From IMG/VR virus record IMGVR_UViG_3300044675_003079, positions 1-53,580 of that record: 53,580 nucleotides of DNA; one strand, 5' to 3'. The stretch comes from a virus. Its lineage: Duplodnaviria; Caudoviricetes. Shown in pieces: positions 1 to 53,580 of the stretch (positions within the stretch are counted from its first letter, which is position 1; the number at the start of each line of letters is the position of its first letter). The notes under the pieces are model-generated. The model was not told where the DNA came from and ran no database searches. It saw only the letters and a program-made list of their open reading frames with translations. Both the position numbers and the translations under genes were made by a program.

Positions 1-399
1 ATGCGACATCGCGAACGCTACCCCGACGGCTTTGAACCAACCGAAGTGAAGCAACCGTCCTACTTGAAGGAGTGGGGCAAACTGCTCGGCAAGGCAATCG
101 CTGAAGACCTCGGGGAGACCGAAGAGCATCCACACGAAACGGTGAAGCGAATTAGCAAAACCGAAATCACCATCAACGGACGCACCGTGGTTCCGAAAAC
201 CGAAATCAGCATCCGAGGCGAGTCGGGACGGTTCACCTTCCACTACAGCCTCCGAGACGACGAGGTCTGTGTGTGGGGAGGGCAACCTCAATACGAGAAA
301 TGGCGCACCTTCAAAATTGACAGAGTGCGAACCGTCCACCGAAAGCCCAAACTGCGTAAGAACGCCGAAGGCACCGACGAGACGGAGGAGGAGTCATGA
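1..399 (+). CDS. hypothetical phage protein (may be 5'-truncated by the window edge)
   Basis: 132-aa ORF; stop overlaps the next start (ATGA); acidic tail. Confidence 0.6.
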   Translation: MRHRERYPDGFEPTEVKQPSYLKEWGKLLGKAIAEDLGETEEHPHETVKRISKTEITINGRTVVPKTEISIRGESGRFTFHYSLRDDEVCVWGGQPQYEKWRTFKIDRVRTVHRKPKLRKNAEGTDETEEES

Positions 400-605
400 G
401 CATTAGCCTTGATGAAATGCTGAAGGCAATCCACGAAGCATGGATGGACGTCAACGCCTCAAACGAAACGCTCGTGGCGCTCTGGGCAGAGTCCGATGGC
501 TACGGCGAGCAGGGCTACGTCCCTGAGCAGGGCTACGACTGGTCAGGCATCCGCGACTCAACCCCAGACGCGATTCGCGCCATGTGGAGAGTGCTCACCA
601 AGTGA
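396..605 (+). CDS. hypothetical protein
   Basis: GGAGGAG SD upstream; ATGA/GTGA coupling at both ends. Confidence 0.6.
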   Translation: MSISLDEMLKAIHEAWMDVNASNETLVALWAESDGYGEQGYVPEQGYDWSGIRDSTPDAIRAMWRVLTK

Positions 606-1276
606 CCGACGCAGGATGGCAACCCTCCCTATTCGCTACCGATGAAAGTGGGTACGAGGTTCGGGCGATTAGTGCGAAAGAAACCCACTGGTGGATGCTC
701 AACATCCACTACGCCCGACGCATCCCATCCATCACTTACGCATTCGGACTAATCAAAGACGGAGAACTGGTCGGGGTTGTCTCCTACGGAACACCAGCAT
801 CCAACACCCTGTGCAGAGGCATCTGTGGCGACGACTACGAAAAGACCGTCGTGGAACTTAACCGCTTAGTCCTTCGCGACAACCTGCCCAACGAGGCAAG
901 CCGTCTGGTCGGCAAGTCCCTCAAGATGCTCCCCACCCCACTCATCGTCGTTTCGTTCGCCGACACGAAGCAAGACCATCTCGGCATCGTTTATCAGGCG
1001 ACCAACTTCCTCTACACAGGGTTGAGTACCAAACGTAACGAATGGGCTGTCAAGGGGCTTGAGCACATTCACAGCAGAACCCTCAGCCACGGCAACACGC
1101 TGGAATCCATCAAAGAGAAGTACGGCGACGACTTCTACTACCGCGAGCGTTCTCGGAAGCACCGATACATCATCTTGCTCGGCAACAAGACCGAGAAGCG
1201 GAAAATGAGGTCTTTGCTTCGCTACGAGGTTCAGCCCTACCCGAAGGACGCGCCTGACAGCCCTGCTGTGGACTGA
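602..1276 (+). CDS. mom: Mom-family (GNAT-fold) DNA adenine-modification enzyme
   Basis: Motifs HY..R, VGVVSYG, ELNRL, NEASRLVGKSL, VSFAD..QDHLGIVYQATNFLYTG typical of phage Mu Mom homologues; likely GTG start at 602 overlapping the upstream stop (ORF track starts 584). Confidence 0.8.
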   Translation: MTDAGWQPSLFATDESGYEVRAISAKETHWWMLNIHYARRIPSITYAFGLIKDGELVGVVSYGTPASNTLCRGICGDDYEKTVVELNRLVLRDNLPNEASRLVGKSLKMLPTPLIVVSFADTKQDHLGIVYQATNFLYTGLSTKRNEWAVKGLEHIHSRTLSHGNTLESIKEKYGDDFYYRERSRKHRYIILLGNKTEKRKMRSLLRYEVQPYPKDAPDSPAVD

Positions 1277-1316
1277 GCGAAACCCGAACCATCGGTACTC
1301 AACCCTTCGCTACCAC

Positions 1317-1343
1317 ACTGGGGTTGAGCAGGTCGGCTACACT
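1317..1343 (+). promoter_or_regulatory. putative promoter with repeated ACTGGGGTTGAG element and -10 TACACT
   Basis: ACTGGGGTTGAG-N3-GTCGGC also occurs at 44298-44318; TACACT at 1338-1343 upstream of the SD and ATG 1369. Confidence 0.5.
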
Positions 1344-1368
1344 TCCAGCGAACCATAACGGAGGTGCA

Positions 1369-1533
1369 ATGGACGACCACGCAGAAGAAATAGAAATGTC
1401 TGTTCTGCTTGAGGGCGTCATTGAACTCCATGAGGTTTTCGTAACCCTGCGACAAGGTGGATTCACCGAAAACCAATCGTTGAAACTCATCGCAAACGTC
1501 CTAAGCAACAATGGTGGATTTCCAAATGGCTGA
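1369..1533 (+). CDS. hypothetical protein
   Basis: GGAGG SD 5' of ATG 1369. Confidence 0.55.
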   Translation: MDDHAEEIEMSVLLEGVIELHEVFVTLRQGGFTENQSLKLIANVLSNNGGFPNG

Positions 1534-1801
1534 CAACATTCCCGACCTCGGCAACCTTCTCTTGGTGCGTTGGCTTGACGCCCACAACTATCCAATCAAC
1601 TGGACGCTGATAGATGAAGTGGAACCCTACGTCGCTGAAGTAAAGTCAGTGGGTTGGGAAATCTATCGGGACGAAAAACAACTCGTTATGTCAGCAGACG
1701 TCGCTGAGGACATTGACGGCGAAACACAAATCAACGCGTTCTTTGCTATCCCCGTTGGATGCATCGTGAGCGAGGAAATATTGAGGCACAACAATGGCTG
1801 A
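1526..1801 (+). CDS. hypothetical phage protein
   Basis: LVRWLDAH...SVGW...IPVGCIV pattern common in small phage proteins; overlaps both neighbours. Confidence 0.65.
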   Translation: MADNIPDLGNLLLVRWLDAHNYPINWTLIDEVEPYVAEVKSVGWEIYRDEKQLVMSADVAEDIDGETQINAFFAIPVGCIVSEEILRHNNG

Positions 1802-3275
1802 GTATTCAGACCTACAAGAAATCGGTACATCAGGACTGCAACGCGTCGGTGGCTTTGTCATTGACGACTTTGTTGGCGACCTGCGTGGGCTTCGCGGCGC
1901 TAAAGTTTGGCGCGAAATGGCAGACAACGACCCTGTGGTCGGTGCGATGCTGTTCGCCATTGAGCGACTCATCCTGCAAATTGACTGGCGCATGGAGCCA
2001 TTCAAAGAGAACGCTGACGCGATGGTTAAAGACAAAGACCAAGAAGTCGCTGACTTTGTTGAAGAATGCATGAACGACATGAGCGAGTCGTGGGACGCAA
2101 CTCTGTCAGCGATTATGTCGTTCCTCACCTACGGTTACGCCTACTGCGAAATCGTCTACAAGAAACGCGTCACCCCAGACACAACCGACCCAACCAAGCG
2201 TTCTAACTACTCAGACGGCAAAGTCGGCTGGCGAAAACTTGCTCTCCGCGCCCAAGAAACAACATGGCAGTGGATATTTGACGAAGACGGTGGCATCAAA
2301 GGACTAGAGCAAATGGACGCGTCCGCTTCCAGCCACGGCGTTGTGATGATTCCAATTGAAAAGGCGCTCTTGTTCCGCACCTCAACTGCTCGCAACAACC
2401 CCGAAGGACGCTCACTGCTTCGCAACGCGTACCGCCCGTGGAAGTTCAAGAAAACGATTGAGGAAATTGAAGCCGTCGGTATTGAACGCGACCTCGCTGG
2501 ACTTCCCATCGCTTACGTCCCACCACAGTTGCTTTCATCTAACGCCACACCAGCAGAGGCTTCGGCGCGCGCAGGCATTGAACGTCTCATCCGTGGCATC
2601 AAACGAAACGAGAACGAAGGCATCGTGTTCCCACTTGCCTACGATGACCAAGGGCGGGAAATCTACAAACTGTCGTTGTTGTCCTCGGGCGGTTCACGCG
2701 CCTTTGACACCGACAAGATTGTGCAACGCTACGACCAGCGCATCACGATGACTGTCCTTGCTGACTTCATCCTGTTGGGGCATGAGAAGGTTGGCTCGTT
2801 TGCTTTGGGTTCCACAAAGGTTGACTTGTTCACCACAGCAATCGCACAAATCGCCCAATCCATCTGCGACGTTTTCAACCAGCACGCCATCCCTCGTTTG
2901 ATGAAGATGAACGGCATGGACGTGGCGCGCCGTCCGAAGTTGTCCTTCGGTGACATTCACCAAATCAACATCGCTGAACTTGCCGACTTCATTCAGAAGG
3001 CATCAGGCTCGGGCGCTCTTGTTGTGGATGAGGGACTGGACGAATACTTGCGTACCATTTCAGGCTTGCCTCCAAAGGTGGAGTCCGAAGAGGGAGTTGC
3101 CAATAACCCGAATGTTGCCCCTCCTCCTGCCCCTCAAGGTCAACCTCAGCCAGCACCAGTCGCCCCGTCAAGCGCCAAGACACCCCAAGAGGCGCCTGCA
3201 CAGCCAACCGACAAGTCACCAGCGCCTGAAGCCCAACCAGCGCCATCACAGGCTGAACCAGCAAAGACGAAGTAA
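1794..3275 (+). CDS. portal protein (DUF935/Mu gp29-like)
   Basis: 493 aa; NPEGRSLLRNAY..W..K, GIERDLAGLP, GSFALG motifs; Pro/Gln-rich C-tail; precedes the MuF gene. Confidence 0.88.
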   Translation: MAEYSDLQEIGTSGLQRVGGFVIDDFVGDLRGLRGAKVWREMADNDPVVGAMLFAIERLILQIDWRMEPFKENADAMVKDKDQEVADFVEECMNDMSESWDATLSAIMSFLTYGYAYCEIVYKKRVTPDTTDPTKRSNYSDGKVGWRKLALRAQETTWQWIFDEDGGIKGLEQMDASASSHGVVMIPIEKALLFRTSTARNNPEGRSLLRNAYRPWKFKKTIEEIEAVGIERDLAGLPIAYVPPQLLSSNATPAEASARAGIERLIRGIKRNENEGIVFPLAYDDQGREIYKLSLLSSGGSRAFDTDKIVQRYDQRITMTVLADFILLGHEKVGSFALGSTKVDLFTTAIAQIAQSICDVFNQHAIPRLMKMNGMDVARRPKLSFGDIHQINIAELADFIQKASGSGALVVDEGLDEYLRTISGLPPKVESEEGVANNPNVAPPPAPQGQPQPAPVAPSSAKTPQEAPAQPTDKSPAPEAQPAPSQAEPAKTK

Positions 3276-4255
3276 TGCCGTTTATACGCCGTTCGTCCCA
3301 GCCGGCGAAGCGCTCAACGGTCGCTAAAGCAGGTGAGTTGTCCTCAGTGGAGCAGGCTGTCGCGCGCGCGTACGCAGAGGCTGTTCGCCAGTTCCGTGAA
3401 GGAATTAACACGGCACGCGTCGCTGACGCCATCCGTCAGTCCGTTAACGCAAGCCTGAATGCCTTACCGACTGGTTCCATCATCGGTGACCTCCGACCAA
3501 TCGTTGACGCTTTGGTAAAAGAAATAATCAAAGCAGGACGCGCAGAAGCAGGAGCCAGCGCAGGTTTCAAGTTGCGTTTCAACGAGGCTGACCCTCGCGC
3601 CACTCAATGGGCGATGGAACGCGCAGGGCAACTTGTCAAAGGCGTGTCCGACGAGGTTGAGGACTTAATCAACGACGTCGTGACTCAGGCTGTTGACGGA
3701 AAGATAAGCGTCCGCGAAGCCCAACGTCGCCTTCAACGGACAGTTGGTTTGCATCCTCGCTGGCAACAAGCAGTCAACAACACCCACTCGCGTCTTGTGA
3801 AGGGGTTTATCGCTTCGGGGCTTTCCGAAGAGGACGCACAGGCACAGGCTCAACAAGCGTCGCAGAAATACCAAGACCGACTTGTTCGGGCGCGTTCAAA
3901 GAACATTGCACGCACCGAAATCGCTACAGCGCAGAACGAAGGACGATGGGTCGCTTGGCAACAAGCCGATGACGCAGGGCTGGTCAAACTCAACGACTCA
4001 GTAAAAGAGTGGCGCACAGCACCCGAGTTTGTTTCATCAAAGACAGTTGTCTGCACCATCTGCGCACCTCTTGATGGCAAACGCATACCAGTCAGCGAGA
4101 ACTTTCAGACAGGGTTACGCGCCCATCCTGACGGTATCAAAATGCCACCAGCGCATCCGTCTTGCCGTTGCAGGGCTGTCCTTGTCACTAAATCGTTTGC
4201 AGAGATTGAGGCTCAGGTTCTTGAAGCCCGACGTCAGGAAGCACAAAGGACGTGA
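3275..4255 (+). CDS. MuF/gpF-like head morphogenesis (minor head) protein
   Basis: IARTE...A.N.G, KEW, C.IC..LDG, PPAHPSCRC motifs; directly after portal. Confidence 0.9.
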   Translation: MPFIRRSSQPAKRSTVAKAGELSSVEQAVARAYAEAVRQFREGINTARVADAIRQSVNASLNALPTGSIIGDLRPIVDALVKEIIKAGRAEAGASAGFKLRFNEADPRATQWAMERAGQLVKGVSDEVEDLINDVVTQAVDGKISVREAQRRLQRTVGLHPRWQQAVNNTHSRLVKGFIASGLSEEDAQAQAQQASQKYQDRLVRARSKNIARTEIATAQNEGRWVAWQQADDAGLVKLNDSVKEWRTAPEFVSSKTVVCTICAPLDGKRIPVSENFQTGLRAHPDGIKMPPAHPSCRCRAVLVTKSFAEIEAQVLEARRQEAQRT

Positions 4256-4309
4256 ACAGGACTTCATTGACGTTGAGTCAAGGTTTAGGATTGCTGGCAG
4301 GAGAACGCA

Positions 4310-4570
4310 ATGGCTGACAAACTAATCGCTGAAACACCAGAGGGTGACAAGTTGTACCAAGTGGGCGCTACAAGCGACTCTTCCATTATTGGCATCCCTC
4401 CAGTCCCTCAATCTCCTCTTGGGTTACCTGCCGAACCGACCGTGTTCGCTTATGGGTATGTCAAGTACGCCGACGGACGCACCTACAACGTTGACTACAT
4501 TCAGTCGTTCCTCAGTCGTGGCATCTTTGAACAAGTCGCCGAACTTGACCTCACAGTCACGGACAAGTGA
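4310..4570 (+). CDS. hypothetical protein at the start of the effector block
   Basis: AGGAG SD; 86 aa, acidic. Confidence 0.6.
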   Translation: MADKLIAETPEGDKLYQVGATSDSSIIGIPPVPQSPLGLPAEPTVFAYGYVKYADGRTYNVDYIQSFLSRGIFEQVAELDLTVTDK

Positions 4571-4573
4571 CTC

Positions 4574-7500
4574 ATGCCGTATTCCATCACACGAGGTAAA
4601 GGTTGCTCACCGTCTAAGCCGTGGGGCGTCGTAAAAGACTCCGATGGCACCGTGGTCGCCTGTCATGCGACAAAAGAAAGCGCCCTCGCGCAAATACGCG
4701 CCCTCTACAAGGTTGAACCAGCCCTTGCCAAAGCACGCGAACGCGTAGCAAAGCACCCGGGACACGCAGACCAGAAATCCCACGGTGGCAAGGGAACTCC
4801 TGCGCCCTCATCACCTGCTCGTCAAAAGAAAATGACTGGTCATTGGGGACACTCACGCACAGGCTCCACCAGCATCGCGACGGCTTCAAGAGACATGATG
4901 GGCATCCAATCAAGAGTTGATGTGGCTAGTAGAGGCTTGTCAGACACTGATTATAAGCAAGCACAAATCGCTCTGGACAACATAAGCAGTCGCCCTGCGA
5001 TGGTGACCGTTCCTTTGACGCACACCACTTCACGAATGCCAGAACTGGAAAAAGCGCAAACTGGCGATGTTATTCAACTTGGATTGACTGCAACGGCAAC
5101 ACAAGAGCGAGGCTCATACGGTCAAGGGTACGCCGAAGACCACATCAAGGAAATGCAGGTTCTTGTTTTCACAGGAACCAAACCAACCCACCTTTACTCG
5201 GGACGACGCAGTGCACCAGAGGAAGCAATTGTGGCTGGCGAGTTCAGGGTTGTCGGCAAAAAGACGGTTGATGTTCCTCGCACCACATTCAGAAATGGTG
5301 TGTATGAACCGTGGACGTCAAAAGCGACAGTTGTAGAACTTGAGCAGGTTTCAACCTTTGACACATCAACTAAAGCGTTTGTTCCTTTCAGTCAGCCAGT
5401 CGCCAAGCATCTCCCTCATCAGCACGACCAGCAGAAACACGGTACTGGCGGAACAAGCGCACCTGATTCTGCACCGAAGAAACGCAACAAGAAAGACATC
5501 GCCGGCGACGACCAACGCGCCTCTGAACTGTACGCGTCAGGTAAAACATGGGATGAGGTTGCTACCGAAATGGGCTACGCCAACGGTGGTGTCGCTCGGC
5601 GCGCCGGCAAACGCCATGAGGAACGCCAGAAGGACAAGCCGACTGACGATGGGGCTACAAAACCTAAGACCGAAGATGTGACGCCACCAACGCCAGTCAT
5701 CACCCCACCAGTCACGCCGACACCTCTGCCTGTTGACATTGTTAACCCACGCCCGATGACAGGTGAAGACCGAAGCCAGCAAACAGTCCCGACGGATGAC
5801 ATCAACGTTGCGCGCGAAACAGGACGCCCATACGCGCCGTTCACTGAGGAAGGACACTCACCAGAAGTTCGTAAAGCACAGGACAATTTACGCCAAGCAC
5901 AAAAAGACGCTGAAGACCACTATGAGCAACACTTCGGTGAAGAGTCACGTCGTCGCTCTGCTATTCACAAAGAAAAAGCAGAACAACATCAAAAGGCTGA
6001 AAAAGAATGGGAAGCACAAAATCCTCGTGCAAAGGGAGAGGATTATTATCCTTATTGGGAAAGAAGAGATAAAGCCCTCGCTGAAAGAGGACTGGTAAAA
6101 CCCAAAGACAACTCTGGTATTGACGCCATCATCAAAGACGGTCTTGTTGACAAAGTGTATGGCGAAACACAGTCTGCGCTTCACAAGAAAGCAGGTGACC
6201 AATGGGATGTTGTGCGACGGACAGTTCAAGTAGACACAGCCGAACACATACTTGGTGTCAAATCAGTGATGCGCCCACGCATGGAACCAGACTGGGACAC
6301 GCCAAGAACTGCTGAAAACCCACGCCCAATGAAGCAAGCCACCGAAGCCGACTATGACGCGCCCCATGTGCCGGGTGTTGGTTACCCACGAAAACCAGCG
6401 TTTGATTTAGTTTATGAACTTCCAGACGGCAAAGTTGTAAACCATCAAGAGTTGTTTCGTAACAGCGACTTTGACAGCCCTGACATTCAAATCATTAAAA
6501 AAACGGCTGAAAGTCGCTTAGCCAAAATCAGTCAAATCAACACTCGTCAACGCGCCATTGACGGCGATGGAGACGGCAAATTCAACGAAGCAATGAAAAC
6601 ACAACTGAGTCGGCAACAGGCAATTGTTGACAGTCCCAACACAAGAATTGTTATTCACGCACCCGTTTCTGCTGTCGGTGGAATTGTGACTTCTGGTCGG
6701 TTTAAGTCTCAACACGAAACTGGTCGTTCTAAAGGCTATAAAGGCAAAGAAGTCCGTGAGGGTTTTGAAGCGTCGTCAATGGGAACCGTGTTAGGAGACG
6801 ACAAAACAAAAGCACCTATCTATGGCGCTGTCCACGTTGGTGGCGTTCAAGACCCACACGCCTTTTCTTTAGGTCAATATGGTGACGTTGGGTTTGTTCT
6901 TCGTCGCGACACACATGAACGCGCCATGTTCACAGACGGTGACTCACTAAACCTTTGTTATGAAGCGTCACCGATGACTGGAGTACAGACACGGTTTAAC
7001 GGTCATAGCGTTAACGGAGGTGTGGACGCTGTGTCTTCATGGAGACGCCAAGACGATGCAACTTTCCCAGAGAGCCTCCAAAAGAAACCCAAAGCCATAG
7101 CAGGTGGTTATCGCGAAGCACAGGTTCTTGGAGGTGTCAACCTTGCCGACATTGAGTATGTGACCGTTCCTGCTGGCACAAAGTTCCCCGCGGCGTCAAG
7201 ACGCAAACTGGAGAAGGCTGGCATTCCAGTCATTGAGTATGACCGAGGCGCGTTTACTCCGTTGAAGGGAGTTGACGATGTCGGTGAACTTCAATTCACA
7301 CCAGCCAAAGAAGGAGGCATATGGACTCCTCTTCCCGAACCAACCGCGAAGCGCATCGGTGTTGTGGTGGACATTTTCAAGCACCTCGCCGGCAAACACG
7401 ACCAGCGTTCCCACTCAGGCAAATCCTCCAGCCACGGTGGGTATCAACTGAACGAACCAAAGAACCCTCAAGCACCAGCAGGGAAATACGGTGAGGACTC

Positions 7501-8149
7501 CGTTCAAGCCGCGAAAGCAGAACGCACACGCATCGCCGAGATTGAACCAGCGATGACTCGCGAGATGATTGACATCGCCAACACACATGGGGCAAAGATG
7601 GAGGGGCTTGACCACCGTCTAAAGTCCGACGAGTCCCTTGCGCGAAAGGTAGACGCCGAGAAGGACACTGACTTCGGTGGCGACGCCACCAAAACAGCAC
7701 AATCCATGTCTGACGTTGTTCGCTACACAATGACCTACCCCGAAGCGGAGTACGCAGGAAACGTGCAAGCCACCATTACCGACATGGAAGCGCGAGGCTA
7801 CAAAGCACGCGTAAAGAACTATTGGGAAATGGACGACCCTTATCAAGGCATCAACGTTGCTTTGACTCACCCTTCTGGTATCAAAGTAGAGTTGCAGTTC
7901 CACACCCCACGTTCGGTCAAGGTGAAGGAAACAGTCCACGGTTTGCTGGACAAGTTCCGAGCCGAACCCAATGCGCGCACTCGGTTTGGGTTGTGGGACA
8001 GAATGGTGCGTGTCTCCAATCAGATACCTGTGCCACCACCGCCTGAGCAACTCCTCAGCATCGGCGACCTGAAGAGTCAAACGTTCAAAATGCGTGAAAT
8101 GCGTGAAATGGTAAAGCAATTGATGCAGGAGATTAACAATGGCGTCTGA
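4574..8149 (+). CDS. 1191-aa polyvalent protein: leader, tag, ART-like domain, tag, HTH/linker/DUF3626-like domain, tag, RelA/SpoT (Apk/Tas1-like) synthetase
   Basis: Three KH..Q..H tags (K60, K278, K936); RFKSQHETG/PIYGA/YREAQVLGGV motifs; RLKS..SLARK/DVVRYT/YQGIN/ELQFHT motifs. Confidence 0.8.
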   Translation: MPYSITRGKGCSPSKPWGVVKDSDGTVVACHATKESALAQIRALYKVEPALAKARERVAKHPGHADQKSHGGKGTPAPSSPARQKKMTGHWGHSRTGSTSIATASRDMMGIQSRVDVASRGLSDTDYKQAQIALDNISSRPAMVTVPLTHTTSRMPELEKAQTGDVIQLGLTATATQERGSYGQGYAEDHIKEMQVLVFTGTKPTHLYSGRRSAPEEAIVAGEFRVVGKKTVDVPRTTFRNGVYEPWTSKATVVELEQVSTFDTSTKAFVPFSQPVAKHLPHQHDQQKHGTGGTSAPDSAPKKRNKKDIAGDDQRASELYASGKTWDEVATEMGYANGGVARRAGKRHEERQKDKPTDDGATKPKTEDVTPPTPVITPPVTPTPLPVDIVNPRPMTGEDRSQQTVPTDDINVARETGRPYAPFTEEGHSPEVRKAQDNLRQAQKDAEDHYEQHFGEESRRRSAIHKEKAEQHQKAEKEWEAQNPRAKGEDYYPYWERRDKALAERGLVKPKDNSGIDAIIKDGLVDKVYGETQSALHKKAGDQWDVVRRTVQVDTAEHILGVKSVMRPRMEPDWDTPRTAENPRPMKQATEADYDAPHVPGVGYPRKPAFDLVYELPDGKVVNHQELFRNSDFDSPDIQIIKKTAESRLAKISQINTRQRAIDGDGDGKFNEAMKTQLSRQQAIVDSPNTRIVIHAPVSAVGGIVTSGRFKSQHETGRSKGYKGKEVREGFEASSMGTVLGDDKTKAPIYGAVHVGGVQDPHAFSLGQYGDVGFVLRRDTHERAMFTDGDSLNLCYEASPMTGVQTRFNGHSVNGGVDAVSSWRRQDDATFPESLQKKPKAIAGGYREAQVLGGVNLADIEYVTVPAGTKFPAASRRKLEKAGIPVIEYDRGAFTPLKGVDDVGELQFTPAKEGGIWTPLPEPTAKRIGVVVDIFKHLAGKHDQRSHSGKSSSHGGYQLNEPKNPQAPAGKYGEDSVQAAKAERTRIAEIEPAMTREMIDIANTHGAKMEGLDHRLKSDESLARKVDAEKDTDFGGDATKTAQSMSDVVRYTMTYPEAEYAGNVQATITDMEARGYKARVKNYWEMDDPYQGINVALTHPSGIKVELQFHTPRSVKVKETVHGLLDKFRAEPNARTRFGLWDRMVRVSNQIPVPPPPEQLLSIGDLKSQTFKMREMREMVKQLMQEINNGV

Positions 8150-9164
8150 CCTGACAACTGGTGTGTTCTTCTACCTTCGTGTGCTAGATGAAAAGCCTCT
8201 GGCTTTGTTCCGTTTGGATGTGGACACCGACAGGAAAGAAATCAACGAGACCGTCTGGGATGGTTCCAGTTGGCAAGAAACCAATCGCCTGACGATGTAC
8301 ATCGGTTACGGCTCTACCGAGGTTGAGCAGGTACTAGAACGCGACGCCACACTCGCTTTCCCCGACGCATTCAGAGACAAAGCACCAAACTTCAAGCGCA
8401 TCATCCCGAGCGTCATGTCAAAGCATCTACAGCATGACCAAAAGACCCACGGACGTGGCGGTGGACGCGCCTCAACTCTAAATCCAGACAATCACCTCAG
8501 CGCCCCATTCGGTGCGCAAATAGGAGATGATGGAATTTTCGTGGTTGATGAGGACGGAATGGTTGGTTTCCTTGAAGAGCAAACTTCTGCTTATGAAAAC
8601 GTCACAAAAGCCGAAGGGGAGTCTGTAATCGCTTATCAATCCGCAATGTATTACGAACAAATAAATGGTGGTTTACGTCAGGAAATGGCAATGGGTGAAA
8701 CCGATATGCTTGATGATGAAACACGGAAAATCATTGATGACGTTGACTTTGCGATTGATAAAAGTGGATTTAGTGAAGACATTGTTGTTTTCAGAGGTCT
8801 AGATGACGAACAAGGAATGATTTACGACATGAAAGTTGGCGACTCTTTCACCGATGCTGGATTTCAATCAACAACTCTTAATCCTATTGTGGCTACTTCT
8901 TTTGCTATGGGGGATAACTTTTCAGGTAACCCTGTTATCCTGCGCATTAAAGTTCCTGCTGAAAGCCCTGCCCTTGCGGCAGACATGGCGAGCAACCGAG
9001 CAGTCGGACAAAAGTTACAACCCAATTCTGAGGACGCGTCTATGGTTGGGTTTAGCATTGGAGCAGAAGTGATATTGCCTCGCATGACGATGTACGAAGT
9101 TACAGGCACATCAATTGTTGATGGTGTGTCGCTTCTTGATGTGACGGTGGTGCGCAATGATTGA
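8139..9164 (+). CDS. putative immunity-like N-domain + tag + VIP2/C3-type ADP-ribosyltransferase
   Basis: Y..IN..LR, VFRG, GDSFTDAGFQSTT, VILRIKVP, AEVILPR motifs of the ADPrib_exo_Tox/VIP2 fold. Confidence 0.8.
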   Translation: MASDLTTGVFFYLRVLDEKPLALFRLDVDTDRKEINETVWDGSSWQETNRLTMYIGYGSTEVEQVLERDATLAFPDAFRDKAPNFKRIIPSVMSKHLQHDQKTHGRGGGRASTLNPDNHLSAPFGAQIGDDGIFVVDEDGMVGFLEEQTSAYENVTKAEGESVIAYQSAMYYEQINGGLRQEMAMGETDMLDDETRKIIDDVDFAIDKSGFSEDIVVFRGLDDEQGMIYDMKVGDSFTDAGFQSTTLNPIVATSFAMGDNFSGNPVILRIKVPAESPALAADMASNRAVGQKLQPNSEDASMVGFSIGAEVILPRMTMYEVTGTSIVDGVSLLDVTVVRND

Positions 9165-10896
9165 TGTGTCTAGATTTGCTGGCAAGGCGAGCGACTACAA
9201 GCGTTCTACCCAAGTGTCTCAAACAACCACAGTTACCGAAAAGCATCTCGCCGGCAAGCACGACCAACGCACCCACGGTGGTGGTGGAGGCGTTAGCGCC
9301 CCTCGTGACACGGCTCACGCCAAACAGAAACAAGCGTGGGAACTTCACGAGCAAGGTAAAACGTGGGAGGAAGTCGCGAAAGAGGCTGGCTACGCGAATG
9401 GTGGCGCCGCGCGTCTGGCTGGCAAAGCGCACGAGAAACGTGTGAAAGCGAAAGGCGAAGGCGCTGAAGTTCCGAAGCCTACTGAGGTTGTCACACCAAA
9501 ACCCAAAACCGACAAAGAAGGCGCTAAAGCAATCAAAGACGCGCAGGCTCTTGTTGACAAAGCAACTGGTGGTCGCACCGTTGCTGATGTCATGGCGGAT
9601 GAACGCAACAGCCAAACGCGAACAAAAGAACCATCCGCAAAAGAGTTAGAGGTTACAGAGGCTGTTATTAAATCGGGTGCAATTCTTCGTGGTGAGGTGG
9701 ACAGACGGCGTGCGTCGCTCGGTAAAGATGTGGTTGAAACTGCGAAATCCGAAGTTGAAGTGCTCAAAAAGGATAAAGCATTGACGCAAAAGCGTGTTGA
9801 TGAAGTGGATGCTCAAAGAGCAACGCACCGCGAGAAAATTGATGCAGAGGTAATGGCAAGTCCCAGATTAGATGTTGAGTTGAATGACAGAATAGACCTA
9901 CAAATATCCAAAACGAAAAGTGAACGGTTGATTGACGGATTGGATGCTGACAGGGCTGGAGTAATTAAAGAGATGCGCGAATATAACCGTCTCTTTGGCA
10001 AACGGGGCGAAGTTGTAAATGCGGACGAGCGTGACGCTTGGAGAAAGCAACGAGCAAAAGAGCGATTCCCTGATGACAAAAAGGCTCAAGAGGAGTATGC
10101 GGCGGTTTTAACAGAGGGAAGGTGGGGTGCTCAGAAAGTTGAGCGTTCTTTGGAAATGTCTGGTGGCAAAATGAAAGTGCTAAAGGATGAGGAAAACAGA
10201 ATAAACGGTTTGTTTTCGGAAGTGGCTAACGCTAACCATGCTGTCGCAAAGGAAATCAGGAACAGGGAAAGATTGATTAAGGATGGCGGAGTAACTCCCG
10301 AACAGAACGCTGAAATCATCAGGTCAGTCTTGATTGATTCTGGTCGCACCATGACAGACAAGCCAGCACAAACGTTGATTGGAAGCAAACCAGCAGTGGC
10401 GGAGTTACGGGCTGAGTTAGTTAAAATCCCTGATGAGTTGTGGAACACTGGTGCTTTCCCACGAATGAATGTAAACGCGACTTCGGGGCGTGGTCATTGG
10501 AGTTCGTCTAAAGCAGAAATTAAGACCGATGGTAAAAAAGGAACTGGGCGACGCGCATCTACTCTTTTGCATGAGGCGACTCACGCTGTTGAGGACATGA
10601 ACTATCAAATTCCACAATTAGAGTTTGTGATGTCGCATCGTCGCGCAAAAGGACAACAACCACAAAAACTTAACGACATCCGTAAGGGTGGAGGATATAG
10701 AAAAGACGAAGTTGCTATTGAGGATGCATGGGCAAACCCATATTCAGGCAAAGTTTACAATGGCGGAGGTCGTCGTAACAATTGGGAGATAATGACGATG
10801 GGCATAGAATCCCTCTATAAACGTCAAGACTATCCGCACGACATTGCCGATGAAGACCACTTAAACTTTGTTATGGGAGTTTTGGCTTACGCATGA
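9157..10896 (+). CDS. tag + HTH + coiled coil + zincin (HExxH) metallopeptidase
   Basis: STLLHEATHAVE and downstream WEIMTMGIE; HTH paralogous to the one in ORF 4574. Confidence 0.75.
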   Translation: MIDVSRFAGKASDYKRSTQVSQTTTVTEKHLAGKHDQRTHGGGGGVSAPRDTAHAKQKQAWELHEQGKTWEEVAKEAGYANGGAARLAGKAHEKRVKAKGEGAEVPKPTEVVTPKPKTDKEGAKAIKDAQALVDKATGGRTVADVMADERNSQTRTKEPSAKELEVTEAVIKSGAILRGEVDRRRASLGKDVVETAKSEVEVLKKDKALTQKRVDEVDAQRATHREKIDAEVMASPRLDVELNDRIDLQISKTKSERLIDGLDADRAGVIKEMREYNRLFGKRGEVVNADERDAWRKQRAKERFPDDKKAQEEYAAVLTEGRWGAQKVERSLEMSGGKMKVLKDEENRINGLFSEVANANHAVAKEIRNRERLIKDGGVTPEQNAEIIRSVLIDSGRTMTDKPAQTLIGSKPAVAELRAELVKIPDELWNTGAFPRMNVNATSGRGHWSSSKAEIKTDGKKGTGRRASTLLHEATHAVEDMNYQIPQLEFVMSHRRAKGQQPQKLNDIRKGGGYRKDEVAIEDAWANPYSGKVYNGGGRRNNWEIMTMGIESLYKRQDYPHDIADEDHLNFVMGVLAYA

Positions 10897-11201
10897 AAAT
10901 TGACGGATACTCAGACCAGCGTGAAGCGCACGTCATGGAGGAAGACGACAAGTGGGTTTTGTACCCCGACGAGTTTGCCATCTTTGCTTCAACCTACACA
11001 TTCCCAGATGAAGTCCCTGTTGCTGTGCCGGGCTTTGTCGCGCCAGACATTAATTCTAAAGAACCTCACATTGTCGTTGCGACGTGGAAAGAAATGATGA
11101 GGGACTATTTGTCGGTTGATGAACCACCGTATGAATTTGAAGTGACTGGCGTTGAAGAGTCCGAGGCTGAAGCCGACGACTCCGAAGGCATCGTCTACTA
11201 G
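10893..11201 (+). CDS. small acidic protein, candidate immunity/partner of the upstream peptidase
   Basis: ATGA-coupled to ORF 9157; very D/E-rich, 102 aa. Confidence 0.55.
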   Translation: MKIDGYSDQREAHVMEEDDKWVLYPDEFAIFASTYTFPDEVPVAVPGFVAPDINSKEPHIVVATWKEMMRDYLSVDEPPYEFEVTGVEESEAEADDSEGIVY

Positions 11202-11240
11202 GGGTTAGTAGCGTCACTCTCTTTGCTACGCTAACGAACA
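11197..11240 (+). promoter_or_regulatory. putative leaderless promoter with ACTAGGGGTTAGT element and -10 TACGCT
   Basis: 13-mer identical to 23351-23363; TACGCT at 11227-11232, 8 nt before the ATG; no SD. Confidence 0.45.
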
Positions 11241-12323
11241 ATGCCAACCAAGCCTGAACCAGCAACCGAAACGGAAGATGCGTCTGAGTACACCGTCTAC
11301 AACGTCACGCTCCGTCAGAAGGTCATCTACGAAGCAACTGAACAAATCGTAGAGCGCTTCGGTCGGTTTGACCGTGGCAACGGCGCTGACGGTGCTCACT
11401 ACATGGACGGCGACGACAACCCTTTCGTCGCCGAAGGAATGAACTGCACCAACTGTGTCGCGTTCCGAGGTGGGCGTGCCTGCGAATGGGTAGAGGGCGA
11501 CATTTCCCCTAACGGACTCTGCAAGTTTTGGATTATCCCCGAGGACTTAATGAGCCACGCGATGGTCAAAGCATCTGACTCTTTCAGCCCTCCACAGGGC
11601 GTTCAGGATGAGGCTAAGAAAGCAATGAAGTGGATTGCCGACGGTCACGCTGGAGATGGTTTCACGGCTGTCGGTTCCGCACGCGCGCGCGACCTTTCCA
11701 ACGGTAGCAACGTGTCACTTGAGACTGTCAAACGGATGCGTTCCTATCTTGCACGCCATGAGGTGGACAAGCAGGGCAAAGGTTGGAGTCCCGGCGAGGA
11801 CGGTTTCCCGTCGGCTGGTCGTGTCGCATGGGCGGCGTGGGGCGGAGACGCTGGACGCACTTGGGCGAACGATGTGTTGGCAGGAATTGACCGCGTCAAC
11901 AAGGCTGTCACGCTGGACGTCATGGAGGAGCAGAAGTTCACGCTCGCCCCGTGGTACATCCCGAACAAGTACGACGCCCACGACGAATGGACAGACCCCG
12001 AGGAGTTGCAGAAAGCACTCTGGGATTACGTCAAGTCAGGCGACCGAGCCATCCGTCTCCAGCACAACACCGAAGTGGTCGCTGGCGAGTGGGTTGAAGC
12101 GATGACGATGCCTTTCCCCGTAAACGTCCCGATGCGCAAGTCCGATGGACGTATTGAGCAGGTTGAATACCCCTCTGGGACGGTCTTTTTGGGCGTCAAA
12201 TGGGACGATTGGGCGTGGGACATGGTCAAGAACGGCGAAATCACTGGTTATTCCATTGGTGGCTCTGCCGAGCGACTTGAGGTAGGTTTAGACAACGGCA
12301 TGACCGTGATAGGAGAAGCATGA
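11241..12323 (+). CDS. multidomain prohead protease: HiPIP-like Cys domain + conserved phage domain + XkdF-like (S78_2-type) protease
   Basis: C-terminal D.H.E...PEELQKA, RLQH, W..VKNGEITGYSIGG; N-terminal CxxC-x7-C-x12-C; position in the head module. Confidence 0.8.
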   Translation: MPTKPEPATETEDASEYTVYNVTLRQKVIYEATEQIVERFGRFDRGNGADGAHYMDGDDNPFVAEGMNCTNCVAFRGGRACEWVEGDISPNGLCKFWIIPEDLMSHAMVKASDSFSPPQGVQDEAKKAMKWIADGHAGDGFTAVGSARARDLSNGSNVSLETVKRMRSYLARHEVDKQGKGWSPGEDGFPSAGRVAWAAWGGDAGRTWANDVLAGIDRVNKAVTLDVMEEQKFTLAPWYIPNKYDAHDEWTDPEELQKALWDYVKSGDRAIRLQHNTEVVAGEWVEAMTMPFPVNVPMRKSDGRIEQVEYPSGTVFLGVKWDDWAWDMVKNGEITGYSIGGSAERLEVGLDNGMTVIGEA

Positions 12324-12997
12324 ACGAAATGACACCAGCAGAACGCGTGACCCTCAACGCGCTACGCGCAACAGCCCTCGCCAAAATGAGCGATGCCGAC
12401 TTCGCAAACCTTGAAACCGAAGTAGCCAGCAAAGGACTACGCAACCTTGATGGTTGGTTCGGTGCGCAAGTCTCCAAAGCAGTAGAGCAAGTCCTCAAGC
12501 ACCCGGGTCATGCGAATCAGGCAAGTCACGGTGGAGGCAAAGGCAAAGGTGGCTCCCCATCCTCTGACATTGCAGGACGCGCAAATTCTAGACGAGAAGA
12601 CGAAGCAGGCGACAAGGTTGGCTACGGTGCAAATCAAGCCGCCGAGAATATGGGCGCTCACTCAAATGAAATGAACCAAAAGATTTATGGCAAAGATGGT
12701 GCTTCCAAAAAGATGACAGACATTGACGAGGTTGAGTTGATGGGAATTAACGACTCACTCAGTTCGGCGGCTGAAAGCCTCACCCTTTTGTCATCTGGAA
12801 AACCTCAAAAACAGCACGACCAAATCATTAGTGTTCGTCGCCAGTTAAGAGAAACGCGTAGCGACGCCGTAAGACAACTAAGTCCTGCAGTGCGCAATAT
12901 CGCAGTTCGCGCAATTGATAAGCACGTCGCCGAAGTTGACAATTTGTTGAGTCTCCATCGTGAAGCGTGGACTGGCGTCGGTGGAACGTTTGAATAG
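12320..12997 (+). CDS. tag-bearing head-associated protein, unknown helical cargo
   Basis: KHPGHANQASHG at K60; N-domain similar to ORF 13006. Confidence 0.75.
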   Translation: MNEMTPAERVTLNALRATALAKMSDADFANLETEVASKGLRNLDGWFGAQVSKAVEQVLKHPGHANQASHGGGKGKGGSPSSDIAGRANSRREDEAGDKVGYGANQAAENMGAHSNEMNQKIYGKDGASKKMTDIDEVELMGINDSLSSAAESLTLLSSGKPQKQHDQIISVRRQLRETRSDAVRQLSPAVRNIAVRAIDKHVAEVDNLLSLHREAWTGVGGTFE

Positions 12998-13005
12998 GAG
13001 CCAAA

Positions 13006-13854
13006 ATGAAAGACGCTGATAAGGCATTGATGGACGGGTTGGCTTTGGTGACTGACCTGCGCGAAGACGAATGGGCGCTTGTGGTGTCCGACGTTGAGAA
13101 GGCTGGTGGAGTTCGCGAATGTCGTGGACACGCCCGTGTTGAGGTTGAGCGTGCCGTAGCAAAGGCTCGTACGTTGGTTGCCAAACACCCCGGTCACGCC
13201 AATCAAGCCTCGCATGGTGGCAAAGGTGGCGGAGGTCAGAAGAGCCAGTCAGACCGTGGTTCTAGCGATGTGAGAACGGCTAAGAATAAAGCATCAGCCC
13301 ATCAGGAGATTGAGTCCATTACGTCACAACTCGCGTTTGCGAGGTCTAATGGCGACAAAGAAGTCGTCGGAATGCTTGAAGAGCGTCGTGCTGGCGCTCG
13401 GCAAGCCTACAAAGAACGCTTTGGAGAGGCTCATCAGGCTGGCACTGAGCCATCTGGCTCAAAAGCAGGCGACGCTGGAGTTGCACAATCAGCAAAAATA
13501 CTCTCCAACGCTAAAGACGGTGCGATGTACCACGACGCTGGTTCCATTGCGCAAGAACAAGCGATGATGGGTAAAGCAACCAAAAGCGATGCAATTGGTC
13601 GCTCGCACAAACACGACCAAGATTTCGCTGTGTCCATGAGAGACAGCAATGCCTACGCTGAACGCGCAACTGCAGTCCGTCGTGCGCAACCCAACAATCC
13701 AAAAGCCGAGAAGATGGCGCAGGCTCTTGACCGTGACTCTCGCAAGTTCCAAACAGAAGCCGCGATATCAATGTCGCTGGCAAGCGCATGGTCGTCTGTT
13801 GCGATGGACTTAGGCGCGTCCGAGTCTGACCTGATTAGCAACAACAGACTCTAA
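13006..13854 (+). CDS. tag-bearing head-associated protein, unknown Ala-rich helical cargo
   Basis: KHPGHANQASHG at K60; AGGAG SD. Confidence 0.75.
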   Translation: MKDADKALMDGLALVTDLREDEWALVVSDVEKAGGVRECRGHARVEVERAVAKARTLVAKHPGHANQASHGGKGGGGQKSQSDRGSSDVRTAKNKASAHQEIESITSQLAFARSNGDKEVVGMLEERRAGARQAYKERFGEAHQAGTEPSGSKAGDAGVAQSAKILSNAKDGAMYHDAGSIAQEQAMMGKATKSDAIGRSHKHDQDFAVSMRDSNAYAERATAVRRAQPNNPKAEKMAQALDRDSRKFQTEAAISMSLASAWSSVAMDLGASESDLISNNRL

Positions 13855-13905
13855 ACCGCACTCAAGTTGTGTAGACGTACTAGTGCGTCACTACACTCTT
13901 AGCAA

Positions 13906-14664
13906 ATGGGTGCTCGCAAGATGGTCAAACTTAAAGTCGTAGAGACTTCAGGCGTAGACCACCCTGCTCATCTAAACGAAGGGTGGGTTGTTATGAAAAA
14001 CCAAAACCCAGAAACCACTGAAGGAGCAGAAGTGTCAGAAGAGACCGAAGCAATTGAGACGACCGAGGCTGATGTAATCACCGAGTCGTTGGTAAAAGCG
14101 CAAGAGCGCATCGCAGAACTTGAAGAGGCTCTGGAAGTTGAAAAGGCAAAGAAAAAGCCTGCCTTCCTCGCCGAAGTTGAAGTTGAAGCAGAAGACGAAG
14201 ACGAAGAGGACATGATGAAATCAGTCCCCGAGGCTGTTCGCGAAATGCTCAACAAGGCAAAGGTTGAAGCAGACGACGCTCGCGCCGAACTTCGCAAAGA
14301 ACGCGAAGAGCGCCGTGACGCAGAGTTCGTTGCTAAGGCACAGTCAGCATGGGGCTTGCTCCCTGTAGACGCCACTGAAGTCGGCAAAGCAATGCGTCGC
14401 CTCTCAGACGTTGACGCGCCACTCGCAGAAACAATCGCTAAGGCACTTGATGCCGCTAACGCACAAGCCGAATCAGCAAACATCTTCGCTGAAATCGGCA
14501 CAGCAGGACGACCAGACACGGGCGATGCTTACGGCAAAGTTCAAGCAATGGCTAAGTCGCTTGTCGCTGATGGAAAGGCATCAACAGTTGAACAGGCTGT
14601 TGTTGACCTCATCTCAGCCGACCCAAACCTCTACCACGAATACGTCGCCGAGAAGCGCCGTTAA
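13906..14664 (+). CDS. capsid scaffolding protein (N-terminal protease-like strand + acidic coiled coil)
   Basis: ETSGVDHPAH N-terminus; E/A/K-rich helices; immediately upstream of decoration and capsid genes; -10-like TACACT shortly before the ATG. Confidence 0.75.
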   Translation: MGARKMVKLKVVETSGVDHPAHLNEGWVVMKNQNPETTEGAEVSEETEAIETTEADVITESLVKAQERIAELEEALEVEKAKKKPAFLAEVEVEAEDEDEEDMMKSVPEAVREMLNKAKVEADDARAELRKEREERRDAEFVAKAQSAWGLLPVDATEVGKAMRRLSDVDAPLAETIAKALDAANAQAESANIFAEIGTAGRPDTGDAYGKVQAMAKSLVADGKASTVEQAVVDLISADPNLYHEYVAEKRR

Positions 14665-14682
14665 GGAAGGAAACAAACCATC

Positions 14683-15078
14683 ATGGCATACGAAATCGCC
14701 AACTCAGCCGTCAAAATCACTCTCGTAGCAGGTGAAGACCTCTCCGCGAAGCAGTATTACTTCGTGAAAATCAACTCGTCAGGACTTGCAGTGCTTTGCT
14801 CAGGTGCAACTGACAAGCCAATCGGCGTACTTCAAAACGACCCTGCTTCTGGTGAAGAAGCAGTCATCACAGTTGTTGGTGGCTCAAAGGTTGTCGCTGG
14901 TGCTTCCATTGACGAAGGTGTCCTTATCGGCACAGCGTCAACTGGCAAGGCTGACGCAAAAGTTCCGGGGACAGACACAACCGAATACGTTGTTGGAACT
15001 GTAATCCTCGCCGCTGGTGCGGACTTAGAAATCCTCACTGCCCTCATTAACTGCTCCAACCCTCACCGCGCGGCGTAA
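14683..15078 (+). CDS. capsid decoration/cement protein (DUF2190-like)
   Basis: AGEDLSAKQYYFVK...PIGVLQN.P..GE.A; position between scaffold and capsid. Confidence 0.78.
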   Translation: MAYEIANSAVKITLVAGEDLSAKQYYFVKINSSGLAVLCSGATDKPIGVLQNDPASGEEAVITVVGGSKVVAGASIDEGVLIGTASTGKADAKVPGTDTTEYVVGTVILAAGADLEILTALINCSNPHRAA

Positions 15079-15108
15079 GTAAGAATCTAAAGGAAAAGGA
15101 AGAGAACA

Positions 15109-16065
15109 ATGCCTCAGCCAACTAGCAACCAAGTCCATGTAGACGCCATTCTGACCAACATTTCGGTCGCGTATATGCAGAGGCAGGAAAACTTTATTGC
15201 CTCTCGCGTATTCCCGATTGTTCCTGTTGAGAAGCAGTCGGACAAGTATTTCACATACACCAAGAACGACTGGTTCCGTGACGAAGCACAGCGTCGCGCG
15301 GACGGTACCGAATCAGCAGGTGGCGGTTACAACATCTCCACTGGCACCTATCAGGCAGACGTTTACGCCTTCCACAAGGACATCGGTGACCAGACTCGCG
15401 CAAACGCAGACGCACCAATCAACGTTGACCGCGAAGCCGCAGAGTTCGTAACAAGCCGTTTGATGCTCAAGATGGAGACCGAGTTCGTTAACAACTTCTT
15501 CTCAGCGAGCGTTTGGGCTAACGAAGTCTCACCATCGGGTAACGATGAGTGGAGCGATTACACCAACAGCGACCCAATGGACGACATTGAAACCGCTAAG
15601 GCGGCAATTCTTGGAACCACAGGTTTTGAACCAAACACACTCGTACTTGGTTACGACGTGTTCCGTGTTCTCAAGAACCACCCAGACCTTGTTGACCGTC
15701 TCAAGTACACATCCAGCAACACAATCACATCAGACATGATGGCTCGTTTGTTTGACGTTGACCGTGTTCTTGTGGCTAAGGCTGTCAAGGCAACGAACAA
15801 CGAAGGTGGCACAGGCGCTTACGCTTTCACACACGGCAAGCACGCCCTCCTCTGCTACTCGGCTCCATCGCCGGGCTTGCTCCAACCATCTGCTGGTTAC
15901 GTCATGTCATGGACAGGCGTTTCTGCAGGACTTGGTGCAACCATTGGTTCCAGCCGACTTCGTATGGACAGCCTTCGCGCTGACCGTATTGAGGCTGAAG
16001 TTGCGTTTGACATGAAAGTCATCGCGACCGACCTCGGTTACTTCTGGAACGGCGTAGTCGCCTAA
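15109..16065 (+). CDS. major capsid protein
   Basis: 318 aa; HVDAILTNISVAY...FIASRVFPIVPV, PNTLVLG motifs of lambda gpE-like capsids; strong SD. Confidence 0.88.
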   Translation: MPQPTSNQVHVDAILTNISVAYMQRQENFIASRVFPIVPVEKQSDKYFTYTKNDWFRDEAQRRADGTESAGGGYNISTGTYQADVYAFHKDIGDQTRANADAPINVDREAAEFVTSRLMLKMETEFVNNFFSASVWANEVSPSGNDEWSDYTNSDPMDDIETAKAAILGTTGFEPNTLVLGYDVFRVLKNHPDLVDRLKYTSSNTITSDMMARLFDVDRVLVAKAVKATNNEGGTGAYAFTHGKHALLCYSAPSPGLLQPSAGYVMSWTGVSAGLGATIGSSRLRMDSLRADRIEAEVAFDMKVIATDLGYFWNGVVA

Positions 16066-16077
16066 TAACCTCTAGAG

Positions 16078-16113
16078 TTGGGTGTCCGTTCGTCTAGTAT
16101 GGGCGGACACCAA
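16078..16113 (+). terminator. stem-loop after the capsid gene (terminator/attenuator or mRNA stabiliser)
   Basis: GGTGTCCGTTC (16081-16091) pairs with GGGCGGACACC (16101-16111); no U-tract. Confidence 0.5.
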
Positions 16114-16136
16114 TCTCAGAGCAGAAGGAAAACATC

Positions 16137-16403
16137 ATGTTGCGCAAAGTTACTAAGCGAATCCCTAAAGGGCGTGGAGAGTACCTAGAGTCAGGCACCA
16201 TCCTTGACGTTTCCTCATTTAGAAACGTGAAGATGCTTGAGTCGGGTCGCTATCTCGGTGAAGTCAGCGCTGAAGAGGCAAAGGCTTATGCCGATGCTCA
16301 AAAGCCTTTGTCAAAGCCTGCTGATAAACCAGCGTCAAAGGCAAAAACAACAAAGTCCGTGTCCGTTGAGGACACACCAGTCGTCGGGGAGGATGACAAA
16401 TGA
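16137..16403 (+). CDS. hypothetical protein downstream of capsid
   Basis: AAGGA SD; Lys/Ala/Pro-rich tail. Confidence 0.65.
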   Translation: MLRKVTKRIPKGRGEYLESGTILDVSSFRNVKMLESGRYLGEVSAEEAKAYADAQKPLSKPADKPASKAKTTKSVSVEDTPVVGEDDK

Positions 16404-16762
16404 GTATCTCTAACTACGCAGAATTGAAACTGCTTGACACCCTCGGCAACACATCGTTCGCTGTCACAACTTGCTACGTGAAATTGCATCTCGGTGACGC
16501 TGGTGAAGATGGCACAGCCTCTCCTGCTACTGAATCAAGCCGTAAGGCTGTCTCTTGGAGTTCGGCTTCTGCTGGTTCTAAGGCTTCCAGCGCTACTTTG
16601 TCATGGACAAACGTTGCCGCTACGGAAACCTACACGCACTGGTCAATGTGGGACGCGTCTACTTCTGGTAACTGCTTGTGGACTGGCGCTTTGTCAGCAT
16701 CCGCCGCTGTTACTGCTGGTGACACGTTTGAGATTACATCTCTCACTTTGACACTGGACTAA
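16400..16762 (+). CDS. virion structural protein
   Basis: SNYAE..LLD, YVKLH.GD.G, WDASTSGNCL motifs common in phage structural genes. Confidence 0.7.
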   Translation: MSISNYAELKLLDTLGNTSFAVTTCYVKLHLGDAGEDGTASPATESSRKAVSWSSASAGSKASSATLSWTNVAATETYTHWSMWDASTSGNCLWTGALSASAAVTAGDTFEITSLTLTLD

Positions 16763-16775
16763 GGAGGACGTCGCG

Positions 16776-17267
16776 ATGGCGACAAACTTTCCCACCTCTT
16801 TAGACGCTCTAAGCAATCCTGTCTCAACCGACACTCTGGCATCGCCAGACCACGCTGTTCAACATTCCGACATCAATGATGCTGTTGAAGCGTTGCAGGC
16901 GAAGGTTGGCATCACGAGTTCAACAGACACGGCGAGCCTTGACTATAAGGTCGCCAAACGTCCCATAACAACGAATGCGCAGATTGCTTCGTACACCCTT
17001 GTTCTTGCCGACGCTGGCAAACTTGTAGAAGTCGGGAATGCGTCTGCGAACACGCTGACTGTTCCTCCTAACTCAAGCGTTGCTTTCCCTGTGGGAACCG
17101 TCATTGATGTCCTTCAGACTGGCGCTGGTCAAACAACCCTCACAGCCGGTGCTGGTGTCACAATCAATACCGCGATTGGGCTGAAACTTCGTGCTCAATG
17201 GTCTCCTGCTTCGCTTATCAAAAGGGCGACTGACACATGGGTTGCTCTTGGTGATTTGAGCGCCTGA
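16776..17267 (+). CDS. virion structural/fibre-associated protein
   Basis: ATNFPTSLD...H...NDAVEALQAKVG head; YTLVLADAGK...W..LGDL module. Confidence 0.7.
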   Translation: MATNFPTSLDALSNPVSTDTLASPDHAVQHSDINDAVEALQAKVGITSSTDTASLDYKVAKRPITTNAQIASYTLVLADAGKLVEVGNASANTLTVPPNSSVAFPVGTVIDVLQTGAGQTTLTAGAGVTINTAIGLKLRAQWSPASLIKRATDTWVALGDLSA

Positions 17268-18436
17268 TGCTTGGTGTAGTTGCATCCAGCGCTTACCCCA
17301 TTCCAACTGTGACGTTGGGGGCGACAACTAACTTCAATCAAAACCTCGCGACCCTTAACGCAACCGTCAATGGGCAAGGTTTAAGCACGACCGTTACGAC
17401 TCAGTACAGTTCTAACGGTGGCTCAACGTGGTCTACAGCCGTTTCCATGACTGGTTCTCCCACTTATGGTTCAACAGCGATGTACGCCAATGTGACTGGT
17501 TTGGCTGTAGCGACTGCCTACATTGTCCGAGTCACAGCAACAAACGCTAAAGGTTCAGTTGTTGTTCAGAACAGCAACGGCAACTTCACAACGTGGACGC
17601 TCAAGACCTTTATCCAAACAACTGCAGGTTCATACTCAGTTTCTATTCCTTCAGTAACACCAACAGGTGGTTCGGCTATCGCTCCGACCATTTACGAAAT
17701 GCTGATTTACGGTGGTGGTGGGGGTGCTAACTACTCTGGAGGTGGTGGTGGTGGCTACAGAATTGCCGCCTCTAAAGCATCATCGGCTAGTGGAACTCAA
17801 AACGTGACAGGAACCATCGGTGCTGGTGGTGCTGGTGGAGATGGTGGTGGTGGAGCAGGAAACGGGACGGCAGGAGGTGCGACAACACTGGTTATTGGGG
17901 ATACCACTTATTCTGCTGGTGGTGGTGGAGTAGCAAACTGGCTCACCAATGGTGGTGCTAGTGGTGCTGGCGATAATCCTTCCCGAGCAGGAGGAACAGG
18001 TAACTATGGGTACACCTATTTCACGGGCAATTATGTGCAGGTCATTGTTGGTTACAACACTTACTGCTGTGCGACTGACCCTAAGTATGGTTTCTGCACT
18101 CAAACGTGCCCTGACTACAACAGCCCCATCTACGGCAACGACACCAATCAACCCATCTACGCAACCGATTACAACCGTTATGCAGGTGGTGGAGGTGGAG
18201 GCACCGACACTGCAGGAGGCAACGCCACATACCCAGACGGTGGTGGTAACGGTGGTAACGGTGGAGGCGCTTACGGCTTGAACGGTGGTAACGGTGGTCG
18301 TGGTGGAGGAACAGCATCTAACGGTTCAAACGGGACTGTCGTTGCTGGTGGAGTAGTTGTCGGTACTGGTGGTGCAGGTTGGTTTGGTGCAGGCGTCGCA
18401 GGTGGTGTCACCTTTAAGTATTATGGGGTCGCATGA
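17267..18436 (+). CDS. FN3-like + glycine-rich fibre/receptor-binding protein
   Basis: TGL...Y.VRV.ATN FN3-like strands; GGGGG-rich domain with a Cys/Tyr-rich insert. Confidence 0.7.
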   Translation: MLGVVASSAYPIPTVTLGATTNFNQNLATLNATVNGQGLSTTVTTQYSSNGGSTWSTAVSMTGSPTYGSTAMYANVTGLAVATAYIVRVTATNAKGSVVVQNSNGNFTTWTLKTFIQTTAGSYSVSIPSVTPTGGSAIAPTIYEMLIYGGGGGANYSGGGGGGYRIAASKASSASGTQNVTGTIGAGGAGGDGGGGAGNGTAGGATTLVIGDTTYSAGGGGVANWLTNGGASGAGDNPSRAGGTGNYGYTYFTGNYVQVIVGYNTYCCATDPKYGFCTQTCPDYNSPIYGNDTNQPIYATDYNRYAGGGGGGTDTAGGNATYPDGGGNGGNGGGAYGLNGGNGGRGGGTASNGSNGTVVAGGVVVGTGGAGWFGAGVAGGVTFKYYGVA

Positions 18437-19539
18437 TTACCGTTCGTCCTTTCACAATGTCTGTCTTAGACAAAGCCAAGCAGTTCTTTGCGTTGCGAAC
18501 CATCGCTTCAGACAGTTTGGAGATTGTTCGTCGTACCCCTGCAGGCGATGACCCATTCACCGACGCAGACGTTTGGCGTATGGACAATGGACAACTTGTG
18601 GTTTCTTTCAACCATCCCTTTTATTATGTGCGCAACCTTGTGCTCATAGCCAAGTCAGAGGGCGTTGAGGAAATCATCAACCTTGAGCATTTTGAACGCA
18701 TCATTGAGTTTTACGACAGGTCGCCAGACGTCAACACATCTGAAGTTGGCGTGTTTGTGTTCTGCAAGTCCGAGCCAATTTACGACCCTGCTTTGGAATG
18801 GCGTTGTGACAACACGCTGTACGGTGCACGAACCTACGACACGCCTTCGGTCAAGAACCCTCAACTGGTCAGTTCCGTTGATGACATCATCATGTACGAA
18901 CCTGTGCTGACAGTTCCTGCTCTGGGGCATTTGATTTACATTCATTTTCACAACGACGAGGTTTTGAGACGTGACTTCGTTGACAACGCCGAACTTCCGA
19001 TGAGCGCGTACACCTTGAGCGAAATGTTCAAAGTGCTTCACGAATGGGCAACAGTTGCTGACGCCCCATTCAACAACACCGACCCAATCTCCAGCGATGC
19101 GCGTGGGTTTCTTAACGCCATCGGCTTTGACGAAAGCCTGATAGCAGGTCAAGTAGATATGCAAGTCGCCTCGTACTTAAGAGGCAAAACGAACGCACGC
19201 CTACGCCCGACAGGTATTTTGCCTGCTTCACCTGAGTTGCTTCACTTTGTGCGTCAACGTATGTCCTTTAGTTCGCTCAGTGCGTTGTCTTTGGTTCACC
19301 CCGGCTTGGTGGACACGGCTCAAGTGCTGAAAGAGGAACAGCGCCAGTTGTACATTGGTATTCATAAGTTTCGTGATTTCTACAAAGTTGGTCTGGAAAT
19401 ACCTATCAACGACGACGAACGCGTCATTGAGCAAGCCCTCAAAATCCCACTGACCCATCGCCCGTACATTTACAACCAACTAAGGATGTTCCGTAACAAA
19501 CGCGAGGTTCTAGACAGGGTTGCTGATGCTCGTCTATAA
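18433..19539 (+). CDS. hypothetical protein (possible fibre partner/chaperone)
   Basis: 368-aa ORF, ATGA-coupled; no motif recognised. Confidence 0.65.
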   Translation: MITVRPFTMSVLDKAKQFFALRTIASDSLEIVRRTPAGDDPFTDADVWRMDNGQLVVSFNHPFYYVRNLVLIAKSEGVEEIINLEHFERIIEFYDRSPDVNTSEVGVFVFCKSEPIYDPALEWRCDNTLYGARTYDTPSVKNPQLVSSVDDIIMYEPVLTVPALGHLIYIHFHNDEVLRRDFVDNAELPMSAYTLSEMFKVLHEWATVADAPFNNTDPISSDARGFLNAIGFDESLIAGQVDMQVASYLRGKTNARLRPTGILPASPELLHFVRQRMSFSSLSALSLVHPGLVDTAQVLKEEQRQLYIGIHKFRDFYKVGLEIPINDDERVIEQALKIPLTHRPYIYNQLRMFRNKREVLDRVADARL

Positions 19540-21058
19540 CGACCTTAATGTTGTTTATTCGTCGGCAACAACGACGTATAACCAGACGTTTATTGTTTTC
19601 TCTAAGACGGCGTCTGGGTCGGGTTCTGGTTCCTCTTCTAACGCTCAGTTGGTTACGGGGAAGCGCACAGCATCGGCTTCGGGCGCAGGAACACAAACCA
19701 CGGTCTTTATTCACAAGGTTCTTAAGACGGCTTCAGGTTCAGGATTAGGTTCGTCAAGTAACGCAATAGTTCATTCCATCTACCGAAACGCGCAGGGTGC
19801 AGGACAGGCGTCAACTGAAGGTACAGCAGTCGGACTTCACACCAGCCCACGGTCGGCTTCGGGTTCTGGAGCAGGTGCATCTTTGGCAGTCGGACTTCAC
19901 AAAAGCCCACGAACAGCAACAGGGTCGGGGTCAGGTTCTGGACAGGCGTCGTACCTTCGCAAAGTTCCACGCACTGCGACCTCATCAGGTAATGGCACGT
20001 CGTCGGCTTCTATCCTCATCGTGCGCGCGCGTAACGCTTCAGGTTCAGGCTCGGGAGTTGGGACAGCCAGTTACCGCATCTCGCCTTTAAGAAGCGCGTC
20101 AGGGCAGGGAGTGGGGGGCAGTTCAACTGCATCCCGTAAAGCAACCTTCAAAACGGCGTCGGCAACGGGGCTAGGGCAGTCCGAAGCAGACGTTTTGCAT
20201 CACCACCATCGTCAGGCGACTGGCTCAGGGACTTCAACTTCCAACAACTCAATCGCCCACTTGGTTTACCGAACAGGGCAAGGCGCTGGACAAGGTTCAA
20301 CTTCTGGTAACGCTGTCGGCAAACACATACCCATACGCATGGCATCAGGCGCAGGCAACAGTGCGTCCTCAACGGTCTACAAACATTCGGTGTTCAAAAC
20401 TGCATCAGCGACTGGTGTGGGTGCGTCAGCAACGACGTTTATTCACATCAACATTCGTAACGCAACTGGCTCGGGTGTCGGTTCATCATCTGTAGTCAAA
20501 AAGCGCACCATCCCACGAACCGCGACAGGCGCCGGTGTTGGGACTTCAACAACAACGAAACTTCACACCAACAAGCGAACAGCGTCGGGTTCGGGTTCAA
20601 GTTCATCGGCGACTTCAATTGCCCACAAGGTCTACCGAAACGCACAAGGCGCAGGTCAAGCCGCAACTGAAGGTACAGCAGTCGGCAAAACCACTAGGTT
20701 CCGTACTGCAAGTGGGGTAGGCGTTGGTTCTGCAACTGCCGTTCGCCTTGTCAAATCAAAGCGTGGGAGCACAGGTGCAGGACTCGGAACTCAAATAATT
20801 GCCTTCAAGCGCAGGTTGCCTCGCTCATCTGTTTCGGCTGGCGCCGGCGCTGGCAACGGAGTTCGTATTGTTCGTAGCAAAAGAACAATGGTCGGTGCAG
20901 GAGTTGGCGCTTCAGCCAGCGAGGGTTTTCGGCGTCTAAATATATCCAGCAAGACAGCAACAACGTCATTATCTGGTGGCAACCGTTCTGTCAGCGTTAG
21001 TGGGGTTTCTACGGTGGTTTCAGCGTCGGGTTCTACACTCACAGTAGATGCTTCATAA
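19526..21058 (+). CDS. Ser/Gly/Thr-rich repeat virion protein (~20-aa period)
   Basis: More than 20 repeats of [RK]-T/N-A-S/T-G-S-G-x-G; ATG at 19526 (ORF track starts 19520). Confidence 0.7.
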   Translation: MLVYNDLNVVYSSATTTYNQTFIVFSKTASGSGSGSSSNAQLVTGKRTASASGAGTQTTVFIHKVLKTASGSGLGSSSNAIVHSIYRNAQGAGQASTEGTAVGLHTSPRSASGSGAGASLAVGLHKSPRTATGSGSGSGQASYLRKVPRTATSSGNGTSSASILIVRARNASGSGSGVGTASYRISPLRSASGQGVGGSSTASRKATFKTASATGLGQSEADVLHHHHRQATGSGTSTSNNSIAHLVYRTGQGAGQGSTSGNAVGKHIPIRMASGAGNSASSTVYKHSVFKTASATGVGASATTFIHINIRNATGSGVGSSSVVKKRTIPRTATGAGVGTSTTTKLHTNKRTASGSGSSSSATSIAHKVYRNAQGAGQAATEGTAVGKTTRFRTASGVGVGSATAVRLVKSKRGSTGAGLGTQIIAFKRRLPRSSVSAGAGAGNGVRIVRSKRTMVGAGVGASASEGFRRLNISSKTATTSLSGGNRSVSVSGVSTVVSASGSTLTVDAS

Positions 21059-21072
21059 GGTCGGAGAATAAC

Positions 21073-21780
21073 ATGGCAGGCGTAACAATCAAAAAGGGTG
21101 ACAGACTTCCAGTTCTTGCACGCCAATTCACCCTTGACGGTGGGGCAATTGACCTGACTGGCTCCACCGTTATTTTTGATATGTGGAACGCCTCAACAGG
21201 CGCGCAAGTCATCACGGCAGGAGCCGCAACGATTACTGGTGCCGCAACGGGTGATGTTGAATACGCATGGACATCTGCCGATGCAACTTTGGTGGCTGGT
21301 CAATACCTCGGAGCGTTCACAGCGTCGTTCTCGGGTCGCACAATGACAGCGCCGAACAACGGCATGATTACCATAGAGATTTACGCTGATACAGCGTCCG
21401 ACTGGTCGTACACAGGTAATCCAAGTGCGCGCCCTATTGACATGGTTCGTTTCTTAATTGGAGACACCGACTCCACAAATGCACAACTGAACGACCATGA
21501 AATCACTGCTTTGCTTTCGCAAGGGTCAAATGACGCAAACCGCGCCGCTGTTTATGCGTGTCGTTCGCTGGCAACTAAATACGCATCAAAAGCCGACTAC
21601 TCGCGTTCCGTTGGTGGTCTTTCAATATCTACGCAATATGGCGCGACGGCTGACCGCTACCTCAAGTTGGCGGCAACTTTGTCTGCGCAAGGAGATGAAC
21701 AAGACCCACCTATCCCGACAGTGTCTGCTGACGCTTTGGGTTCGTTTCACTTCTCAGTTGACATGGACAAGTTTCGGTGA
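21073..21780 (+). CDS. BppU-like N-domain fused to head-tail adaptor
   Basis: IKKGDRLP...IDLTG...G.VEYAW N-domain; WSYTGNP...VRFLIGDTD...L.DHEI adaptor domain. Confidence 0.7.
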   Translation: MAGVTIKKGDRLPVLARQFTLDGGAIDLTGSTVIFDMWNASTGAQVITAGAATITGAATGDVEYAWTSADATLVAGQYLGAFTASFSGRTMTAPNNGMITIEIYADTASDWSYTGNPSARPIDMVRFLIGDTDSTNAQLNDHEITALLSQGSNDANRAAVYACRSLATKYASKADYSRSVGGLSISTQYGATADRYLKLAATLSAQGDEQDPPIPTVSADALGSFHFSVDMDKFR

Positions 21781-22106
21781 CGATTGAGTCCGTGTTTCTT
21801 GACCTGATGCCTTCAACGGTGACGTGGTACTCACAAACGACTCGTGACGCCTATGGTAAAGACACATGGTCTGGGACTGCCAATAAACAACGCTGTCGTA
21901 TTGAAAAGAGCAAAGGGCTGACAAACACGGACGATGGGCAGTCTGTTGACGAAGATGGAACTGTTTATTTCTATGGCGTGAGCACTATCGGGATTAACGA
22001 TAAACTGGTGTTGCCTGACGGGAGCACAAGAATTGTCCTGACCATAAACACCCACAATGACGGCGACGGTGCTTTTGTTACAGTGCTGACGTTCGGGAAG
22101 GCGTGA
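21777..22106 (+). CDS. head closure/stopper protein
   Basis: 109 aa, D.YG, D.L.LPDG; position in neck module. Confidence 0.65.
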   Translation: MTIESVFLDLMPSTVTWYSQTTRDAYGKDTWSGTANKQRCRIEKSKGLTNTDDGQSVDEDGTVYFYGVSTIGINDKLVLPDGSTRIVLTINTHNDGDGAFVTVLTFGKA

Positions 22107-22107
22107 C

Positions 22108-22518
22108 ATGGCTACGATTAACGGAATTGAGAAGTTGCTCGGGGCTTTACGCAAAATGGAGCACGACACAGTCGGTGTTGTTGGGCGCGCCCTTTATGAA
22201 GAGGCGTTAGACGTTGCTCAAAAGGCTGACCTTCTTGTCCCTTACGACTCAGGTATGTTGGCGCGTTCGCAGGTTGTGCATCACCCAAATCAGGCAGGCA
22301 ACAAAGTATTCGTGGACATTACCTACGGTGGAGTTGCGACTCCGTACGCACAAGTTCAACATGAAAATCTTGCCTTTTTCCACCCCTCTAAAGCATCAGG
22401 GCTTCCACCAAACGGACGTCAAGCGAAATACCTAGAACAGCCAGCGCGCGAAGCGTTGATTGGGTTGCAGTACCGACTCGGCATTCGCATTGAAGCAATC
22501 GCGAGAGGATTTATCTAA
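22108..22518 (+). CDS. HK97 gp10-like neck protein
   Basis: VP.DSG.L.RS, YA..QHE, QAKYLEQP motifs. Confidence 0.8.
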   Translation: MATINGIEKLLGALRKMEHDTVGVVGRALYEEALDVAQKADLLVPYDSGMLARSQVVHHPNQAGNKVFVDITYGGVATPYAQVQHENLAFFHPSKASGLPPNGRQAKYLEQPAREALIGLQYRLGIRIEAIARGFI

Positions 22519-22916
22519 TGCCTTTGTTAGACGCTCTTGGAGCAAAACTTGTCACCGACGGAGTTGGAACTTTGGCTACCGACATTTTCTTGTCGTACTT
22601 GCCTGACTCTCCCGATGTGGCAGTTGCTGTTTATGAGGACAGAGGAAATGGTGCTGACCAAGTGTTCGGAGCCAGCGTTGTTTCAATTGAGCGTCCGTCA
22701 ATCCGTGTTGTTGCCCGAGCGTCCCGAGATGACTATCCAACTGCCCGAGCCAAGTTGCTGACCGTTCGCGCGAGCCTCGGGGCAATTCGTGATGTCACGA
22801 TTTCAGGAGTCAATTTCATGTGTGTCATTGCCGACTCTGACCCATACCCAATGGGGCGCGATGAAAAGGAACGACCCATGTTTGGGCTTGACCTTCAAGC
22901 GTGGATTACGCCGTGA
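22518..22916 (+). CDS. tail terminator / minor capsid-type protein
   Basis: LPDSPD, ERPSI.V..R, P..MGRDEKERP motifs. Confidence 0.75.
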   Translation: MPLLDALGAKLVTDGVGTLATDIFLSYLPDSPDVAVAVYEDRGNGADQVFGASVVSIERPSIRVVARASRDDYPTARAKLLTVRASLGAIRDVTISGVNFMCVIADSDPYPMGRDEKERPMFGLDLQAWITP

Positions 22917-23173
22917 GCGTTGTCCGTTCCACAATCCTGCACCACATCGGGTCAGGTGAGCCTGACGAGCCACAGGTGGATTATCAAGCCATCCTTGATG
23001 GGCTGGACGCCGTTTCTAACGCTGTTGCCGAACTTCGCAAAATGGTGACCCAGAAAGTGACGCCCGTCACTACCGAGGATGGCAAATGCCTTCATCCGTC
23101 GCCTGACCGCCGTGAAGCAGGGACATTTTCCCAAGTTCAGCCTTATTGTGGGCGTTGTGGCGAGTTCCTGTGA
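22913..23173 (+). CDS. small Zn-ribbon protein
   Basis: CxH...CxxC; GTGA-coupled start. Confidence 0.55.
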   Translation: MSVVRSTILHHIGSGEPDEPQVDYQAILDGLDAVSNAVAELRKMVTQKVTPVTTEDGKCLHPSPDRREAGTFSQVQPYCGRCGEFL

Positions 23174-23346
23174 ATACAAGCCCTTCAGACGCCCCTGACA
23201 GCCCCACACCCGACCCCTACGGGCGTTCGGGGCGTGCTGACGCCAAGCCTCGCTGTTGGCGCTGTAAACGCCTGTTGGCTGAAATGGTGACCCGTCCGTG
23301 GTCAATTACCTGCACAAGGTGCAAGGCGCAGAACGTCAACGATTGA
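23170..23346 (+). CDS. com: Com-family zinc-finger regulator
   Basis: RCWRCKRLLAE...ITCTRCKAQN matches the Mu Com-type RCxxCxxLL...IxCxRCxxxN pattern. Confidence 0.7.
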   Translation: MNTSPSDAPDSPTPDPYGRSGRADAKPRCWRCKRLLAEMVTRPWSITCTRCKAQNVND

Positions 23347-23347
23347 C

Positions 23348-23383
23348 TTGACTAGGGGTTAGTTCCCACGGCAAGATGGGCGC
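23348..23383 (+). promoter_or_regulatory. leaderless promoter
   Basis: TTGACT-18nt-CAAGAT-6nt-ATG; same layout as 44295-44329. Confidence 0.6.
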
Positions 23384-23803
23384 ATGGAAACAATCACCTA
23401 TGAAGCCCTTGTGGAACTGGTCGCGCAATGCGTGGACTTTGTTCCTGCAAAGCAGGAAGTCCCGACATGGACAAACAACCACAAACACATCGTCGCCAAG
23501 CGCGCGTCTGGTGTGGACGTGGACAACCCTGTGCGAATTGAGTGGACAGCCGACTGGACGATTTGCGGATTGAGCAACAGCGCCTTCGTTGAGTCCCTCG
23601 GTCGCGACGGCGAGTTGCGCGTTTGGAATGTCAGCGCCAAGACAAAGAAGGCAGTTGCCGACCAAGTCCACGAGCGCATTGTTATGGAACTGGCAGACGC
23701 CTTTTGGGGTGTCATTGACTACGGCTTCAGTCAGGACGAAGACCTCGCCGACAAAATCCTCAAAGCCCTCACAGAGTTCGCTTCAAAGAAAGAAGGAAAG
23801 TAA
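23384..23803 (+). CDS. hypothetical protein (inserted early-type block)
   Basis: ORF directly after the promoter. Confidence 0.65.
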   Translation: METITYEALVELVAQCVDFVPAKQEVPTWTNNHKHIVAKRASGVDVDNPVRIEWTADWTICGLSNSAFVESLGRDGELRVWNVSAKTKKAVADQVHERIVMELADAFWGVIDYGFSQDEDLADKILKALTEFASKKEGK

Positions 23804-24193
23804 ATGAAAATCATCAACTGCAAAAGGTGTGGGCAAGGCAACCTTGTCTGGGCAACGAGCAAGGCTGGCAAGTATTACTTGACCGACGCCGAGGCAACAG
23901 GAATCAGGAATGCCAACGGCAAACTCATCAAAACGCTCCAGTTGGCGCATCAATGCAAAACGCCCGAGGAAATCGCGGTGGAGGCAGGCTTTGACGAGGC
24001 GTGCCAACGCGCTCAGGTAATCCTTCAGGCTTTGGAGGATTCATGGCAACAAATCAGTGTCCTTGTGGAACAACCCGAAATTGACGGTGACGCGCTGGAC
24101 GCTTTGACAGAAGCCAGAAAGCCATTACAGGCTGAACTGGACAAATTAAAGGAACTGCACAATTACAACTTCGTATTGGAGAAATACAAATGA
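23804..24193 (+). CDS. hypothetical protein with CxxC...HxC Zn-binding motif
   Basis: CKRCG...W..SKAGK...HQC. Confidence 0.65.
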   Translation: MKIINCKRCGQGNLVWATSKAGKYYLTDAEATGIRNANGKLIKTLQLAHQCKTPEEIAVEAGFDEACQRAQVILQALEDSWQQISVLVEQPEIDGDALDALTEARKPLQAELDKLKELHNYNFVLEKYK

Positions 24194-24486
24194 ACAGCAT
24201 CAGCACCTGCGTTGAACACGCACCGACCTATTCGTCGGCACCTTCATGGCGTGCCATCGCCATCCTGAATGGCAGACGCACCAGTATGTGCTGTATGCAC
24301 AGCCACAGCAGGAAAGACCTCGCAGAGAAATGCGCTGGTAAATACTTCTTGAAAATCATCGCCCCACTTCCAAACGCCGAACTGGTTGACATTGGTCACG
24401 GGCAATTTGAAGCACGCTGGACTGACAACCACAACCGAAACGTCACACGCCGATTCCACTACCAACCAGAAAGCAGAAACCAATGA
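24190..24486 (+). CDS. hypothetical protein
   Basis: CxHxH...C motif; coupled at both ends. Confidence 0.55.
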   Translation: MNSISTCVEHAPTYSSAPSWRAIAILNGRRTSMCCMHSHSRKDLAEKCAGKYFLKIIAPLPNAELVDIGHGQFEARWTDNHNRNVTRRFHYQPESRNQ

Positions 24487-24950
24487 GAACCATACATAAC
24501 GAACGAACTGGTGAAATACCAGAAGACCAGAGTCGGGAGGCGTGCCGAGCGCGCGCCTTCATGATGCGCAACACGCAGTGCGCTTCGGCTGACTTGCCAG
24601 AGGAATGGGAAAGCATCCACGATGCAACTTTGGAGCAAAAGTGCAATCGCCTCGCCACGGTCAACACAGGCAAGTGGGAGTTCGCTCGGAGCCTTGCCCA
24701 ACAGTTCAAGGACAAAGGCGCCCTTTCCGAAAAGCAACTGGTCTGGGTCAATCGCCTCTACAGAGAGCACGCCGAAATCAATCGCATCATTCGCAATGTC
24801 CGCGCAACCCACAAATGGACAGCGGTTGGTGCCATCACTCACAATATGAACACGGTGCTTGGCACCTACGCCATTACCAACTTCCACAAGTGCGACAGTT
24901 GTGGCGAATGGGGCGAGACCTACGAAAGCAACAACTACTCAGGCGATTAA
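24483..24950 (+). CDS. hypothetical protein
   Basis: FARSL..QF..KG.LSEKQ motif; C-terminal CxxC. Confidence 0.6.
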   Translation: MRTIHNERTGEIPEDQSREACRARAFMMRNTQCASADLPEEWESIHDATLEQKCNRLATVNTGKWEFARSLAQQFKDKGALSEKQLVWVNRLYREHAEINRIIRNVRATHKWTAVGAITHNMNTVLGTYAITNFHKCDSCGEWGETYESNNYSGD

Positions 24951-24976
24951 AGAAACGTCCGATGTCGCCTAAAGGG

Positions 24977-25005
24977 TTGACCTCGGTCAATAAAGCCGTC
25001 ATACT
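24977..25005 (+). promoter_or_regulatory. promoter with a palindromic operator overlapping -35
   Basis: TTGACC-17nt-CATACT; TTGACC-tc-GGTCAA inverted repeat at 24977-24990. Confidence 0.55.
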
Positions 25006-25042
25006 CAATCCACTCCCAAACCCGAATAACAAGGAGGCTCAA

Positions 25043-25255
25043 ATGAGCGAAACCCAAACCCCAACCATCTCCCGTAAAGAGGAGCAACTTCTACGAGACC
25101 AAACCACATGGGAAACTTACGTTTCCGTTGGCAATTGGGTAGAAGTGGCAAAGCAAATGAACTACGCGAACGGCTCCTGCGCCCGACGCGCTGGACTTCG
25201 TCACGCTTTCCTCCACAGCCTGCTGGTGCAGGGCGACAACCCCCAAGTCGTCTGA
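25043..25255 (+). CDS. stand-alone HTH protein paralogous to the HTHs in ORFs 4574 and 9157
   Basis: AAGGAGG SD; W.EVAKQMNYANGSCARRAGLRH; true start is internal to track ORF 24605..25255. Confidence 0.75.
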   Translation: MSETQTPTISRKEEQLLRDQTTWETYVSVGNWVEVAKQMNYANGSCARRAGLRHAFLHSLLVQGDNPQVV

Positions 25256-25338
25256 ACCCCCAAACTGCACCAGTCATGGGAACCTCGGCGTGTGGTGACG
25301 CCCTTTTGCTAGGGTCGGTAGCCACCGCCGAGGACTCC

Positions 25339-25737
25339 ATGAACAACAGCGAACACATCACCCACCTAGAGACATGGACGGCGTTTCCTCGGAACACGCC
25401 GTTTGTCGTCAAAGGGCATCTAGGCATCTACCGATACCGCTACCACTTTCAACCAGAGGTTGGAGAGGCTAGAGTTGCTCTCTACGGTGGCAAAGCACCA
25501 GCCCACCGTGTTGACGCAGATGTCCTTGACCTGACCGTCGTTTCCGATAATGAACTCGCGATGATTCGCCATGCATCCTCACGAGGGGAGGTGACACTAG
25601 ACAACACCAAAATCGTCACGCTACTCGCGTGGGACGTGACTCGCCCGAAAGCCAAAATAACAATGGCTTCAGGAGCGATTCTTACGGTCAATAAAGACCG
25701 CCTACAACTACCACAAGAAGGAAAACCTCCACAATGA
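25339..25737 (+). CDS. hypothetical protein
   Basis: GAGGA SD before ATG 25339; coupled to the next ORF. Confidence 0.55.
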   Translation: MNNSEHITHLETWTAFPRNTPFVVKGHLGIYRYRYHFQPEVGEARVALYGGKAPAHRVDADVLDLTVVSDNELAMIRHASSRGEVTLDNTKIVTLLAWDVTRPKAKITMASGAILTVNKDRLQLPQEGKPPQ

Positions 25738-26369
25738 TAAAACGTTGGATTCTCGCGTTTGCCCTACTCGGCATCGTGTTTCATTTAGGGGCTGACAACC
25801 AGCCCACTGCCCTATCAACCACTACCTCAACCGTCCAGATGGACATGGCGCGACTACCTCGCCCCGTACGGCTCTTTCTAGCCGAACCAACCACCACAAC
25901 CGCCGTGGTCAGGAAAGCCTCTCTCAAGCCCACACAGGCGCCTTTCAAGCCAAAGTGGGTCACCCTTCAGGTTGACGGAGAAACCATCTCCATCCCTCGG
26001 GACAAAACCTATCGTTGCCCCAAACTGGAGCCAGCCATCAGAAAGGCTGGTCTGAAGCCAACTGCCGTGTGGAGTTACATCGCCTACCGCGAGTCACGAT
26101 GCACGCCAAAAGCAATCGGCTGGAACTACAAGAAAGGCAAGTCAGAAGAGAACTGCAAACTTGCCCATAGGTCTGTTTACAAGAAGTGCTCTGCCATCTC
26201 CTCATATGACTCTGGGGTTTGGCAAATCAACTCAACGTGGAAAACGCTGACGGCTCAAACCTGCAATTCGCCTTTGGGCGACATGGAAGTTTTGCTGACC
26301 GTTGAGTGCAACATCAAAATGGTGAAAGCGCTCTACGGTGACGGAGGGCTTGGTCACTGGGGTTTCTAA
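25734..26369 (+). CDS. secreted/membrane-anchored lytic transglycosylase (SLT/lysozyme-like)
   Basis: N-terminal hydrophobic signal; IAYRESRC catalytic Glu motif; DSGVWQINS; C-terminal G..HW. Confidence 0.75.
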   Translation: MIKRWILAFALLGIVFHLGADNQPTALSTTTSTVQMDMARLPRPVRLFLAEPTTTTAVVRKASLKPTQAPFKPKWVTLQVDGETISIPRDKTYRCPKLEPAIRKAGLKPTAVWSYIAYRESRCTPKAIGWNYKKGKSEENCKLAHRSVYKKCSAISSYDSGVWQINSTWKTLTAQTCNSPLGDMEVLLTVECNIKMVKALYGDGGLGHWGF

Positions 26370-26411
26370 ATCCTCCTACGGTTCAGGTGGTGTGTCACTA
26401 TTGCCAGCCCT

Positions 26412-26600
26412 ATGACAATTATTGACGCACCACCATCCACCGTTCTCTCACCAGCCTTCTTTGATGAAGTGGTGTACCTACTCCGACGTCTGGTCGTTCA
26501 CGGCGCCGAACAAGAGATGCTGTTCCGTGTCATGGATGTGGCTTCGCACGCGCGCGACAAGTCCACCACGGTAAAGTCTTGCACCTGTTGTCAACACTGA
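26412..26600 (+). CDS. hypothetical protein
   Basis: 62-aa ORF filling the gap. Confidence 0.45.
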   Translation: MTIIDAPPSTVLSPAFFDEVVYLLRRLVVHGAEQEMLFRVMDVASHARDKSTTVKSCTCCQH

Positions 26601-26615
26601 TAACCTGCCAACAAA

Positions 26616-26711
26616 CGTGACCGTCGTGTCTCCGACCCCTCATTCGTACCCATAGTGGTCTTGGGTTAGTTCGGGACACGTCTGTCTGAGAACTGGTCGG
26701 AGGGTCGGATG
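26616..26711 (+). promoter_or_regulatory. structured 5' leader with GTGACC-N3-GTGTCT motif and alternative pairings over the SD
   Basis: 26625-26635 pairs with 26671-26680, or 26631-26641 pairs with 26700-26709 (SD and start). Confidence 0.5.
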
Positions 26712-26897
26712 GCAAAGTACAGAGTGCTCGTAGGTGTTGAATACGCCACGCGTCGTGCCGAAGTCGGCGAGATAGTTGACGACATTCCTGCAAAGTCCAT
26801 CAAGTGGCTTCGCGAGCAGGGTTTGATTGAAGCAGTTGATGCAAAGGGTGCAGTCGTTGAAACAGACGACGAACCCACCACTGAGGGAGAAGAATAA
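26709..26897 (+). CDS. small virion-associated protein
   Basis: YRVL.G..Y...R.E.GE.V.D.P...I.WL...G.IE pattern, often found before tail tube genes. Confidence 0.7.
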   Translation: MAKYRVLVGVEYATRRAEVGEIVDDIPAKSIKWLREQGLIEAVDAKGAVVETDDEPTTEGEE

Positions 26898-27613
26898 TGC
26901 CATTCCGTCACGGTAAGAACACAAAAGTTCTGGTCGGTAACTACGACCTATCGTCTTATTTCAATGAGGCGTCTGCTTCACAATCGGTTGAGACAGGCGA
27001 GACAACCACCTACGGCACCAATGCAAAGACCTACGTTGTTGGGTTGGCTGACGGAACTATCTCAATGAGTGGAATGTTTGACGGTGAGGCAAACGCCACA
27101 GACCAAGTCCTCTCCACCCTTCTTGGCGATGCAAACGGTGCTGTCATCACAATCGCCCCTGAAGGACTCGCCCACAGCAGGCGCGTCAAGTCAGCCAGCA
27201 CCATTGAAACTTCGTACGAAATCTCTAGCCCTGTAGCCGACGTTGTCTCGGTCAGCGCCGAAGCCCAAGTCACAGGAGGCATTGGCAACGCCATCAGCCT
27301 TCGCGACCTGACAAGCGCCACCACAACAGGAACAGGAACTGCTCTGGACAACTCAGCGTCCTCAGCAAACGGTGGTGCAGGAGTTCTGCACGTCACCTCA
27401 AACTCTCACAACGCCGGCGCCACGTTTAAGGTTCAGCATTCTGCTGACAACTCAACATGGGCTGACCTAGTCACTTTCACCGTAGTCAGCACAACAGCGC
27501 TGGCAAACGAGCGCATTGCCGTCACTGGCACAGTCAACCGTTACCTTCGTGCGTCACACACGCTTGCCGGTACGGGTGGCATCACATTCCACATCAACTT
27601 CTCACGAATTTAA
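26897..27613 (+). CDS. tail tube protein paralogue 1 with C-terminal extra domain
   Basis: Shares FRHGKN, ETGETTT, SYE.SSPVADVV..SAE.QVTG with ORF 27626; ~100 extra C-terminal residues. Confidence 0.75.
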   Translation: MPFRHGKNTKVLVGNYDLSSYFNEASASQSVETGETTTYGTNAKTYVVGLADGTISMSGMFDGEANATDQVLSTLLGDANGAVITIAPEGLAHSRRVKSASTIETSYEISSPVADVVSVSAEAQVTGGIGNAISLRDLTSATTTGTGTALDNSASSANGGAGVLHVTSNSHNAGATFKVQHSADNSTWADLVTFTVVSTTALANERIAVTGTVNRYLRASHTLAGTGGITFHINFSRI

Positions 27614-27625
27614 GGAGAAACAATC

Positions 27626-28060
27626 ATGGCTTTCCGTCACGGTAAAAATGCGGTACTCAAATTGGATAACTCAGCAGGCACCCTTGTTGACCTTTCTGCG
27701 TATCTAGACGAAATATCAATGCCTCGCTCAATTGAGACAGGCGAAACAACCACATTTGGCTCTACAGGTAGCGCCAAGACCTACGTCACAGGATTGTCAG
27801 ACGCGACAATTTCTCTTGGTGGCAAGTTTGACTCAACAGCAGACGCGCACTTCTCAGGCATCCTGACTGCACTCTTGGCTGGAACAATTGACAGCGTGTC
27901 ATTTGAATACGGCAAAGAAGGCTCAACAGCAGGTCGCGTTAAGTATTCAGGAGAAGCACTACTCACTTCGTATGAAGTGTCCAGCCCTGTCGCTGACGTA
28001 GTAACCTTCTCTGCAGAACTCCAAGTAACTGGCGCTGTAACGCGAGGAACTTGGTCGTAA
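27626..28060 (+). CDS. major tail tube protein
   Basis: 144 aa; strong SD; directly before chaperone and tape measure. Confidence 0.8.
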   Translation: MAFRHGKNAVLKLDNSAGTLVDLSAYLDEISMPRSIETGETTTFGSTGSAKTYVTGLSDATISLGGKFDSTADAHFSGILTALLAGTIDSVSFEYGKEGSTAGRVKYSGEALLTSYEVSSPVADVVTFSAELQVTGAVTRGTWS

Positions 28061-28108
28061 CAACCAACAACGTGACCTTTGTGTCCTAAACCTCTTGAGG
28101 AGTAACCC

Positions 28109-28459
28109 GTGTCCATTCGTGACCAAATCCTGTCTGCTAAAGACTCTCATTCCGAAATGGTGACAATTCCCGAATGGGAAGTCACCGTTGAACTTCGCTC
28201 TATGTCTGGAGCGGCGCGCGCTGTCCTGATGCAGGAAGCAATGCAATCTGGTGGAAACATCAACATGGCAAAGGTCTACCCAGACCTTATTATCCAGACT
28301 TGCTTTGACCCTGAAACTGGAGAGCCTGTGTTCACTGAGGAAGACAGAGAAGCAATCCTTAGCAAAAACGGAGCGATTCTTGACCGTCTCGCAGAAGTAG
28401 CAACTCGCCTATCAGGTTTCAATGAAGCGGCGGTTGATGACGCGGGAAAAGACTCCTAG
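28109..28459 (+). CDS. tail assembly chaperone (gpG-like)
   Basis: V.IPEW...V.LRSMSG, DPETGEPVF; between tube and tape measure. Confidence 0.82.
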   Translation: MSIRDQILSAKDSHSEMVTIPEWEVTVELRSMSGAARAVLMQEAMQSGGNINMAKVYPDLIIQTCFDPETGEPVFTEEDREAILSKNGAILDRLAEVATRLSGFNEAAVDDAGKDS

Positions 28460-28641
28460 AAAACAGTGAACTGCGCTTCCAATACGAACTTGCTGAACGT
28501 TTGGGGCGCACTCGCGAAGAGTTGCTGTACGGCTCGGGTGGTTTTCGCCCTATTAGTTCAGCCGAAATGACTCATTGGCGTGCGGTGTGGAAACTTCGTG
28601 CGTGGGAGGAAGAGCAGTCCATGAGGCGCGGAAGGAGATAA
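28444..28641 (+). other. -1 programmed frameshift (G GGA AAA) and gpGT-like extension
   Basis: Slippery heptamer at 28444-28450, two codons before the stop; -1 frame is open (RLLENSELRFQYELAERLGRT...) to TAA 28639-28641, just before the tape measure start. Confidence 0.85.
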
Positions 28642-28644
28642 CGA

Positions 28645-31410
28645 ATGGCAACAGTATTTGATGTCCTTGCACGTTTCCGCGCCGACGTAACTGACTACAC
28701 CAGAAACCTAGACAAAGCCACCACAGCCACCGAGCATTTTGACACTGGCATTCAAAACGCCGGCAAACGTTCAATGGGATTGTTCGGCATGATGGCGAGC
28801 CGTTCAATGATGCTCGGCACAGCCGTTGTCGGACTTGCCCAGACCGCTGGAATGATGGGTATCAACACAGCCAAAGCCAATGAGCAGTCCGCTATCGGTT
28901 TTAAGGTGATGATGGGTTCGGCTGAAAAAGCAAAGAAGTTCATGGATGAGTTGATGGTGTTCTCTGCCAAGACCCCATTTGAACTTCCACAGTTGCGCGA
29001 AGCCGCGTCTAAACTTTTGTCAACTGGTGTGGAAGCAAAACGCATCATTCCAATCATGACTGTGCTTGGTGACGCCACGTCAGCAAAGGGTTATGGCGCT
29101 GACGCCATTCAACGCGCTGTGTACGCCCTTCAACAGATGTCCACTGCTGGTCGCGCAACTGGTCAAGACATGATGCAATTGACGCAGGCTGGTATTCCAA
29201 TTTGGGAAGCCCTCGCCGCGGCGATGGGTAAGACCATCCCCGAAATCAAGAAGTTAGGTGAGCAAGGCAAGATTTCCGCTGAGGATGTCATGAAGGCAAT
29301 TGAGTCAGGCGCTGGCGAGGGGCTTCAAAAGGTCAAAGGAATGATGGAGGAACAGTCAGGAACCTTGCAGGGTTTGATGTCCACATTCAAAGACACCGTT
29401 GGTCAGTCACTTGGAAAAATGATGGAACCAGCAGTTGAGTCAATCAAACAGGCTCTGCCGGGTTTGACTAGCATGATGGACAACCTTCTGAAGTCCATAG
29501 CACCAACAATTAACGGTGTGGTCGGCTCAACCCTCAAAGCCCTCGTTGACCTGCTTCCAGCGATTGAGCCACTCATTATCGGCTTTGGTGGTTTGTTCAC
29601 TGGCATGATGGCGGCTGTTGCCCCATTCATCCCATTGATAGTTCAACAAATGTCGTCACTCGCACCAGTGTTTCAAGGTCTTTCTGACTTAGTTGCTGTG
29701 CTCGCAGAAGGACTGATGCCTGTTGCGATGATTATTTTCCCTGCTCTTGCCGCGGTTGTCGGTCTTGCGTCTGGTTTGTTTGGCACGTTGTCAACATTTG
29801 TTATTGAAAATAAAGACGCCTTCATTGTTCTTGGTACTGCTATCGGTGCAGTGTGGTTAACCATGCAGGCAATTGCTGGCTTTGGGAAAATTATTACTTT
29901 CTTCAAGACGTTTAGCATTGCCTCAAAAATGGCGGCAGTTCAAACATGGCTGTTTAACAGCGCCCTTTACGCCAACCCAATCGGACTTCTTGTCGCCGCC
30001 ATTGTTGGTCTTATTGCTGTTGTTGTTTTGATGTGGATGAAGTTTGACTGGTTCCGTCGCGCCATAAAGGGCGTGTGGAACTTCATCGTTACGGCATTCC
30101 AAAAGGCAATCAACCTGCTACTCGGTTATTGGGAGTTTTGGATTAACACCTTTATTTCAGGCGTCAACTTGATTATCAAGGGGTGGAACAAAATCCCGTT
30201 CACCAAAAAGATAGAGCCGTTGAAAAAGGTCAACCTTCAACTGGACATCATGGGTGCAACAATTGACAACAACACAAAGAAAGCAGGCAAACTTGCTGGC
30301 AAACTCGCCTCGGCGGCGGACTTCCGCAAGTTTGAGGGTTGGAGTGGTGGAAGCGCGACAGACCCCAAAACTCCAACCCCGACACCGACTGGTGGTGGAA
30401 CTGGTAATCCTCTCCAGAAACTCATTGACTCCATCAACCAAATGTCTGCCGACAAAGTCAACAAGGCTAAAGGGTTCTTAGACCAGTTAAAGAGTCGCGC
30501 CGACGACTTTGCACGCTCTATCAAAGACGCAATCATGTCCGTTTACAGTTTTTCCAGCGCATTTGGTGCATCAAAGCAAAGCATGGACAATTATCAAAAC
30601 GCCCTAAATGGTGTAGCCAACGCTGAAAAGAAAGTCACCGACGCGCTTGCGAAGCGTGACATGAGCGCATACACCGATGCTGTTGCTGAATACAACAACG
30701 CTCAAACGGAACTGACGAAAGCAACTGCTGGTAAGAAAACCTTTATGGAGGCGTTGGAGTCTCAATACAATCAGGCTAAAGACTTTAGCGTCATGATTAA
30801 CCGTCTGCGCGCGGCTGGACTTGGCGAAGCAGGCATCGCACAAATTGTGTCTGCTGGTGCTGAAACAGGTATGGCTATCGGTACCGAGTTACTCAACGGT
30901 GGAACAGACGCAATTGGTAAAGCGAACACTTGGTACACCGAACTTGTGTCCACAGCAAACACGGAAGCCGAAGCCGCAAAGAACCAGTTTTATCAGGCAG
31001 GCATCACTCAGGGTGAAGCGCTTGTCAAGGGAATTACTGACGCCGCTAGCAAGTTGAAATTGAAACTGTCATCAAAGGGCATCACCGAAGCGCAGATGAA
31101 AAAACTGAAAAAGAACTTTGGCGTGGACATTGAATTCAGCATGAGTACGCTTGAGGACTTGGCAACTCCAATGGCGGCTGGTGGAATTGTGAGAGCACGC
31201 TCGGGTGGTACTTTGGCGCTTCTTGGTGAGGCTGGACGAAACGAAGCAGTCATTCCATTGCCACGAAACGGTGGTATGCCCGGTGGTAACTCGTACCACA
31301 TTGAGGTCAACGTCGGTGTTGGCGACAAACAAGAAATCGGGCGCGAGTTGGTTTCCATCCTTCAATCCCACGAAAAGCGCACTGGTCGTCTGCCGTTTAG
31401 GACTTTGTAA
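28645..31410 (+). CDS. tape measure protein
   Basis: 921 aa; FSAKTPFEL, QL..AGIP.W..LA tape-measure motifs; hydrophobic repeats; MAAGGIV...GEAG.EAVIPL C-terminus. Confidence 0.92.
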   Translation: MATVFDVLARFRADVTDYTRNLDKATTATEHFDTGIQNAGKRSMGLFGMMASRSMMLGTAVVGLAQTAGMMGINTAKANEQSAIGFKVMMGSAEKAKKFMDELMVFSAKTPFELPQLREAASKLLSTGVEAKRIIPIMTVLGDATSAKGYGADAIQRAVYALQQMSTAGRATGQDMMQLTQAGIPIWEALAAAMGKTIPEIKKLGEQGKISAEDVMKAIESGAGEGLQKVKGMMEEQSGTLQGLMSTFKDTVGQSLGKMMEPAVESIKQALPGLTSMMDNLLKSIAPTINGVVGSTLKALVDLLPAIEPLIIGFGGLFTGMMAAVAPFIPLIVQQMSSLAPVFQGLSDLVAVLAEGLMPVAMIIFPALAAVVGLASGLFGTLSTFVIENKDAFIVLGTAIGAVWLTMQAIAGFGKIITFFKTFSIASKMAAVQTWLFNSALYANPIGLLVAAIVGLIAVVVLMWMKFDWFRRAIKGVWNFIVTAFQKAINLLLGYWEFWINTFISGVNLIIKGWNKIPFTKKIEPLKKVNLQLDIMGATIDNNTKKAGKLAGKLASAADFRKFEGWSGGSATDPKTPTPTPTGGGTGNPLQKLIDSINQMSADKVNKAKGFLDQLKSRADDFARSIKDAIMSVYSFSSAFGASKQSMDNYQNALNGVANAEKKVTDALAKRDMSAYTDAVAEYNNAQTELTKATAGKKTFMEALESQYNQAKDFSVMINRLRAAGLGEAGIAQIVSAGAETGMAIGTELLNGGTDAIGKANTWYTELVSTANTEAEAAKNQFYQAGITQGEALVKGITDAASKLKLKLSSKGITEAQMKKLKKNFGVDIEFSMSTLEDLATPMAAGGIVRARSGGTLALLGEAGRNEAVIPLPRNGGMPGGNSYHIEVNVGVGDKQEIGRELVSILQSHEKRTGRLPFRTL

Positions 31411-34214
31411 TGGCTTATCCAGAACTGATTGTTGAGATTGCTTTTGATGCAAGCCCCTATGACGTCAGCCCAACGTGGACTCCTGTTACGGAGTTTGTTT
31501 CTGGGGTCAGTGTTCATCGTGGACGCGAAGGTGACTGGAATGACAGTTTTGTTTCAACAGCCACCATCACCTTAGTAGACCAAGACCGTCGTTTTGACCC
31601 GTTCAATACTTCAGGCATTTATTACGGACGTCTGAAACCACGACGTCAAATCAGAGTGCGCGCGTTGGCAAACAGCACCTACTACGACGTGTTTCGTGGC
31701 TTTGTCAATGGGTTTCCAACTTCGTACGTCAACTTGGGAACAGACCAAACTGTCACCCAAGTGGAGATTGAGGCGTTTGACCTTTTGGCGCTTCTTTCAA
31801 CAACTGAACTGCGTGGTGATTTGGCTGAAATTTACACCAAGTCACTCCTCCCTAAACATTATTACCGTTGTGGGGAGCCAAGTGGCTCAACAACACTGCG
31901 TGACTCGGGTTCAATGAACCTCGTAGCCAGTCACAACTCGGCATTTGCGAAACAACCAACAGCGTACGTTCCTTTAGGTTTTGGATTGTCTGGGAAAAGC
32001 GTCAACGTTGCGTACGGTGCATTTGGCATTGCCACTCAATCGGTGACATCAACAACTGGTGACCTGACGGTTTCTTGTTGGTCGGCAGGGACAGGTCAAG
32101 CGTCGCGAGACATTTTTGTAATTGCTGGTTCAGGGACGGATTACATCAAAGCGCGTGTTGGTTCGTCCTTTGGTTCAGGTGGAACTTACGTCCAGTTGAT
32201 TTACGGCAACTTCATTACAGCGTCCTACAGGGAAACAAAAACTGACAAGTTTGACAGCACCATCCCTCACCACTTTATTTTCACATACAAACAGTCAACG
32301 GGTGAAGCCAAAATCTATGTAGACGGTACGGATGCAACCGCGACGGGTGGAGCAAATCAGGCTGGTGTGCTTGTGTTCCCAACTGTCAACTTTAACTTCT
32401 GGGACGGTGCGTACCAAGACGTCGCCGTCTTTAATCGCGTCCTGACGGCAACAGAAATCACCAACTTGTACCAGTTTGGTCAAGGAAACCAGACGGAAGG
32501 AACTGGCGCGCGAGTTGAGCGACTGCTTGCCCTTACAGACGTTGACTCATCCATGTGGACGGTTGACGGTGGGTCATCTGGGATTATTGCTGGCGTTCCG
32601 TCGCCAAACACACCAATCATTGATGCTTTGCTTCAGGCTCAAAGAACAGAGGGTGGTTACTTATTTGTTGACCGTCACGGCGAGTTGCGAGCCACGAACC
32701 GTTTTTTCTTTCAGTCTTTGACCACGCCGTCCATCACATTTAAGGATGATGGTTCAGGGTTTGGTTACACAGGCGAAGTGAATATGTGGTACGACGGCGA
32801 CAACCTGCGCAACGACATCGTTGTTCAGTACGGAGGAAACGCCTCGTCACAGGTTTCTGGTTTGTACGACACAACGTCAATTGAAGATAATGGTCTCCAC
32901 ACGCTGACTATTGATGCGCAGTGTTCAACGGCGTCCGAGGCTGACGAGTTGGCACAGTTTTGGCTTCGGTATGGCGTGCAGAACCCACCGTCTATCAACG
33001 CTTTAGAAGTTGGCTTGCCAGCGTCCCTTGTGCAGTGGCAAACTTTGCTTAACCTTGAACTGCTTGACCGTATTCAATTCAGAAGGACACCTTCGCAAGG
33101 TTCGGCATTTCAACGTGACCTTTTGGTTAACTCCATTGAGTTGAACTTGTCACCAAAGAAATGGTCTATGAAGGTTGCTGGTTCGTCTCGTTTCACGGTT
33201 GCTATTTACGAACGCAACGCATCAGGGAGTGGAACATCGGGTCAATCAACTTCATCGGTAGTTAAAGACGCACCCGAGATTCGCAGTGTCGCGTCGGCGT
33301 ACACATTTGACACAGCAGTTATGTCTTGCGAAGTTAACGCTCTGGGGTTTTCTACAGCCGTTAAGTTGCAGTATGGAACGGACTCTTTGTTTGGCACTTA
33401 TACCGAGGTGACGCCCACACCGTCTACTGTCTCTGGTAGTTCGTGGACGGCGTGTTCAAAAACGGTCACAGGTTTAACAGCAGGAACGACGTACTACTAC
33501 CGTTTTGTAGCGACCAGTTCGGTCGGAACCGTTATCGGGTCTGGAGGTGGCTTCACTACTTATCGTCTTAAGACCGTTGCTTTTACCTCTAGCGGTACAT
33601 GGACTGCACCTACATGGGGTGGAACACCGATGACGGCTTGTTACTACGCGCAGTTGATTGGTGGTGGTGGTGGTAGTGCTGGCTACGGTGGAGGTGGTGG
33701 TGCAGGGCAGGCGTACCAACTGAATGTGACTTTGGCGAGCAGTATGACAGCCAGCATCGGTGGAGGACAAGGAAACACAACTCTTACTAACGTGAGTGGA
33801 ACCGCGAATGCTGGTGGCACGTTTATACCAGACTTGTTCGGCGACCCCAACGGTGGAGCCAACGGCGATGGCACCTACTCAGGAGGTGCAGGTTATTACG
33901 CGTTCTTTACAGGTGTAAGCGCTGGTGGTGGTGGCGCTGGAGCAGGAGGAGCAGGTGGCGCTTACCGCAATGTTTCTGGTAACCCTGCAGGTGGTCACGG
34001 TGGAGCGGCTGGCACAACTTTCTATTGGGGCATCTCCTACGGTGGAGGTGGCGGAGGTGCAGGCAACTTCGGTGCTGGAAACAGTATCGCTTCTACTTAC
34101 GGTGGTGGCGAAGGTCCGGGTGTGCGCGCCGCGCAAGCAGGCTATGCAATCTTTTTGTATTATGGACCGGCAGGTAGCCGTTCTGGAACTGGATGGAGCG
34201 AGGTGAACTATTAA
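31410..34214 (+). CDS. minor tail/tip protein with LamG-like, FN3-like and Gly-rich domains
   Basis: DRRFDP.N...G.L.P.RQIR N-domain; HH...Y...IYVDG...DVAVFNRVLT LamG-like; TGL..GTTYYYR FN3; Gly-rich end. Confidence 0.8.
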   Translation: MAYPELIVEIAFDASPYDVSPTWTPVTEFVSGVSVHRGREGDWNDSFVSTATITLVDQDRRFDPFNTSGIYYGRLKPRRQIRVRALANSTYYDVFRGFVNGFPTSYVNLGTDQTVTQVEIEAFDLLALLSTTELRGDLAEIYTKSLLPKHYYRCGEPSGSTTLRDSGSMNLVASHNSAFAKQPTAYVPLGFGLSGKSVNVAYGAFGIATQSVTSTTGDLTVSCWSAGTGQASRDIFVIAGSGTDYIKARVGSSFGSGGTYVQLIYGNFITASYRETKTDKFDSTIPHHFIFTYKQSTGEAKIYVDGTDATATGGANQAGVLVFPTVNFNFWDGAYQDVAVFNRVLTATEITNLYQFGQGNQTEGTGARVERLLALTDVDSSMWTVDGGSSGIIAGVPSPNTPIIDALLQAQRTEGGYLFVDRHGELRATNRFFFQSLTTPSITFKDDGSGFGYTGEVNMWYDGDNLRNDIVVQYGGNASSQVSGLYDTTSIEDNGLHTLTIDAQCSTASEADELAQFWLRYGVQNPPSINALEVGLPASLVQWQTLLNLELLDRIQFRRTPSQGSAFQRDLLVNSIELNLSPKKWSMKVAGSSRFTVAIYERNASGSGTSGQSTSSVVKDAPEIRSVASAYTFDTAVMSCEVNALGFSTAVKLQYGTDSLFGTYTEVTPTPSTVSGSSWTACSKTVTGLTAGTTYYYRFVATSSVGTVIGSGGGFTTYRLKTVAFTSSGTWTAPTWGGTPMTACYYAQLIGGGGGSAGYGGGGGAGQAYQLNVTLASSMTASIGGGQGNTTLTNVSGTANAGGTFIPDLFGDPNGGANGDGTYSGGAGYYAFFTGVSAGGGGAGAGGAGGAYRNVSGNPAGGHGGAAGTTFYWGISYGGGGGGAGNFGAGNSIASTYGGGEGPGVRAAQAGYAIFLYYGPAGSRSGTGWSEVNY

Positions 34215-34552
34215 TGCATTACTACTATGCGCAAGTCATAAATGGTGTTGTTGAGAACACCATTGTCGTGGACGAGACAGCCTTGCTGGACGAACACGGA
34301 AATGAACAAGACGAGATAGGTATTGCTTTCTGTCAGCAGTTTGGTTCTGGTCAGTGGGTCAGGACTTACTTAACAGGCGAACAACGTAAATGGTATGGAG
34401 CGCCGGGCTTCTCCTATCGTGCCGACCTTGATGCCTTTGTGCCACCAAAGCCACCCGTGGAATGCACGCTGGATGAGGAACTTTGCCATTGGATTACCCC
34501 TGATGGAACAGACCTGAACGCCCCACCTCCACCTCGGTCAATGGAGCCATAA
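34214..34552 (+). CDS. hypothetical protein usually following Gly-rich fibres
   Basis: YYAQV..GVV...W.RT......RK.Y...G..Y...DAF.PPKP pattern. Confidence 0.7.
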   Translation: MHYYYAQVINGVVENTIVVDETALLDEHGNEQDEIGIAFCQQFGSGQWVRTYLTGEQRKWYGAPGFSYRADLDAFVPPKPPVECTLDEELCHWITPDGTDLNAPPPPRSMEP

Positions 34553-34603
34553 CCTATACTGGTGTGAGAGTCGTGACCCCCGTGTCCTAAACGGGAGGTT
34601 CCC

Positions 34604-34834
34604 ATGAATTTGAAGTCCGCTATCATTCGCCTTGCGAGTGTGTTTATTACTTCTGCAGTACCTGTGATTGGTGTCGGTTCCGTCTTTGGCGTGTCACCTT
34701 TGATTTCTGCGGCACAGGCTGGCGCTTTGTCAGTCCTGCGTGTTGTCAGTGCTTTGGCTGTTGCCTACAAGAAGGACGGCAAGTTAGATGCGACTGAGTA
34801 CGAGGCGGCGTTTGACGTCGCCGACCAGCAATAA
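34604..34834 (+). CDS. small membrane protein, holin-like
   Basis: Two hydrophobic segments; KDGKLD..E tail; lysis region. Confidence 0.55.
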   Translation: MNLKSAIIRLASVFITSAVPVIGVGSVFGVSPLISAAQAGALSVLRVVSALAVAYKKDGKLDATEYEAAFDVADQQ

Positions 34835-36119
34835 GACTCGGTTAGTTCTTTCGCTCATTTTTGCTGGCACCTTGTTCGGTGTCACGTCGGTCAACGCCCA
34901 AGAAGGCATTGATTACGGCGTCAACGTCGCAGTGTATGACAACTATGGCTACAACGGCGCGCCTCCACTCCCCGGCGCAGACCGTTTAGTCGGGGAAACC
35001 ATCCAGTCAAACATTGAGCATTTCTTTGATGAAGAGCCGTTGTTCAATATTTACGAGGACTTCGCTGTCCGTTACACGGGTTTCTTAACGGCACCGACAA
35101 CGGGAAATGTTGAATTCATGGTTCAAGCCGACGACGGAACAATGCTGTTCCTGAACGACGAACTGGTGACAGACGATTGGTACGACAAAGGAGGTGGAGG
35201 CACTGTCAGCGCCCCTGTCTACATGGTCGCTGGACAACCAGTCCCGTTCACGCTTTGGTTCTACGAGAACGGAGGTGGCGCGTGGATTCAGTTTTGGTGG
35301 ATGCATGAATACCAGTGGGAGATTGTCCCTCCGTCGGCTTTCAGCCTGACAGCAACGCAAGCGCCCATAGCAACGACAACCACAACGTCCACGACCACTT
35401 CCACAACGACCTCAACGACCACCACTTCGTCAACCACGACGTCAACGTCCACGACCACTTCAACGACCTCAACGACGGTTGCTCCAACCACGACATCGTC
35501 TACCACCACTTCCGTGATAGCGACAACCACAACAGAACAGCCGACAACAACGACATCCCTGCCAACCACAACAAATGCGCCATCTACAACCTCCAGTTCT
35601 GTACAAGTACCTGTACAAGTTACAACAACGTCTGTGACGGAAACCACAACCCCAGAGACAACTGTTCCTGTGATTGAGCCAGAACCTGAGCCGTTGACCG
35701 ATGAGCAGTTTCAGGAGTTGGTTGACGTCATTCAGTCTCCTGATGCAACTCCCGAACAACTGAGGGAAGCCATCGCAACAATTCTGGACACACCAATAAC
35801 CGAGGAGCAGGCTTTTGAGTTGGCGACCAGCCCTGCTGTTCTTGAAAACTTGACCGAAGACCAAGCCACCGAAGTGTTTGATGCGGTTGTTGTTGATGAC
35901 TTGACTGACGCCGAAGCAACAGCGCTGGTTAACGCAGTGCAGGTGCAAGACGACCCCGTTCGCGAGGCTTTTGAGCAGGAAATCAACGTGTTTGGTGGAA
36001 AAGCCGACACCTATGTCCCTCTCGGTTCAAACATTCCCGTTTCGCAACGACGCGCGTTGATTGCCATTGTCACGGTTTCCTCAATGACACCGTCCTTCAC
36101 CACTAACAAAAGAAAGTAA
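34788..36119 (+). CDS. exported PA14-domain protein with a Thr-rich mucin-like linker
   Basis: Signal-like N-terminus; F.VRYTG, ADDG..L, W.DKG, WFYENGGGA PA14 motifs; ~100-aa Thr/Ser tract. Confidence 0.78.
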   Translation: MRLSTRRRLTSPTSNKTRLVLSLIFAGTLFGVTSVNAQEGIDYGVNVAVYDNYGYNGAPPLPGADRLVGETIQSNIEHFFDEEPLFNIYEDFAVRYTGFLTAPTTGNVEFMVQADDGTMLFLNDELVTDDWYDKGGGGTVSAPVYMVAGQPVPFTLWFYENGGGAWIQFWWMHEYQWEIVPPSAFSLTATQAPIATTTTTSTTTSTTTSTTTTSSTTTSTSTTTSTTSTTVAPTTTSSTTTSVIATTTTEQPTTTTSLPTTTNAPSTTSSSVQVPVQVTTTSVTETTTPETTVPVIEPEPEPLTDEQFQELVDVIQSPDATPEQLREAIATILDTPITEEQAFELATSPAVLENLTEDQATEVFDAVVVDDLTDAEATALVNAVQVQDDPVREAFEQEINVFGGKADTYVPLGSNIPVSQRRALIAIVTVSSMTPSFTTNKRK

Positions 36120-36124
36120 CCACC

Positions 36125-36298
36125 ATGCATAGATACGCAGGCGCAGTCACCTCATTGCTTCTTTGGGCATCAGGAACAGGTCTAGTCCTCATCACTCTTT
36201 CGGGAGAAACTTTGAGGAAGGCGCTGTTCATCAGCGTTGCCACATTATTTGTAAACCTGTTAGCGATAGGTTTCAACGTTGGAGTGGATGACGAATGA
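36125..36298 (+). CDS. 57-aa two-TM membrane protein (not in ORF track)
   Basis: MHRYAGAVTSLLLWASGTGLVLITLSGETLRKALFISVATLFVNLLAIGFNVGVDDE. Confidence 0.6.
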   Translation: MHRYAGAVTSLLLWASGTGLVLITLSGETLRKALFISVATLFVNLLAIGFNVGVDDE

Positions 36299-36365
36299 CC
36301 TAGAGTGGGGTGACGAACAAGCCTGAATACACTAAGGTTTGGTTCACCACACTTAAGAGGTTCAA

Positions 36366-36965
36366 ATGTCCTATCCAGTTAAACCAGTCGTACTGCCTGC
36401 CGACCTTAAAGGCGTCACCAACGGCAAACTTCCAGCGAACCTTCTGGCTCCAATCAAACCGAACGGACAACTGCACATTCTTGCGGCACGCGCATGGAAA
36501 GCAATGCGTCACGACGCCAAAGTTGCTGGCATACTCCTCGGACACGTTGGCGCGTACCGTCCCTACGACCAGCAACTAAGCCTGTTCAACCAGCGCTATG
36601 TCAAAGGCGACTCGGGCGACCCACGGAAAATCACACGCACCTTTAAGGGCGAAACGTGGATGTTGAAAAAGGGAATGGCTCCTGCTGGAAGCCCCGGTAC
36701 CTCAAACCACGGTTGGGGACTTGCTATTGACGCCGCAGTCATTGTGAACGACAAAACAATCGCTATCACCTCCGACCCAGACGGCAAGGGTGGATTCAAG
36801 TCTGGTCTTGAATGGCTGATGGCAAACGCCCACAAGTACGGATTCTCTTGGGAAATCAAAGAAGGCGCACAGGCTGAGGCTTGGCACATTCGTTACTTCA
36901 CAGGCGACAAAATCCCTCAAGCAGTCCTTGACTACGAAACAGCAAAAGCGCAACCACAGTCATGA
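36366..36965 (+). CDS. endolysin, M15/VanY-like peptidase
   Basis: YR...QQ..LF, PGTSNHGWGLAID, WL..NA..YGF, EAWH zinc-ligand motifs. Confidence 0.85.
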   Translation: MSYPVKPVVLPADLKGVTNGKLPANLLAPIKPNGQLHILAARAWKAMRHDAKVAGILLGHVGAYRPYDQQLSLFNQRYVKGDSGDPRKITRTFKGETWMLKKGMAPAGSPGTSNHGWGLAIDAAVIVNDKTIAITSDPDGKGGFKSGLEWLMANAHKYGFSWEIKEGAQAEAWHIRYFTGDKIPQAVLDYETAKAQPQS

Positions 36966-37345
36966 CCGATTCTGGTGTCATCTCCCTTGTCGTTGCCTGC
37001 ATCTCTGCTTTTGGCGCGATTGGCGCTTCTGTTTCTGGAGTTCTAGCGACGAAAGCGCGCAGAGAACACCGAGATTTCCGTGAGGAAAACACATCGCAAC
37101 ATGGCACAACCCTTGCCCTCATTAAGGACATTGAGTTGAACACGCGCGAAACAAAACAGGACGTGCGCGAGATTGGGTTAGACGTAGCCAAACTCCGTAA
37201 TGACTTTGAGGGGCATCAACTCCTCGGAGCATCGGCTCACGAGTCGCGTCCGCGAAAGGAAACCACCAGTGGCACAAACCCGAAAGCCAAAGCCGTCAAA
37301 ACCGACGACACCGAAGTTAAGCGCCCTCGCCGACGCTCTGCTTGA
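36962..37345 (+). CDS. membrane protein (1 TM + coiled coil), lysis-associated
   Basis: N-terminal TM; EN..QH...H pattern seen next to actinophage endolysins. Confidence 0.6.
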   Translation: MTDSGVISLVVACISAFGAIGASVSGVLATKARREHRDFREENTSQHGTTLALIKDIELNTRETKQDVREIGLDVAKLRNDFEGHQLLGASAHESRPRKETTSGTNPKAKAVKTDDTEVKRPRRRSA

Positions 37346-37589
37346 AGCACCAATAGTCCAGTCGGGCTGTGCAATTGAGAGATTTCGTCGTCAGATGGAC
37401 GATGCAACTCGCGACCTTCTGGACGCGCGAATTGCAGATATCAGAGCACAACGAAGCATGGTGGCAGTGACTTCCTCTGGTGGATTGTCATCTTCGTGGC
37501 TTGCTCGCGTCCTTTCAGACAACGGTTTTCAGGTGTCCCCATTAACGGTGCAAAAGCACATCAACGAAAGGTGTCGCTGTGGCTATTGA
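37269..37589 (+). CDS. hypothetical protein, HTH-like with C-terminal H...CxC
   Basis: AAGGA SD before GTG 37269; precedes the phosphoesterase. Confidence 0.6.
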   Translation: MAQTRKPKPSKPTTPKLSALADALLEAPIVQSGCAIERFRRQMDDATRDLLDARIADIRAQRSMVAVTSSGGLSSSWLARVLSDNGFQVSPLTVQKHINERCRCGY

Positions 37590-38748
37590 TGACGCACTTG
37601 CGCAAGGCAACATTGGCAACGCTCGCGAGCGTCTAGGCAAGTTGGTAGAACTCTTAGAGAGGTCAGGCATCAACCCCGACGAAATTGGTCGTGTTGAAAA
37701 GATAAACGTCTGGCAAGGGTTCCTTAAAGACAATGAAGGAAACCCTCAACTGGTAGACATGGCTGGCGTTGTGCTGTCTCCTGAGTGGGCAGACGAACCG
37801 TCGTACCCTGTTGTTCAGCAAGCCGCGCCAACCATTATCAAGCCAATCAAGTCAACAGCAAACACCACCAACCTTGAAACCGTGGTAATTCTACCCGACC
37901 CTCAAATCGGTTATATGCGTTTGCCTGACGGCGATTTAATTGCCTGCCACGACGAGGACGCGATGGATGTGTCACTTCAAATCCTGCGTCACGCCAAAGC
38001 AGACTCAATCATCAACTTGGGCGACTTCCTTGACCTGCCAGAGTGGTCTAGCAAGTTTCTTGTCCTGCCTGAGTTCGTTTTGACAACTCAACCTGCAATT
38101 GACAAAGCACATCGGTTCCTTGCCGAACAACGAGCAATTGCCCCTGACGCCAAAATGGTGCTCATCGCTGGCAACCACGATAATCGGTTGGGTTTGGCAA
38201 TCGCCAAGAACGCTATGGCGGCACTGAGGCTCCGACGGGCTGAAGCGCCTAAAGAATGGGCTGTTTTGTCCATTCCGTTCCTCCTGCGCCTTGAGGAGTT
38301 AAATGTTGAGTATGTGGGCGGTTACCCTGCAGGGCGCTACAAAATCGCTGAGGCTTGCCCACAGGCTGGTTTGACGCCCTTGTACGCCATCCACGGTGAG
38401 AAGTTAGATATGCAGAAACTGGCTAAGTCGGAGCGTCAGTCGTTTGTTCAGGGTCACATTCACCGACAAGCGTTGCATCACGAAACCTACGAAATCAACG
38501 GTCAATCCGAGACGGTTCTTGCCGTGTCGCCGGGATGCCTTTGCCGAGTGGACGGCGCTGTGCCTTCAACCAAGAATGGCATTGACGAATTCGGACGTCA
38601 TTTGACCCGTTTTGAGAACTGGCAACAAGGGATGATGATTGTCACGATTGACAAGACGTCTGGTCGGTGGGACACCGAACTCATCCGCATTCACAATGGC
38701 GAGGCAACGTGGAGAGGTAAATCTTTCAGGTCAACAAGACTTGACTGA
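37579..38748 (+). CDS. calcineurin-like metallophosphoesterase
   Basis: PDPQ, LGDFLD, GNHD, HG, GHIH motifs. Confidence 0.85.
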   Translation: MAIDDALAQGNIGNARERLGKLVELLERSGINPDEIGRVEKINVWQGFLKDNEGNPQLVDMAGVVLSPEWADEPSYPVVQQAAPTIIKPIKSTANTTNLETVVILPDPQIGYMRLPDGDLIACHDEDAMDVSLQILRHAKADSIINLGDFLDLPEWSSKFLVLPEFVLTTQPAIDKAHRFLAEQRAIAPDAKMVLIAGNHDNRLGLAIAKNAMAALRLRRAEAPKEWAVLSIPFLLRLEELNVEYVGGYPAGRYKIAEACPQAGLTPLYAIHGEKLDMQKLAKSERQSFVQGHIHRQALHHETYEINGQSETVLAVSPGCLCRVDGAVPSTKNGIDEFGRHLTRFENWQQGMMIVTIDKTSGRWDTELIRIHNGEATWRGKSFRSTRLD

Positions 38749-38777
38749 CGCTTGACCCTGCTTTAGTGTTCCTCGGA

Positions 38778-39008
38778 ATGAGCGACATTCATCCCTGCCC
38801 ATCTTGCCTTGACACAGGCGAGCGACTGCTACCAATCCGAGACGTCTATGGCGACCCGACGGTTGATTCTTTCCCTTGCCCTGTTTGCCGAGTCTGGATG
38901 CAAGGGTTCCCCGGTGAAACGGTTGTGTTTGAGGATGCAACCCACGTCGTGATTGAGCCGTCTGAACCCGGCGAGTTGGCTGTCTACAGAGGCTTTCCAG
39001 TTTTCTAG
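38778..39008 (+). CDS. small Zn-finger protein
   Basis: CPSC...CPVC; preceded by TTGACT-17nt-TAGTGT leaderless-type promoter. Confidence 0.55.
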   Translation: MSDIHPCPSCLDTGERLLPIRDVYGDPTVDSFPCPVCRVWMQGFPGETVVFEDATHVVIEPSEPGELAVYRGFPVF

Positions 39009-39053
39009 ACACAGCCATATGGTTCAATAACCAAACCCGAAACAAGGAGCAAC

Positions 39054-39614
39054 ATGAGCACCACAACCGTCCCACCCGAACTTCCACACGAACTGGACGC
39101 CATCGTTGATGACGAACAAAAGCGTGAGCACTTCCGAATTGAAGATGATGCAACAGCAACATGGGCAATGCGCAAACTTGCGACCATTCGCTCAAAACAA
39201 AAGGAAAACGGCGACATCGCACAAACCGAATGTGAACGCATCCTTGAATGGGCTGAGTCAGTCAACAAGCCACTAGACACCAACGCATCGTTCTTTGAGA
39301 ACCTGCTAATGGACTATGGGCGACGCCAGCGCGTTGAAGCCGACCGTAAAACCATCTCGCTACCCCACGGCAAAATTGCCACTCGCGCAGGAACCGACAA
39401 ATGGCACGTCACAGCAGAACTTCTGCTTCCGTGGTTGCGCGAGAACTTTCCAGAACTCATCAAAGTCAAAGAGGAACCTTCTCTTTCTGCTTTGAAGGAG
39501 GCGTTCGCCGAACGCATCAACGAAGGACGAATTGTCACCGAAGAGGGCGAAGTCCTCCCCGGCGTCACCGTTGAAAACATAAACATGACAGTTTCCGTCA
39601 CCCCGACACTTTAA
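39054..39614 (+). CDS. Mu Gam-like host-nuclease inhibitor / DNA end-binding protein
   Basis: FRIEDD..A.WA.RKL, KTISLPHG.I..R, GEV.PGV. Confidence 0.72.
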   Translation: MSTTTVPPELPHELDAIVDDEQKREHFRIEDDATATWAMRKLATIRSKQKENGDIAQTECERILEWAESVNKPLDTNASFFENLLMDYGRRQRVEADRKTISLPHGKIATRAGTDKWHVTAELLLPWLRENFPELIKVKEEPSLSALKEAFAERINEGRIVTEEGEVLPGVTVENINMTVSVTPTL

Positions 39615-39627
39615 GGAGAAAACAAAA

Positions 39628-40554
39628 ATGAGCAATCACTTATTCCAACCAGCAACAAAGCAACAGGCGCGAGCGCGTGTGGCTTTCTCAGGAGCCTCGG
39701 GGTCTGGTAAGACCTTCTGGGCGTTGACTTGGGCGACAGCCCTTGCCGAAGGTCAACCAATCGCAGTCATTGACACGGAGCGAGGTTCGGCAAGCCTCTA
39801 CGCAGACCAGTTCAAATTTGATGTTCTGGAAATGCGCCCTCCCTACCATCCAGACCGTTTGGTTGAAGCACTCAACTCAGCAACCAACGCTGGCTACAAA
39901 GTCATCGTGGTTGACTCCCTCACCCACTTTTGGAGTGGTCAGGGTGGCACGCTTGAAATTGTTGACCAAGCGTCAGCAAGGTTCAAAGGCAACAGCCACG
40001 CGGCATGGCAAGTTGGCACGCCGATTCAGCAACGAATGGTTGACGCCCTGCTTGGCTTTGACGGTCACCTGATGGCAACAATGCGCGCCAAAACCGAATG
40101 GGTCATGGAACCAGACGAACGGGGCAAAGTAACGCCTCGCAAGATTGGCTTGGCTCCACAGCAACGGTCAGACATTGAGTTTGAGTTCACGATGATGCTG
40201 GAAATTGAAGCCAACACTCACCGCGCCCATGTCGCCAAGAGTCGCTTCGCTTCCTTTGCAGACAAAGTGTTCACTCCCAACGACACGCTTTCTAGCGCAG
40301 AGACTTTCCTTGAATGGCTCAAGAGTGGCAAAGCAATGGTGACTCGCAACGTAGGCGACACCGTGAAGCAACGCATCGCCAACCTTGATGGTTTTCAGCG
40401 CGAGTTCCTCAAGGGAGCATGGAAAGAAGCAGGGCTTCCAAAGGTTGAACTGCTGACCGAGGACTCACTTGAAACGGTCAACTCGCTGATTGTTGAAGCC
40501 ACATCACGGGCTGAAGCATTGGTTGACGAACTGGAACCTGAAGAGGCATTCTAA
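39628..40554 (+). CDS. AAA_24/Sak4-like ssDNA-annealing ATPase
   Basis: GASGSGKT Walker A, IDTE, VVDSLTHFW, QR..IEFEF. Confidence 0.82.
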   Translation: MSNHLFQPATKQQARARVAFSGASGSGKTFWALTWATALAEGQPIAVIDTERGSASLYADQFKFDVLEMRPPYHPDRLVEALNSATNAGYKVIVVDSLTHFWSGQGGTLEIVDQASARFKGNSHAAWQVGTPIQQRMVDALLGFDGHLMATMRAKTEWVMEPDERGKVTPRKIGLAPQQRSDIEFEFTMMLEIEANTHRAHVAKSRFASFADKVFTPNDTLSSAETFLEWLKSGKAMVTRNVGDTVKQRIANLDGFQREFLKGAWKEAGLPKVELLTEDSLETVNSLIVEATSRAEALVDELEPEEAF

Positions 40555-40556
40555 TC

Positions 40557-40656
40557 CGCTACGCCAAGCCACTGGTGTTCGTCCCTGAGCACCCGTGGCT
40601 GGCTGTAGCGCGAGGAATGAGCATCCTCGGATGGCTCAAACCCGACTGAGCGCATC
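40557..40656 (+). other. three consecutive hairpins in an intergenic region (terminator or structured RNA)
   Basis: Stems at 40557-40610, 40611-40629 and 40630-40656. Confidence 0.45.
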
Positions 40657-40737
40657 TCAAATAATCTATCAGACATTTTCTTTGCGCAACAAACCCACAA
40701 ACGCGTGGTAACTTTCGCACCCTAAACAGGGAGGCAT

Positions 40738-41472
40738 ATGAGCACAGCCTTGCTCCTCAATGAACGATTTGTGGCGGTATTCCCGTCACTAGTTCGCGCT
40801 CTTGGAGCACTCGCCGACGCGGCGGTACTTCAGGAGATTCATTATCAACTTCAGATTGGTGGCAAAGAAAGCGACGGTCATCGTTGGGTTCCAGCAACTG
40901 CTCGTGACTTGTCTGATGCCATTGGGCTTTCGCCTGATGCTGTCACACGAACAACAAAGCGTCTGCGAGACCGTGGCATTCTTGTCACTTCTAACCCCGA
41001 GGGTTATGAACGGCGAACTTGGTGGAGAGTGGATTACGACGCCTTGAACCATTTAGCGGAAACGCAAAATGCATCTCGCGAAATCGCAAAATCCAAACCT
41101 GCGAAATCGCAAAATCCATCTTGCGAAATCGCAAGTTCTACTACTACTAAAGAACTTAAAGAAGTGAAAGAAGTTATTACACCACCAAGTGGTGGTGACG
41201 TGGTGAAAGCGTTTGTGGATGCCTTTGTGAGCCTCTACAACGAAACGCCCGATAAGCAACTCATCGGTCGCATTGGTCGCGATGCAAAACGGATGCTGTC
41301 GGAGGGAAAGGAACTCGCCATTTTGGTCGCGAGCGCCGAAGCGTGCGCTCAAAGCGGACACGGAAACTTGCCAGCGTCCTACACCCAGACAATCACCGCA
41401 GGGAAACGAAACGCCCCACGCGGTTTCGCTGGCATTAAAGAGTTCTTGGAGGATTTGAATGACGCCAGTTGA
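40738..41472 (+). CDS. replication initiator (lambda O-like, N-terminal wHTH)
   Basis: A.LQ.I.Y...W...L...GIL; internal iterons; followed by a helicase-loader-like gene. Confidence 0.75.
   Translation: MSTALLLNERFVAVFPSLVRALGALADAAVLQEIHYQLQIGGKESDGHRWVPATARDLSDAIGLSPDAVTRTTKRLRDRGILVTSNPEGYERRTWWRVDYDALNHLAETQNASREIAKSKPAKSQNPSCEIASSTTTKELKEVKEVITPPSGGDVVKAFVDAFVSLYNETPDKQLIGRIGRDAKRMLSEGKELAILVASAEACAQSGHGNLPASYTQTITAGKRNAPRGFAGIKEFLEDLNDAS
41056..41180. repeat. replication origin iterons + A-rich tract
   Basis: GCGAAATCGCAAAATCCA-type units at 41056, 41078, 41101 and 41123 (22/23/22-bp spacing), then an A-rich stretch. Confidence 0.8.
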
Positions 41473-42022
41473 AGTTTCCGAAGTGCTCGCTTACGCATCA
41501 GCGGCGCACCCATACATCTCCCTAAGCAAGGAGACAGTTTCGGTGTACGCCGACTTGCTCGCCGACCTTGACTACGAAGCCACCAAACGCGCTGTAAGGC
41601 GCTTGTCAGCGTCAAACGACAGATTCCCTAGCCCTGCCATCATTCGCAAAGAAGTCGCCCGTCTAGCAGGGGTTTTGCCACCAGACGCTTCGGATGCGCT
41701 GACTGAGGTTTTGGTGCAGATGGAACGACACTCAAGGCAACTCGGGATTGAACCGTGGAGCCATCCAATTGTGGAAGAGGTGGTTCGTTCTTTGGGAGGT
41801 TTGTACCGTTTCAGAATGTCTGAACAACCTGACACGTTGAGGGCGCACTTTTTGCGCGTCTACGACAAAGCAACTGAAAAGCACGAACGCGCCACCGTTC
41901 TTTCACGAGGCGCCCAAGAGATAGGTTTATCAAATGAAACGAAGCGCGCCATTACGGAGAACGCCACTCAAACGAGGCACAACTCCTCTCAAGCGCACGC
42001 CCTTGAAGCAGAAACCATCTAG
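41459..42022 (+). CDS. replicative helicase loader/inhibitor (G39P-like)
   Basis: LADLDY...AV......FPSPA.IR pattern; follows the initiator. Confidence 0.65.
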   Translation: MTPVEVSEVLAYASAAHPYISLSKETVSVYADLLADLDYEATKRAVRRLSASNDRFPSPAIIRKEVARLAGVLPPDASDALTEVLVQMERHSRQLGIEPWSHPIVEEVVRSLGGLYRFRMSEQPDTLRAHFLRVYDKATEKHERATVLSRGAQEIGLSNETKRAITENATQTRHNSSQAHALEAETI

Positions 42023-42278
42023 GTCGGCTTCAAGCGATGTTAAGAAACAAATCAACCAGCGCACAAACGGACGGTGCGAAGCGCGCCTTGACTGTTGCAC
42101 CTACGAAGCAAATCATCTCCACCATCGCCTTCGGCGGTCACAAGGTGGAAAAGAAACTCCTGAGAACCTTCTTGCAGTCTGCTGGACTTGTCACGAAGAC
42201 ATCCATCGCAACCCTAAACGGTCATTTGAATTAGGTCACCTCTTACACCAACCCGATAAAGGAATAGAAAATGAATAA
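41934..42278 (+). CDS. HNH endonuclease
   Basis: CE...HHR..RSQGG....NL..VC..CH..IH. Confidence 0.82.
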   Translation: MKRSAPLRRTPLKRGTTPLKRTPLKQKPSRSASSDVKKQINQRTNGRCEARLDCCTYEANHLHHRLRRSQGGKETPENLLAVCWTCHEDIHRNPKRSFELGHLLHQPDKGIENE

Positions 42279-42540
42279 CCCAATCACCGACAAACTTTGT
42301 GCCGAAATTCAAAAAGCGCAAATGTCCATCACAGGTGGAAACGCCGACCTGCAAGACCTCTGGATTTTGCTGGACAAGGTAGAACACCACCTTCGTGAGA
42401 ACGACGCCGTCAATGGTCAAGTTGTGAGACTGTTTTCCAAAATTGGCAGGGGCAGAGTCCGCATCGGACAAGTTGTGGTTCCTCCAGCGTTGACATCAAA
42501 CGGGATTAGTTTCATAGAGTATTCTTCTCTTGATGACTGA
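42271..42540 (+). CDS. hypothetical protein
   Basis: AAGGA SD; coupled ORF. Confidence 0.55.
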   Translation: MNNPITDKLCAEIQKAQMSITGGNADLQDLWILLDKVEHHLRENDAVNGQVVRLFSKIGRGRVRIGQVVVPPALTSNGISFIEYSSLDD

Positions 42541-42841
42541 CCACGACGAAATGAGACGCGCAGTAGCGCACGCCTCACATGGCGACTGCTCTTGTGGGCT
42601 TCAGAACAGGCTGGACAAGTTTCGGTGGGGAATGAACATTGAGGACTGGACACAAATCATGAGAGACCTGTTCGCAAGGATTGACCAGTTGGAGTCGGCG
42701 CTTGACGAAGTCGGCAATGCCCTCGTCAGCATTGTTGGCGATAACAGTAACGATTGGGACTTAAAGCACCGTGTTGAGGGGACAGATGTTTTGCTAGACC
42801 TTGCCTGCGAAACCTACGAGAACGTTAGAAAAGTTGAATGA
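42533..42841 (+). CDS. hypothetical protein
   Basis: Coupled ORF with coiled coil. Confidence 0.55.
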   Translation: MTDHDEMRRAVAHASHGDCSCGLQNRLDKFRWGMNIEDWTQIMRDLFARIDQLESALDEVGNALVSIVGDNSNDWDLKHRVEGTDVLLDLACETYENVRKVE

Positions 42842-43202
42842 GCCACAGGAATGGTCAATACGCATACCGATGCGCCCCTTCACCATCAACGCCGAACGCA
42901 GGATGCACCACATGGAAAGAGCGCGTCATGTTCGTGAGTGGAGGACGTTGTCTGCGACACTGGCGAAACGGAAACGGATACCGTCGCTAACAGCAGTTCA
43001 CGTCCACTCGCATCCTCACTTGAAAGGGCGACTGCAGGACGCCGATGCGTGCCATCCAGCAGTCAAAGCAATTATTGACGGGTTGGTGGACGCTGGCGTC
43101 ATCCCTGACGACGACCCTCGGTATGTGAAGGCTGTGACGTACCACGCGCCAATCAGGGCAACTGCCGACTTTCTTGTGGTGACTGTTGTAGTCCTTGAAT
43201 GA
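42801..43202 (+). CDS. RusA-like Holliday junction resolvase
   Basis: QDAD....KAIIDGLVDAGVIPDD; true start may be 42834. Confidence 0.75.
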   Translation: MPAKPTRTLEKLNEPQEWSIRIPMRPFTINAERRMHHMERARHVREWRTLSATLAKRKRIPSLTAVHVHSHPHLKGRLQDADACHPAVKAIIDGLVDAGVIPDDDPRYVKAVTYHAPIRATADFLVVTVVVLE

Positions 43203-43251
43203 CCTACTAAACCACGGTACTGTCTCCCCAACCTATAAAGAGGAGAACCCA

Positions 43252-43752
43252 ATGGAGCAACCAGACCTTTTCAGTTACAACAACGAGGACGACGATTACC
43301 ACCGTCGCCTACCGGCGCCAAGCGTGGAGGACTCACCCACGTCGGCAGGGCGCGCCAAACGCGAAGATGACTCAGGCAAGACCACAAAGCGCCAAAAAGA
43401 GATACTTGACCTGCTCGCACAGTTGGGGACGGTCGGTGGAACATGGAAAGAGGTCGGCGACCGACTTGGTTTGCACCACGGACAATCATCTGGCGCACTT
43501 TCCACGCTTCATCGCGCTGGCTTGGTCTTTGCCTTGAAATCCTCGCGCGACAACTGCCAGCCCTACGTCCATGCCAAGTTCCGAGGCAACTACCTAAACG
43601 CCGCAAGAAACGACAGCCCTGCAACAACCAAATCAGGACGCAAACGCGCCGCCCTCAATCGCCTCCACGAAACAGTCTCCATCTGGTTGGCGCACCCAAC
43701 CGAAGCCAACCTTGAAGCAATGCGAAAAGCAAATAAAGACGTTGACGAGTAG
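43252..43752 (+). CDS. winged-HTH DNA-binding protein
   Basis: G.TWKEV...LGLHHGQSSGALSTLH..G.V; GAGGAG SD. Confidence 0.65.
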   Translation: MEQPDLFSYNNEDDDYHRRLPAPSVEDSPTSAGRAKREDDSGKTTKRQKEILDLLAQLGTVGGTWKEVGDRLGLHHGQSSGALSTLHRAGLVFALKSSRDNCQPYVHAKFRGNYLNAARNDSPATTKSGRKRAALNRLHETVSIWLAHPTEANLEAMRKANKDVDE

Positions 43753-43786
43753 ACAGGGGTATAGCGAGCACGCTATAGTCGGTTGC

Positions 43787-44035
43787 ATGAATAGCCCGTC
43801 ACCCACTTACGACCCCAACTCCGACCTTGACAATGCAAAGTCACTAACCGAAATGATGCGCGAACACCAACAGGCAGTTGCCTCCATTGGCGTACAGCGC
43901 CGTGGCATCATTCGCCGACTTAGGCTTCATTCCGTCCCTTATAAGCAAATCGCTGAGGCGTGCTCCGTCACCGACCAAGCCCTCTTTGCCGACCTGCGAA
44001 AGCACCCAGACACAAAGGAGCCATCCGATGGATGA
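43787..44035 (+). CDS. small HTH regulator, leaderless
   Basis: YKQIAEACSVTDQAL; TAGACA-18nt-TATAGT-7nt-ATG. Confidence 0.65.
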   Translation: MNSPSPTYDPNSDLDNAKSLTEMMREHQQAVASIGVQRRGIIRRLRLHSVPYKQIAEACSVTDQALFADLRKHPDTKEPSDG

Positions 44036-44261
44036 GTTCACCGACTCCTCGGAGTTCTACGGCGCTGTAACGGCGTACGTTTGGAGCATCTCGGGGAAAT
44101 GGCTGGTTGTAGCCTCAACTCGGGCAGATGCCCACAGGATTGCGCACAGCCGTGGCTGGTTCCTTGCAGGGCAGTCCCTTTCCACCCTTGACAGCCCCTC
44201 AATCCGTCGGGCAACCCAACATGAGGTGGATACTTTGGGGATTATCCCCGAATTGCCCTAA
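44028..44261 (+). CDS. hypothetical protein
   Basis: AAGGAG SD before ATG 44028. Confidence 0.5.
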   Translation: MDEFTDSSEFYGAVTAYVWSISGKWLVVASTRADAHRIAHSRGWFLAGQSLSTLDSPSIRRATQHEVDTLGIIPELP

Positions 44262-44294
44262 TTCGGCTAATTCTGGCAAATAGCCCTGATTGGC

Positions 44295-44329
44295 TTGACT
44301 GGGGTTGAGTTTGTCGGCAAAATGGAGCC
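44295..44329 (+). promoter_or_regulatory. leaderless promoter
   Basis: TTGACT-17nt-CAAAAT-6nt-ATG; GGGGTT element in the spacer. Confidence 0.6.
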
Positions 44330-44908
44330 ATGAGCACTAACCGATTCAAAGGCGACTGCACCTGCTGTGGAAAGTCCGTGCCTGCTGAAACAGGCGCGTA
44401 CGAGCATGGCAGGTTGTTTTGCACCGAAACCGTCCCTGTAAGACTCACCTTGATGGAGTGCATTTGGGTTTGCGTTCCTGAGTTCAACCGTCGCTTCGGC
44501 GTCAACCTCGCCAACATGGACGAGGCTTACGAGTTTGAATTCGCAAGACGGCTGAAGGAAGACACCGAACGCCAAGAAACCATGCGTTCGCACCTTGTCA
44601 ACGGTGGACTTGAGGATTTGGCAGTCAAAGCCAGCGTTAGGTCGCTTGCGCAAGTCATCGCAAAGTTCGCCAACGTTGAAGGCGACTTGAACCTTCTGAC
44701 TTACGAACAAGCAGTTCTGGTTCGCAACGAACTGAACAAACGCATCCAGCGCAGAGCCAGCGCCAAGCGTTTAGATGAGTTCAAAGACAGCGACACCTGC
44801 TCACGGTGCGGTGGAGCAGGGCGCGCAGACAAATGGTCACAAACTGGATACACCTGCTACCAGTGCGGTGGCTCAGGTAAATACTTCAACGAAGGAAACA
44901 CAAAATGA
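44330..44908 (+). CDS. Zn-finger protein (N-terminal CxxC; C-terminal DnaJ-type CxxCxGxG x2)
   Basis: CTCCG; CSRCGGAG...CYQCGGSG. Confidence 0.7.
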   Translation: MSTNRFKGDCTCCGKSVPAETGAYEHGRLFCTETVPVRLTLMECIWVCVPEFNRRFGVNLANMDEAYEFEFARRLKEDTERQETMRSHLVNGGLEDLAVKASVRSLAQVIAKFANVEGDLNLLTYEQAVLVRNELNKRIQRRASAKRLDEFKDSDTCSRCGGAGRADKWSQTGYTCYQCGGSGKYFNEGNTK

Positions 44909-45270
44909 ATACAGCACCCATCACACGCGCACTTCGCAAATCCGACCTACCTGAGTACAAAGTGCTAGAGCGTAACCTTCAGAAGAAAATCGTCAAGGAG
45001 CAAAACGGCTGGATTATTGACAAGCGTGAAGGCTATGCAACAGTTCGCCTTTTTGATTTTCCAACACTGTGGGGTGAGCAGTGGACGCACCCCGAATACA
45101 CCACTCAGCACTACGCAGAGTTGATGGAGTGGGTTAATTCAGTTGCCACGGTTCTTACGAACGCAGGACTCAGCGTGGAAGTTGTCAAGGTCTCCCGTCG
45201 CGCTGGTCATCTCAACAAGTACGTCGTTGAAGTCGTCAAGGAAATCCGCGTCTGCGTAGGCGACAAATAA
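44905..45270 (+). CDS. hypothetical protein
   Basis: Coupled ORF. Confidence 0.6.
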   Translation: MNTAPITRALRKSDLPEYKVLERNLQKKIVKEQNGWIIDKREGYATVRLFDFPTLWGEQWTHPEYTTQHYAELMEWVNSVATVLTNAGLSVEVVKVSRRAGHLNKYVVEVVKEIRVCVGDK

Positions 45271-45326
45271 TGAAGCGCGTCCGACCAACTCAAAATCACC
45301 CAACCAAGCCTGAAGGAGGCAACAAA

Positions 45327-45809
45327 ATGAGCACAACAGAAGCAGAGTCCCTGCGAGAGCAGGCACGACTTGAGGAAAGAAAAAGCGCAGAGTCATTTGA
45401 ACGAAGCGACACCGACGGTTCGCTTTCACAGTGGGCGCACGACCAAACGGCACGCCGACTGTGGAAGGTGGCTGACCTTGCCGAACAAAACGGCATGGCA
45501 GAGTTCCCTGCCCTCTTTCGCGACGGCGTGATAGTTCCAGCGAAAATCATTGATGGGCATTACGGCGCAGTTTGGATGTTGCTGGATGAGGCTGGCGAGC
45601 CAACAGGCGAGTTCGCACCCTTGACTCCGAAGCGAGCATCAACGTTGGCGGTGAGAGGCTTCACTGAGGGGCTGGTCAAACGACCTGCGCGAGTTGCATC
45701 CTCATCAGGGTCGTGGCGCTTCGCTTCCATCAGTTACTACTTTGTGCCACTTGACTGGACGGACGAACCAGCCGAAATCATCACGACCAACATCTACGCC
45801 GAGGACTAG
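45327..45809 (+). CDS. hypothetical actinophage-type protein
   Basis: ESFERSDTDG.LSQWA motif; AAGGAGG SD before ATG 45327. Confidence 0.65.
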   Translation: MSTTEAESLREQARLEERKSAESFERSDTDGSLSQWAHDQTARRLWKVADLAEQNGMAEFPALFRDGVIVPAKIIDGHYGAVWMLLDEAGEPTGEFAPLTPKRASTLAVRGFTEGLVKRPARVASSSGSWRFASISYYFVPLDWTDEPAEIITTNIYAED

Positions 45810-45826
45810 CCCTCAAAAGCGAATGC

Positions 45827-45855
45827 TTGACCCGTCGGCTTTACCACGGTACAGT
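45827..45855 (+). promoter_or_regulatory. sigma70-type promoter
   Basis: TTGACC-17nt-TACAGT upstream of an AAGGAGG SD. Confidence 0.55.
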
Positions 45856-45881
45856 TCACCTCAACCTAAAGGAGGCTCCAC

Positions 45882-46103
45882 ATGAGCGACCCAATAAATA
45901 TCAAAGAAGCAGAGCAGGTCACACCCGACGTGCTTCGCTTCGCCGAAGACATATACGAAGGCTGGTTCTCAAACGACGACCAAATTGACTGGGAGCCTTT
46001 CTGGGACAGGCTTGAGAAGTACGGCTTCGCAGTTGCATCCCTTGACTGTGGAGCCACAAGGAAAATCCAGCGCCACATTCGCAAGTTCAGAAGCGAGGCA
46101 TAA
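45882..46103 (+). CDS. hypothetical protein
   Basis: Strong SD. Confidence 0.65.
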   Translation: MSDPINIKEAEQVTPDVLRFAEDIYEGWFSNDDQIDWEPFWDRLEKYGFAVASLDCGATRKIQRHIRKFRSEA

Positions 46104-46105
46104 CC

Positions 46106-46381
46106 ATGAAGCGCCAAACCCAAGTGCGAGACTTCCTGTTGAACGTTCGCATCGTTGACCGTTACAAGTGGAACCGAGCAAAGGCAATCCTCGCTGGCGT
46201 GTTTGCTTTCATCGCGATGCTTTGCATCGGAGGGCTTGAGGGAGTTGAACCAATGCCGTCAGGAGCAGGCGCAGTTGTGTTTCTTGGCTTGGCGCTTTAC
46301 ACCGTCGCCCACATTGACATGAATTGGGGACGCGAGTTTGAGTCCTGCGAAACCTGCGAAGGATGGTGCTCTTGTGATTGA
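46106..46381 (+). CDS. small two-TM membrane protein
   Basis: Two hydrophobic segments; Cys-rich tail. Confidence 0.55.
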   Translation: MKRQTQVRDFLLNVRIVDRYKWNRAKAILAGVFAFIAMLCIGGLEGVEPMPSGAGAVVFLGLALYTVAHIDMNWGREFESCETCEGWCSCD

Positions 46382-46562
46382 CATTCAGTTAGGGCGTTTC
46401 TACATTGCCGACGTTCTGCACAACGGCAAAGTCATCCACGTTGAAGGAGTCGCTGAGGAACTTGACGAACAGACCGTCACCCTCGCACCGACTCCCGACT
46501 TCCTTTCGCCAGAGCCAGCAAAGGCTCGCGTCTACCTTCAGCAGATAGTCCACATCGGTTGA
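46374..46562 (+). CDS. hypothetical protein
   Basis: Short coupled ORF. Confidence 0.45.
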   Translation: MIDIQLGRFYIADVLHNGKVIHVEGVAEELDEQTVTLAPTPDFLSPEPAKARVYLQQIVHIG

Positions 46563-47692
46563 GCGCCGAGTTCCTTCACCTTTGCGCAGTCACACTTGCC
46601 AACGATGACTCCGACCGCGCTCAAGAAGCGAACGGCATCGGCTTCTCGGCAAACGACTCAGCGTTCGGTCATCGGCTTGCCAAGTCCGACCCGTCGTCTT
46701 GGTCGGAGCAACTGACAGCCGACGCGTGGCACGTTCTTGTTCGCTACCGAAAGCAACTGGCATCTGTTGGGCTGGACATTGAAGCCATCCCCGAACCCAA
46801 ACTGGAAAAGTCCAGCAACCGAAAAGCCAACACACGATTCGTCACCTTTGCCAACGGACGCTTCACGCTTTCTTTCCCCTACGACCTTGAATTGGTCACA
46901 GCCATCAAAACCCTAGAAGGCAGGCGTTACGACGCCGAAACCAAAGTCTGGTCAGTTCCAGCCTCCCAATCCTCCCAAGTTGCCCTCCTGTGCGCCCGTT
47001 ACGGCTTTTCCCTGTCCGATGGGGCAACCAGCGCCCTGACCCAAAAACAACCCACACAGCCCCACACAGCGCCTGTGACTGGAACCCTCACCCAACACGG
47101 TGCGCGCTTCCACCTCAAATTCTCCTACGACCCCGAAGCCGTGAAAGCCGTCAAAGAAATCAATGGTCGCAGGTGGAACCCCGACGAAAAGGTCTGGGTC
47201 ATCCCCATTTCCTCCGTCCGACTCGTATTTGCCTTTTGCGACCAGTTCGGGATTGACGTCAGCGCCTTCATGGAGGTTCCCGACTCCGACCCCGTCATAG
47301 AACCAGAAATCACAATTGACCAGTTTGGTTTCGTTATTCGCTTCCCCTATGACCGAGACATCGTCCAGCAAGTCCGCGACCTCCCAACGGCAACCTTTGA
47401 CAAACTTGTCGGAGGATGGCGAGTCGCTCGCTCCGCTTCCATTGAAGTTGCTGTGTTCGCCGAAAACACAAACGCCGTGTCAAACGAAACCGTCGCAGAC
47501 ATTTTCGTTGAAGCCAACGAGCAACTGGCACGCATAGACAAATCCCGAGCCAAAGACGCCGAACTAAACATCCCGACCCTTAACGGCACGCTGTTGCCTT
47601 TTCAGAGGGCTGGCGTGGTGTACGCCCTTGAAGCGTTGAACTACGAACCAAGCCCAGATGGTGTTTGGAGAAAGAAAGAAAGAAATGCTTGA
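46559..47692 (+). CDS. N-terminal half of a HARP/SNF2 helicase (three HARP-like repeats + Q-motif)
   Basis: F.YD...V..IK...GRR.....K.W.V repeated three times; ends with LLPFQRAGV. Confidence 0.72.
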   Translation: MSAEFLHLCAVTLANDDSDRAQEANGIGFSANDSAFGHRLAKSDPSSWSEQLTADAWHVLVRYRKQLASVGLDIEAIPEPKLEKSSNRKANTRFVTFANGRFTLSFPYDLELVTAIKTLEGRRYDAETKVWSVPASQSSQVALLCARYGFSLSDGATSALTQKQPTQPHTAPVTGTLTQHGARFHLKFSYDPEAVKAVKEINGRRWNPDEKVWVIPISSVRLVFAFCDQFGIDVSAFMEVPDSDPVIEPEITIDQFGFVIRFPYDRDIVQQVRDLPTATFDKLVGGWRVARSASIEVAVFAENTNAVSNETVADIFVEANEQLARIDKSRAKDAELNIPTLNGTLLPFQRAGVVYALEALNYEPSPDGVWRKKERNA

Positions 47693-47725
47693 CCACCGTT
47701 CACCAACCCCATTAGAGTTCGCCCG

Positions 47726-49048
47726 ATGAGTGGTGTGCTAATCGCAGATGAGCAAGGACTCGGCAAAACCGTACAAGCGCTCGCCTGCCTTGAAGCAACA
47801 CAGGCATTCCCTTCCGTCATCGTTGTACCAACATCCGTCCGTCTCAACTGGCAAAACGAAATACGACGCTGGCTACCCCACCGAACAGTCACAATCTGTT
47901 ACGGCACAACCCCACATCAAGTTGACACCGACATTGCCATTGTCGGATGGGACACTCTGCACGCATGGGACAAAACGCTAAAGCCGTTCGCAGTTGTCTT
48001 TGACGAGTCGCACCTAGCCAAGAACGGACAAACACGCCGAACCCAATCAGCAGTTGCCATCGCTGACGGTGCTCGCGAGCGAGGAGGCTACGTCATTGCC
48101 CTGACAGGAACGCCAGTCCTGAACCGCGTGGGTGAGTTGATGGCACAACTACGCATCATCGGACGCCTCAACGAATTCGGAGGCGCGAGAGGCTTCAAGT
48201 TGAACTTCAAAACACCCGAAAGCCGACCCATGCTGAACCGTCAACTGCGCGCACGTTGTTTCCTTCGCCGGCGGAAAGACGATGTCCTCACCGAACTGCC
48301 ACCCAAACGGTACGCACAACTCCTCATTGAAGGCGACCCAAAGGTCATGACAAAATACCGTCAAGCCGAAGAGGACATCGTCAACTACCTCGCTGAAATT
48401 GTCCGTACCGCCGCCCTAGCGTCGGGGCTGGACACCGAAAGCGCACGAAAGGTGGCAGGTGAGAAAGCCCTGCGCGCCCAATCAGCCCAACACCTCGTCG
48501 CCATCACCACACTCAAACAAATCGCTGTGGAAGCCAAACGCCACGCCATTGACCAATGGCTCAAAGAGTTCACAGCCACAGGAAAGAAAGTCGTCGTGTT
48601 CGGATGGCACCGACCCATCGTTGAGTGGGTTGCCGACACCTACGCTGACGGATGCCGAATTCAAGGTGGAATGTCTGACGCCGAAAAGCAAGCCTGTATT
48701 GAGAAGTTCCAAAACGACGAAACCCAACAGGTTATCTCATGCTCCATCAAAGCGGCAGGGGTTGGTATCACTTTAACTTCAGCGTCCGATGTTCTTTTCA
48801 TGGAACAAGGATGGAATCCTGCCGACCAAGACCAGTGCGCCGATAGATGCCACCGTATTGGGCAGGTTGACAGCGTCACGGTGTACACAGCGTTGTGTAG
48901 CGAAACTGTAGACGAAGACATCTACGACCTCATCCAAAACAAACGAGTCATTGTGGACGCCATCACCGATGGCACAGTTCCCGACCCTGAACAAGAACAA
49001 AGCGTCCTCGGTGAACTGCTTGTTCGGTTAGCGAACAAACGACAATGA
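47726..49048 (+). CDS. SNF2/SMARCAL1-like helicase ATPase core
   Basis: IADEQGLGKT, FDESH, LTGTP..NR, GVGITLT, Q..DR.HRIGQ. Confidence 0.88.
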   Translation: MSGVLIADEQGLGKTVQALACLEATQAFPSVIVVPTSVRLNWQNEIRRWLPHRTVTICYGTTPHQVDTDIAIVGWDTLHAWDKTLKPFAVVFDESHLAKNGQTRRTQSAVAIADGARERGGYVIALTGTPVLNRVGELMAQLRIIGRLNEFGGARGFKLNFKTPESRPMLNRQLRARCFLRRRKDDVLTELPPKRYAQLLIEGDPKVMTKYRQAEEDIVNYLAEIVRTAALASGLDTESARKVAGEKALRAQSAQHLVAITTLKQIAVEAKRHAIDQWLKEFTATGKKVVVFGWHRPIVEWVADTYADGCRIQGGMSDAEKQACIEKFQNDETQQVISCSIKAAGVGITLTSASDVLFMEQGWNPADQDQCADRCHRIGQVDSVTVYTALCSETVDEDIYDLIQNKRVIVDAITDGTVPDPEQEQSVLGELLVRLANKRQ

Positions 49049-49488
49049 ACAAACCTGACTGGTGGGAAAAAGCAATCTGCAAAGGGATGGGTTTTGACCT
49101 GTTCTTTCCACCTCCGTACCCTTTAGCCGAAACAAACTCCGAAAGAACCCGACGCGAAAGCAGAGCAAAGGTCATCTGTCGTCAATGCCCTGTCAAACAA
49201 CAATGCCTTCAAGACTCGCTTGTATGGGGCGACGACGGCGTAAGAGGAGGGACAACCCCATCCGAACGGCGACGCATGATTGCCCCAATCCCCGAAAGAA
49301 GGCACGTTGTGACCGACCCCAACTGGACAGTCGTTGTCAACAAGCCCGGCATTGCATCAAAGGGCAACTTCCGACTTGAACAAAACCTCAGCGACCCTCT
49401 CCTCTATCGCGTTGTGAAGAACGACCAAACACTCTCCACTCACAACGGTGAACTTGAAGCGTGGATAGCCCTCCACAAAGCAACCTGA
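49045..49488 (+). CDS. whiB: WhiB-family transcription factor
   Basis: W...A.C......FF...AK.IC..CPV...CL......GV.GG.T..ER. Confidence 0.88.
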   Translation: MNKPDWWEKAICKGMGFDLFFPPPYPLAETNSERTRRESRAKVICRQCPVKQQCLQDSLVWGDDGVRGGTTPSERRRMIAPIPERRHVVTDPNWTVVVNKPGIASKGNFRLEQNLSDPLLYRVVKNDQTLSTHNGELEAWIALHKAT

Positions 49489-49516
49489 TAGACTTAACCT
49501 CACTCAAGGAGAACCC

Positions 49517-50713
49517 ATGTCCGAACGTGTCCTAGTGACCTCGCAACTGGTCAAAACAGAACAACTCAAAACCCACCCACGGAACCCACGCAGAGGCAAC
49601 GTTCCTGCAATTGCAGACAGCCTCACGCACCACGGGCAGTACCGACCCATCGTCGTCCAGAAGTCCACCAACTTCATCCTCGCCGGCAACCACACATTTG
49701 AAGCCGCCAAGTCCCTCGGATGGGACACAGTTGCCTGCACCCTGCTAGACGTTGACGACCAAACAGCCGAACGCATCCTCATCGCCGACAACCGAACATC
49801 CGACTTGGCGTCCTACGACAACAACGCCCTGTCAGCCCTTTTGCACTCCCTACCTGACCTAGATGGCACAGGCTTCGGACAATTAGACCTTGACCAACTG
49901 GACGGTGTCTTTGACGAAGCAGACGAACCAGACCCCAAACCAACACCCGAACCAAAACCCAAAGCCACCATCCAAATCGGCATCCACGAACTCTGGGTAG
50001 ACGAAACCCCACTCAACGTCTGGCGTTCACGCTTCACTGAAATGGAAAAGCGCGCCGCTACCGAACTCATCCGTTCCCTTCTTGGCTTCCCCGACATCAT
50101 CAAACCCAACGCCAAAGACCGCCACTCACCCGAAAACGTCACAGCCCAAGTGGAAACAGTCCCCATCAAAACCCTCATCCCATTTGATGGCAACGCACGA
50201 GAAGGCGACATCGGAGCAATCGTTGAGTCACTCAAACACCTCGGACAATACCGACCAGTGGTGGCACGACGCGAAACAAACCAAATCCTCGTCGGCAACC
50301 ACACATGGCGCGCCGCTAAACACCTCGGATGGAAAAACATCGCCGTCGCATGGGTTGACGTAGACGACGAACAAGCGACACGCATCGTCCTAGTGGACAA
50401 CCGAACCTCAGACATTTCAGGCTACGACGACTCCACCCTGTTGGCGCTCCTTACAAACGTTTCATCTTTGGAAGGCACAGGCTTCACCCCAGAAGACCTA
50501 GACGACCTACTCAACGACATCAAAACAGACCGCGACCACAAACCCACACCAACCAAAGACGTCAGATGCCGTGTTGACAAGTGGACGTTCAAAGTTAGCC
50601 CTACTGAATTCTCAGCATGGTCAACCAAGCGCACAGACGCTGAAACCCCAAACCACATAGCAACCAGCCTCGGACTCCCCGACGGCTCATGGACAACGGA
50701 GAACCCACAATGA
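49517..50713 (+). CDS. protein with two tandem ParB/Srx-like domains
   Basis: N.R.G....I..SL...GQYRP.V...IL.GNHT..AAK.LGW....DNRTSD occurs twice. Confidence 0.8.
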   Translation: MSERVLVTSQLVKTEQLKTHPRNPRRGNVPAIADSLTHHGQYRPIVVQKSTNFILAGNHTFEAAKSLGWDTVACTLLDVDDQTAERILIADNRTSDLASYDNNALSALLHSLPDLDGTGFGQLDLDQLDGVFDEADEPDPKPTPEPKPKATIQIGIHELWVDETPLNVWRSRFTEMEKRAATELIRSLLGFPDIIKPNAKDRHSPENVTAQVETVPIKTLIPFDGNAREGDIGAIVESLKHLGQYRPVVARRETNQILVGNHTWRAAKHLGWKNIAVAWVDVDDEQATRIVLVDNRTSDISGYDDSTLLALLTNVSSLEGTGFTPEDLDDLLNDIKTDRDHKPTPTKDVRCRVDKWTFKVSPTEFSAWSTKRTDAETPNHIATSLGLPDGSWTTENPQ

Positions 50714-50982
50714 CAGACCAAACACGCATCGTCGTAGACGGAGCCACCGCCGGCTACGCCTTTTGCCAAGCCCTCGGACTACCAGAAGAACGCGTCACGC
50801 GCGTACTTCTCCAAGCCGAACCCGGCAAGCCAATGTTCGCCCACATCACCATCCTGATGAACGACGAAGAAGTCCAGCAGGTTTGCACCTTCCTTGAACC
50901 GCTAGAGACACTTGACCCACTTGACATTGAAATGCCCACTCAACAACCAGCGAAGGACAACGGACTATGGACACCCAACTAA
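50710..50982 (+). CDS. hypothetical protein
   Basis: ATGA-coupled. Confidence 0.55.
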   Translation: MTDQTRIVVDGATAGYAFCQALGLPEERVTRVLLQAEPGKPMFAHITILMNDEEVQQVCTFLEPLETLDPLDIEMPTQQPAKDNGLWTPN

Positions 50983-51212
50983 ACGAACGATGCCCTAAAT
51001 GCGACCAACTGCCTAACGATTGTGTCTGCTACCCAAGTCTCGCCCAATGGCTCGGTTTCGGACGCCAACGAGGATGGATAAGCCCAATCGTCTGCGACAC
51101 ACACGGAGGCGTACCAATGTCCGACGAAGAACAAGCCGAATTTGACGCAGGCAACGACCCCTGCATCTCCGTCATCCGTTTCTACACAAAACAAGAAAGC
51201 AAACCAGCATGA
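50967..51212 (+). CDS. hypothetical Cys-rich protein
   Basis: WL..G...GW.S..VC.TH.G.P....E..EF..G.DPC pattern. Confidence 0.6.
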   Translation: MDTQLNERCPKCDQLPNDCVCYPSLAQWLGFGRQRGWISPIVCDTHGGVPMSDEEQAEFDAGNDPCISVIRFYTKQESKPA

Positions 51213-52435
51213 ACATCGCCAAAGACCTCCAAAGCCTCACCGTCCCCATTGACAACCTCACCGCGCTAGACAAAAACGCGCGCCGAGGCGACGTAGACGC
51301 CGTAGCGAAGTCGTACCAACAGTTCGGACAACGCAAACCAATCGTCGCGAAACGAAACAAAGCCGTCAAAGGTGGCAAACCAACAGGCATGGTCATCGCA
51401 GGCAACCACCAACTCCTCGCCGCCAAACAACTCGGATGGACAGAAATCGCTGTTGTCTTCACCGACGACGACGACAAAACAGCACGCGCGTTCGCACTCG
51501 CAGACAACCGAACACATGACCTCGGTAACTACGACAACGTCCTCCTTGCCGAATTACTAGAAGACCTCAAAATGGACGACGACCTGTTCGGCGCGTCAGG
51601 GTACACACCCAAAGACCTCAAAAACCTGCTGTCCGACAACGCCAAGAAAGACAAGTACGACGGCAAAACCGACCCCGACGAAATCCCCGAAACACCGACC
51701 AAAGCCACATCCAAAGCAGGCAACGTCTACAAACTCGGCAACCACCGCCTCTTCGTCGGCGACTCCTGCGACCCAACGTCATACGAGAAACTGCTAGAAG
51801 GAGGCAAAGCACAGATGTGTTTCACCGACCCTCCCTACAACGTGAACTACAAGTCAGCCAACGACAACGTCACCAAAAAGCAAATCATGAACGACAACCT
51901 CGGCGACGACTTCTACGCCTTCCTTCACGACGCCTGCCAAAACATCGTCAACTTCACCGACGGAGGGTGCTACATCGCAATGTCGTCAAGCGAACTGCAC
52001 ACACTTCAAAAGGCGTGGATTGCTGTAGGCGGTCACTGGTCAACCTTTATCATCTGGGCAAAAAACACCTTCACGCTCGGACGCTCCGACTATCACCGCC
52101 AGTACGAACCAATCCTCTACGGATGGAACAAGAAAACAGGACACAAATGGCATGGCGACCGTTCACAAGGCGACGTGTGGTTCGTAGACAAACCTCGCAA
52201 GTCCGACCTTCACCCCACCATGAAGCCCGTTGAGTTGGTAGAGAAAGCCATCCACAACTCCAGCCAAATCGGAGAACTAGTCCTAGACCCCTTCGGTGGT
52301 TCAGGCACAACCCTCATCGCTTGCGAACGCACAGGACGCCACGCACGCATGATTGAACTAGACCCACGCTTCGCAGACGTCATCATCAAGCGTTGGGAAG
52401 ACCACACAGGGCTGACAGCCGAAAAGGTGTCGTAA
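51209..52435 (+). CDS. ParB-like N-domain + N6/N4 DNA methyltransferase
   Basis: FTDPPY, HPTMKP, DPFGGSGTT motifs; ParB-like N-terminus. Confidence 0.9.
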   Translation: MNIAKDLQSLTVPIDNLTALDKNARRGDVDAVAKSYQQFGQRKPIVAKRNKAVKGGKPTGMVIAGNHQLLAAKQLGWTEIAVVFTDDDDKTARAFALADNRTHDLGNYDNVLLAELLEDLKMDDDLFGASGYTPKDLKNLLSDNAKKDKYDGKTDPDEIPETPTKATSKAGNVYKLGNHRLFVGDSCDPTSYEKLLEGGKAQMCFTDPPYNVNYKSANDNVTKKQIMNDNLGDDFYAFLHDACQNIVNFTDGGCYIAMSSSELHTLQKAWIAVGGHWSTFIIWAKNTFTLGRSDYHRQYEPILYGWNKKTGHKWHGDRSQGDVWFVDKPRKSDLHPTMKPVELVEKAIHNSSQIGELVLDPFGGSGTTLIACERTGRHARMIELDPRFADVIIKRWEDHTGLTAEKVS

Positions 52436-52444
52436 GGTAAAACC

Positions 52445-52894
52445 ATGCCAGCAAAGAAACAAGTCAAACCAAAAACAGGTCGCCCATCAAAACTGACCGA
52501 CGACGTGCAAAACAAAATCCTGCAGGCAATCCAAGCAGGCAACTGGCTGGAAACCGCGTCAGCCTATGCAGGTGTTGACGCATCAACCGTCCGACGTTGG
52601 ATGGCAAAGGGCGAAGGCGAAGATGCTGAGGAACCGTATCGCGCGTTTTGCGCGCTAATAAAACAGGCGCGAGCACAGGCAGAAATCCGCGCAGTCGCAC
52701 TAATCCAAAAGGCGGCACAAGATGGAACTTGGCAAGCGTCAGCGTGGTACCTTGAACGTTCTCACCCTGACCGTTGGGGCAGGAAGCGTCTGGAAATCAC
52801 AGGTGCTGACAGCCAACCAGTCCGCGTTGAAGTTGACGTTGACAGTCTTGAGTCAAAACTTAAAGCCCTCCTAGACAAGGAAACCAACAAATGA
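52445..52894 (+). CDS. terS: terminase small subunit (HTH)
   Basis: GRPSKLT...A...AG.....V..W, W.A.AW.LER; lies upstream of terL. Confidence 0.75.
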   Translation: MPAKKQVKPKTGRPSKLTDDVQNKILQAIQAGNWLETASAYAGVDASTVRRWMAKGEGEDAEEPYRAFCALIKQARAQAEIRAVALIQKAAQDGTWQASAWYLERSHPDRWGRKRLEITGADSQPVRVEVDVDSLESKLKALLDKETNK

Positions 52895-53190
52895 CAATCG
52901 CTCACTACCAATTCACCCTGAACTCCTCTACAGCGACGGAGATAACAGGCATTGCTTCCACAGGCAAACGAAATGGACTGACCATCATTTTGAACACCGA
53001 CAAGAACAACAACCAAGCAGTCTTTATCGGTGGGGCAACCGTGTCATCGTCATCGTTTGGTTATCACATGGACGCCGACCAAACCCTGAACCTGTCAGGG
53101 TATTTTGATGCAACAGACCGTTTGTATGCCATTGGCGCTTCAGGTGGGGCTGGCAGTCCCATTCTCCACGTCCTTGTAGTAGGCAAATAA
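52891..53190 (+). CDS. small beta-rich protein between terS and terL
   Basis: VFIGG..V....G...LYAI pattern resembling small virion proteins. Confidence 0.6.
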   Translation: MTIAHYQFTLNSSTATEITGIASTGKRNGLTIILNTDKNNNQAVFIGGATVSSSSFGYHMDADQTLNLSGYFDATDRLYAIGASGGAGSPILHVLVVGK

Positions 53191-53196
53191 CGCAAC

Positions 53197-53580
53197 ATGG
53201 CTACAGACTCACTCAACCGACTGTTGAGTCTTGACGAACGCGACAGGCGTCGTGTTCTTTCATCGTTGTCCGATGTTGAACGCGCCACCGTCGGGATGCT
53301 CATTGACCAGCGAGTAGGAAACCCGTGGTCAAAATACGAAGACGACCCTGTGGGCTTTGTTGTGGACGGACTTGGGGAAAGCCTGTGGTCACGTCAACGC
53401 GAAATCCTAGAGTCCCTTGCTGTCAACAAGCGAACCGTTGTCCCTGCCTGCCACGCGCCGGGCAAATCTCACCTCGCCGCCCGAGCAGTCGCATGGTGGA
53501 TTGCCGTCCACCCACCGGGCACAGCAATGGCAGTCACCACAGCCACCACCTTCCGTCAGGTTCGCAACATCCTCTGGACG
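53197..53580 (+). CDS. terL: terminase large subunit, 5' part (runs off the window; not in ORF track)
   Basis: Translates to ...DPVGFV..LGE.LWSRQREIL......RTVVPACHAPGKSHLAA...TTATTFRQV.NILW (Q motif and Walker A). Confidence 0.85.
   Translation, partial: MATDSLNRLLSLDERDRRRVLSSLSDVERATVGMLIDQRVGNPWSKYEDDPVGFVVDGLGESLWSRQREILESLAVNKRTVVPACHAPGKSHLAARAVAWWIAVHPPGTAMAVTTATTFRQVRNILWT

Follow-up and report, generated by a model that had tools for sequence, protein, structure and literature searches.

The locus analysed here raises the question of why a short histidine-rich peptide, called the tag in the following, recurs in front of unrelated protein domains in the head module of a phage, and what it does there. 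The window, by which we mean the whole analysed stretch of 53,580 bases, encodes on its + strand, where all features described below are located, a Mu-type portal protein (1794..3275; Pfam Portal_Mu, E 1.2e-36; phrog_113, E 1.6e-86) and a MuF-like minor head protein (3275..4255; Phage_Mu_F, E 5.2e-9, residues 181-301; head-morphogenesis PHROGs). The MuF protein had been read as a form without a toxin, and in agreement with this no effector is fused to it, Phage_Mu_F being the sole Pfam family found. A 360-aa ORF (11241..12323) encodes an XkdF-type prohead protease (Peptidase_S78_2, E 1.5e-15) composed of a Cys-rich N-domain, a middle domain (residues 115-218), and the protease domain (residues 229-347). 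This ORF is untagged in the window; according to the maps of its relatives, these have the tag behind either the N-domain or the middle domain, in the context 'CKFWIIPE...KH..GKHDQ'. Further downstream are an acidic 252-aa protein (13906..14664; phrog_13547, unknown function), a putative scaffold by position and composition that is syntenic ahead of the capsid gene in relatives, a 131-aa head protein (14683..15078; phrog_673 'head scaffolding protein', E 2.6e-19), and the major capsid protein (15109..16065; phrog_1005, E 8.5e-100), which shares 48-53% identity with capsid proteins of Arthrobacter phages.

The sequence-only reading had listed seven tag copies. A six-frame regular-expression scan with the strict motif KH-x(2-4)-H-x(0-1)-[DN]Q-xx-H-[GS] returned exactly these seven, all on the + strand, in frame, and inside long ORFs positioned between the MuF and capsid genes. 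The looser pattern H-x(0,1)-[DN]Q-xx-H gave the same seven only, confirming that the 53,580 bases hold no tag elsewhere. When the window was shuffled (200 mononucleotide and 200 triplet-block shuffles), the strict motif never occurred and the loose one gave 0.3-0.5 matches on average and never more than 3. Each of the seven tags is followed by a Gly/Ser/Pro-rich stretch, as had been noticed before. Tags 6 and 7 were said to be identical peptides written in different codons, and they indeed agree in 12/12 amino acids and in only 26/36 nucleotides, 8 of the 12 codons differing synonymously. The occurrence of seven copies against none in 400 shuffles and the synonymous codon changes in identical peptides indicate that the tag is real and selected at the protein level. 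The same protein-level conservation argues against a reading in which the tag signals nothing and is either a remnant of a linker, neutral or merely structural, or a junction that facilitates recombination between modules. Tags do lie at module junctions, and the modules have clearly been shuffled between phages, but the 60-86% DNA similarity that a repeat finder reported between the window's copies is a poor substrate for homologous recombination, and the core is kept even between lineages whose head proteins lack mutual BLAST similarity. We regard this explanation as very improbable.

The first tagged ORF encodes a polyvalent protein of 1191 aa (4574..8149) in which a leader is followed by three tag-module pairs, with KHPGHADQKSHG at 4751..4786 (residue 60) before module 1, KHLPHQHDQQKHG at 5405..5443 (residue 278) before module 2, and KHLAGKHDQRSHS at 7379..7417 (residue 936) before module 3. 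For module 1, labelled ART-like, the nearest ESM Atlas clusters were ADP-ribosyltransferases (score 0.95), which serves as a lead only. The DUF3626-like label of module 2 held for a cluster homologue (2.5e-9), whereas the window's own sequence, with an E value of 0.0012, fell short of the Pfam cut-off. Module 3 had been assigned to the RelA/SpoT type, and a match to PDB entry 8vx3 (SaSAS, E 1.7e-15) identified it as an alarmone synthetase. In the putative HTH regions, phrog_645 provided the only matches. The next ORF (341 aa, 8139..9164) has a 94-residue leader, the tag KHLQHDQKTHG (8421..8453, residue 95), and an ADP-ribosyltransferase, whose earlier recognition was corroborated by ADPrib_exo_Tox (E 4.5e-17, residues 150-327); this cargo falls in the most populous cargo cluster (92/427 segments). 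In the 579-aa ORF (9157..10896), a 28-residue leader and the tag KHLAGKHDQRTHG (9241..9279, residue 29) precede a middle region and a C-terminal zincin-like domain at about 10444-10893. The zincin assignment was supported by conservation of HExxHxxE in all five aligned homologues, and homologues are present within other tagged ORFs. The remaining two tagged ORFs both have 59-residue leaders and the tag KHPGHANQASHG at residue 60. The 225-aa ORF (12320..12997; tag 6 at 12497..12532) carries an uncharacterised cargo and had no match in Pfam or PHROG. The cargo of the 282-aa ORF (13006..13854; tag 7 at 13183..13218), previously described as helical, was all-helical in a single-sequence AlphaFold2 model, in which the tag region (residues 61-82) had a pLDDT below 50; its one clear fold match was an uncharacterised protein of an uncultured phage.

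A check for recurrence by profile search and neighbourhood analysis, as suggested by the sequence-only reading, revealed that many other uncultivated phages carry the tag before diverse cargos. A degenerate DNA pattern matched at least 117 IMG/VR stretches; among the matches listed, 91 of the 117 stretches held 2-13 copies on a single strand, and none of the 117 had tags on both strands. A 30-column tag profile detected 1,495 protein clusters (E<=1e-3), in which a single protein can carry as many as 20 copies, and in a second database the tag was present in 1,870 of 8,000 scored candidates. The profile matched no solved structure, a single lone match was obtained in 185,579 prokaryote genomes, and no prior description of the tag was found in the literature searched. 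The 427 cargo segments formed 96 sequence clusters, including ADP-ribosyltransferases, alarmone synthetase, zincins, GNAT, Zeta toxin, and others; a Pfam search of the 96 representatives gave 26 families, each matching one or two of them. Recurrence before effectors in many phages suggests that the tag is probably a reusable loading or processing signal for virion-carried proteins.

As a short linear motif, the tag has the consensus core K-H-x(2-4)-H-[DN]-Q-x-[ST]-H-[GA]. Because the patterns used to collect the copies prescribed K, H, H, D/N, Q, and H, the 'invariance' of these residues in the tables is partly by construction. A hydrophobic residue stands two positions before the K, and the core is often followed by 'x-W-A' and then a flexible Gly/Ser linker; 'W-A' occurs in 62-64% of the copies elsewhere and is absent from the window's tags. 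In 269 proteins, the first tag starts at a median of residue 20 and in 74% within 40 residues. Tags follow each other at a median spacing of 214 aa (minimum, 75), and the tail beyond the last tag has a median length of 254 aa, the 269 proteins giving a minimum of 35 and a 5th percentile of 150. No tag lies at a C-terminus in these 269 proteins; the tag always precedes a domain-sized cargo. N-terminal and internal tags have a common upstream profile with Pro at -3 and Val at -2. By lineage, (K/R)(S/T)-hydrophobic precedes 26 of the 28 tags in the S78 group, and the XkdF groups have V/L at -2; such lineage-specific upstream residues next to a shared core suggest a protease-specific site beside a common element. 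The isolated tag was predicted to be unstructured (pLDDT 64, no secondary structure), and this predicted disorder is as expected for a docking or processing motif.

The link to head genes that had been proposed was supported: 87 of the 117 listed loci, and 57 of the 69 loci of at least 8 kb, contained a homologue of at least one head-module protein from the window (portal, MuF, XkdF, capsid, or one of their neighbours in the head module). In all nine whole records and one 80-kb record part examined, the tags are confined to one region and one strand, and the relatives' maps repeatedly show the gene order portal, MuF, array, protease, scaffold, capsid. The sequence-only reading of a portable capsid signal was thus supported as far as portability, unrelated cargos, head linkage, and N-terminal bias are concerned. 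Co-occurrence with XkdF-type proteases was not strict: of 34 records, 18 had XkdF, as did 9 of the 15 whose completeness was 90% or more. Three of five other tag-bearing phages examined have an HK97-type S78 protease, and a ClpP-type protease also occurs next to a tagged ORF. Portal_Mu was found in 8 of 16 tag-bearing records, and no MuF was detected in the S78 group. By sequence comparison, the head modules that house the tag arrays employ portals and proteases that are unrelated (XkdF, HK97-type S78, or ClpP). After masking of the tags, a comparison of ten genomes or genome parts revealed no protein family common to all ten, and the most widely shared families were mostly tagged ORFs by their coordinates. 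The order S78 protease, tag, X is found in G004, G021, and G033, MuF lies inside tagged ORFs of G014 and G030, and precomputed Pfam domains place MuF in P0209 and XkdF in P0210; from these domain orders, head-resident proteins can apparently be the first element ahead of a tag.

The tag might act only after injection, as a handle for a conserved bacterial factor, in metal binding, or in the timed activation or degradation of effectors, and such host-side action would account for its working alongside unrelated head machinery. The lack of a phage-encoded partner common to all lineages, the chemically reactive nature of the conserved residues (His, Asp, Gln, Lys), and the predicted lack of structure of the motif alone fit this idea. 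Head-module linkage and the MuF and protease carriers ahead of tags point instead to an assembly role, no motif-bearing host protein was found beyond the one lone match in the 185,579 genomes, and metal binding as the shared function conflicts with a related 'type II' motif that mostly lacks the histidines. Host-side action therefore appears unlikely to us. As another option, the tags could be mutually recognising multivalent 'stickers', spaced by flexible segments, by which modules gather in one internal body, nucleated or drawn into the procapsid by a tagged resident head protein. The sticker-and-linker layout is directly visible in the sequences. Self-recognition would account for a tag that works with unrelated head systems sharing no receptor, for polyproteins that bear many tags (up to 20), and for the tagged MuF and proteases of some lineages. 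Weak multivalent contacts would not need so specific a motif, however, and the window's MuF and protease both lack it, and we consider this option quite unlikely.

We propose, with a probability of roughly one half, that the tag may act as a signal for both the capsid targeting and the processing of polyvalent effector modules, in analogy to the T4 capsid targeting sequence (CTS). It marks the N-terminal boundary of each effector module in the putatively virion-associated polyvalent-protein arrays. Leader and tag would dock each module in the assembling procapsid, the same element in polyproteins would be the site of module separation during head maturation, and the freed enzymes and toxins would exit the capsid with the DNA. 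The N-terminal tags support a signal, as a plain inter-domain cutting site is not needed there. No candidate receptor common to all tag-bearing lineages was seen, which speaks against docking; a near-invariant motif without an invariant phage partner makes a simple docking model awkward. Internal polyprotein tags would be superfluous for targeting alone, and the absence of the tag from the window's own MuF and protease also counts against the proposal.

Processing without targeting would reduce the tag to a cleavage site for the prohead protease or an array-encoded zincin. Every domain boundary has a tag, the flexible linker after it would leave a site accessible, and in some phages the tag directly follows the S78 protease domain. 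HExxH zincin motifs reach 0.43 per 1000 aa in tagged frames, against 0.07, a six-fold enrichment, and occur in 29 of 43 loci with at least five tags; of 10 genomes or genome parts, 7 have them in tagged ORFs. Iyer et al. 2017 (PMC5512222) proposed that such metallopeptidases process polyvalent proteins. On the other hand, the tagged ORFs of G033 and G030 contain no HExxH, three protease families, one of unrelated fold, occur in tag-bearing phages, and for the 74% of first tags within 40 residues, with leaders of often 10-20, a cut would separate nothing. Known prohead-protease sites, moreover, are defined by 2-3 residues, not ~16. We hold processing alone to be doubtful as the full explanation.

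Among known systems, encapsulin cargo-loading peptides also combine a short conserved peptide, a flexible linker, and unrelated cargo enzymes; these peptides bind the inner face of an HK97-fold shell. They are usually C-terminal, have a different consensus, and serve mutually related shell proteins, whereas capsid proteins of different tag-bearing lineages could not be aligned by BLAST. The T4 CTS of the internal proteins IPI-III and Alt, as described in PMC9026906, is a short N-terminal propeptide by which unrelated cargos are guided to the inside of the prohead. The prohead protease removes it, and it functions on foreign proteins as well. As described there, the CTS is tied to T4-like phages. 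The layout of the tag resembles it in position, portability, and cargo diversity. The T4 prohead protease is of the S77 type and follows an (L/I)xE rule; a PF03420 search of five tag-bearing records gave no match, and the control matched nowhere either. In contrast to the CTS, the tag spans unrelated portals and proteases and recurs inside polyproteins. Polyvalent proteins, as described by Iyer et al. 2017 (PMC5512222), are multi-domain proteins that unite different effector enzymes (ARTs, zincin peptidases, GNATs, ParB-like, and others); their genes lie next to head genes, and they are predicted to be co-injected with the DNA. This description applies to the 1191-aa ORF of the window and to its relatives. 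A text search of that paper revealed no conserved motif resembling the tag, either between domains or at the N-terminus. In contrast to such fused polypeptides, many modules here are separate ORFs, each tagged. Finally, MuF polymorphic toxins of temperate phages have a C-terminal toxin covalently fused to MuF (Jamet et al. 2017, PMC5576092) and occupy the same head-module position as the window's array; those phages are temperate, whereas the tag pattern is nearly absent from the 185,579 prokaryote genomes. Module 3 is homologous (~30% identity) to the MuF toxin domain of Streptococcus pneumoniae phages, and among the matches listed 30 of 30 alignments begin after the tag. Cultured Streptococcus phages have the alarmone-synthetase toxin fused directly to MuF, tagless, and the junction in the phiARI0462 MuF-toxin protein has no tag. 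There the toxin sits on MuF, whereas in the window MuF stands alone and the toxin is tagged, which fits the tag substituting for covalent fusion to a carrier.

All seven copies of the His-rich peptide (core K-H-x(2-4)-H-[DN]-Q-x-[ST]-H-[GA], in the following "the tag") that the sequence-only reading had reported were recovered where it had placed them, on the plus strand and in the coding frames of five ORFs. A six-frame scan found none elsewhere in the window, and 400 shuffles of the window yielded no copy. Two copies are identical as peptides and differ in 8 of 12 codons, and a DNA repeat finder gave 60 to 86% similarity between the window copies. The repeat is thus kept at the protein level, as had been proposed, and a DNA-level recombination repeat was rejected on the same grounds; that the tag is a linker remnant or a recombination junction we consider very improbable. 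Behind each window copy lies a Gly/Ser/Pro-rich stretch followed by a domain-sized segment, and the leaders before the first tag of the ORFs comprise 28 to 94 residues. Where other copies have W-A, those of the window have Gly-rich sequence. The copies at 4751, 12497, and 13183 read K-H-P-G-H-A-[DN]-Q, each at residue 60 of its ORF, and have a common helical-looking leader, A.AKAR..VAKHPGH; in phmmer, the leader of the 282-aa ORF aligns with that at the start of the 1,191-aa polyprotein.

The window, a single IMG/VR virus record (53,580 bases; completeness estimated at 93%), has Arthrobacter and Microbacterium phages as its nearest deposited relatives by capsid protein (48 to 53% identity). 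In its head module, a Portal_Mu portal (1794-3275; Pfam and PHROG) is followed by MuF (3275-4255), a protein of 326 aa in which MuF was the sole Pfam family matched, in line with the earlier claim that no toxin is fused to it. After an 86-aa ORF come three tagged plus-strand ORFs of 1,191 aa (4574-8149), 341 aa (8139-9164), and 579 aa (9157-10896), then a 102-aa ORF and a 360-aa ORF (11241-12323) with an XkdF-type (Peptidase_S78_2) protease domain at its C-terminal end. Two further tagged plus-strand ORFs of 225 aa and 282 aa (the latter at 13006-13854), an acidic 252-aa protein, and a 131-aa head protein precede the gene of the major capsid protein (15109-16065). Farther downstream we also noted a 389-aa Gly-rich ORF (17267-18436) and a 512-aa ORF of periodic Ser/Gly/Ala/Thr-rich repeats of the type ASGSGxG (19520-21058).

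The functional labels that had been given to the cargos, i.e., the segments behind the tags, held to different degrees. The 341-aa ORF matched a Pfam ADP-ribosyltransferase (ART) family, the third of the three modules of the 1,191-aa ORF, labeled RelA/SpoT, proved to be an alarmone synthetase by its match to PDB 8vx3 (E = 1.7e-15), and the zincin label of the 579-aa ORF (domain at about 10444-10893) is supported by an HExxHxxE motif conserved in an alignment of homologues. The HTH labels stay putative, with phrog_645 as the sole match. For the second module of the 1,191-aa ORF the match to DUF3626 is weak, and for the first, called ART-like, the nearest clusters are ARTs, which we regard as a lead only. 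A single-sequence structure model supported the helical fold of the 282-aa ORF. A search of the ESM Atlas with this ORF gave no usable match, and a fold search with the model (13006-13851) gave as its sole clear match an uncharacterized 293-aa UniProt protein of an "uncultured Caudovirales phage" with 42% identity; public protein databases thus already contain unannotated relatives of the tagged ORFs. Among the tagged cargos of window relatives are ParB-like modules. The window itself has, at 49517-52435, two adjoining genes in which ParB-like nuclease domains are duplicated and one of which also includes a fused DNA methyltransferase domain, and several ParB-like genes likewise lie close to the terminase in Arthrobacter phage Laroye.

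The anatomy of the tag was derived from 465 distinct contexts, in which the collecting patterns fixed K, H, H, D/N, Q, and H and left bias measurable at the other positions. The core reads K-H-(L-x-G-x or x-x)-H-D-Q-x-[ST]-H-G-[NS]-W-A-x-G, with two length classes of 285 and 180 copies and a small third class, K-H-P-G-H-x-D-Q, of 15 copies, three of them from the window. The free positions were still biased: the last His is preceded by Ser/Thr in 81% of copies and followed by Gly in 86%, and Trp and Ala occur in 64% and 62%, respectively. Val or another hydrophobic residue stands two positions before the K in 77 to 92%, and at the third position before the K, Pro is frequent; this upstream bias is equal in N-terminal and internal copies. 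The tag alone was predicted to be without regular structure (pLDDT 64), and it is the least confident segment of the 282-aa ORF model. In 117 loci, the spacing from tag to tag had a median of 214 residues and a minimum of 75; the tag never stood at the C-terminal end of a protein, and the segment after the last tag had a median length of 254 residues. Among 999 tags in 269 database proteins, the first of each protein started at a median of residue 20 (≤15 in 25%, ≤40 in 74%), and the shortest tail after the last tag was 35 residues. The N-terminal start and the long tail define a unit of short leader, tag, flexible linker, and cargo, which occurs once per ORF or repeated inside polyproteins. 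By reasoning alone, further mechanisms were set aside: nickel-assisted (S/T)-x-H self-cleavage, as only 42% of copies have the Ser where it would be needed, and Asn/Asp self-cleavage and a 2A-like ribosome skip, which are hard to reconcile with N-terminal copies.

A degenerate DNA pattern for K-H-L-x-G-x-H-D-Q-x-x-H, expected by our arithmetic to occur by chance about once per 1.4e11 positions at equal base frequencies, matched at least 117 IMG/VR stretches. With a looser peptide pattern these 117 loci contained 481 copies, 2 to 13 each in 91 loci, and in none of them did copies lie on both strands. A 30-column profile built from 138 copies was searched against 1.84 billion cluster representatives and found 1,495 proteins at E ≤ 1e-3, 404 at E ≤ 1e-10, and 24 at E ≤ 1e-30, where 1,495 is a lower bound because single-copy proteins cannot reach significance. 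In a collection of 5.8 billion proteins, 1,870 of 8,000 scored candidates matched a 44-residue profile. The proteins looked up were all metagenomic and were unnamed or called "hypothetical" or "GNAT superfamily." The metagenomic protein P0003 (7,059 aa) has the most profile-matched tags per protein, 20, in the variant K-H-G-T-G-D-Q-S-P-H-G-N-W-A with Gly for the middle His; they divide many near-repeats of one module of about 330 residues, with two zincin modules at the end.

Outside of IMG/VR and metagenomic proteins the tag was hardly found. The DNA pattern matched once in 185,579 prokaryote genomes, in a single copy without the usual context that we take to be a chance match, which means that tag phages are essentially not seen as prophages. 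A profile search of solved structures gave nothing relevant, and megablast of the window head module against 50,697 phage records gave no match. In tblastn searches of the same phage records and 72,556 plasmids, neither the window tag (24 aa) nor a consensus-like tag (30 aa) had a match at E ≤ 10; as a perfect 16-residue match would score about E 0.1 by our arithmetic, such searches see near-identical copies only, and this absence is weak evidence. The head regions (38.7 and 20.8 kb) of the Arthrobacter phages Laroye and Ottawa, the nearest cultured relatives examined by capsid, contained no tag.

The expectation that unrelated cargos stand behind the tag was confirmed on a larger scale, as 427 complete cargo segments fell into 96 sequence clusters, 64 of them singletons. 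The largest cluster, with 92 segments including one from the window, is an ADP-ribosyltransferase. Among the 96 representatives 26 Pfam families were found, each in one or two of them, including further ARTs, Zeta toxin, topoisomerase IB, DnaB/Toprim, 2'-5' RNA ligase, GNATs, metallopeptidases, a PI3/4-kinase-like domain, and MuF; the majority had no family match. The zincin motif HExxH was six-fold enriched in tagged frames. Tag homologues were also tied to head modules, the outcome that the sequence-only reading had predicted. A homologue of at least one of eight window head proteins was present in 87 of the 117 loci and in 57 of the 69 loci of at least 8 kb, and the tags were confined to one region and one strand in each of nine records examined whole and in an 80-kb part of a tenth. 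The gene order in relatives is portal, MuF, tag array (7 to 10 kb), XkdF protease, scaffold, and capsid.

A strict co-occurrence with XkdF-type proteases, which had been anticipated, was not observed. XkdF was present in 18 of 34 tag-bearing records; of the 15 with a completeness of at least 90%, 9 had it. Other records have S78 or ClpP-type proteases: of five complete records without XkdF, three encode an HK97-type S78 protease, and in one record a ClpP-type protease adjoins a tagged ORF. Portal_Mu was found in 8 of 16 cases. For the S77 protease the search was uninformative, because PF03420 matched none of five records and its control matched no genome either. In the S78 group, neither a Pfam search nor iterated profiles of the window head proteins detected MuF. 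No family common to all ten genomes or genome parts was found by Pfam (XkdF, S78, ClpP, MuF, Portal_Mu), all-against-all BLAST with tags masked, phmmer clustering of the cargo segments, or iterated profiles of eight window head proteins; in the tag-masked comparison the most widely shared ORFs were, by coordinates, mostly tagged ones. A plain docking model is weakened by the lack of a detectable common phage partner. That the tag is a processing site and nothing else appears improbable, as a plain cleavage site agrees poorly with N-terminal copies behind leaders of 10 to 20 residues and with the variety of protease families.

Head proteins themselves can carry the tag. In the 36-kb S78 group it stands directly behind the protease domain and is followed by further segments, in two large phages MuF lies inside tagged ORFs, and the precomputed Pfam domains of two database proteins matching the tag profile are MuF (P0209) and XkdF (P0210). 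The 360-aa ORF of the window scored 57.8 bits with the XkdF/Peptidase_S78_2 model (cut-off 24; residues 229 to 347). In an alignment of 31 XkdF sequences, one His and one Asp were invariant and one Ser was at least 90% conserved, with putative catalytic roles. In relatives the protease ORF is tagged, either after a Cys-rich N-terminal domain (CKFWIIPE...KH.QGKHDQ) or after a middle domain; that of the window has no tag, so this lineage seems to have lost it. A complex prediction with the window XkdF domain, its zincin domain, zinc, and the tag peptide as partner, run without controls, gave scores of 0.08 and 0.18 against a mark of 0.32, which speak neither for nor against binding. Laroye gp18 (L120, 14381-15502), which bears the annotation "RNA ligase," has 64% identity with the window XkdF domain over its C-terminal 123 residues, and its N-terminal part contains an H-x-T-like HPHITV stretch. 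Stretches of this type are typical of 2H phosphoesterases. Judged by its sequence, gp18 seems to be a cargo-like enzyme fused straight to the protease without a tag. Ottawa gp87 (L121, 10142-11281) has the same annotation and position, and the 2'-5' RNA ligase family is found among tagged cargos too.

A second motif was found in G004, a phage of the S78 group. In its array (L010, 20606-32824), nine module boundaries have K-Y-S-E-D-Q-E-R-D-D-H-G-R-F/W-A-G-G and two have the histidine tag, one of these sharing its polyprotein with five of the nine sister copies. A DNA pattern for D-Q-P-R-D-x-x-G-R-W matched at least 120 further IMG/VR stretches (L122 to L241), some in records whose names start with 2 and not with 33. 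The sister consensus, K-[YF]-x-x-[DN]-Q-P-R-D-x-x-G-R-W-[TS]-x-G-G-G, is mostly free of histidine and is followed by a Gly-rich linker. Both motifs have D-Q in common and, in most copies outside the window, also G-x-W/F-A/T followed by Gly, and they look interchangeable. In the S78 group, 26 of 28 copies of both types are preceded by (K/R)(S/T)-hydrophobic, and the XkdF groups have Val/Leu at -2, which points to a lineage-specific element beside a common core. Against phages and plasmids, the sister peptide gave only weak tblastn matches (E 3 to 8).

By analogy with the capsid targeting sequence (CTS) of phage T4, the tag may be a targeting and processing signal for virion-delivered effector modules, a reading to which we assign a probability of about one half. 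The proposal of a capsid-loading and ejection signal is partly borne out: portability, diverse cargos, and head linkage were supported, strict XkdF co-occurrence was not. Rather improbable is a packaging code independent of the head machinery. Under it, an addition of some 25 residues, made up of a short hydrophobic leader, K-H...H-D-Q..H-G, and a Gly linker, would suffice to load any protein into, and deliver it from, capsids of tailed phages without detectable common portal, protease, or capsid sequence, and the mostly histidine-free sister motif would be a sister code. The tags might then recognize each other, with one tagged resident protein seeding an internal body of stickers and spacers, or they might recognize a universal procapsid feature. 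A role of the tag in the host after injection is unlikely, and tags acting simply as self-recognizing stickers would be slightly less likely again.

Should the tag prove to be a signal for loading or processing, it would provide a sequence rule for recognizing virion-delivered effectors in uncultivated phages, and the at least 1,495 protein clusters, most of whose cargo modules have no known family, would become a catalogue of early-acting enzymes, toxins, and probable counter-defense proteins. It would also explain the simultaneous loading of many different proteins in phages that lack covalent MuF-toxin fusions, and offer a short portable handle for packaging chosen proteins in phage capsids, for which today mainly the T4 CTS is used. 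The tag is nearly unchanged across unrelated portals, proteases, and capsid proteins with no common partner detected, which raises the question of what reads it.

The tag is without description in the literature searched, and nothing relevant to it was found in publications on XkdF cleavage and on packaging signals. A term search of the main text of Iyer et al. 2017 (PMC5512222) found no mention of such a motif, and supplementary alignments of that paper may show it; in Jamet et al. 2017, none of the linker and processing terms searched for occurs outside the reference list. The tagged proteins are polyvalent proteins in the sense of Iyer et al. Disparate activities are combined in one polypeptide, namely alarmone synthetase, DUF3626-like, and possibly ART modules in the 1,191-aa ORF and ART, GNAT, ParB-like, and zincin domains in relatives, and the array lies among virion and packaging genes, between MuF and the XkdF protease and capsid genes. 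The window does not have the MuF polymorphic toxin arrangement, in which MuF and toxin form one protein. In cultured Streptococcus phages the toxin is fused directly to MuF, whereas in the window a homologous domain, the alarmone synthetase module, stands in a separate ORF behind a tag; the alignments leave out the tag, and the MuF-toxin protein of phiARI0462 has none. This agrees with the tag taking the place of a covalent link to a carrier. The T4 CTS, as described in PMC9026906, is an N-terminal sequence before unrelated cargos that the prohead protease cuts off and that is also effective on foreign proteins. The tag likewise resembles an N-terminal propeptide before unrelated cargos. The T4 CTS is cleaved by an S77 (gp21-type) protease at its consensus site; the protease of the window is XkdF-type. 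Capsid-targeting peptides, polyvalent proteins, and MuF toxins are already known; new relative to the literature searched are the sequence-defined tag, the rule that it stands N-terminally or between domains, its spread over unrelated head machinery, and the sister motif.

Follow-up and report, generated by a model that had tools for sequence, protein, structure and literature searches.

The locus described here raises the question of whether a phage that encodes an alarmone synthetase among its head genes also encodes an antidote to it, and whether that antidote is built into the front of the next protein of the same gene row. The window, i.e., the whole stretch of DNA analyzed (53,580 nt, IMG/VR record IMGVR_UViG_3300044675_003079, Caudoviricetes), was a near-complete siphovirus genome (93% complete) in which no tRNA genes were found, and its region 4574–10896 had no match by megablast against 50,697 phage records. 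A sequence-only reading of this window had proposed that the last module of ORF 4574–8149 is an Apk/Tas1-like synthetase, that the overlapping next ORF opens with its antidote, and that a protease parts the two after they have been packaged together. The head genes concerned were as follows:

3275–4255: MuF gene (PF04233), a separate ORF upstream of P0001
4574–8149, plus strand: P0001, polyvalent head protein of 1191 aa, between the MuF gene and the ADP-ribosyltransferase (ART) gene
8139–9164, plus strand: P0002, 341 aa, with an immunity-like N-domain, a linker, a tag, and an ART
8586–9119, plus strand: ART cargo of P0002 (ADPrib_exo_Tox PF03496, residues 150–327, E-value = 4.5 × 10⁻¹⁷)
9157–10896, plus strand: P0003, 579 aa, with a 27-aa N-terminus and then tag 5
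11241–12323, plus strand: prohead protease of the XkdF type (Peptidase_S78_2, E-value = 1.5 × 10⁻¹⁵)
12320–12997 and 13006–13854, plus strand: two scaffold-like proteins, each with one tag some 59 residues into the protein

Behind its 58-aa leader, P0001 had module A, module B (weakly DUF3626-like), and the synthetase module in this order, each preceded by a tag. No Pfam match to MuF was found in P0001 (PF04233 was matched only in the separate ORF 3275–4255), nor was one to PAAR; a T6SS context was absent, and the setting was a phage head module. In P0003, tag 5 was followed by a helix-turn-helix-like stretch and a coiled coil, and a HEATH zincin motif lay C-terminally (10570–10584). The peptide tag (consensus KH[LP]..H.[DN]Q..HGG), rich in His with three His and one Asp, was present in seven copies in the window, all of them in plus-strand head-gene frames and with differing codons:

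4751–4795, plus strand: tag 1 (KHPGHADQKSHGGKG), behind the 58-aa leader of P0001
5405–5452, plus strand: tag 2 (KHLPHQHDQQKHGTGG), separating modules A and B of P0001
7379–7420, plus strand: tag 3 (KHLAGKHDQRSHSG), directly before the synthetase module
8421–8465, plus strand: tag 4 (KHLQHDQKTHGRGGG), after the immunity-like domain of P0002 and before its ART, the cargo-swap junction in relatives
9241–9291, plus strand: tag 5, in P0003
nt 12497 and nt 13183, plus strand: tags of the two scaffold-like proteins

A literature search with several spellings of the tag core returned no match, and tblastn of the tag together with the helix-turn-helix stretch returned three weak Gordonia phage rows only, all lying outside the tag. 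We propose that this head module encodes a series of cargo proteins located inside the virion, with the conserved peptide tag as the joint between their modules.

Five motifs had been assigned to the last module of P0001, and translation of ORF 4574–8149 with a coordinate check located all of them within residues 1015–1111:

7439–8146, plus strand: Apk/SaEAS-like RelA/SpoT-fold pyrophosphokinase module, residues 956–1191
7616–7648, plus strand: RLKSDESLARK, residues 1015–1025
7712–7729, plus strand: DVVRYT, residues 1047–1052
7811–7825, plus strand: VKNYW, residues 1080–1084
7841–7855, plus strand: YQGIN, residues 1090–1094
7889–7906, plus strand: ELQFHT, residues 1106–1111

Comparison of the module with PDB sequences gave SaEAS (8vx3, E-value = 1.8 × 10⁻¹⁵) and, weakly, Tas1 (6ox6_A, E-value = 0.34), and tblastn matched 128 phage records (best E-value = 9 × 10⁻¹⁹ at about 31% identity), including the MuF-Apk2 genes of Streptococcus pneumoniae, Pasteurella, and Mannheimia. 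The AF2 model of the module (pLDDT 95.8) had 19 Foldseek matches at E ≤ 0.001; among the matches listed, all were RSH or SAS synthetases, with 8vx3 as the best (E-value = 9 × 10⁻¹¹, TM = 0.73/0.84) and Tas1 at an E-value of 1.6 × 10⁻⁵. The closest relatives were SaEAS, phage Apk2, and Tas1, in agreement with the Apk/Tas1-like character first ascribed to the module. Pfam RelA_SpoT did not match it even at E ≤ 10, and Pfam rows for the module at this threshold were at chance level only. In an alignment of 38 relatives, the K, D, R-Y-T, G-x-N, and E-x-Q-x-H-T columns were invariant or nearly so; D1047 was aligned with an Ala position of the 8vx3 chain, which, per a figure legend of the SaEAS paper, is the D121A variant (PMC12691689). 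The Apk signatures given in section 16 of PMC12226406 (syn2 RYT, syn3 GxN, and syn4 YH, i.e., aromatic-H) were all represented, syn4 having F instead of Y, as in SaEAS. We regard the last module of ORF 4574–8149 as almost certainly a RelA/SpoT-fold pyrophosphokinase of the toxin type within the Apk/SaEAS clade. The Apk class is defined by (p)ppApp as the exclusive product, made from ATP, and since SaEAS with the same motifs makes both alarmones, the motifs do not discriminate between (p)ppApp and (p)ppGpp.

The start of ORF 8139–9164 lay inside the end of ORF 4574–8149 (11-nt overlap), with GGAG 8 nt upstream of its ATG, and its translation would be coupled to that of the synthetase ORF. It did open with an aromatic and acidic domain (residues 1–94 of P0002: pI 4.6, 16 D+E, 11 F/W/Y), as had been noted earlier, folded over about 78 residues and followed by the KHLQHDQKTHGRGGG tag and then the ART. 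In the AF2 model, the core was a beta sheet with two helices, and residues 79–94 formed a low-confidence linker:

8160–8372, plus strand: Tis1/IapK-like domain, folded core, residues 8–78 (AF2 pLDDT 84.6)

Foldseek of this model against the PDB returned nothing at E ≤ 0.001, Pfam at E ≤ 10 gave chance-level rows only, and tblastn of the domain against 50,697 phage records gave no match at E ≤ 1; in BFVD, the model matched uncharacterized phage proteins only, the best of them being a protein of 645 aa whose N-terminus was 84% identical. VIA-align against 48,161 chains placed Tis1 (6ox6_B, a 76-aa chain) at rank 2, with a weak Z of 4.7 (rmsd 3.2, 63 of 76 residues aligned) that lay under the VIA reliability level and was on a par with unrelated chains (Med18/20, with a Z of 4.9). 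Searches of PDB sequences with the N-domain profiles did not retrieve Tis1; the WDGxGW lectin-repeat rows from the PDB profile searches were weak and were taken as chance. A profile built without any IapK scored an IapK-family protein at an E-value of 4.8 × 10⁻⁵ and, one round later, IapK of S. pneumoniae at 4.5 × 10⁻⁵ (both in a set of 9,105 sequences), and the same iterated profiles gave E-values of 0.012–0.12 for Pasteurella IapK. Alignment of the 41-sequence N-domain profile with IapK in hhalign yielded a probability of 52 (E-value = 1.4 × 10⁻⁴, 59 of 69 residues), and a shallow 7-sequence profile yielded a probability of 1.25. Judged by these profiles, the N-domain appears to be remotely homologous to IapK, a tested Apk2 immunity protein.

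Prediction of the complex, which the sequence-only reading had named as a check, placed the N-domain at the synthetase active site with a score of 0.65; the highest-scoring of three controls had 0.02. Solved complexes reached this mark in 58 of 80 cases and mismatched pairs in 2 of 110; the score was obtained with author-built alignments and may profit from the solved Tas1–Tis1 complex. The runs agreed on at least 75% of contacts, with a partner pLDDT of at least 82, and the N-domain was modelled on top of the catalytic motifs, the predicted interface on the synthetase including D1047, K1081, Y1090, G1092, N1094, E1106, and Q1108 and that on the N-domain W40, R50, and G58.

A search of 1.84 × 10⁹ representatives for the N-domain gave 20 matches, of which 16 were kept; P0018, P0020, P0021, and P0025, repeat proteins with many short stretches, were dropped as spurious, P0021 alone having been inspected. 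Ten of the kept homologues were N-terminal fusions, with a tag after the domain in all ten, and six were stand-alone proteins of 70–103 aa that stop where the linker to the tag would begin. In other phages, the domain was also fused to the Peptidase_S78_2 prohead protease, and it preceded a zincin protein as well (P0023, for which a search for related loci found none). In L050, L053, and L054, it stood in frame right behind the synthetase, with a tag immediately after it in L050 and L054. Across the 80 related synthetase loci, the same kind of tag stood ahead of the synthetase in 15; where an XkdF-type protease was in view, 16 of 20 loci had tags, versus 13 of 60 where none was, and 79 tags lay on the plus strand and one on the minus strand. 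The XkdF-type prohead protease of the window (11241–12323) is a candidate for the enzyme acting at the tags, and this serine protease is as good a candidate for processing as the zincin protease. These data bear on an explanation that we consider unlikely, namely, that the N-domain binds the synthetase and the tag is never cut, so that P0002 would remain whole and tether the ART non-covalently to the synthetase as a two-enzyme cargo; unfolding at ejection alone would then lift the inhibition, and the tag would be a docking or metal-binding peptide. The His-rich composition of the tag and the in-frame synthetase–domain fusions, by which the pair can stay covalently linked, fit such a tether, whereas tags at every module junction and in the two scaffold-like proteins, their co-occurrence with the XkdF-type protease, and the ending of the stand-alone forms at the start of the linker argue against it.

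The domain was found directly downstream of the synthetase in 47 of the 80 viral loci with the first profile and in 59 after three rounds, the latter corresponding to 40 of the 50 clusters formed at 90% identity. Among the conditions that the sequence-only reading had set against itself was a lack of linkage between homologues of the domain and synthetase genes; such linkage exists in these 59 loci and binding is predicted at the active site, so that reading was not refuted. It should be noted that the loci are kin to one another, so the counts do not represent independent events. Elsewhere among the 9,105 ORFs, the profile had no match, one minus-strand ORF being set aside (in L055, a first-profile match over a partial range with an E-value of 7 × 10⁻⁵, removed before iterating). 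Such a domain was absent from 21 of the 80 loci, i.e., 10 of the 50 clusters, two of which had too little downstream DNA. In 38 loci, a stand-alone N-domain adjoined the synthetase, and it was a free small protein in 25 of the 50 clusters; a metagenome scan for related loci gave one locus. In the window and in all four related loci (L002, L003, L004, and L005), the N-domain ORF started on the synthetase stop. Behind the tag, the cargo of these five varied (ART, a weakly GNAT-like domain, or a polyvalent protein of 1553 aa), as did the sequence upstream of the synthetase; in L002 and L003, with N-domains 97–99% identical, non-ART cargo lay behind the domain and the upstream synthetase was retained. 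Thus, the synthetase and the N-domain stay paired in relatives while the post-tag cargo is exchanged.

This pairing is relevant to a further alternative, in which the N-domain is a mere packaging leader or adaptor that takes the next protein into the procapsid and does not inhibit the synthetase. All tagged proteins do have some N-terminal piece ahead of their first tag, and the domain precedes many different partners; however, on module shuffling it goes with the synthetase and not with the cargo, as a free small protein in half of the clusters it has nothing to lead, its profile link is to an inhibitor tested as such in the part of PMC12226406 cited here, its predicted interface covers the catalytic motifs, and P0003 does with 27 residues ahead of its tag. 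We rate the leader function as very improbable. That the domain is an intramolecular inhibitor or chaperone of the ART, unrelated to the synthetase, would accord with their presence in one polypeptide but is scarcely credible, given the nearly identical domain before non-ART cargo and behind a retained synthetase in L002 and L003, its position before the zincin protein (P0023) and the prohead protease, and its occurrence alone beside synthetases in 38 loci.

The proposed toxin–antidote pair was compared with known systems. Apk2–IapK (Tis1-like)–Aph1 modules are described for temperate phages of S. pneumoniae, Bacteroides caccae, Mannheimia, and Pasteurella in the cited parts of PMC10083569 and PMC12226406, the Aph1 gene downstream of Apk2 being, in that part of PMC10083569, variable within the family. 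Both they and the window have a head-module synthetase with RYT, GxN, and aromatic-H and, directly downstream with stop and start overlapping, a small binder, Tis1-like in the Apk2 modules and putatively so in the window; in phiARI0462, a 69-aa ORF stands behind MuF-Apk2. In contrast to Apk2, which is fused to MuF, the synthetase of the window stands at the end of a tagged polyvalent protein of 1191 aa, with MuF as a separate gene, and the putative binder is joined through the tag to the ART as part of a 341-aa protein, unlike the free-standing Tis1/IapK proteins of 69–76 aa. Furthermore, no integrase was found in the window genome, and HD_4 (the Aph1 hydrolase) had no match in this 93%-complete genome, the control being positive in 10 of 14 genomes. 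The toxin fold also matches that of Tas1 (Apk1), which forms a T6SS pair with Tis1 in Pseudomonas aeruginosa (PDB 6OX6); the immunity chain of this pair is the weak second-best structural match of the N-domain noted above. Tis1 is described as acting by binding over the active site (PMC10083569, the part cited), where the N-domain is predicted to lie as well. The differences from Tas1–Tis1 are the weak sequence similarity of the toxin, an immunity protein unmatched by sequence, the lack of a PAAR domain, and a delivery that would go through the phage head and not through T6SS. SaEAS of Streptomyces albidoflavus (8VX3), the closest solved relative, has VRYT, GxN, and QFHT in common with the module; according to the cited part of PMC12691689, it is exported, with a signal peptide and no immunity gene, and prefers guanylate acceptors, making (p)ppApp too.

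RelA/SpoT and ART effector domains strung in head-associated proteins, with a zincin protease as their proposed processor, are known from the polyvalent proteins of Iyer et al. 2017 (PMC5512222, the part cited). The window likewise strings RelA/SpoT and ART domains and encodes a zincin protein; relative to the polyvalent proteins as described in that part of PMC5512222, the KHL..HDQ..HGG tag and the in-string putative immunity domain are features of the window. The window also resembles phage T4 in that enzymes with N-terminal pieces, including an ART, would be packaged, cleavage being a proposal only in the window. In T4, the capsid-targeting leaders of the internal proteins and Alt are removed by the gp21 prohead protease, and packaged enzymes, including an ART, have N-terminal pieces that are cut off at a short consensus sequence while the head matures. 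The site sequence is different from that of T4 and the protease is unrelated, and to our knowledge T4 has no toxin–immunity pair in such an arrangement.

Taken as a whole, a packaged toxin synthetase with a fused antidote and tag processing is the best explanation of the locus, and we assign it a probability of roughly 0.62. The immunity reading of the N-domain is computationally well supported by linkage, profiles, a weak fold match, the predicted complex, and cargo swapping: residues 8–78 probably constitute a Tis1/IapK-family immunity domain that would lie over the acceptor-nucleotide side and keep the synthetase off in the producing cell, where replication and DNA packaging need ATP. Placed at the front of the ART cargo, it would be made 1:1 with the toxin and would travel with the other head proteins. 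The XkdF-type prohead protease might then cut the tags inside the procapsid, turning synthetase, antidote, and ART into separate pieces, a step to which we give even odds. The proposal that tag cleavage parts the antidote from the synthetase had to be given up, since the synthetase is already a separate polypeptide, and cleavage would part the antidote from the ART cargo instead. The toxin may rather lose its antidote when the proteins unfold for exit through the tail, which we infer less firmly; in L050, L053, and L054, where the domain is covalently on the synthetase between two tags, tag cleavage cannot free the toxin. The idea of an antidote serving as the leader of the next effector may hold for P0002, in which the N-domain precedes the tag and the ART, but such a daisy chain is no general rule of the row, as P0003, with 27 pre-tag residues, has no comparable domain. 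More tentatively, and with some doubt on our part, the antidote may act as a safety pin: tethered to a procapsid-bound protein (the next cargo, the prohead protease, or the toxin), it would silence the toxin 1:1 and escort it into the head, arming being possible only via tag proteolysis together with unfolding at ejection. The fused-antidote arrangement would be a variant of the known Apk–Tis1/IapK toxin–immunity pair.

In the cited part of PMC10083569, two questions about Apk2 are left open: whether virions carry the toxins and inject them, and what purpose the immunity proteins serve in the phage. A probable immunity domain built into the head cargo row, in three ways across phages, favors a function in safe production and packaging over one in lysogen protection, and its fusion to the next cargo enzyme suggests how a phage can carry a dangerous enzyme safely. 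The locus provides for study a probable toxin–antidote pair with a predicted interface, in a family that counts at least 254 viral contigs. The tag may serve both as a maturation protease site and as a recombination joint for cargo swapping, and if the antidote does work as a safety pin, KHL..HDQ..HGG would encode how a whole class of modular head cargo is processed and sorted.

All long ORFs of the complete IMG/VR record (53,580 bases, estimated completeness 93%) lie on the plus strand, and the alarmone synthetase module and the domain following it are located between MuF and the prohead protease.

Features of the window
584-1276, +, Mom-family protein
1794-3275, +, portal
3275-4255, +, MuF
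4310-4570, +, 86-aa ORF between MuF and the 1191-aa protein
4574-8149, +, 1191-aa polyvalent protein with three tags and the synthetase module
8139-9164, +, 341-aa protein (N-domain, linker, tag, ADP-ribosyltransferase)
9157-10896, +, 579-aa tagged coiled-coil protein, HEATH zincin motif (10570-10584) near the C-terminus
10893-11201, +, 102-aa acidic ORF overlapping the stop of ORF 9157-10896
11241-12323, +, XkdF-type prohead protease
between the prohead protease and the major capsid protein, +, two scaffold-like proteins, one tag each
15109-16065, +, lambda-E-type major capsid protein
downstream of the major capsid protein, tape measure and tail genes
49517-50713 and 51209-52435, +, two ParB-like/DNA methyltransferase proteins

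The 86-aa ORF gave no match in family searches, and its position is kept in the related viral contigs L002 and L004; the 102-aa acidic ORF is conserved in L002, L003 and L005 and could be a partner of the ORF 9157-10896 protein. An N-terminal extension of 210 aa on the prohead protease (11241-11870) contains a Cys-rich stretch and matches phrog_2859, a family also covering the synthetase module. The large module B of ORF 4574-8149 (5441-7378), which matches DUF3626 weakly (E = 0.00035, under the cut-off), differs from that of L002 in its N-terminal part and is present in two copies in a 1553-aa protein of L004. Neither a tyrosine/serine recombinase nor an HD_4 hydrolase was found in the window, at its completeness of 93%, while control genomes gave matches. 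The Mom-family protein and the two ParB-like/DNA methyltransferase proteins suggest heavy DNA modification.

Translation and a coordinate check recovered all five motifs of the last module of ORF 4574-8149 (RLKSDESLARK, DVVRYT, VKNYW, YQGIN and ELQFHT) where the sequence-only reading had placed them, and its identification of a synthetase was upheld. Pfam RelA_SpoT does not cover this module, which matched SaEAS (8vx3) with E = 1.8e-15 across 183 residues, Tas1 weakly in sequence, and the MuF C-termini of S. pneumoniae, Pasteurella and Mannheimia phages with E down to 9e-19 (128 records in total), Apk2 having been characterised in these three according to PMC12226406. The protein collection held 85 relatives of 140-448 aa, nearly all without a recorded Pfam hit, and the fold matches of the model (pLDDT 95.8) were SaEAS, Tas1, CapRel, RelP, SAS1, Rel and SpoT. 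Judged from sequence and model, the module is clearly an RSH-fold synthetase. The Apk signature residues named in PMC12226406 (RYT, GxN and aromatic-H) are present in it and conserved among relatives. The aligned SaEAS has the same residues and, according to PMC12691689, shows a preference for guanylate acceptors and makes (p)ppApp as well; the motifs therefore do not fix the alarmone product.

The start of ORF 8139-9164 overlaps the preceding stop by 11 nt, with GGAG 8 nt upstream. Residues 8-76 of its N-terminal domain (N-domain) were modelled confidently as a small sheet with two helices; residues 79-94 form a floppy linker, followed by the tag and then the ADP-ribosyltransferase (ART). HMMER, run in full over 1.84 billion representatives, gave 20 proteins matching the N-domain, 16 of which were kept. 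The domain is N-terminal in 10 of them, with the tag next in every case and, behind it, ART, a second cargo weakly similar to GNAT (E = 0.006, under Pfam's cut-off) or a zincin protein like that of ORF 9157-10896; the other six stand alone as proteins of 70-103 aa.

The near-identical contigs L002 and L003 share 97-99% identity with the window in synthetase and N-domain, and their post-tag cargo is swapped; in L002, the module upstream of the synthetase has diverged too. L004 encodes the synthetase as a protein of its own (301 aa: leader, tag, synthetase), and the 1553-aa polyvalent protein that begins on its stop codon is headed by the N-domain, as is the GNAT-like cargo in L005. Since the cargo changes across these contigs while the synthetase and the N-domain persist, the domain tracks the synthetase and not the cargo. 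Linkage of the domain's homologues to synthetase genes, set as a test beforehand, was evaluated in 80 viral contigs, the best of 254 that encode a synthetase relative; all their ORFs were searched with the domain profile, and the linkage held: matches at E <= 0.001 were obtained in 47 of the 80 loci with the first profile and in 59 after three rounds (40 of the 50 clusters formed at 90% identity of the synthetase), with none elsewhere among the 9,105 ORFs, one partial minus-strand match in locus L055 being set aside. The matches begin 17-178 nt past the synthetase domain; at three loci an extra module lies in between, and the match comes just past that module's ORF. In L055, a convergent 347-aa minus-strand ORF, left out of the profile iteration, abuts the end of the synthetase gene and partially matches the profile at its C-terminus (E = 7e-5), which may reflect chance or another fused form. 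The profile had no match in 21 of the 80 loci (10 of 50 clusters); two of these clusters have no downstream DNA, and in most others the synthetase lies within a long ORF of other lineages.

In Streptococcus phage phiARI0462, a 69-aa ORF occupies the position directly behind MuF-Apk2. With a profile of viral hits only, a member of the family of S. pneumoniae IapK, the tested Apk2 immunity protein, scored E = 4.8e-5; IapK itself scored 4.5e-5 one round later, and Pasteurella IapK scored marginally (0.012). Comparison of a 41-sequence alignment with IapK by hhalign gave a probability of 52 (E = 1.4e-4, end to end). A Foldseek search of the PDB with the N-domain model returned no match; Tis1 (6ox6_B), the immunity protein of Tas1, ranked second among 48,161 chains, with 63 of 76 residues aligned and a Z of only 4.7, tied with unrelated chains. 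Complex prediction for the N-domain and the synthetase gave 0.65 versus 0.02 for the best of three controls, and thus passed; 58 of 80 solved complexes attained that mark, as against 2 of 110 mismatched pairs. At least 75% of contacts were common to the runs, and the partner pLDDT was at least 82. In the predicted interface, the N-domain would cover D1047, the KNYW strand, YQGIN and ELQ, i.e., the catalytic face. Because Tas1-Tis1 is a solved complex, this pass indicates likeness, not binding. The predicted pair was filed as a variant of the Apk-Tis1/IapK toxin-immunity pair; unlike Apk2 in the strict sense, it comes with neither a MuF fusion nor Aph1, and unlike Apk1, with no PAAR.

The tag, KH[LP]..H.[DN]Q..HGG, is present in seven copies in the window, all in head-module proteins and none in another frame.

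Tag copies (start positions)
4751, 5405 and 7379, +, ORF 4574-8149
8421, +, ORF 8139-9164
9241, +, ORF 9157-10896
12497 and 13183, +, one in each scaffold-like protein

The copies use different codons, so it is the peptide that has been conserved; a literature search for the motif found no paper. The 80 loci contained 79 coding-strand copies versus 1 on the opposite strand, and the tag was commoner where an XkdF-type protease was in view (16 of 20 loci versus 13 of 60), an association that is only suggestive since the loci are related and were viewed in ±4 kb windows. A tag stands at every module joint and at the point of cargo exchange; about as likely as not, these tags are cleavage sites used in maturation. 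The zincin of ORF 9157-10896 would be an alternative processing enzyme to the XkdF-type protease, which agrees with the processing protease proposed for polyvalent proteins in PMC5512222; the HEATH zincin is possibly the metallopeptidase described for them. The proposed daisy chain, in which the antidote of one effector would be the cleavable leader of the next, fits the ORF 4574/8139 joint only and fails at the following one, where no more than 27 residues precede the tag of ORF 9157-10896.

Other phages carry the domain in fused forms.

Fused variants by locus
L015 (4666-5574), L021 (4664-5347), L043 (4633-5382) and L049 (733-1392), domain at the N-terminus of an XkdF-type prohead protease (Pfam S78_2)
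L054 (3761-7048), L050 (3788-8293) and L053 (2-2362), synthetase and domain in one reading frame

In the four protease loci scanned, the direct fusion to Peptidase_S78_2 was over Pfam's cut-off; seven further loci (L020, L022, L023, L044, L046, L048 and relatives of these) have the same protease motif behind the domain, and such fusions total 8 of 50 clusters. In L050 and L054, tag, synthetase, domain and tag follow in a single frame within polyvalent proteins of about 1100-1500 aa, which is the window's order without the stop codon; in L053, the stretch behind the domain has no tag. Given the protease and in-frame fusions, tag cleavage alone cannot free the toxin. The fused variants argue that the putative antidote travels wherever head-internal proteins go.
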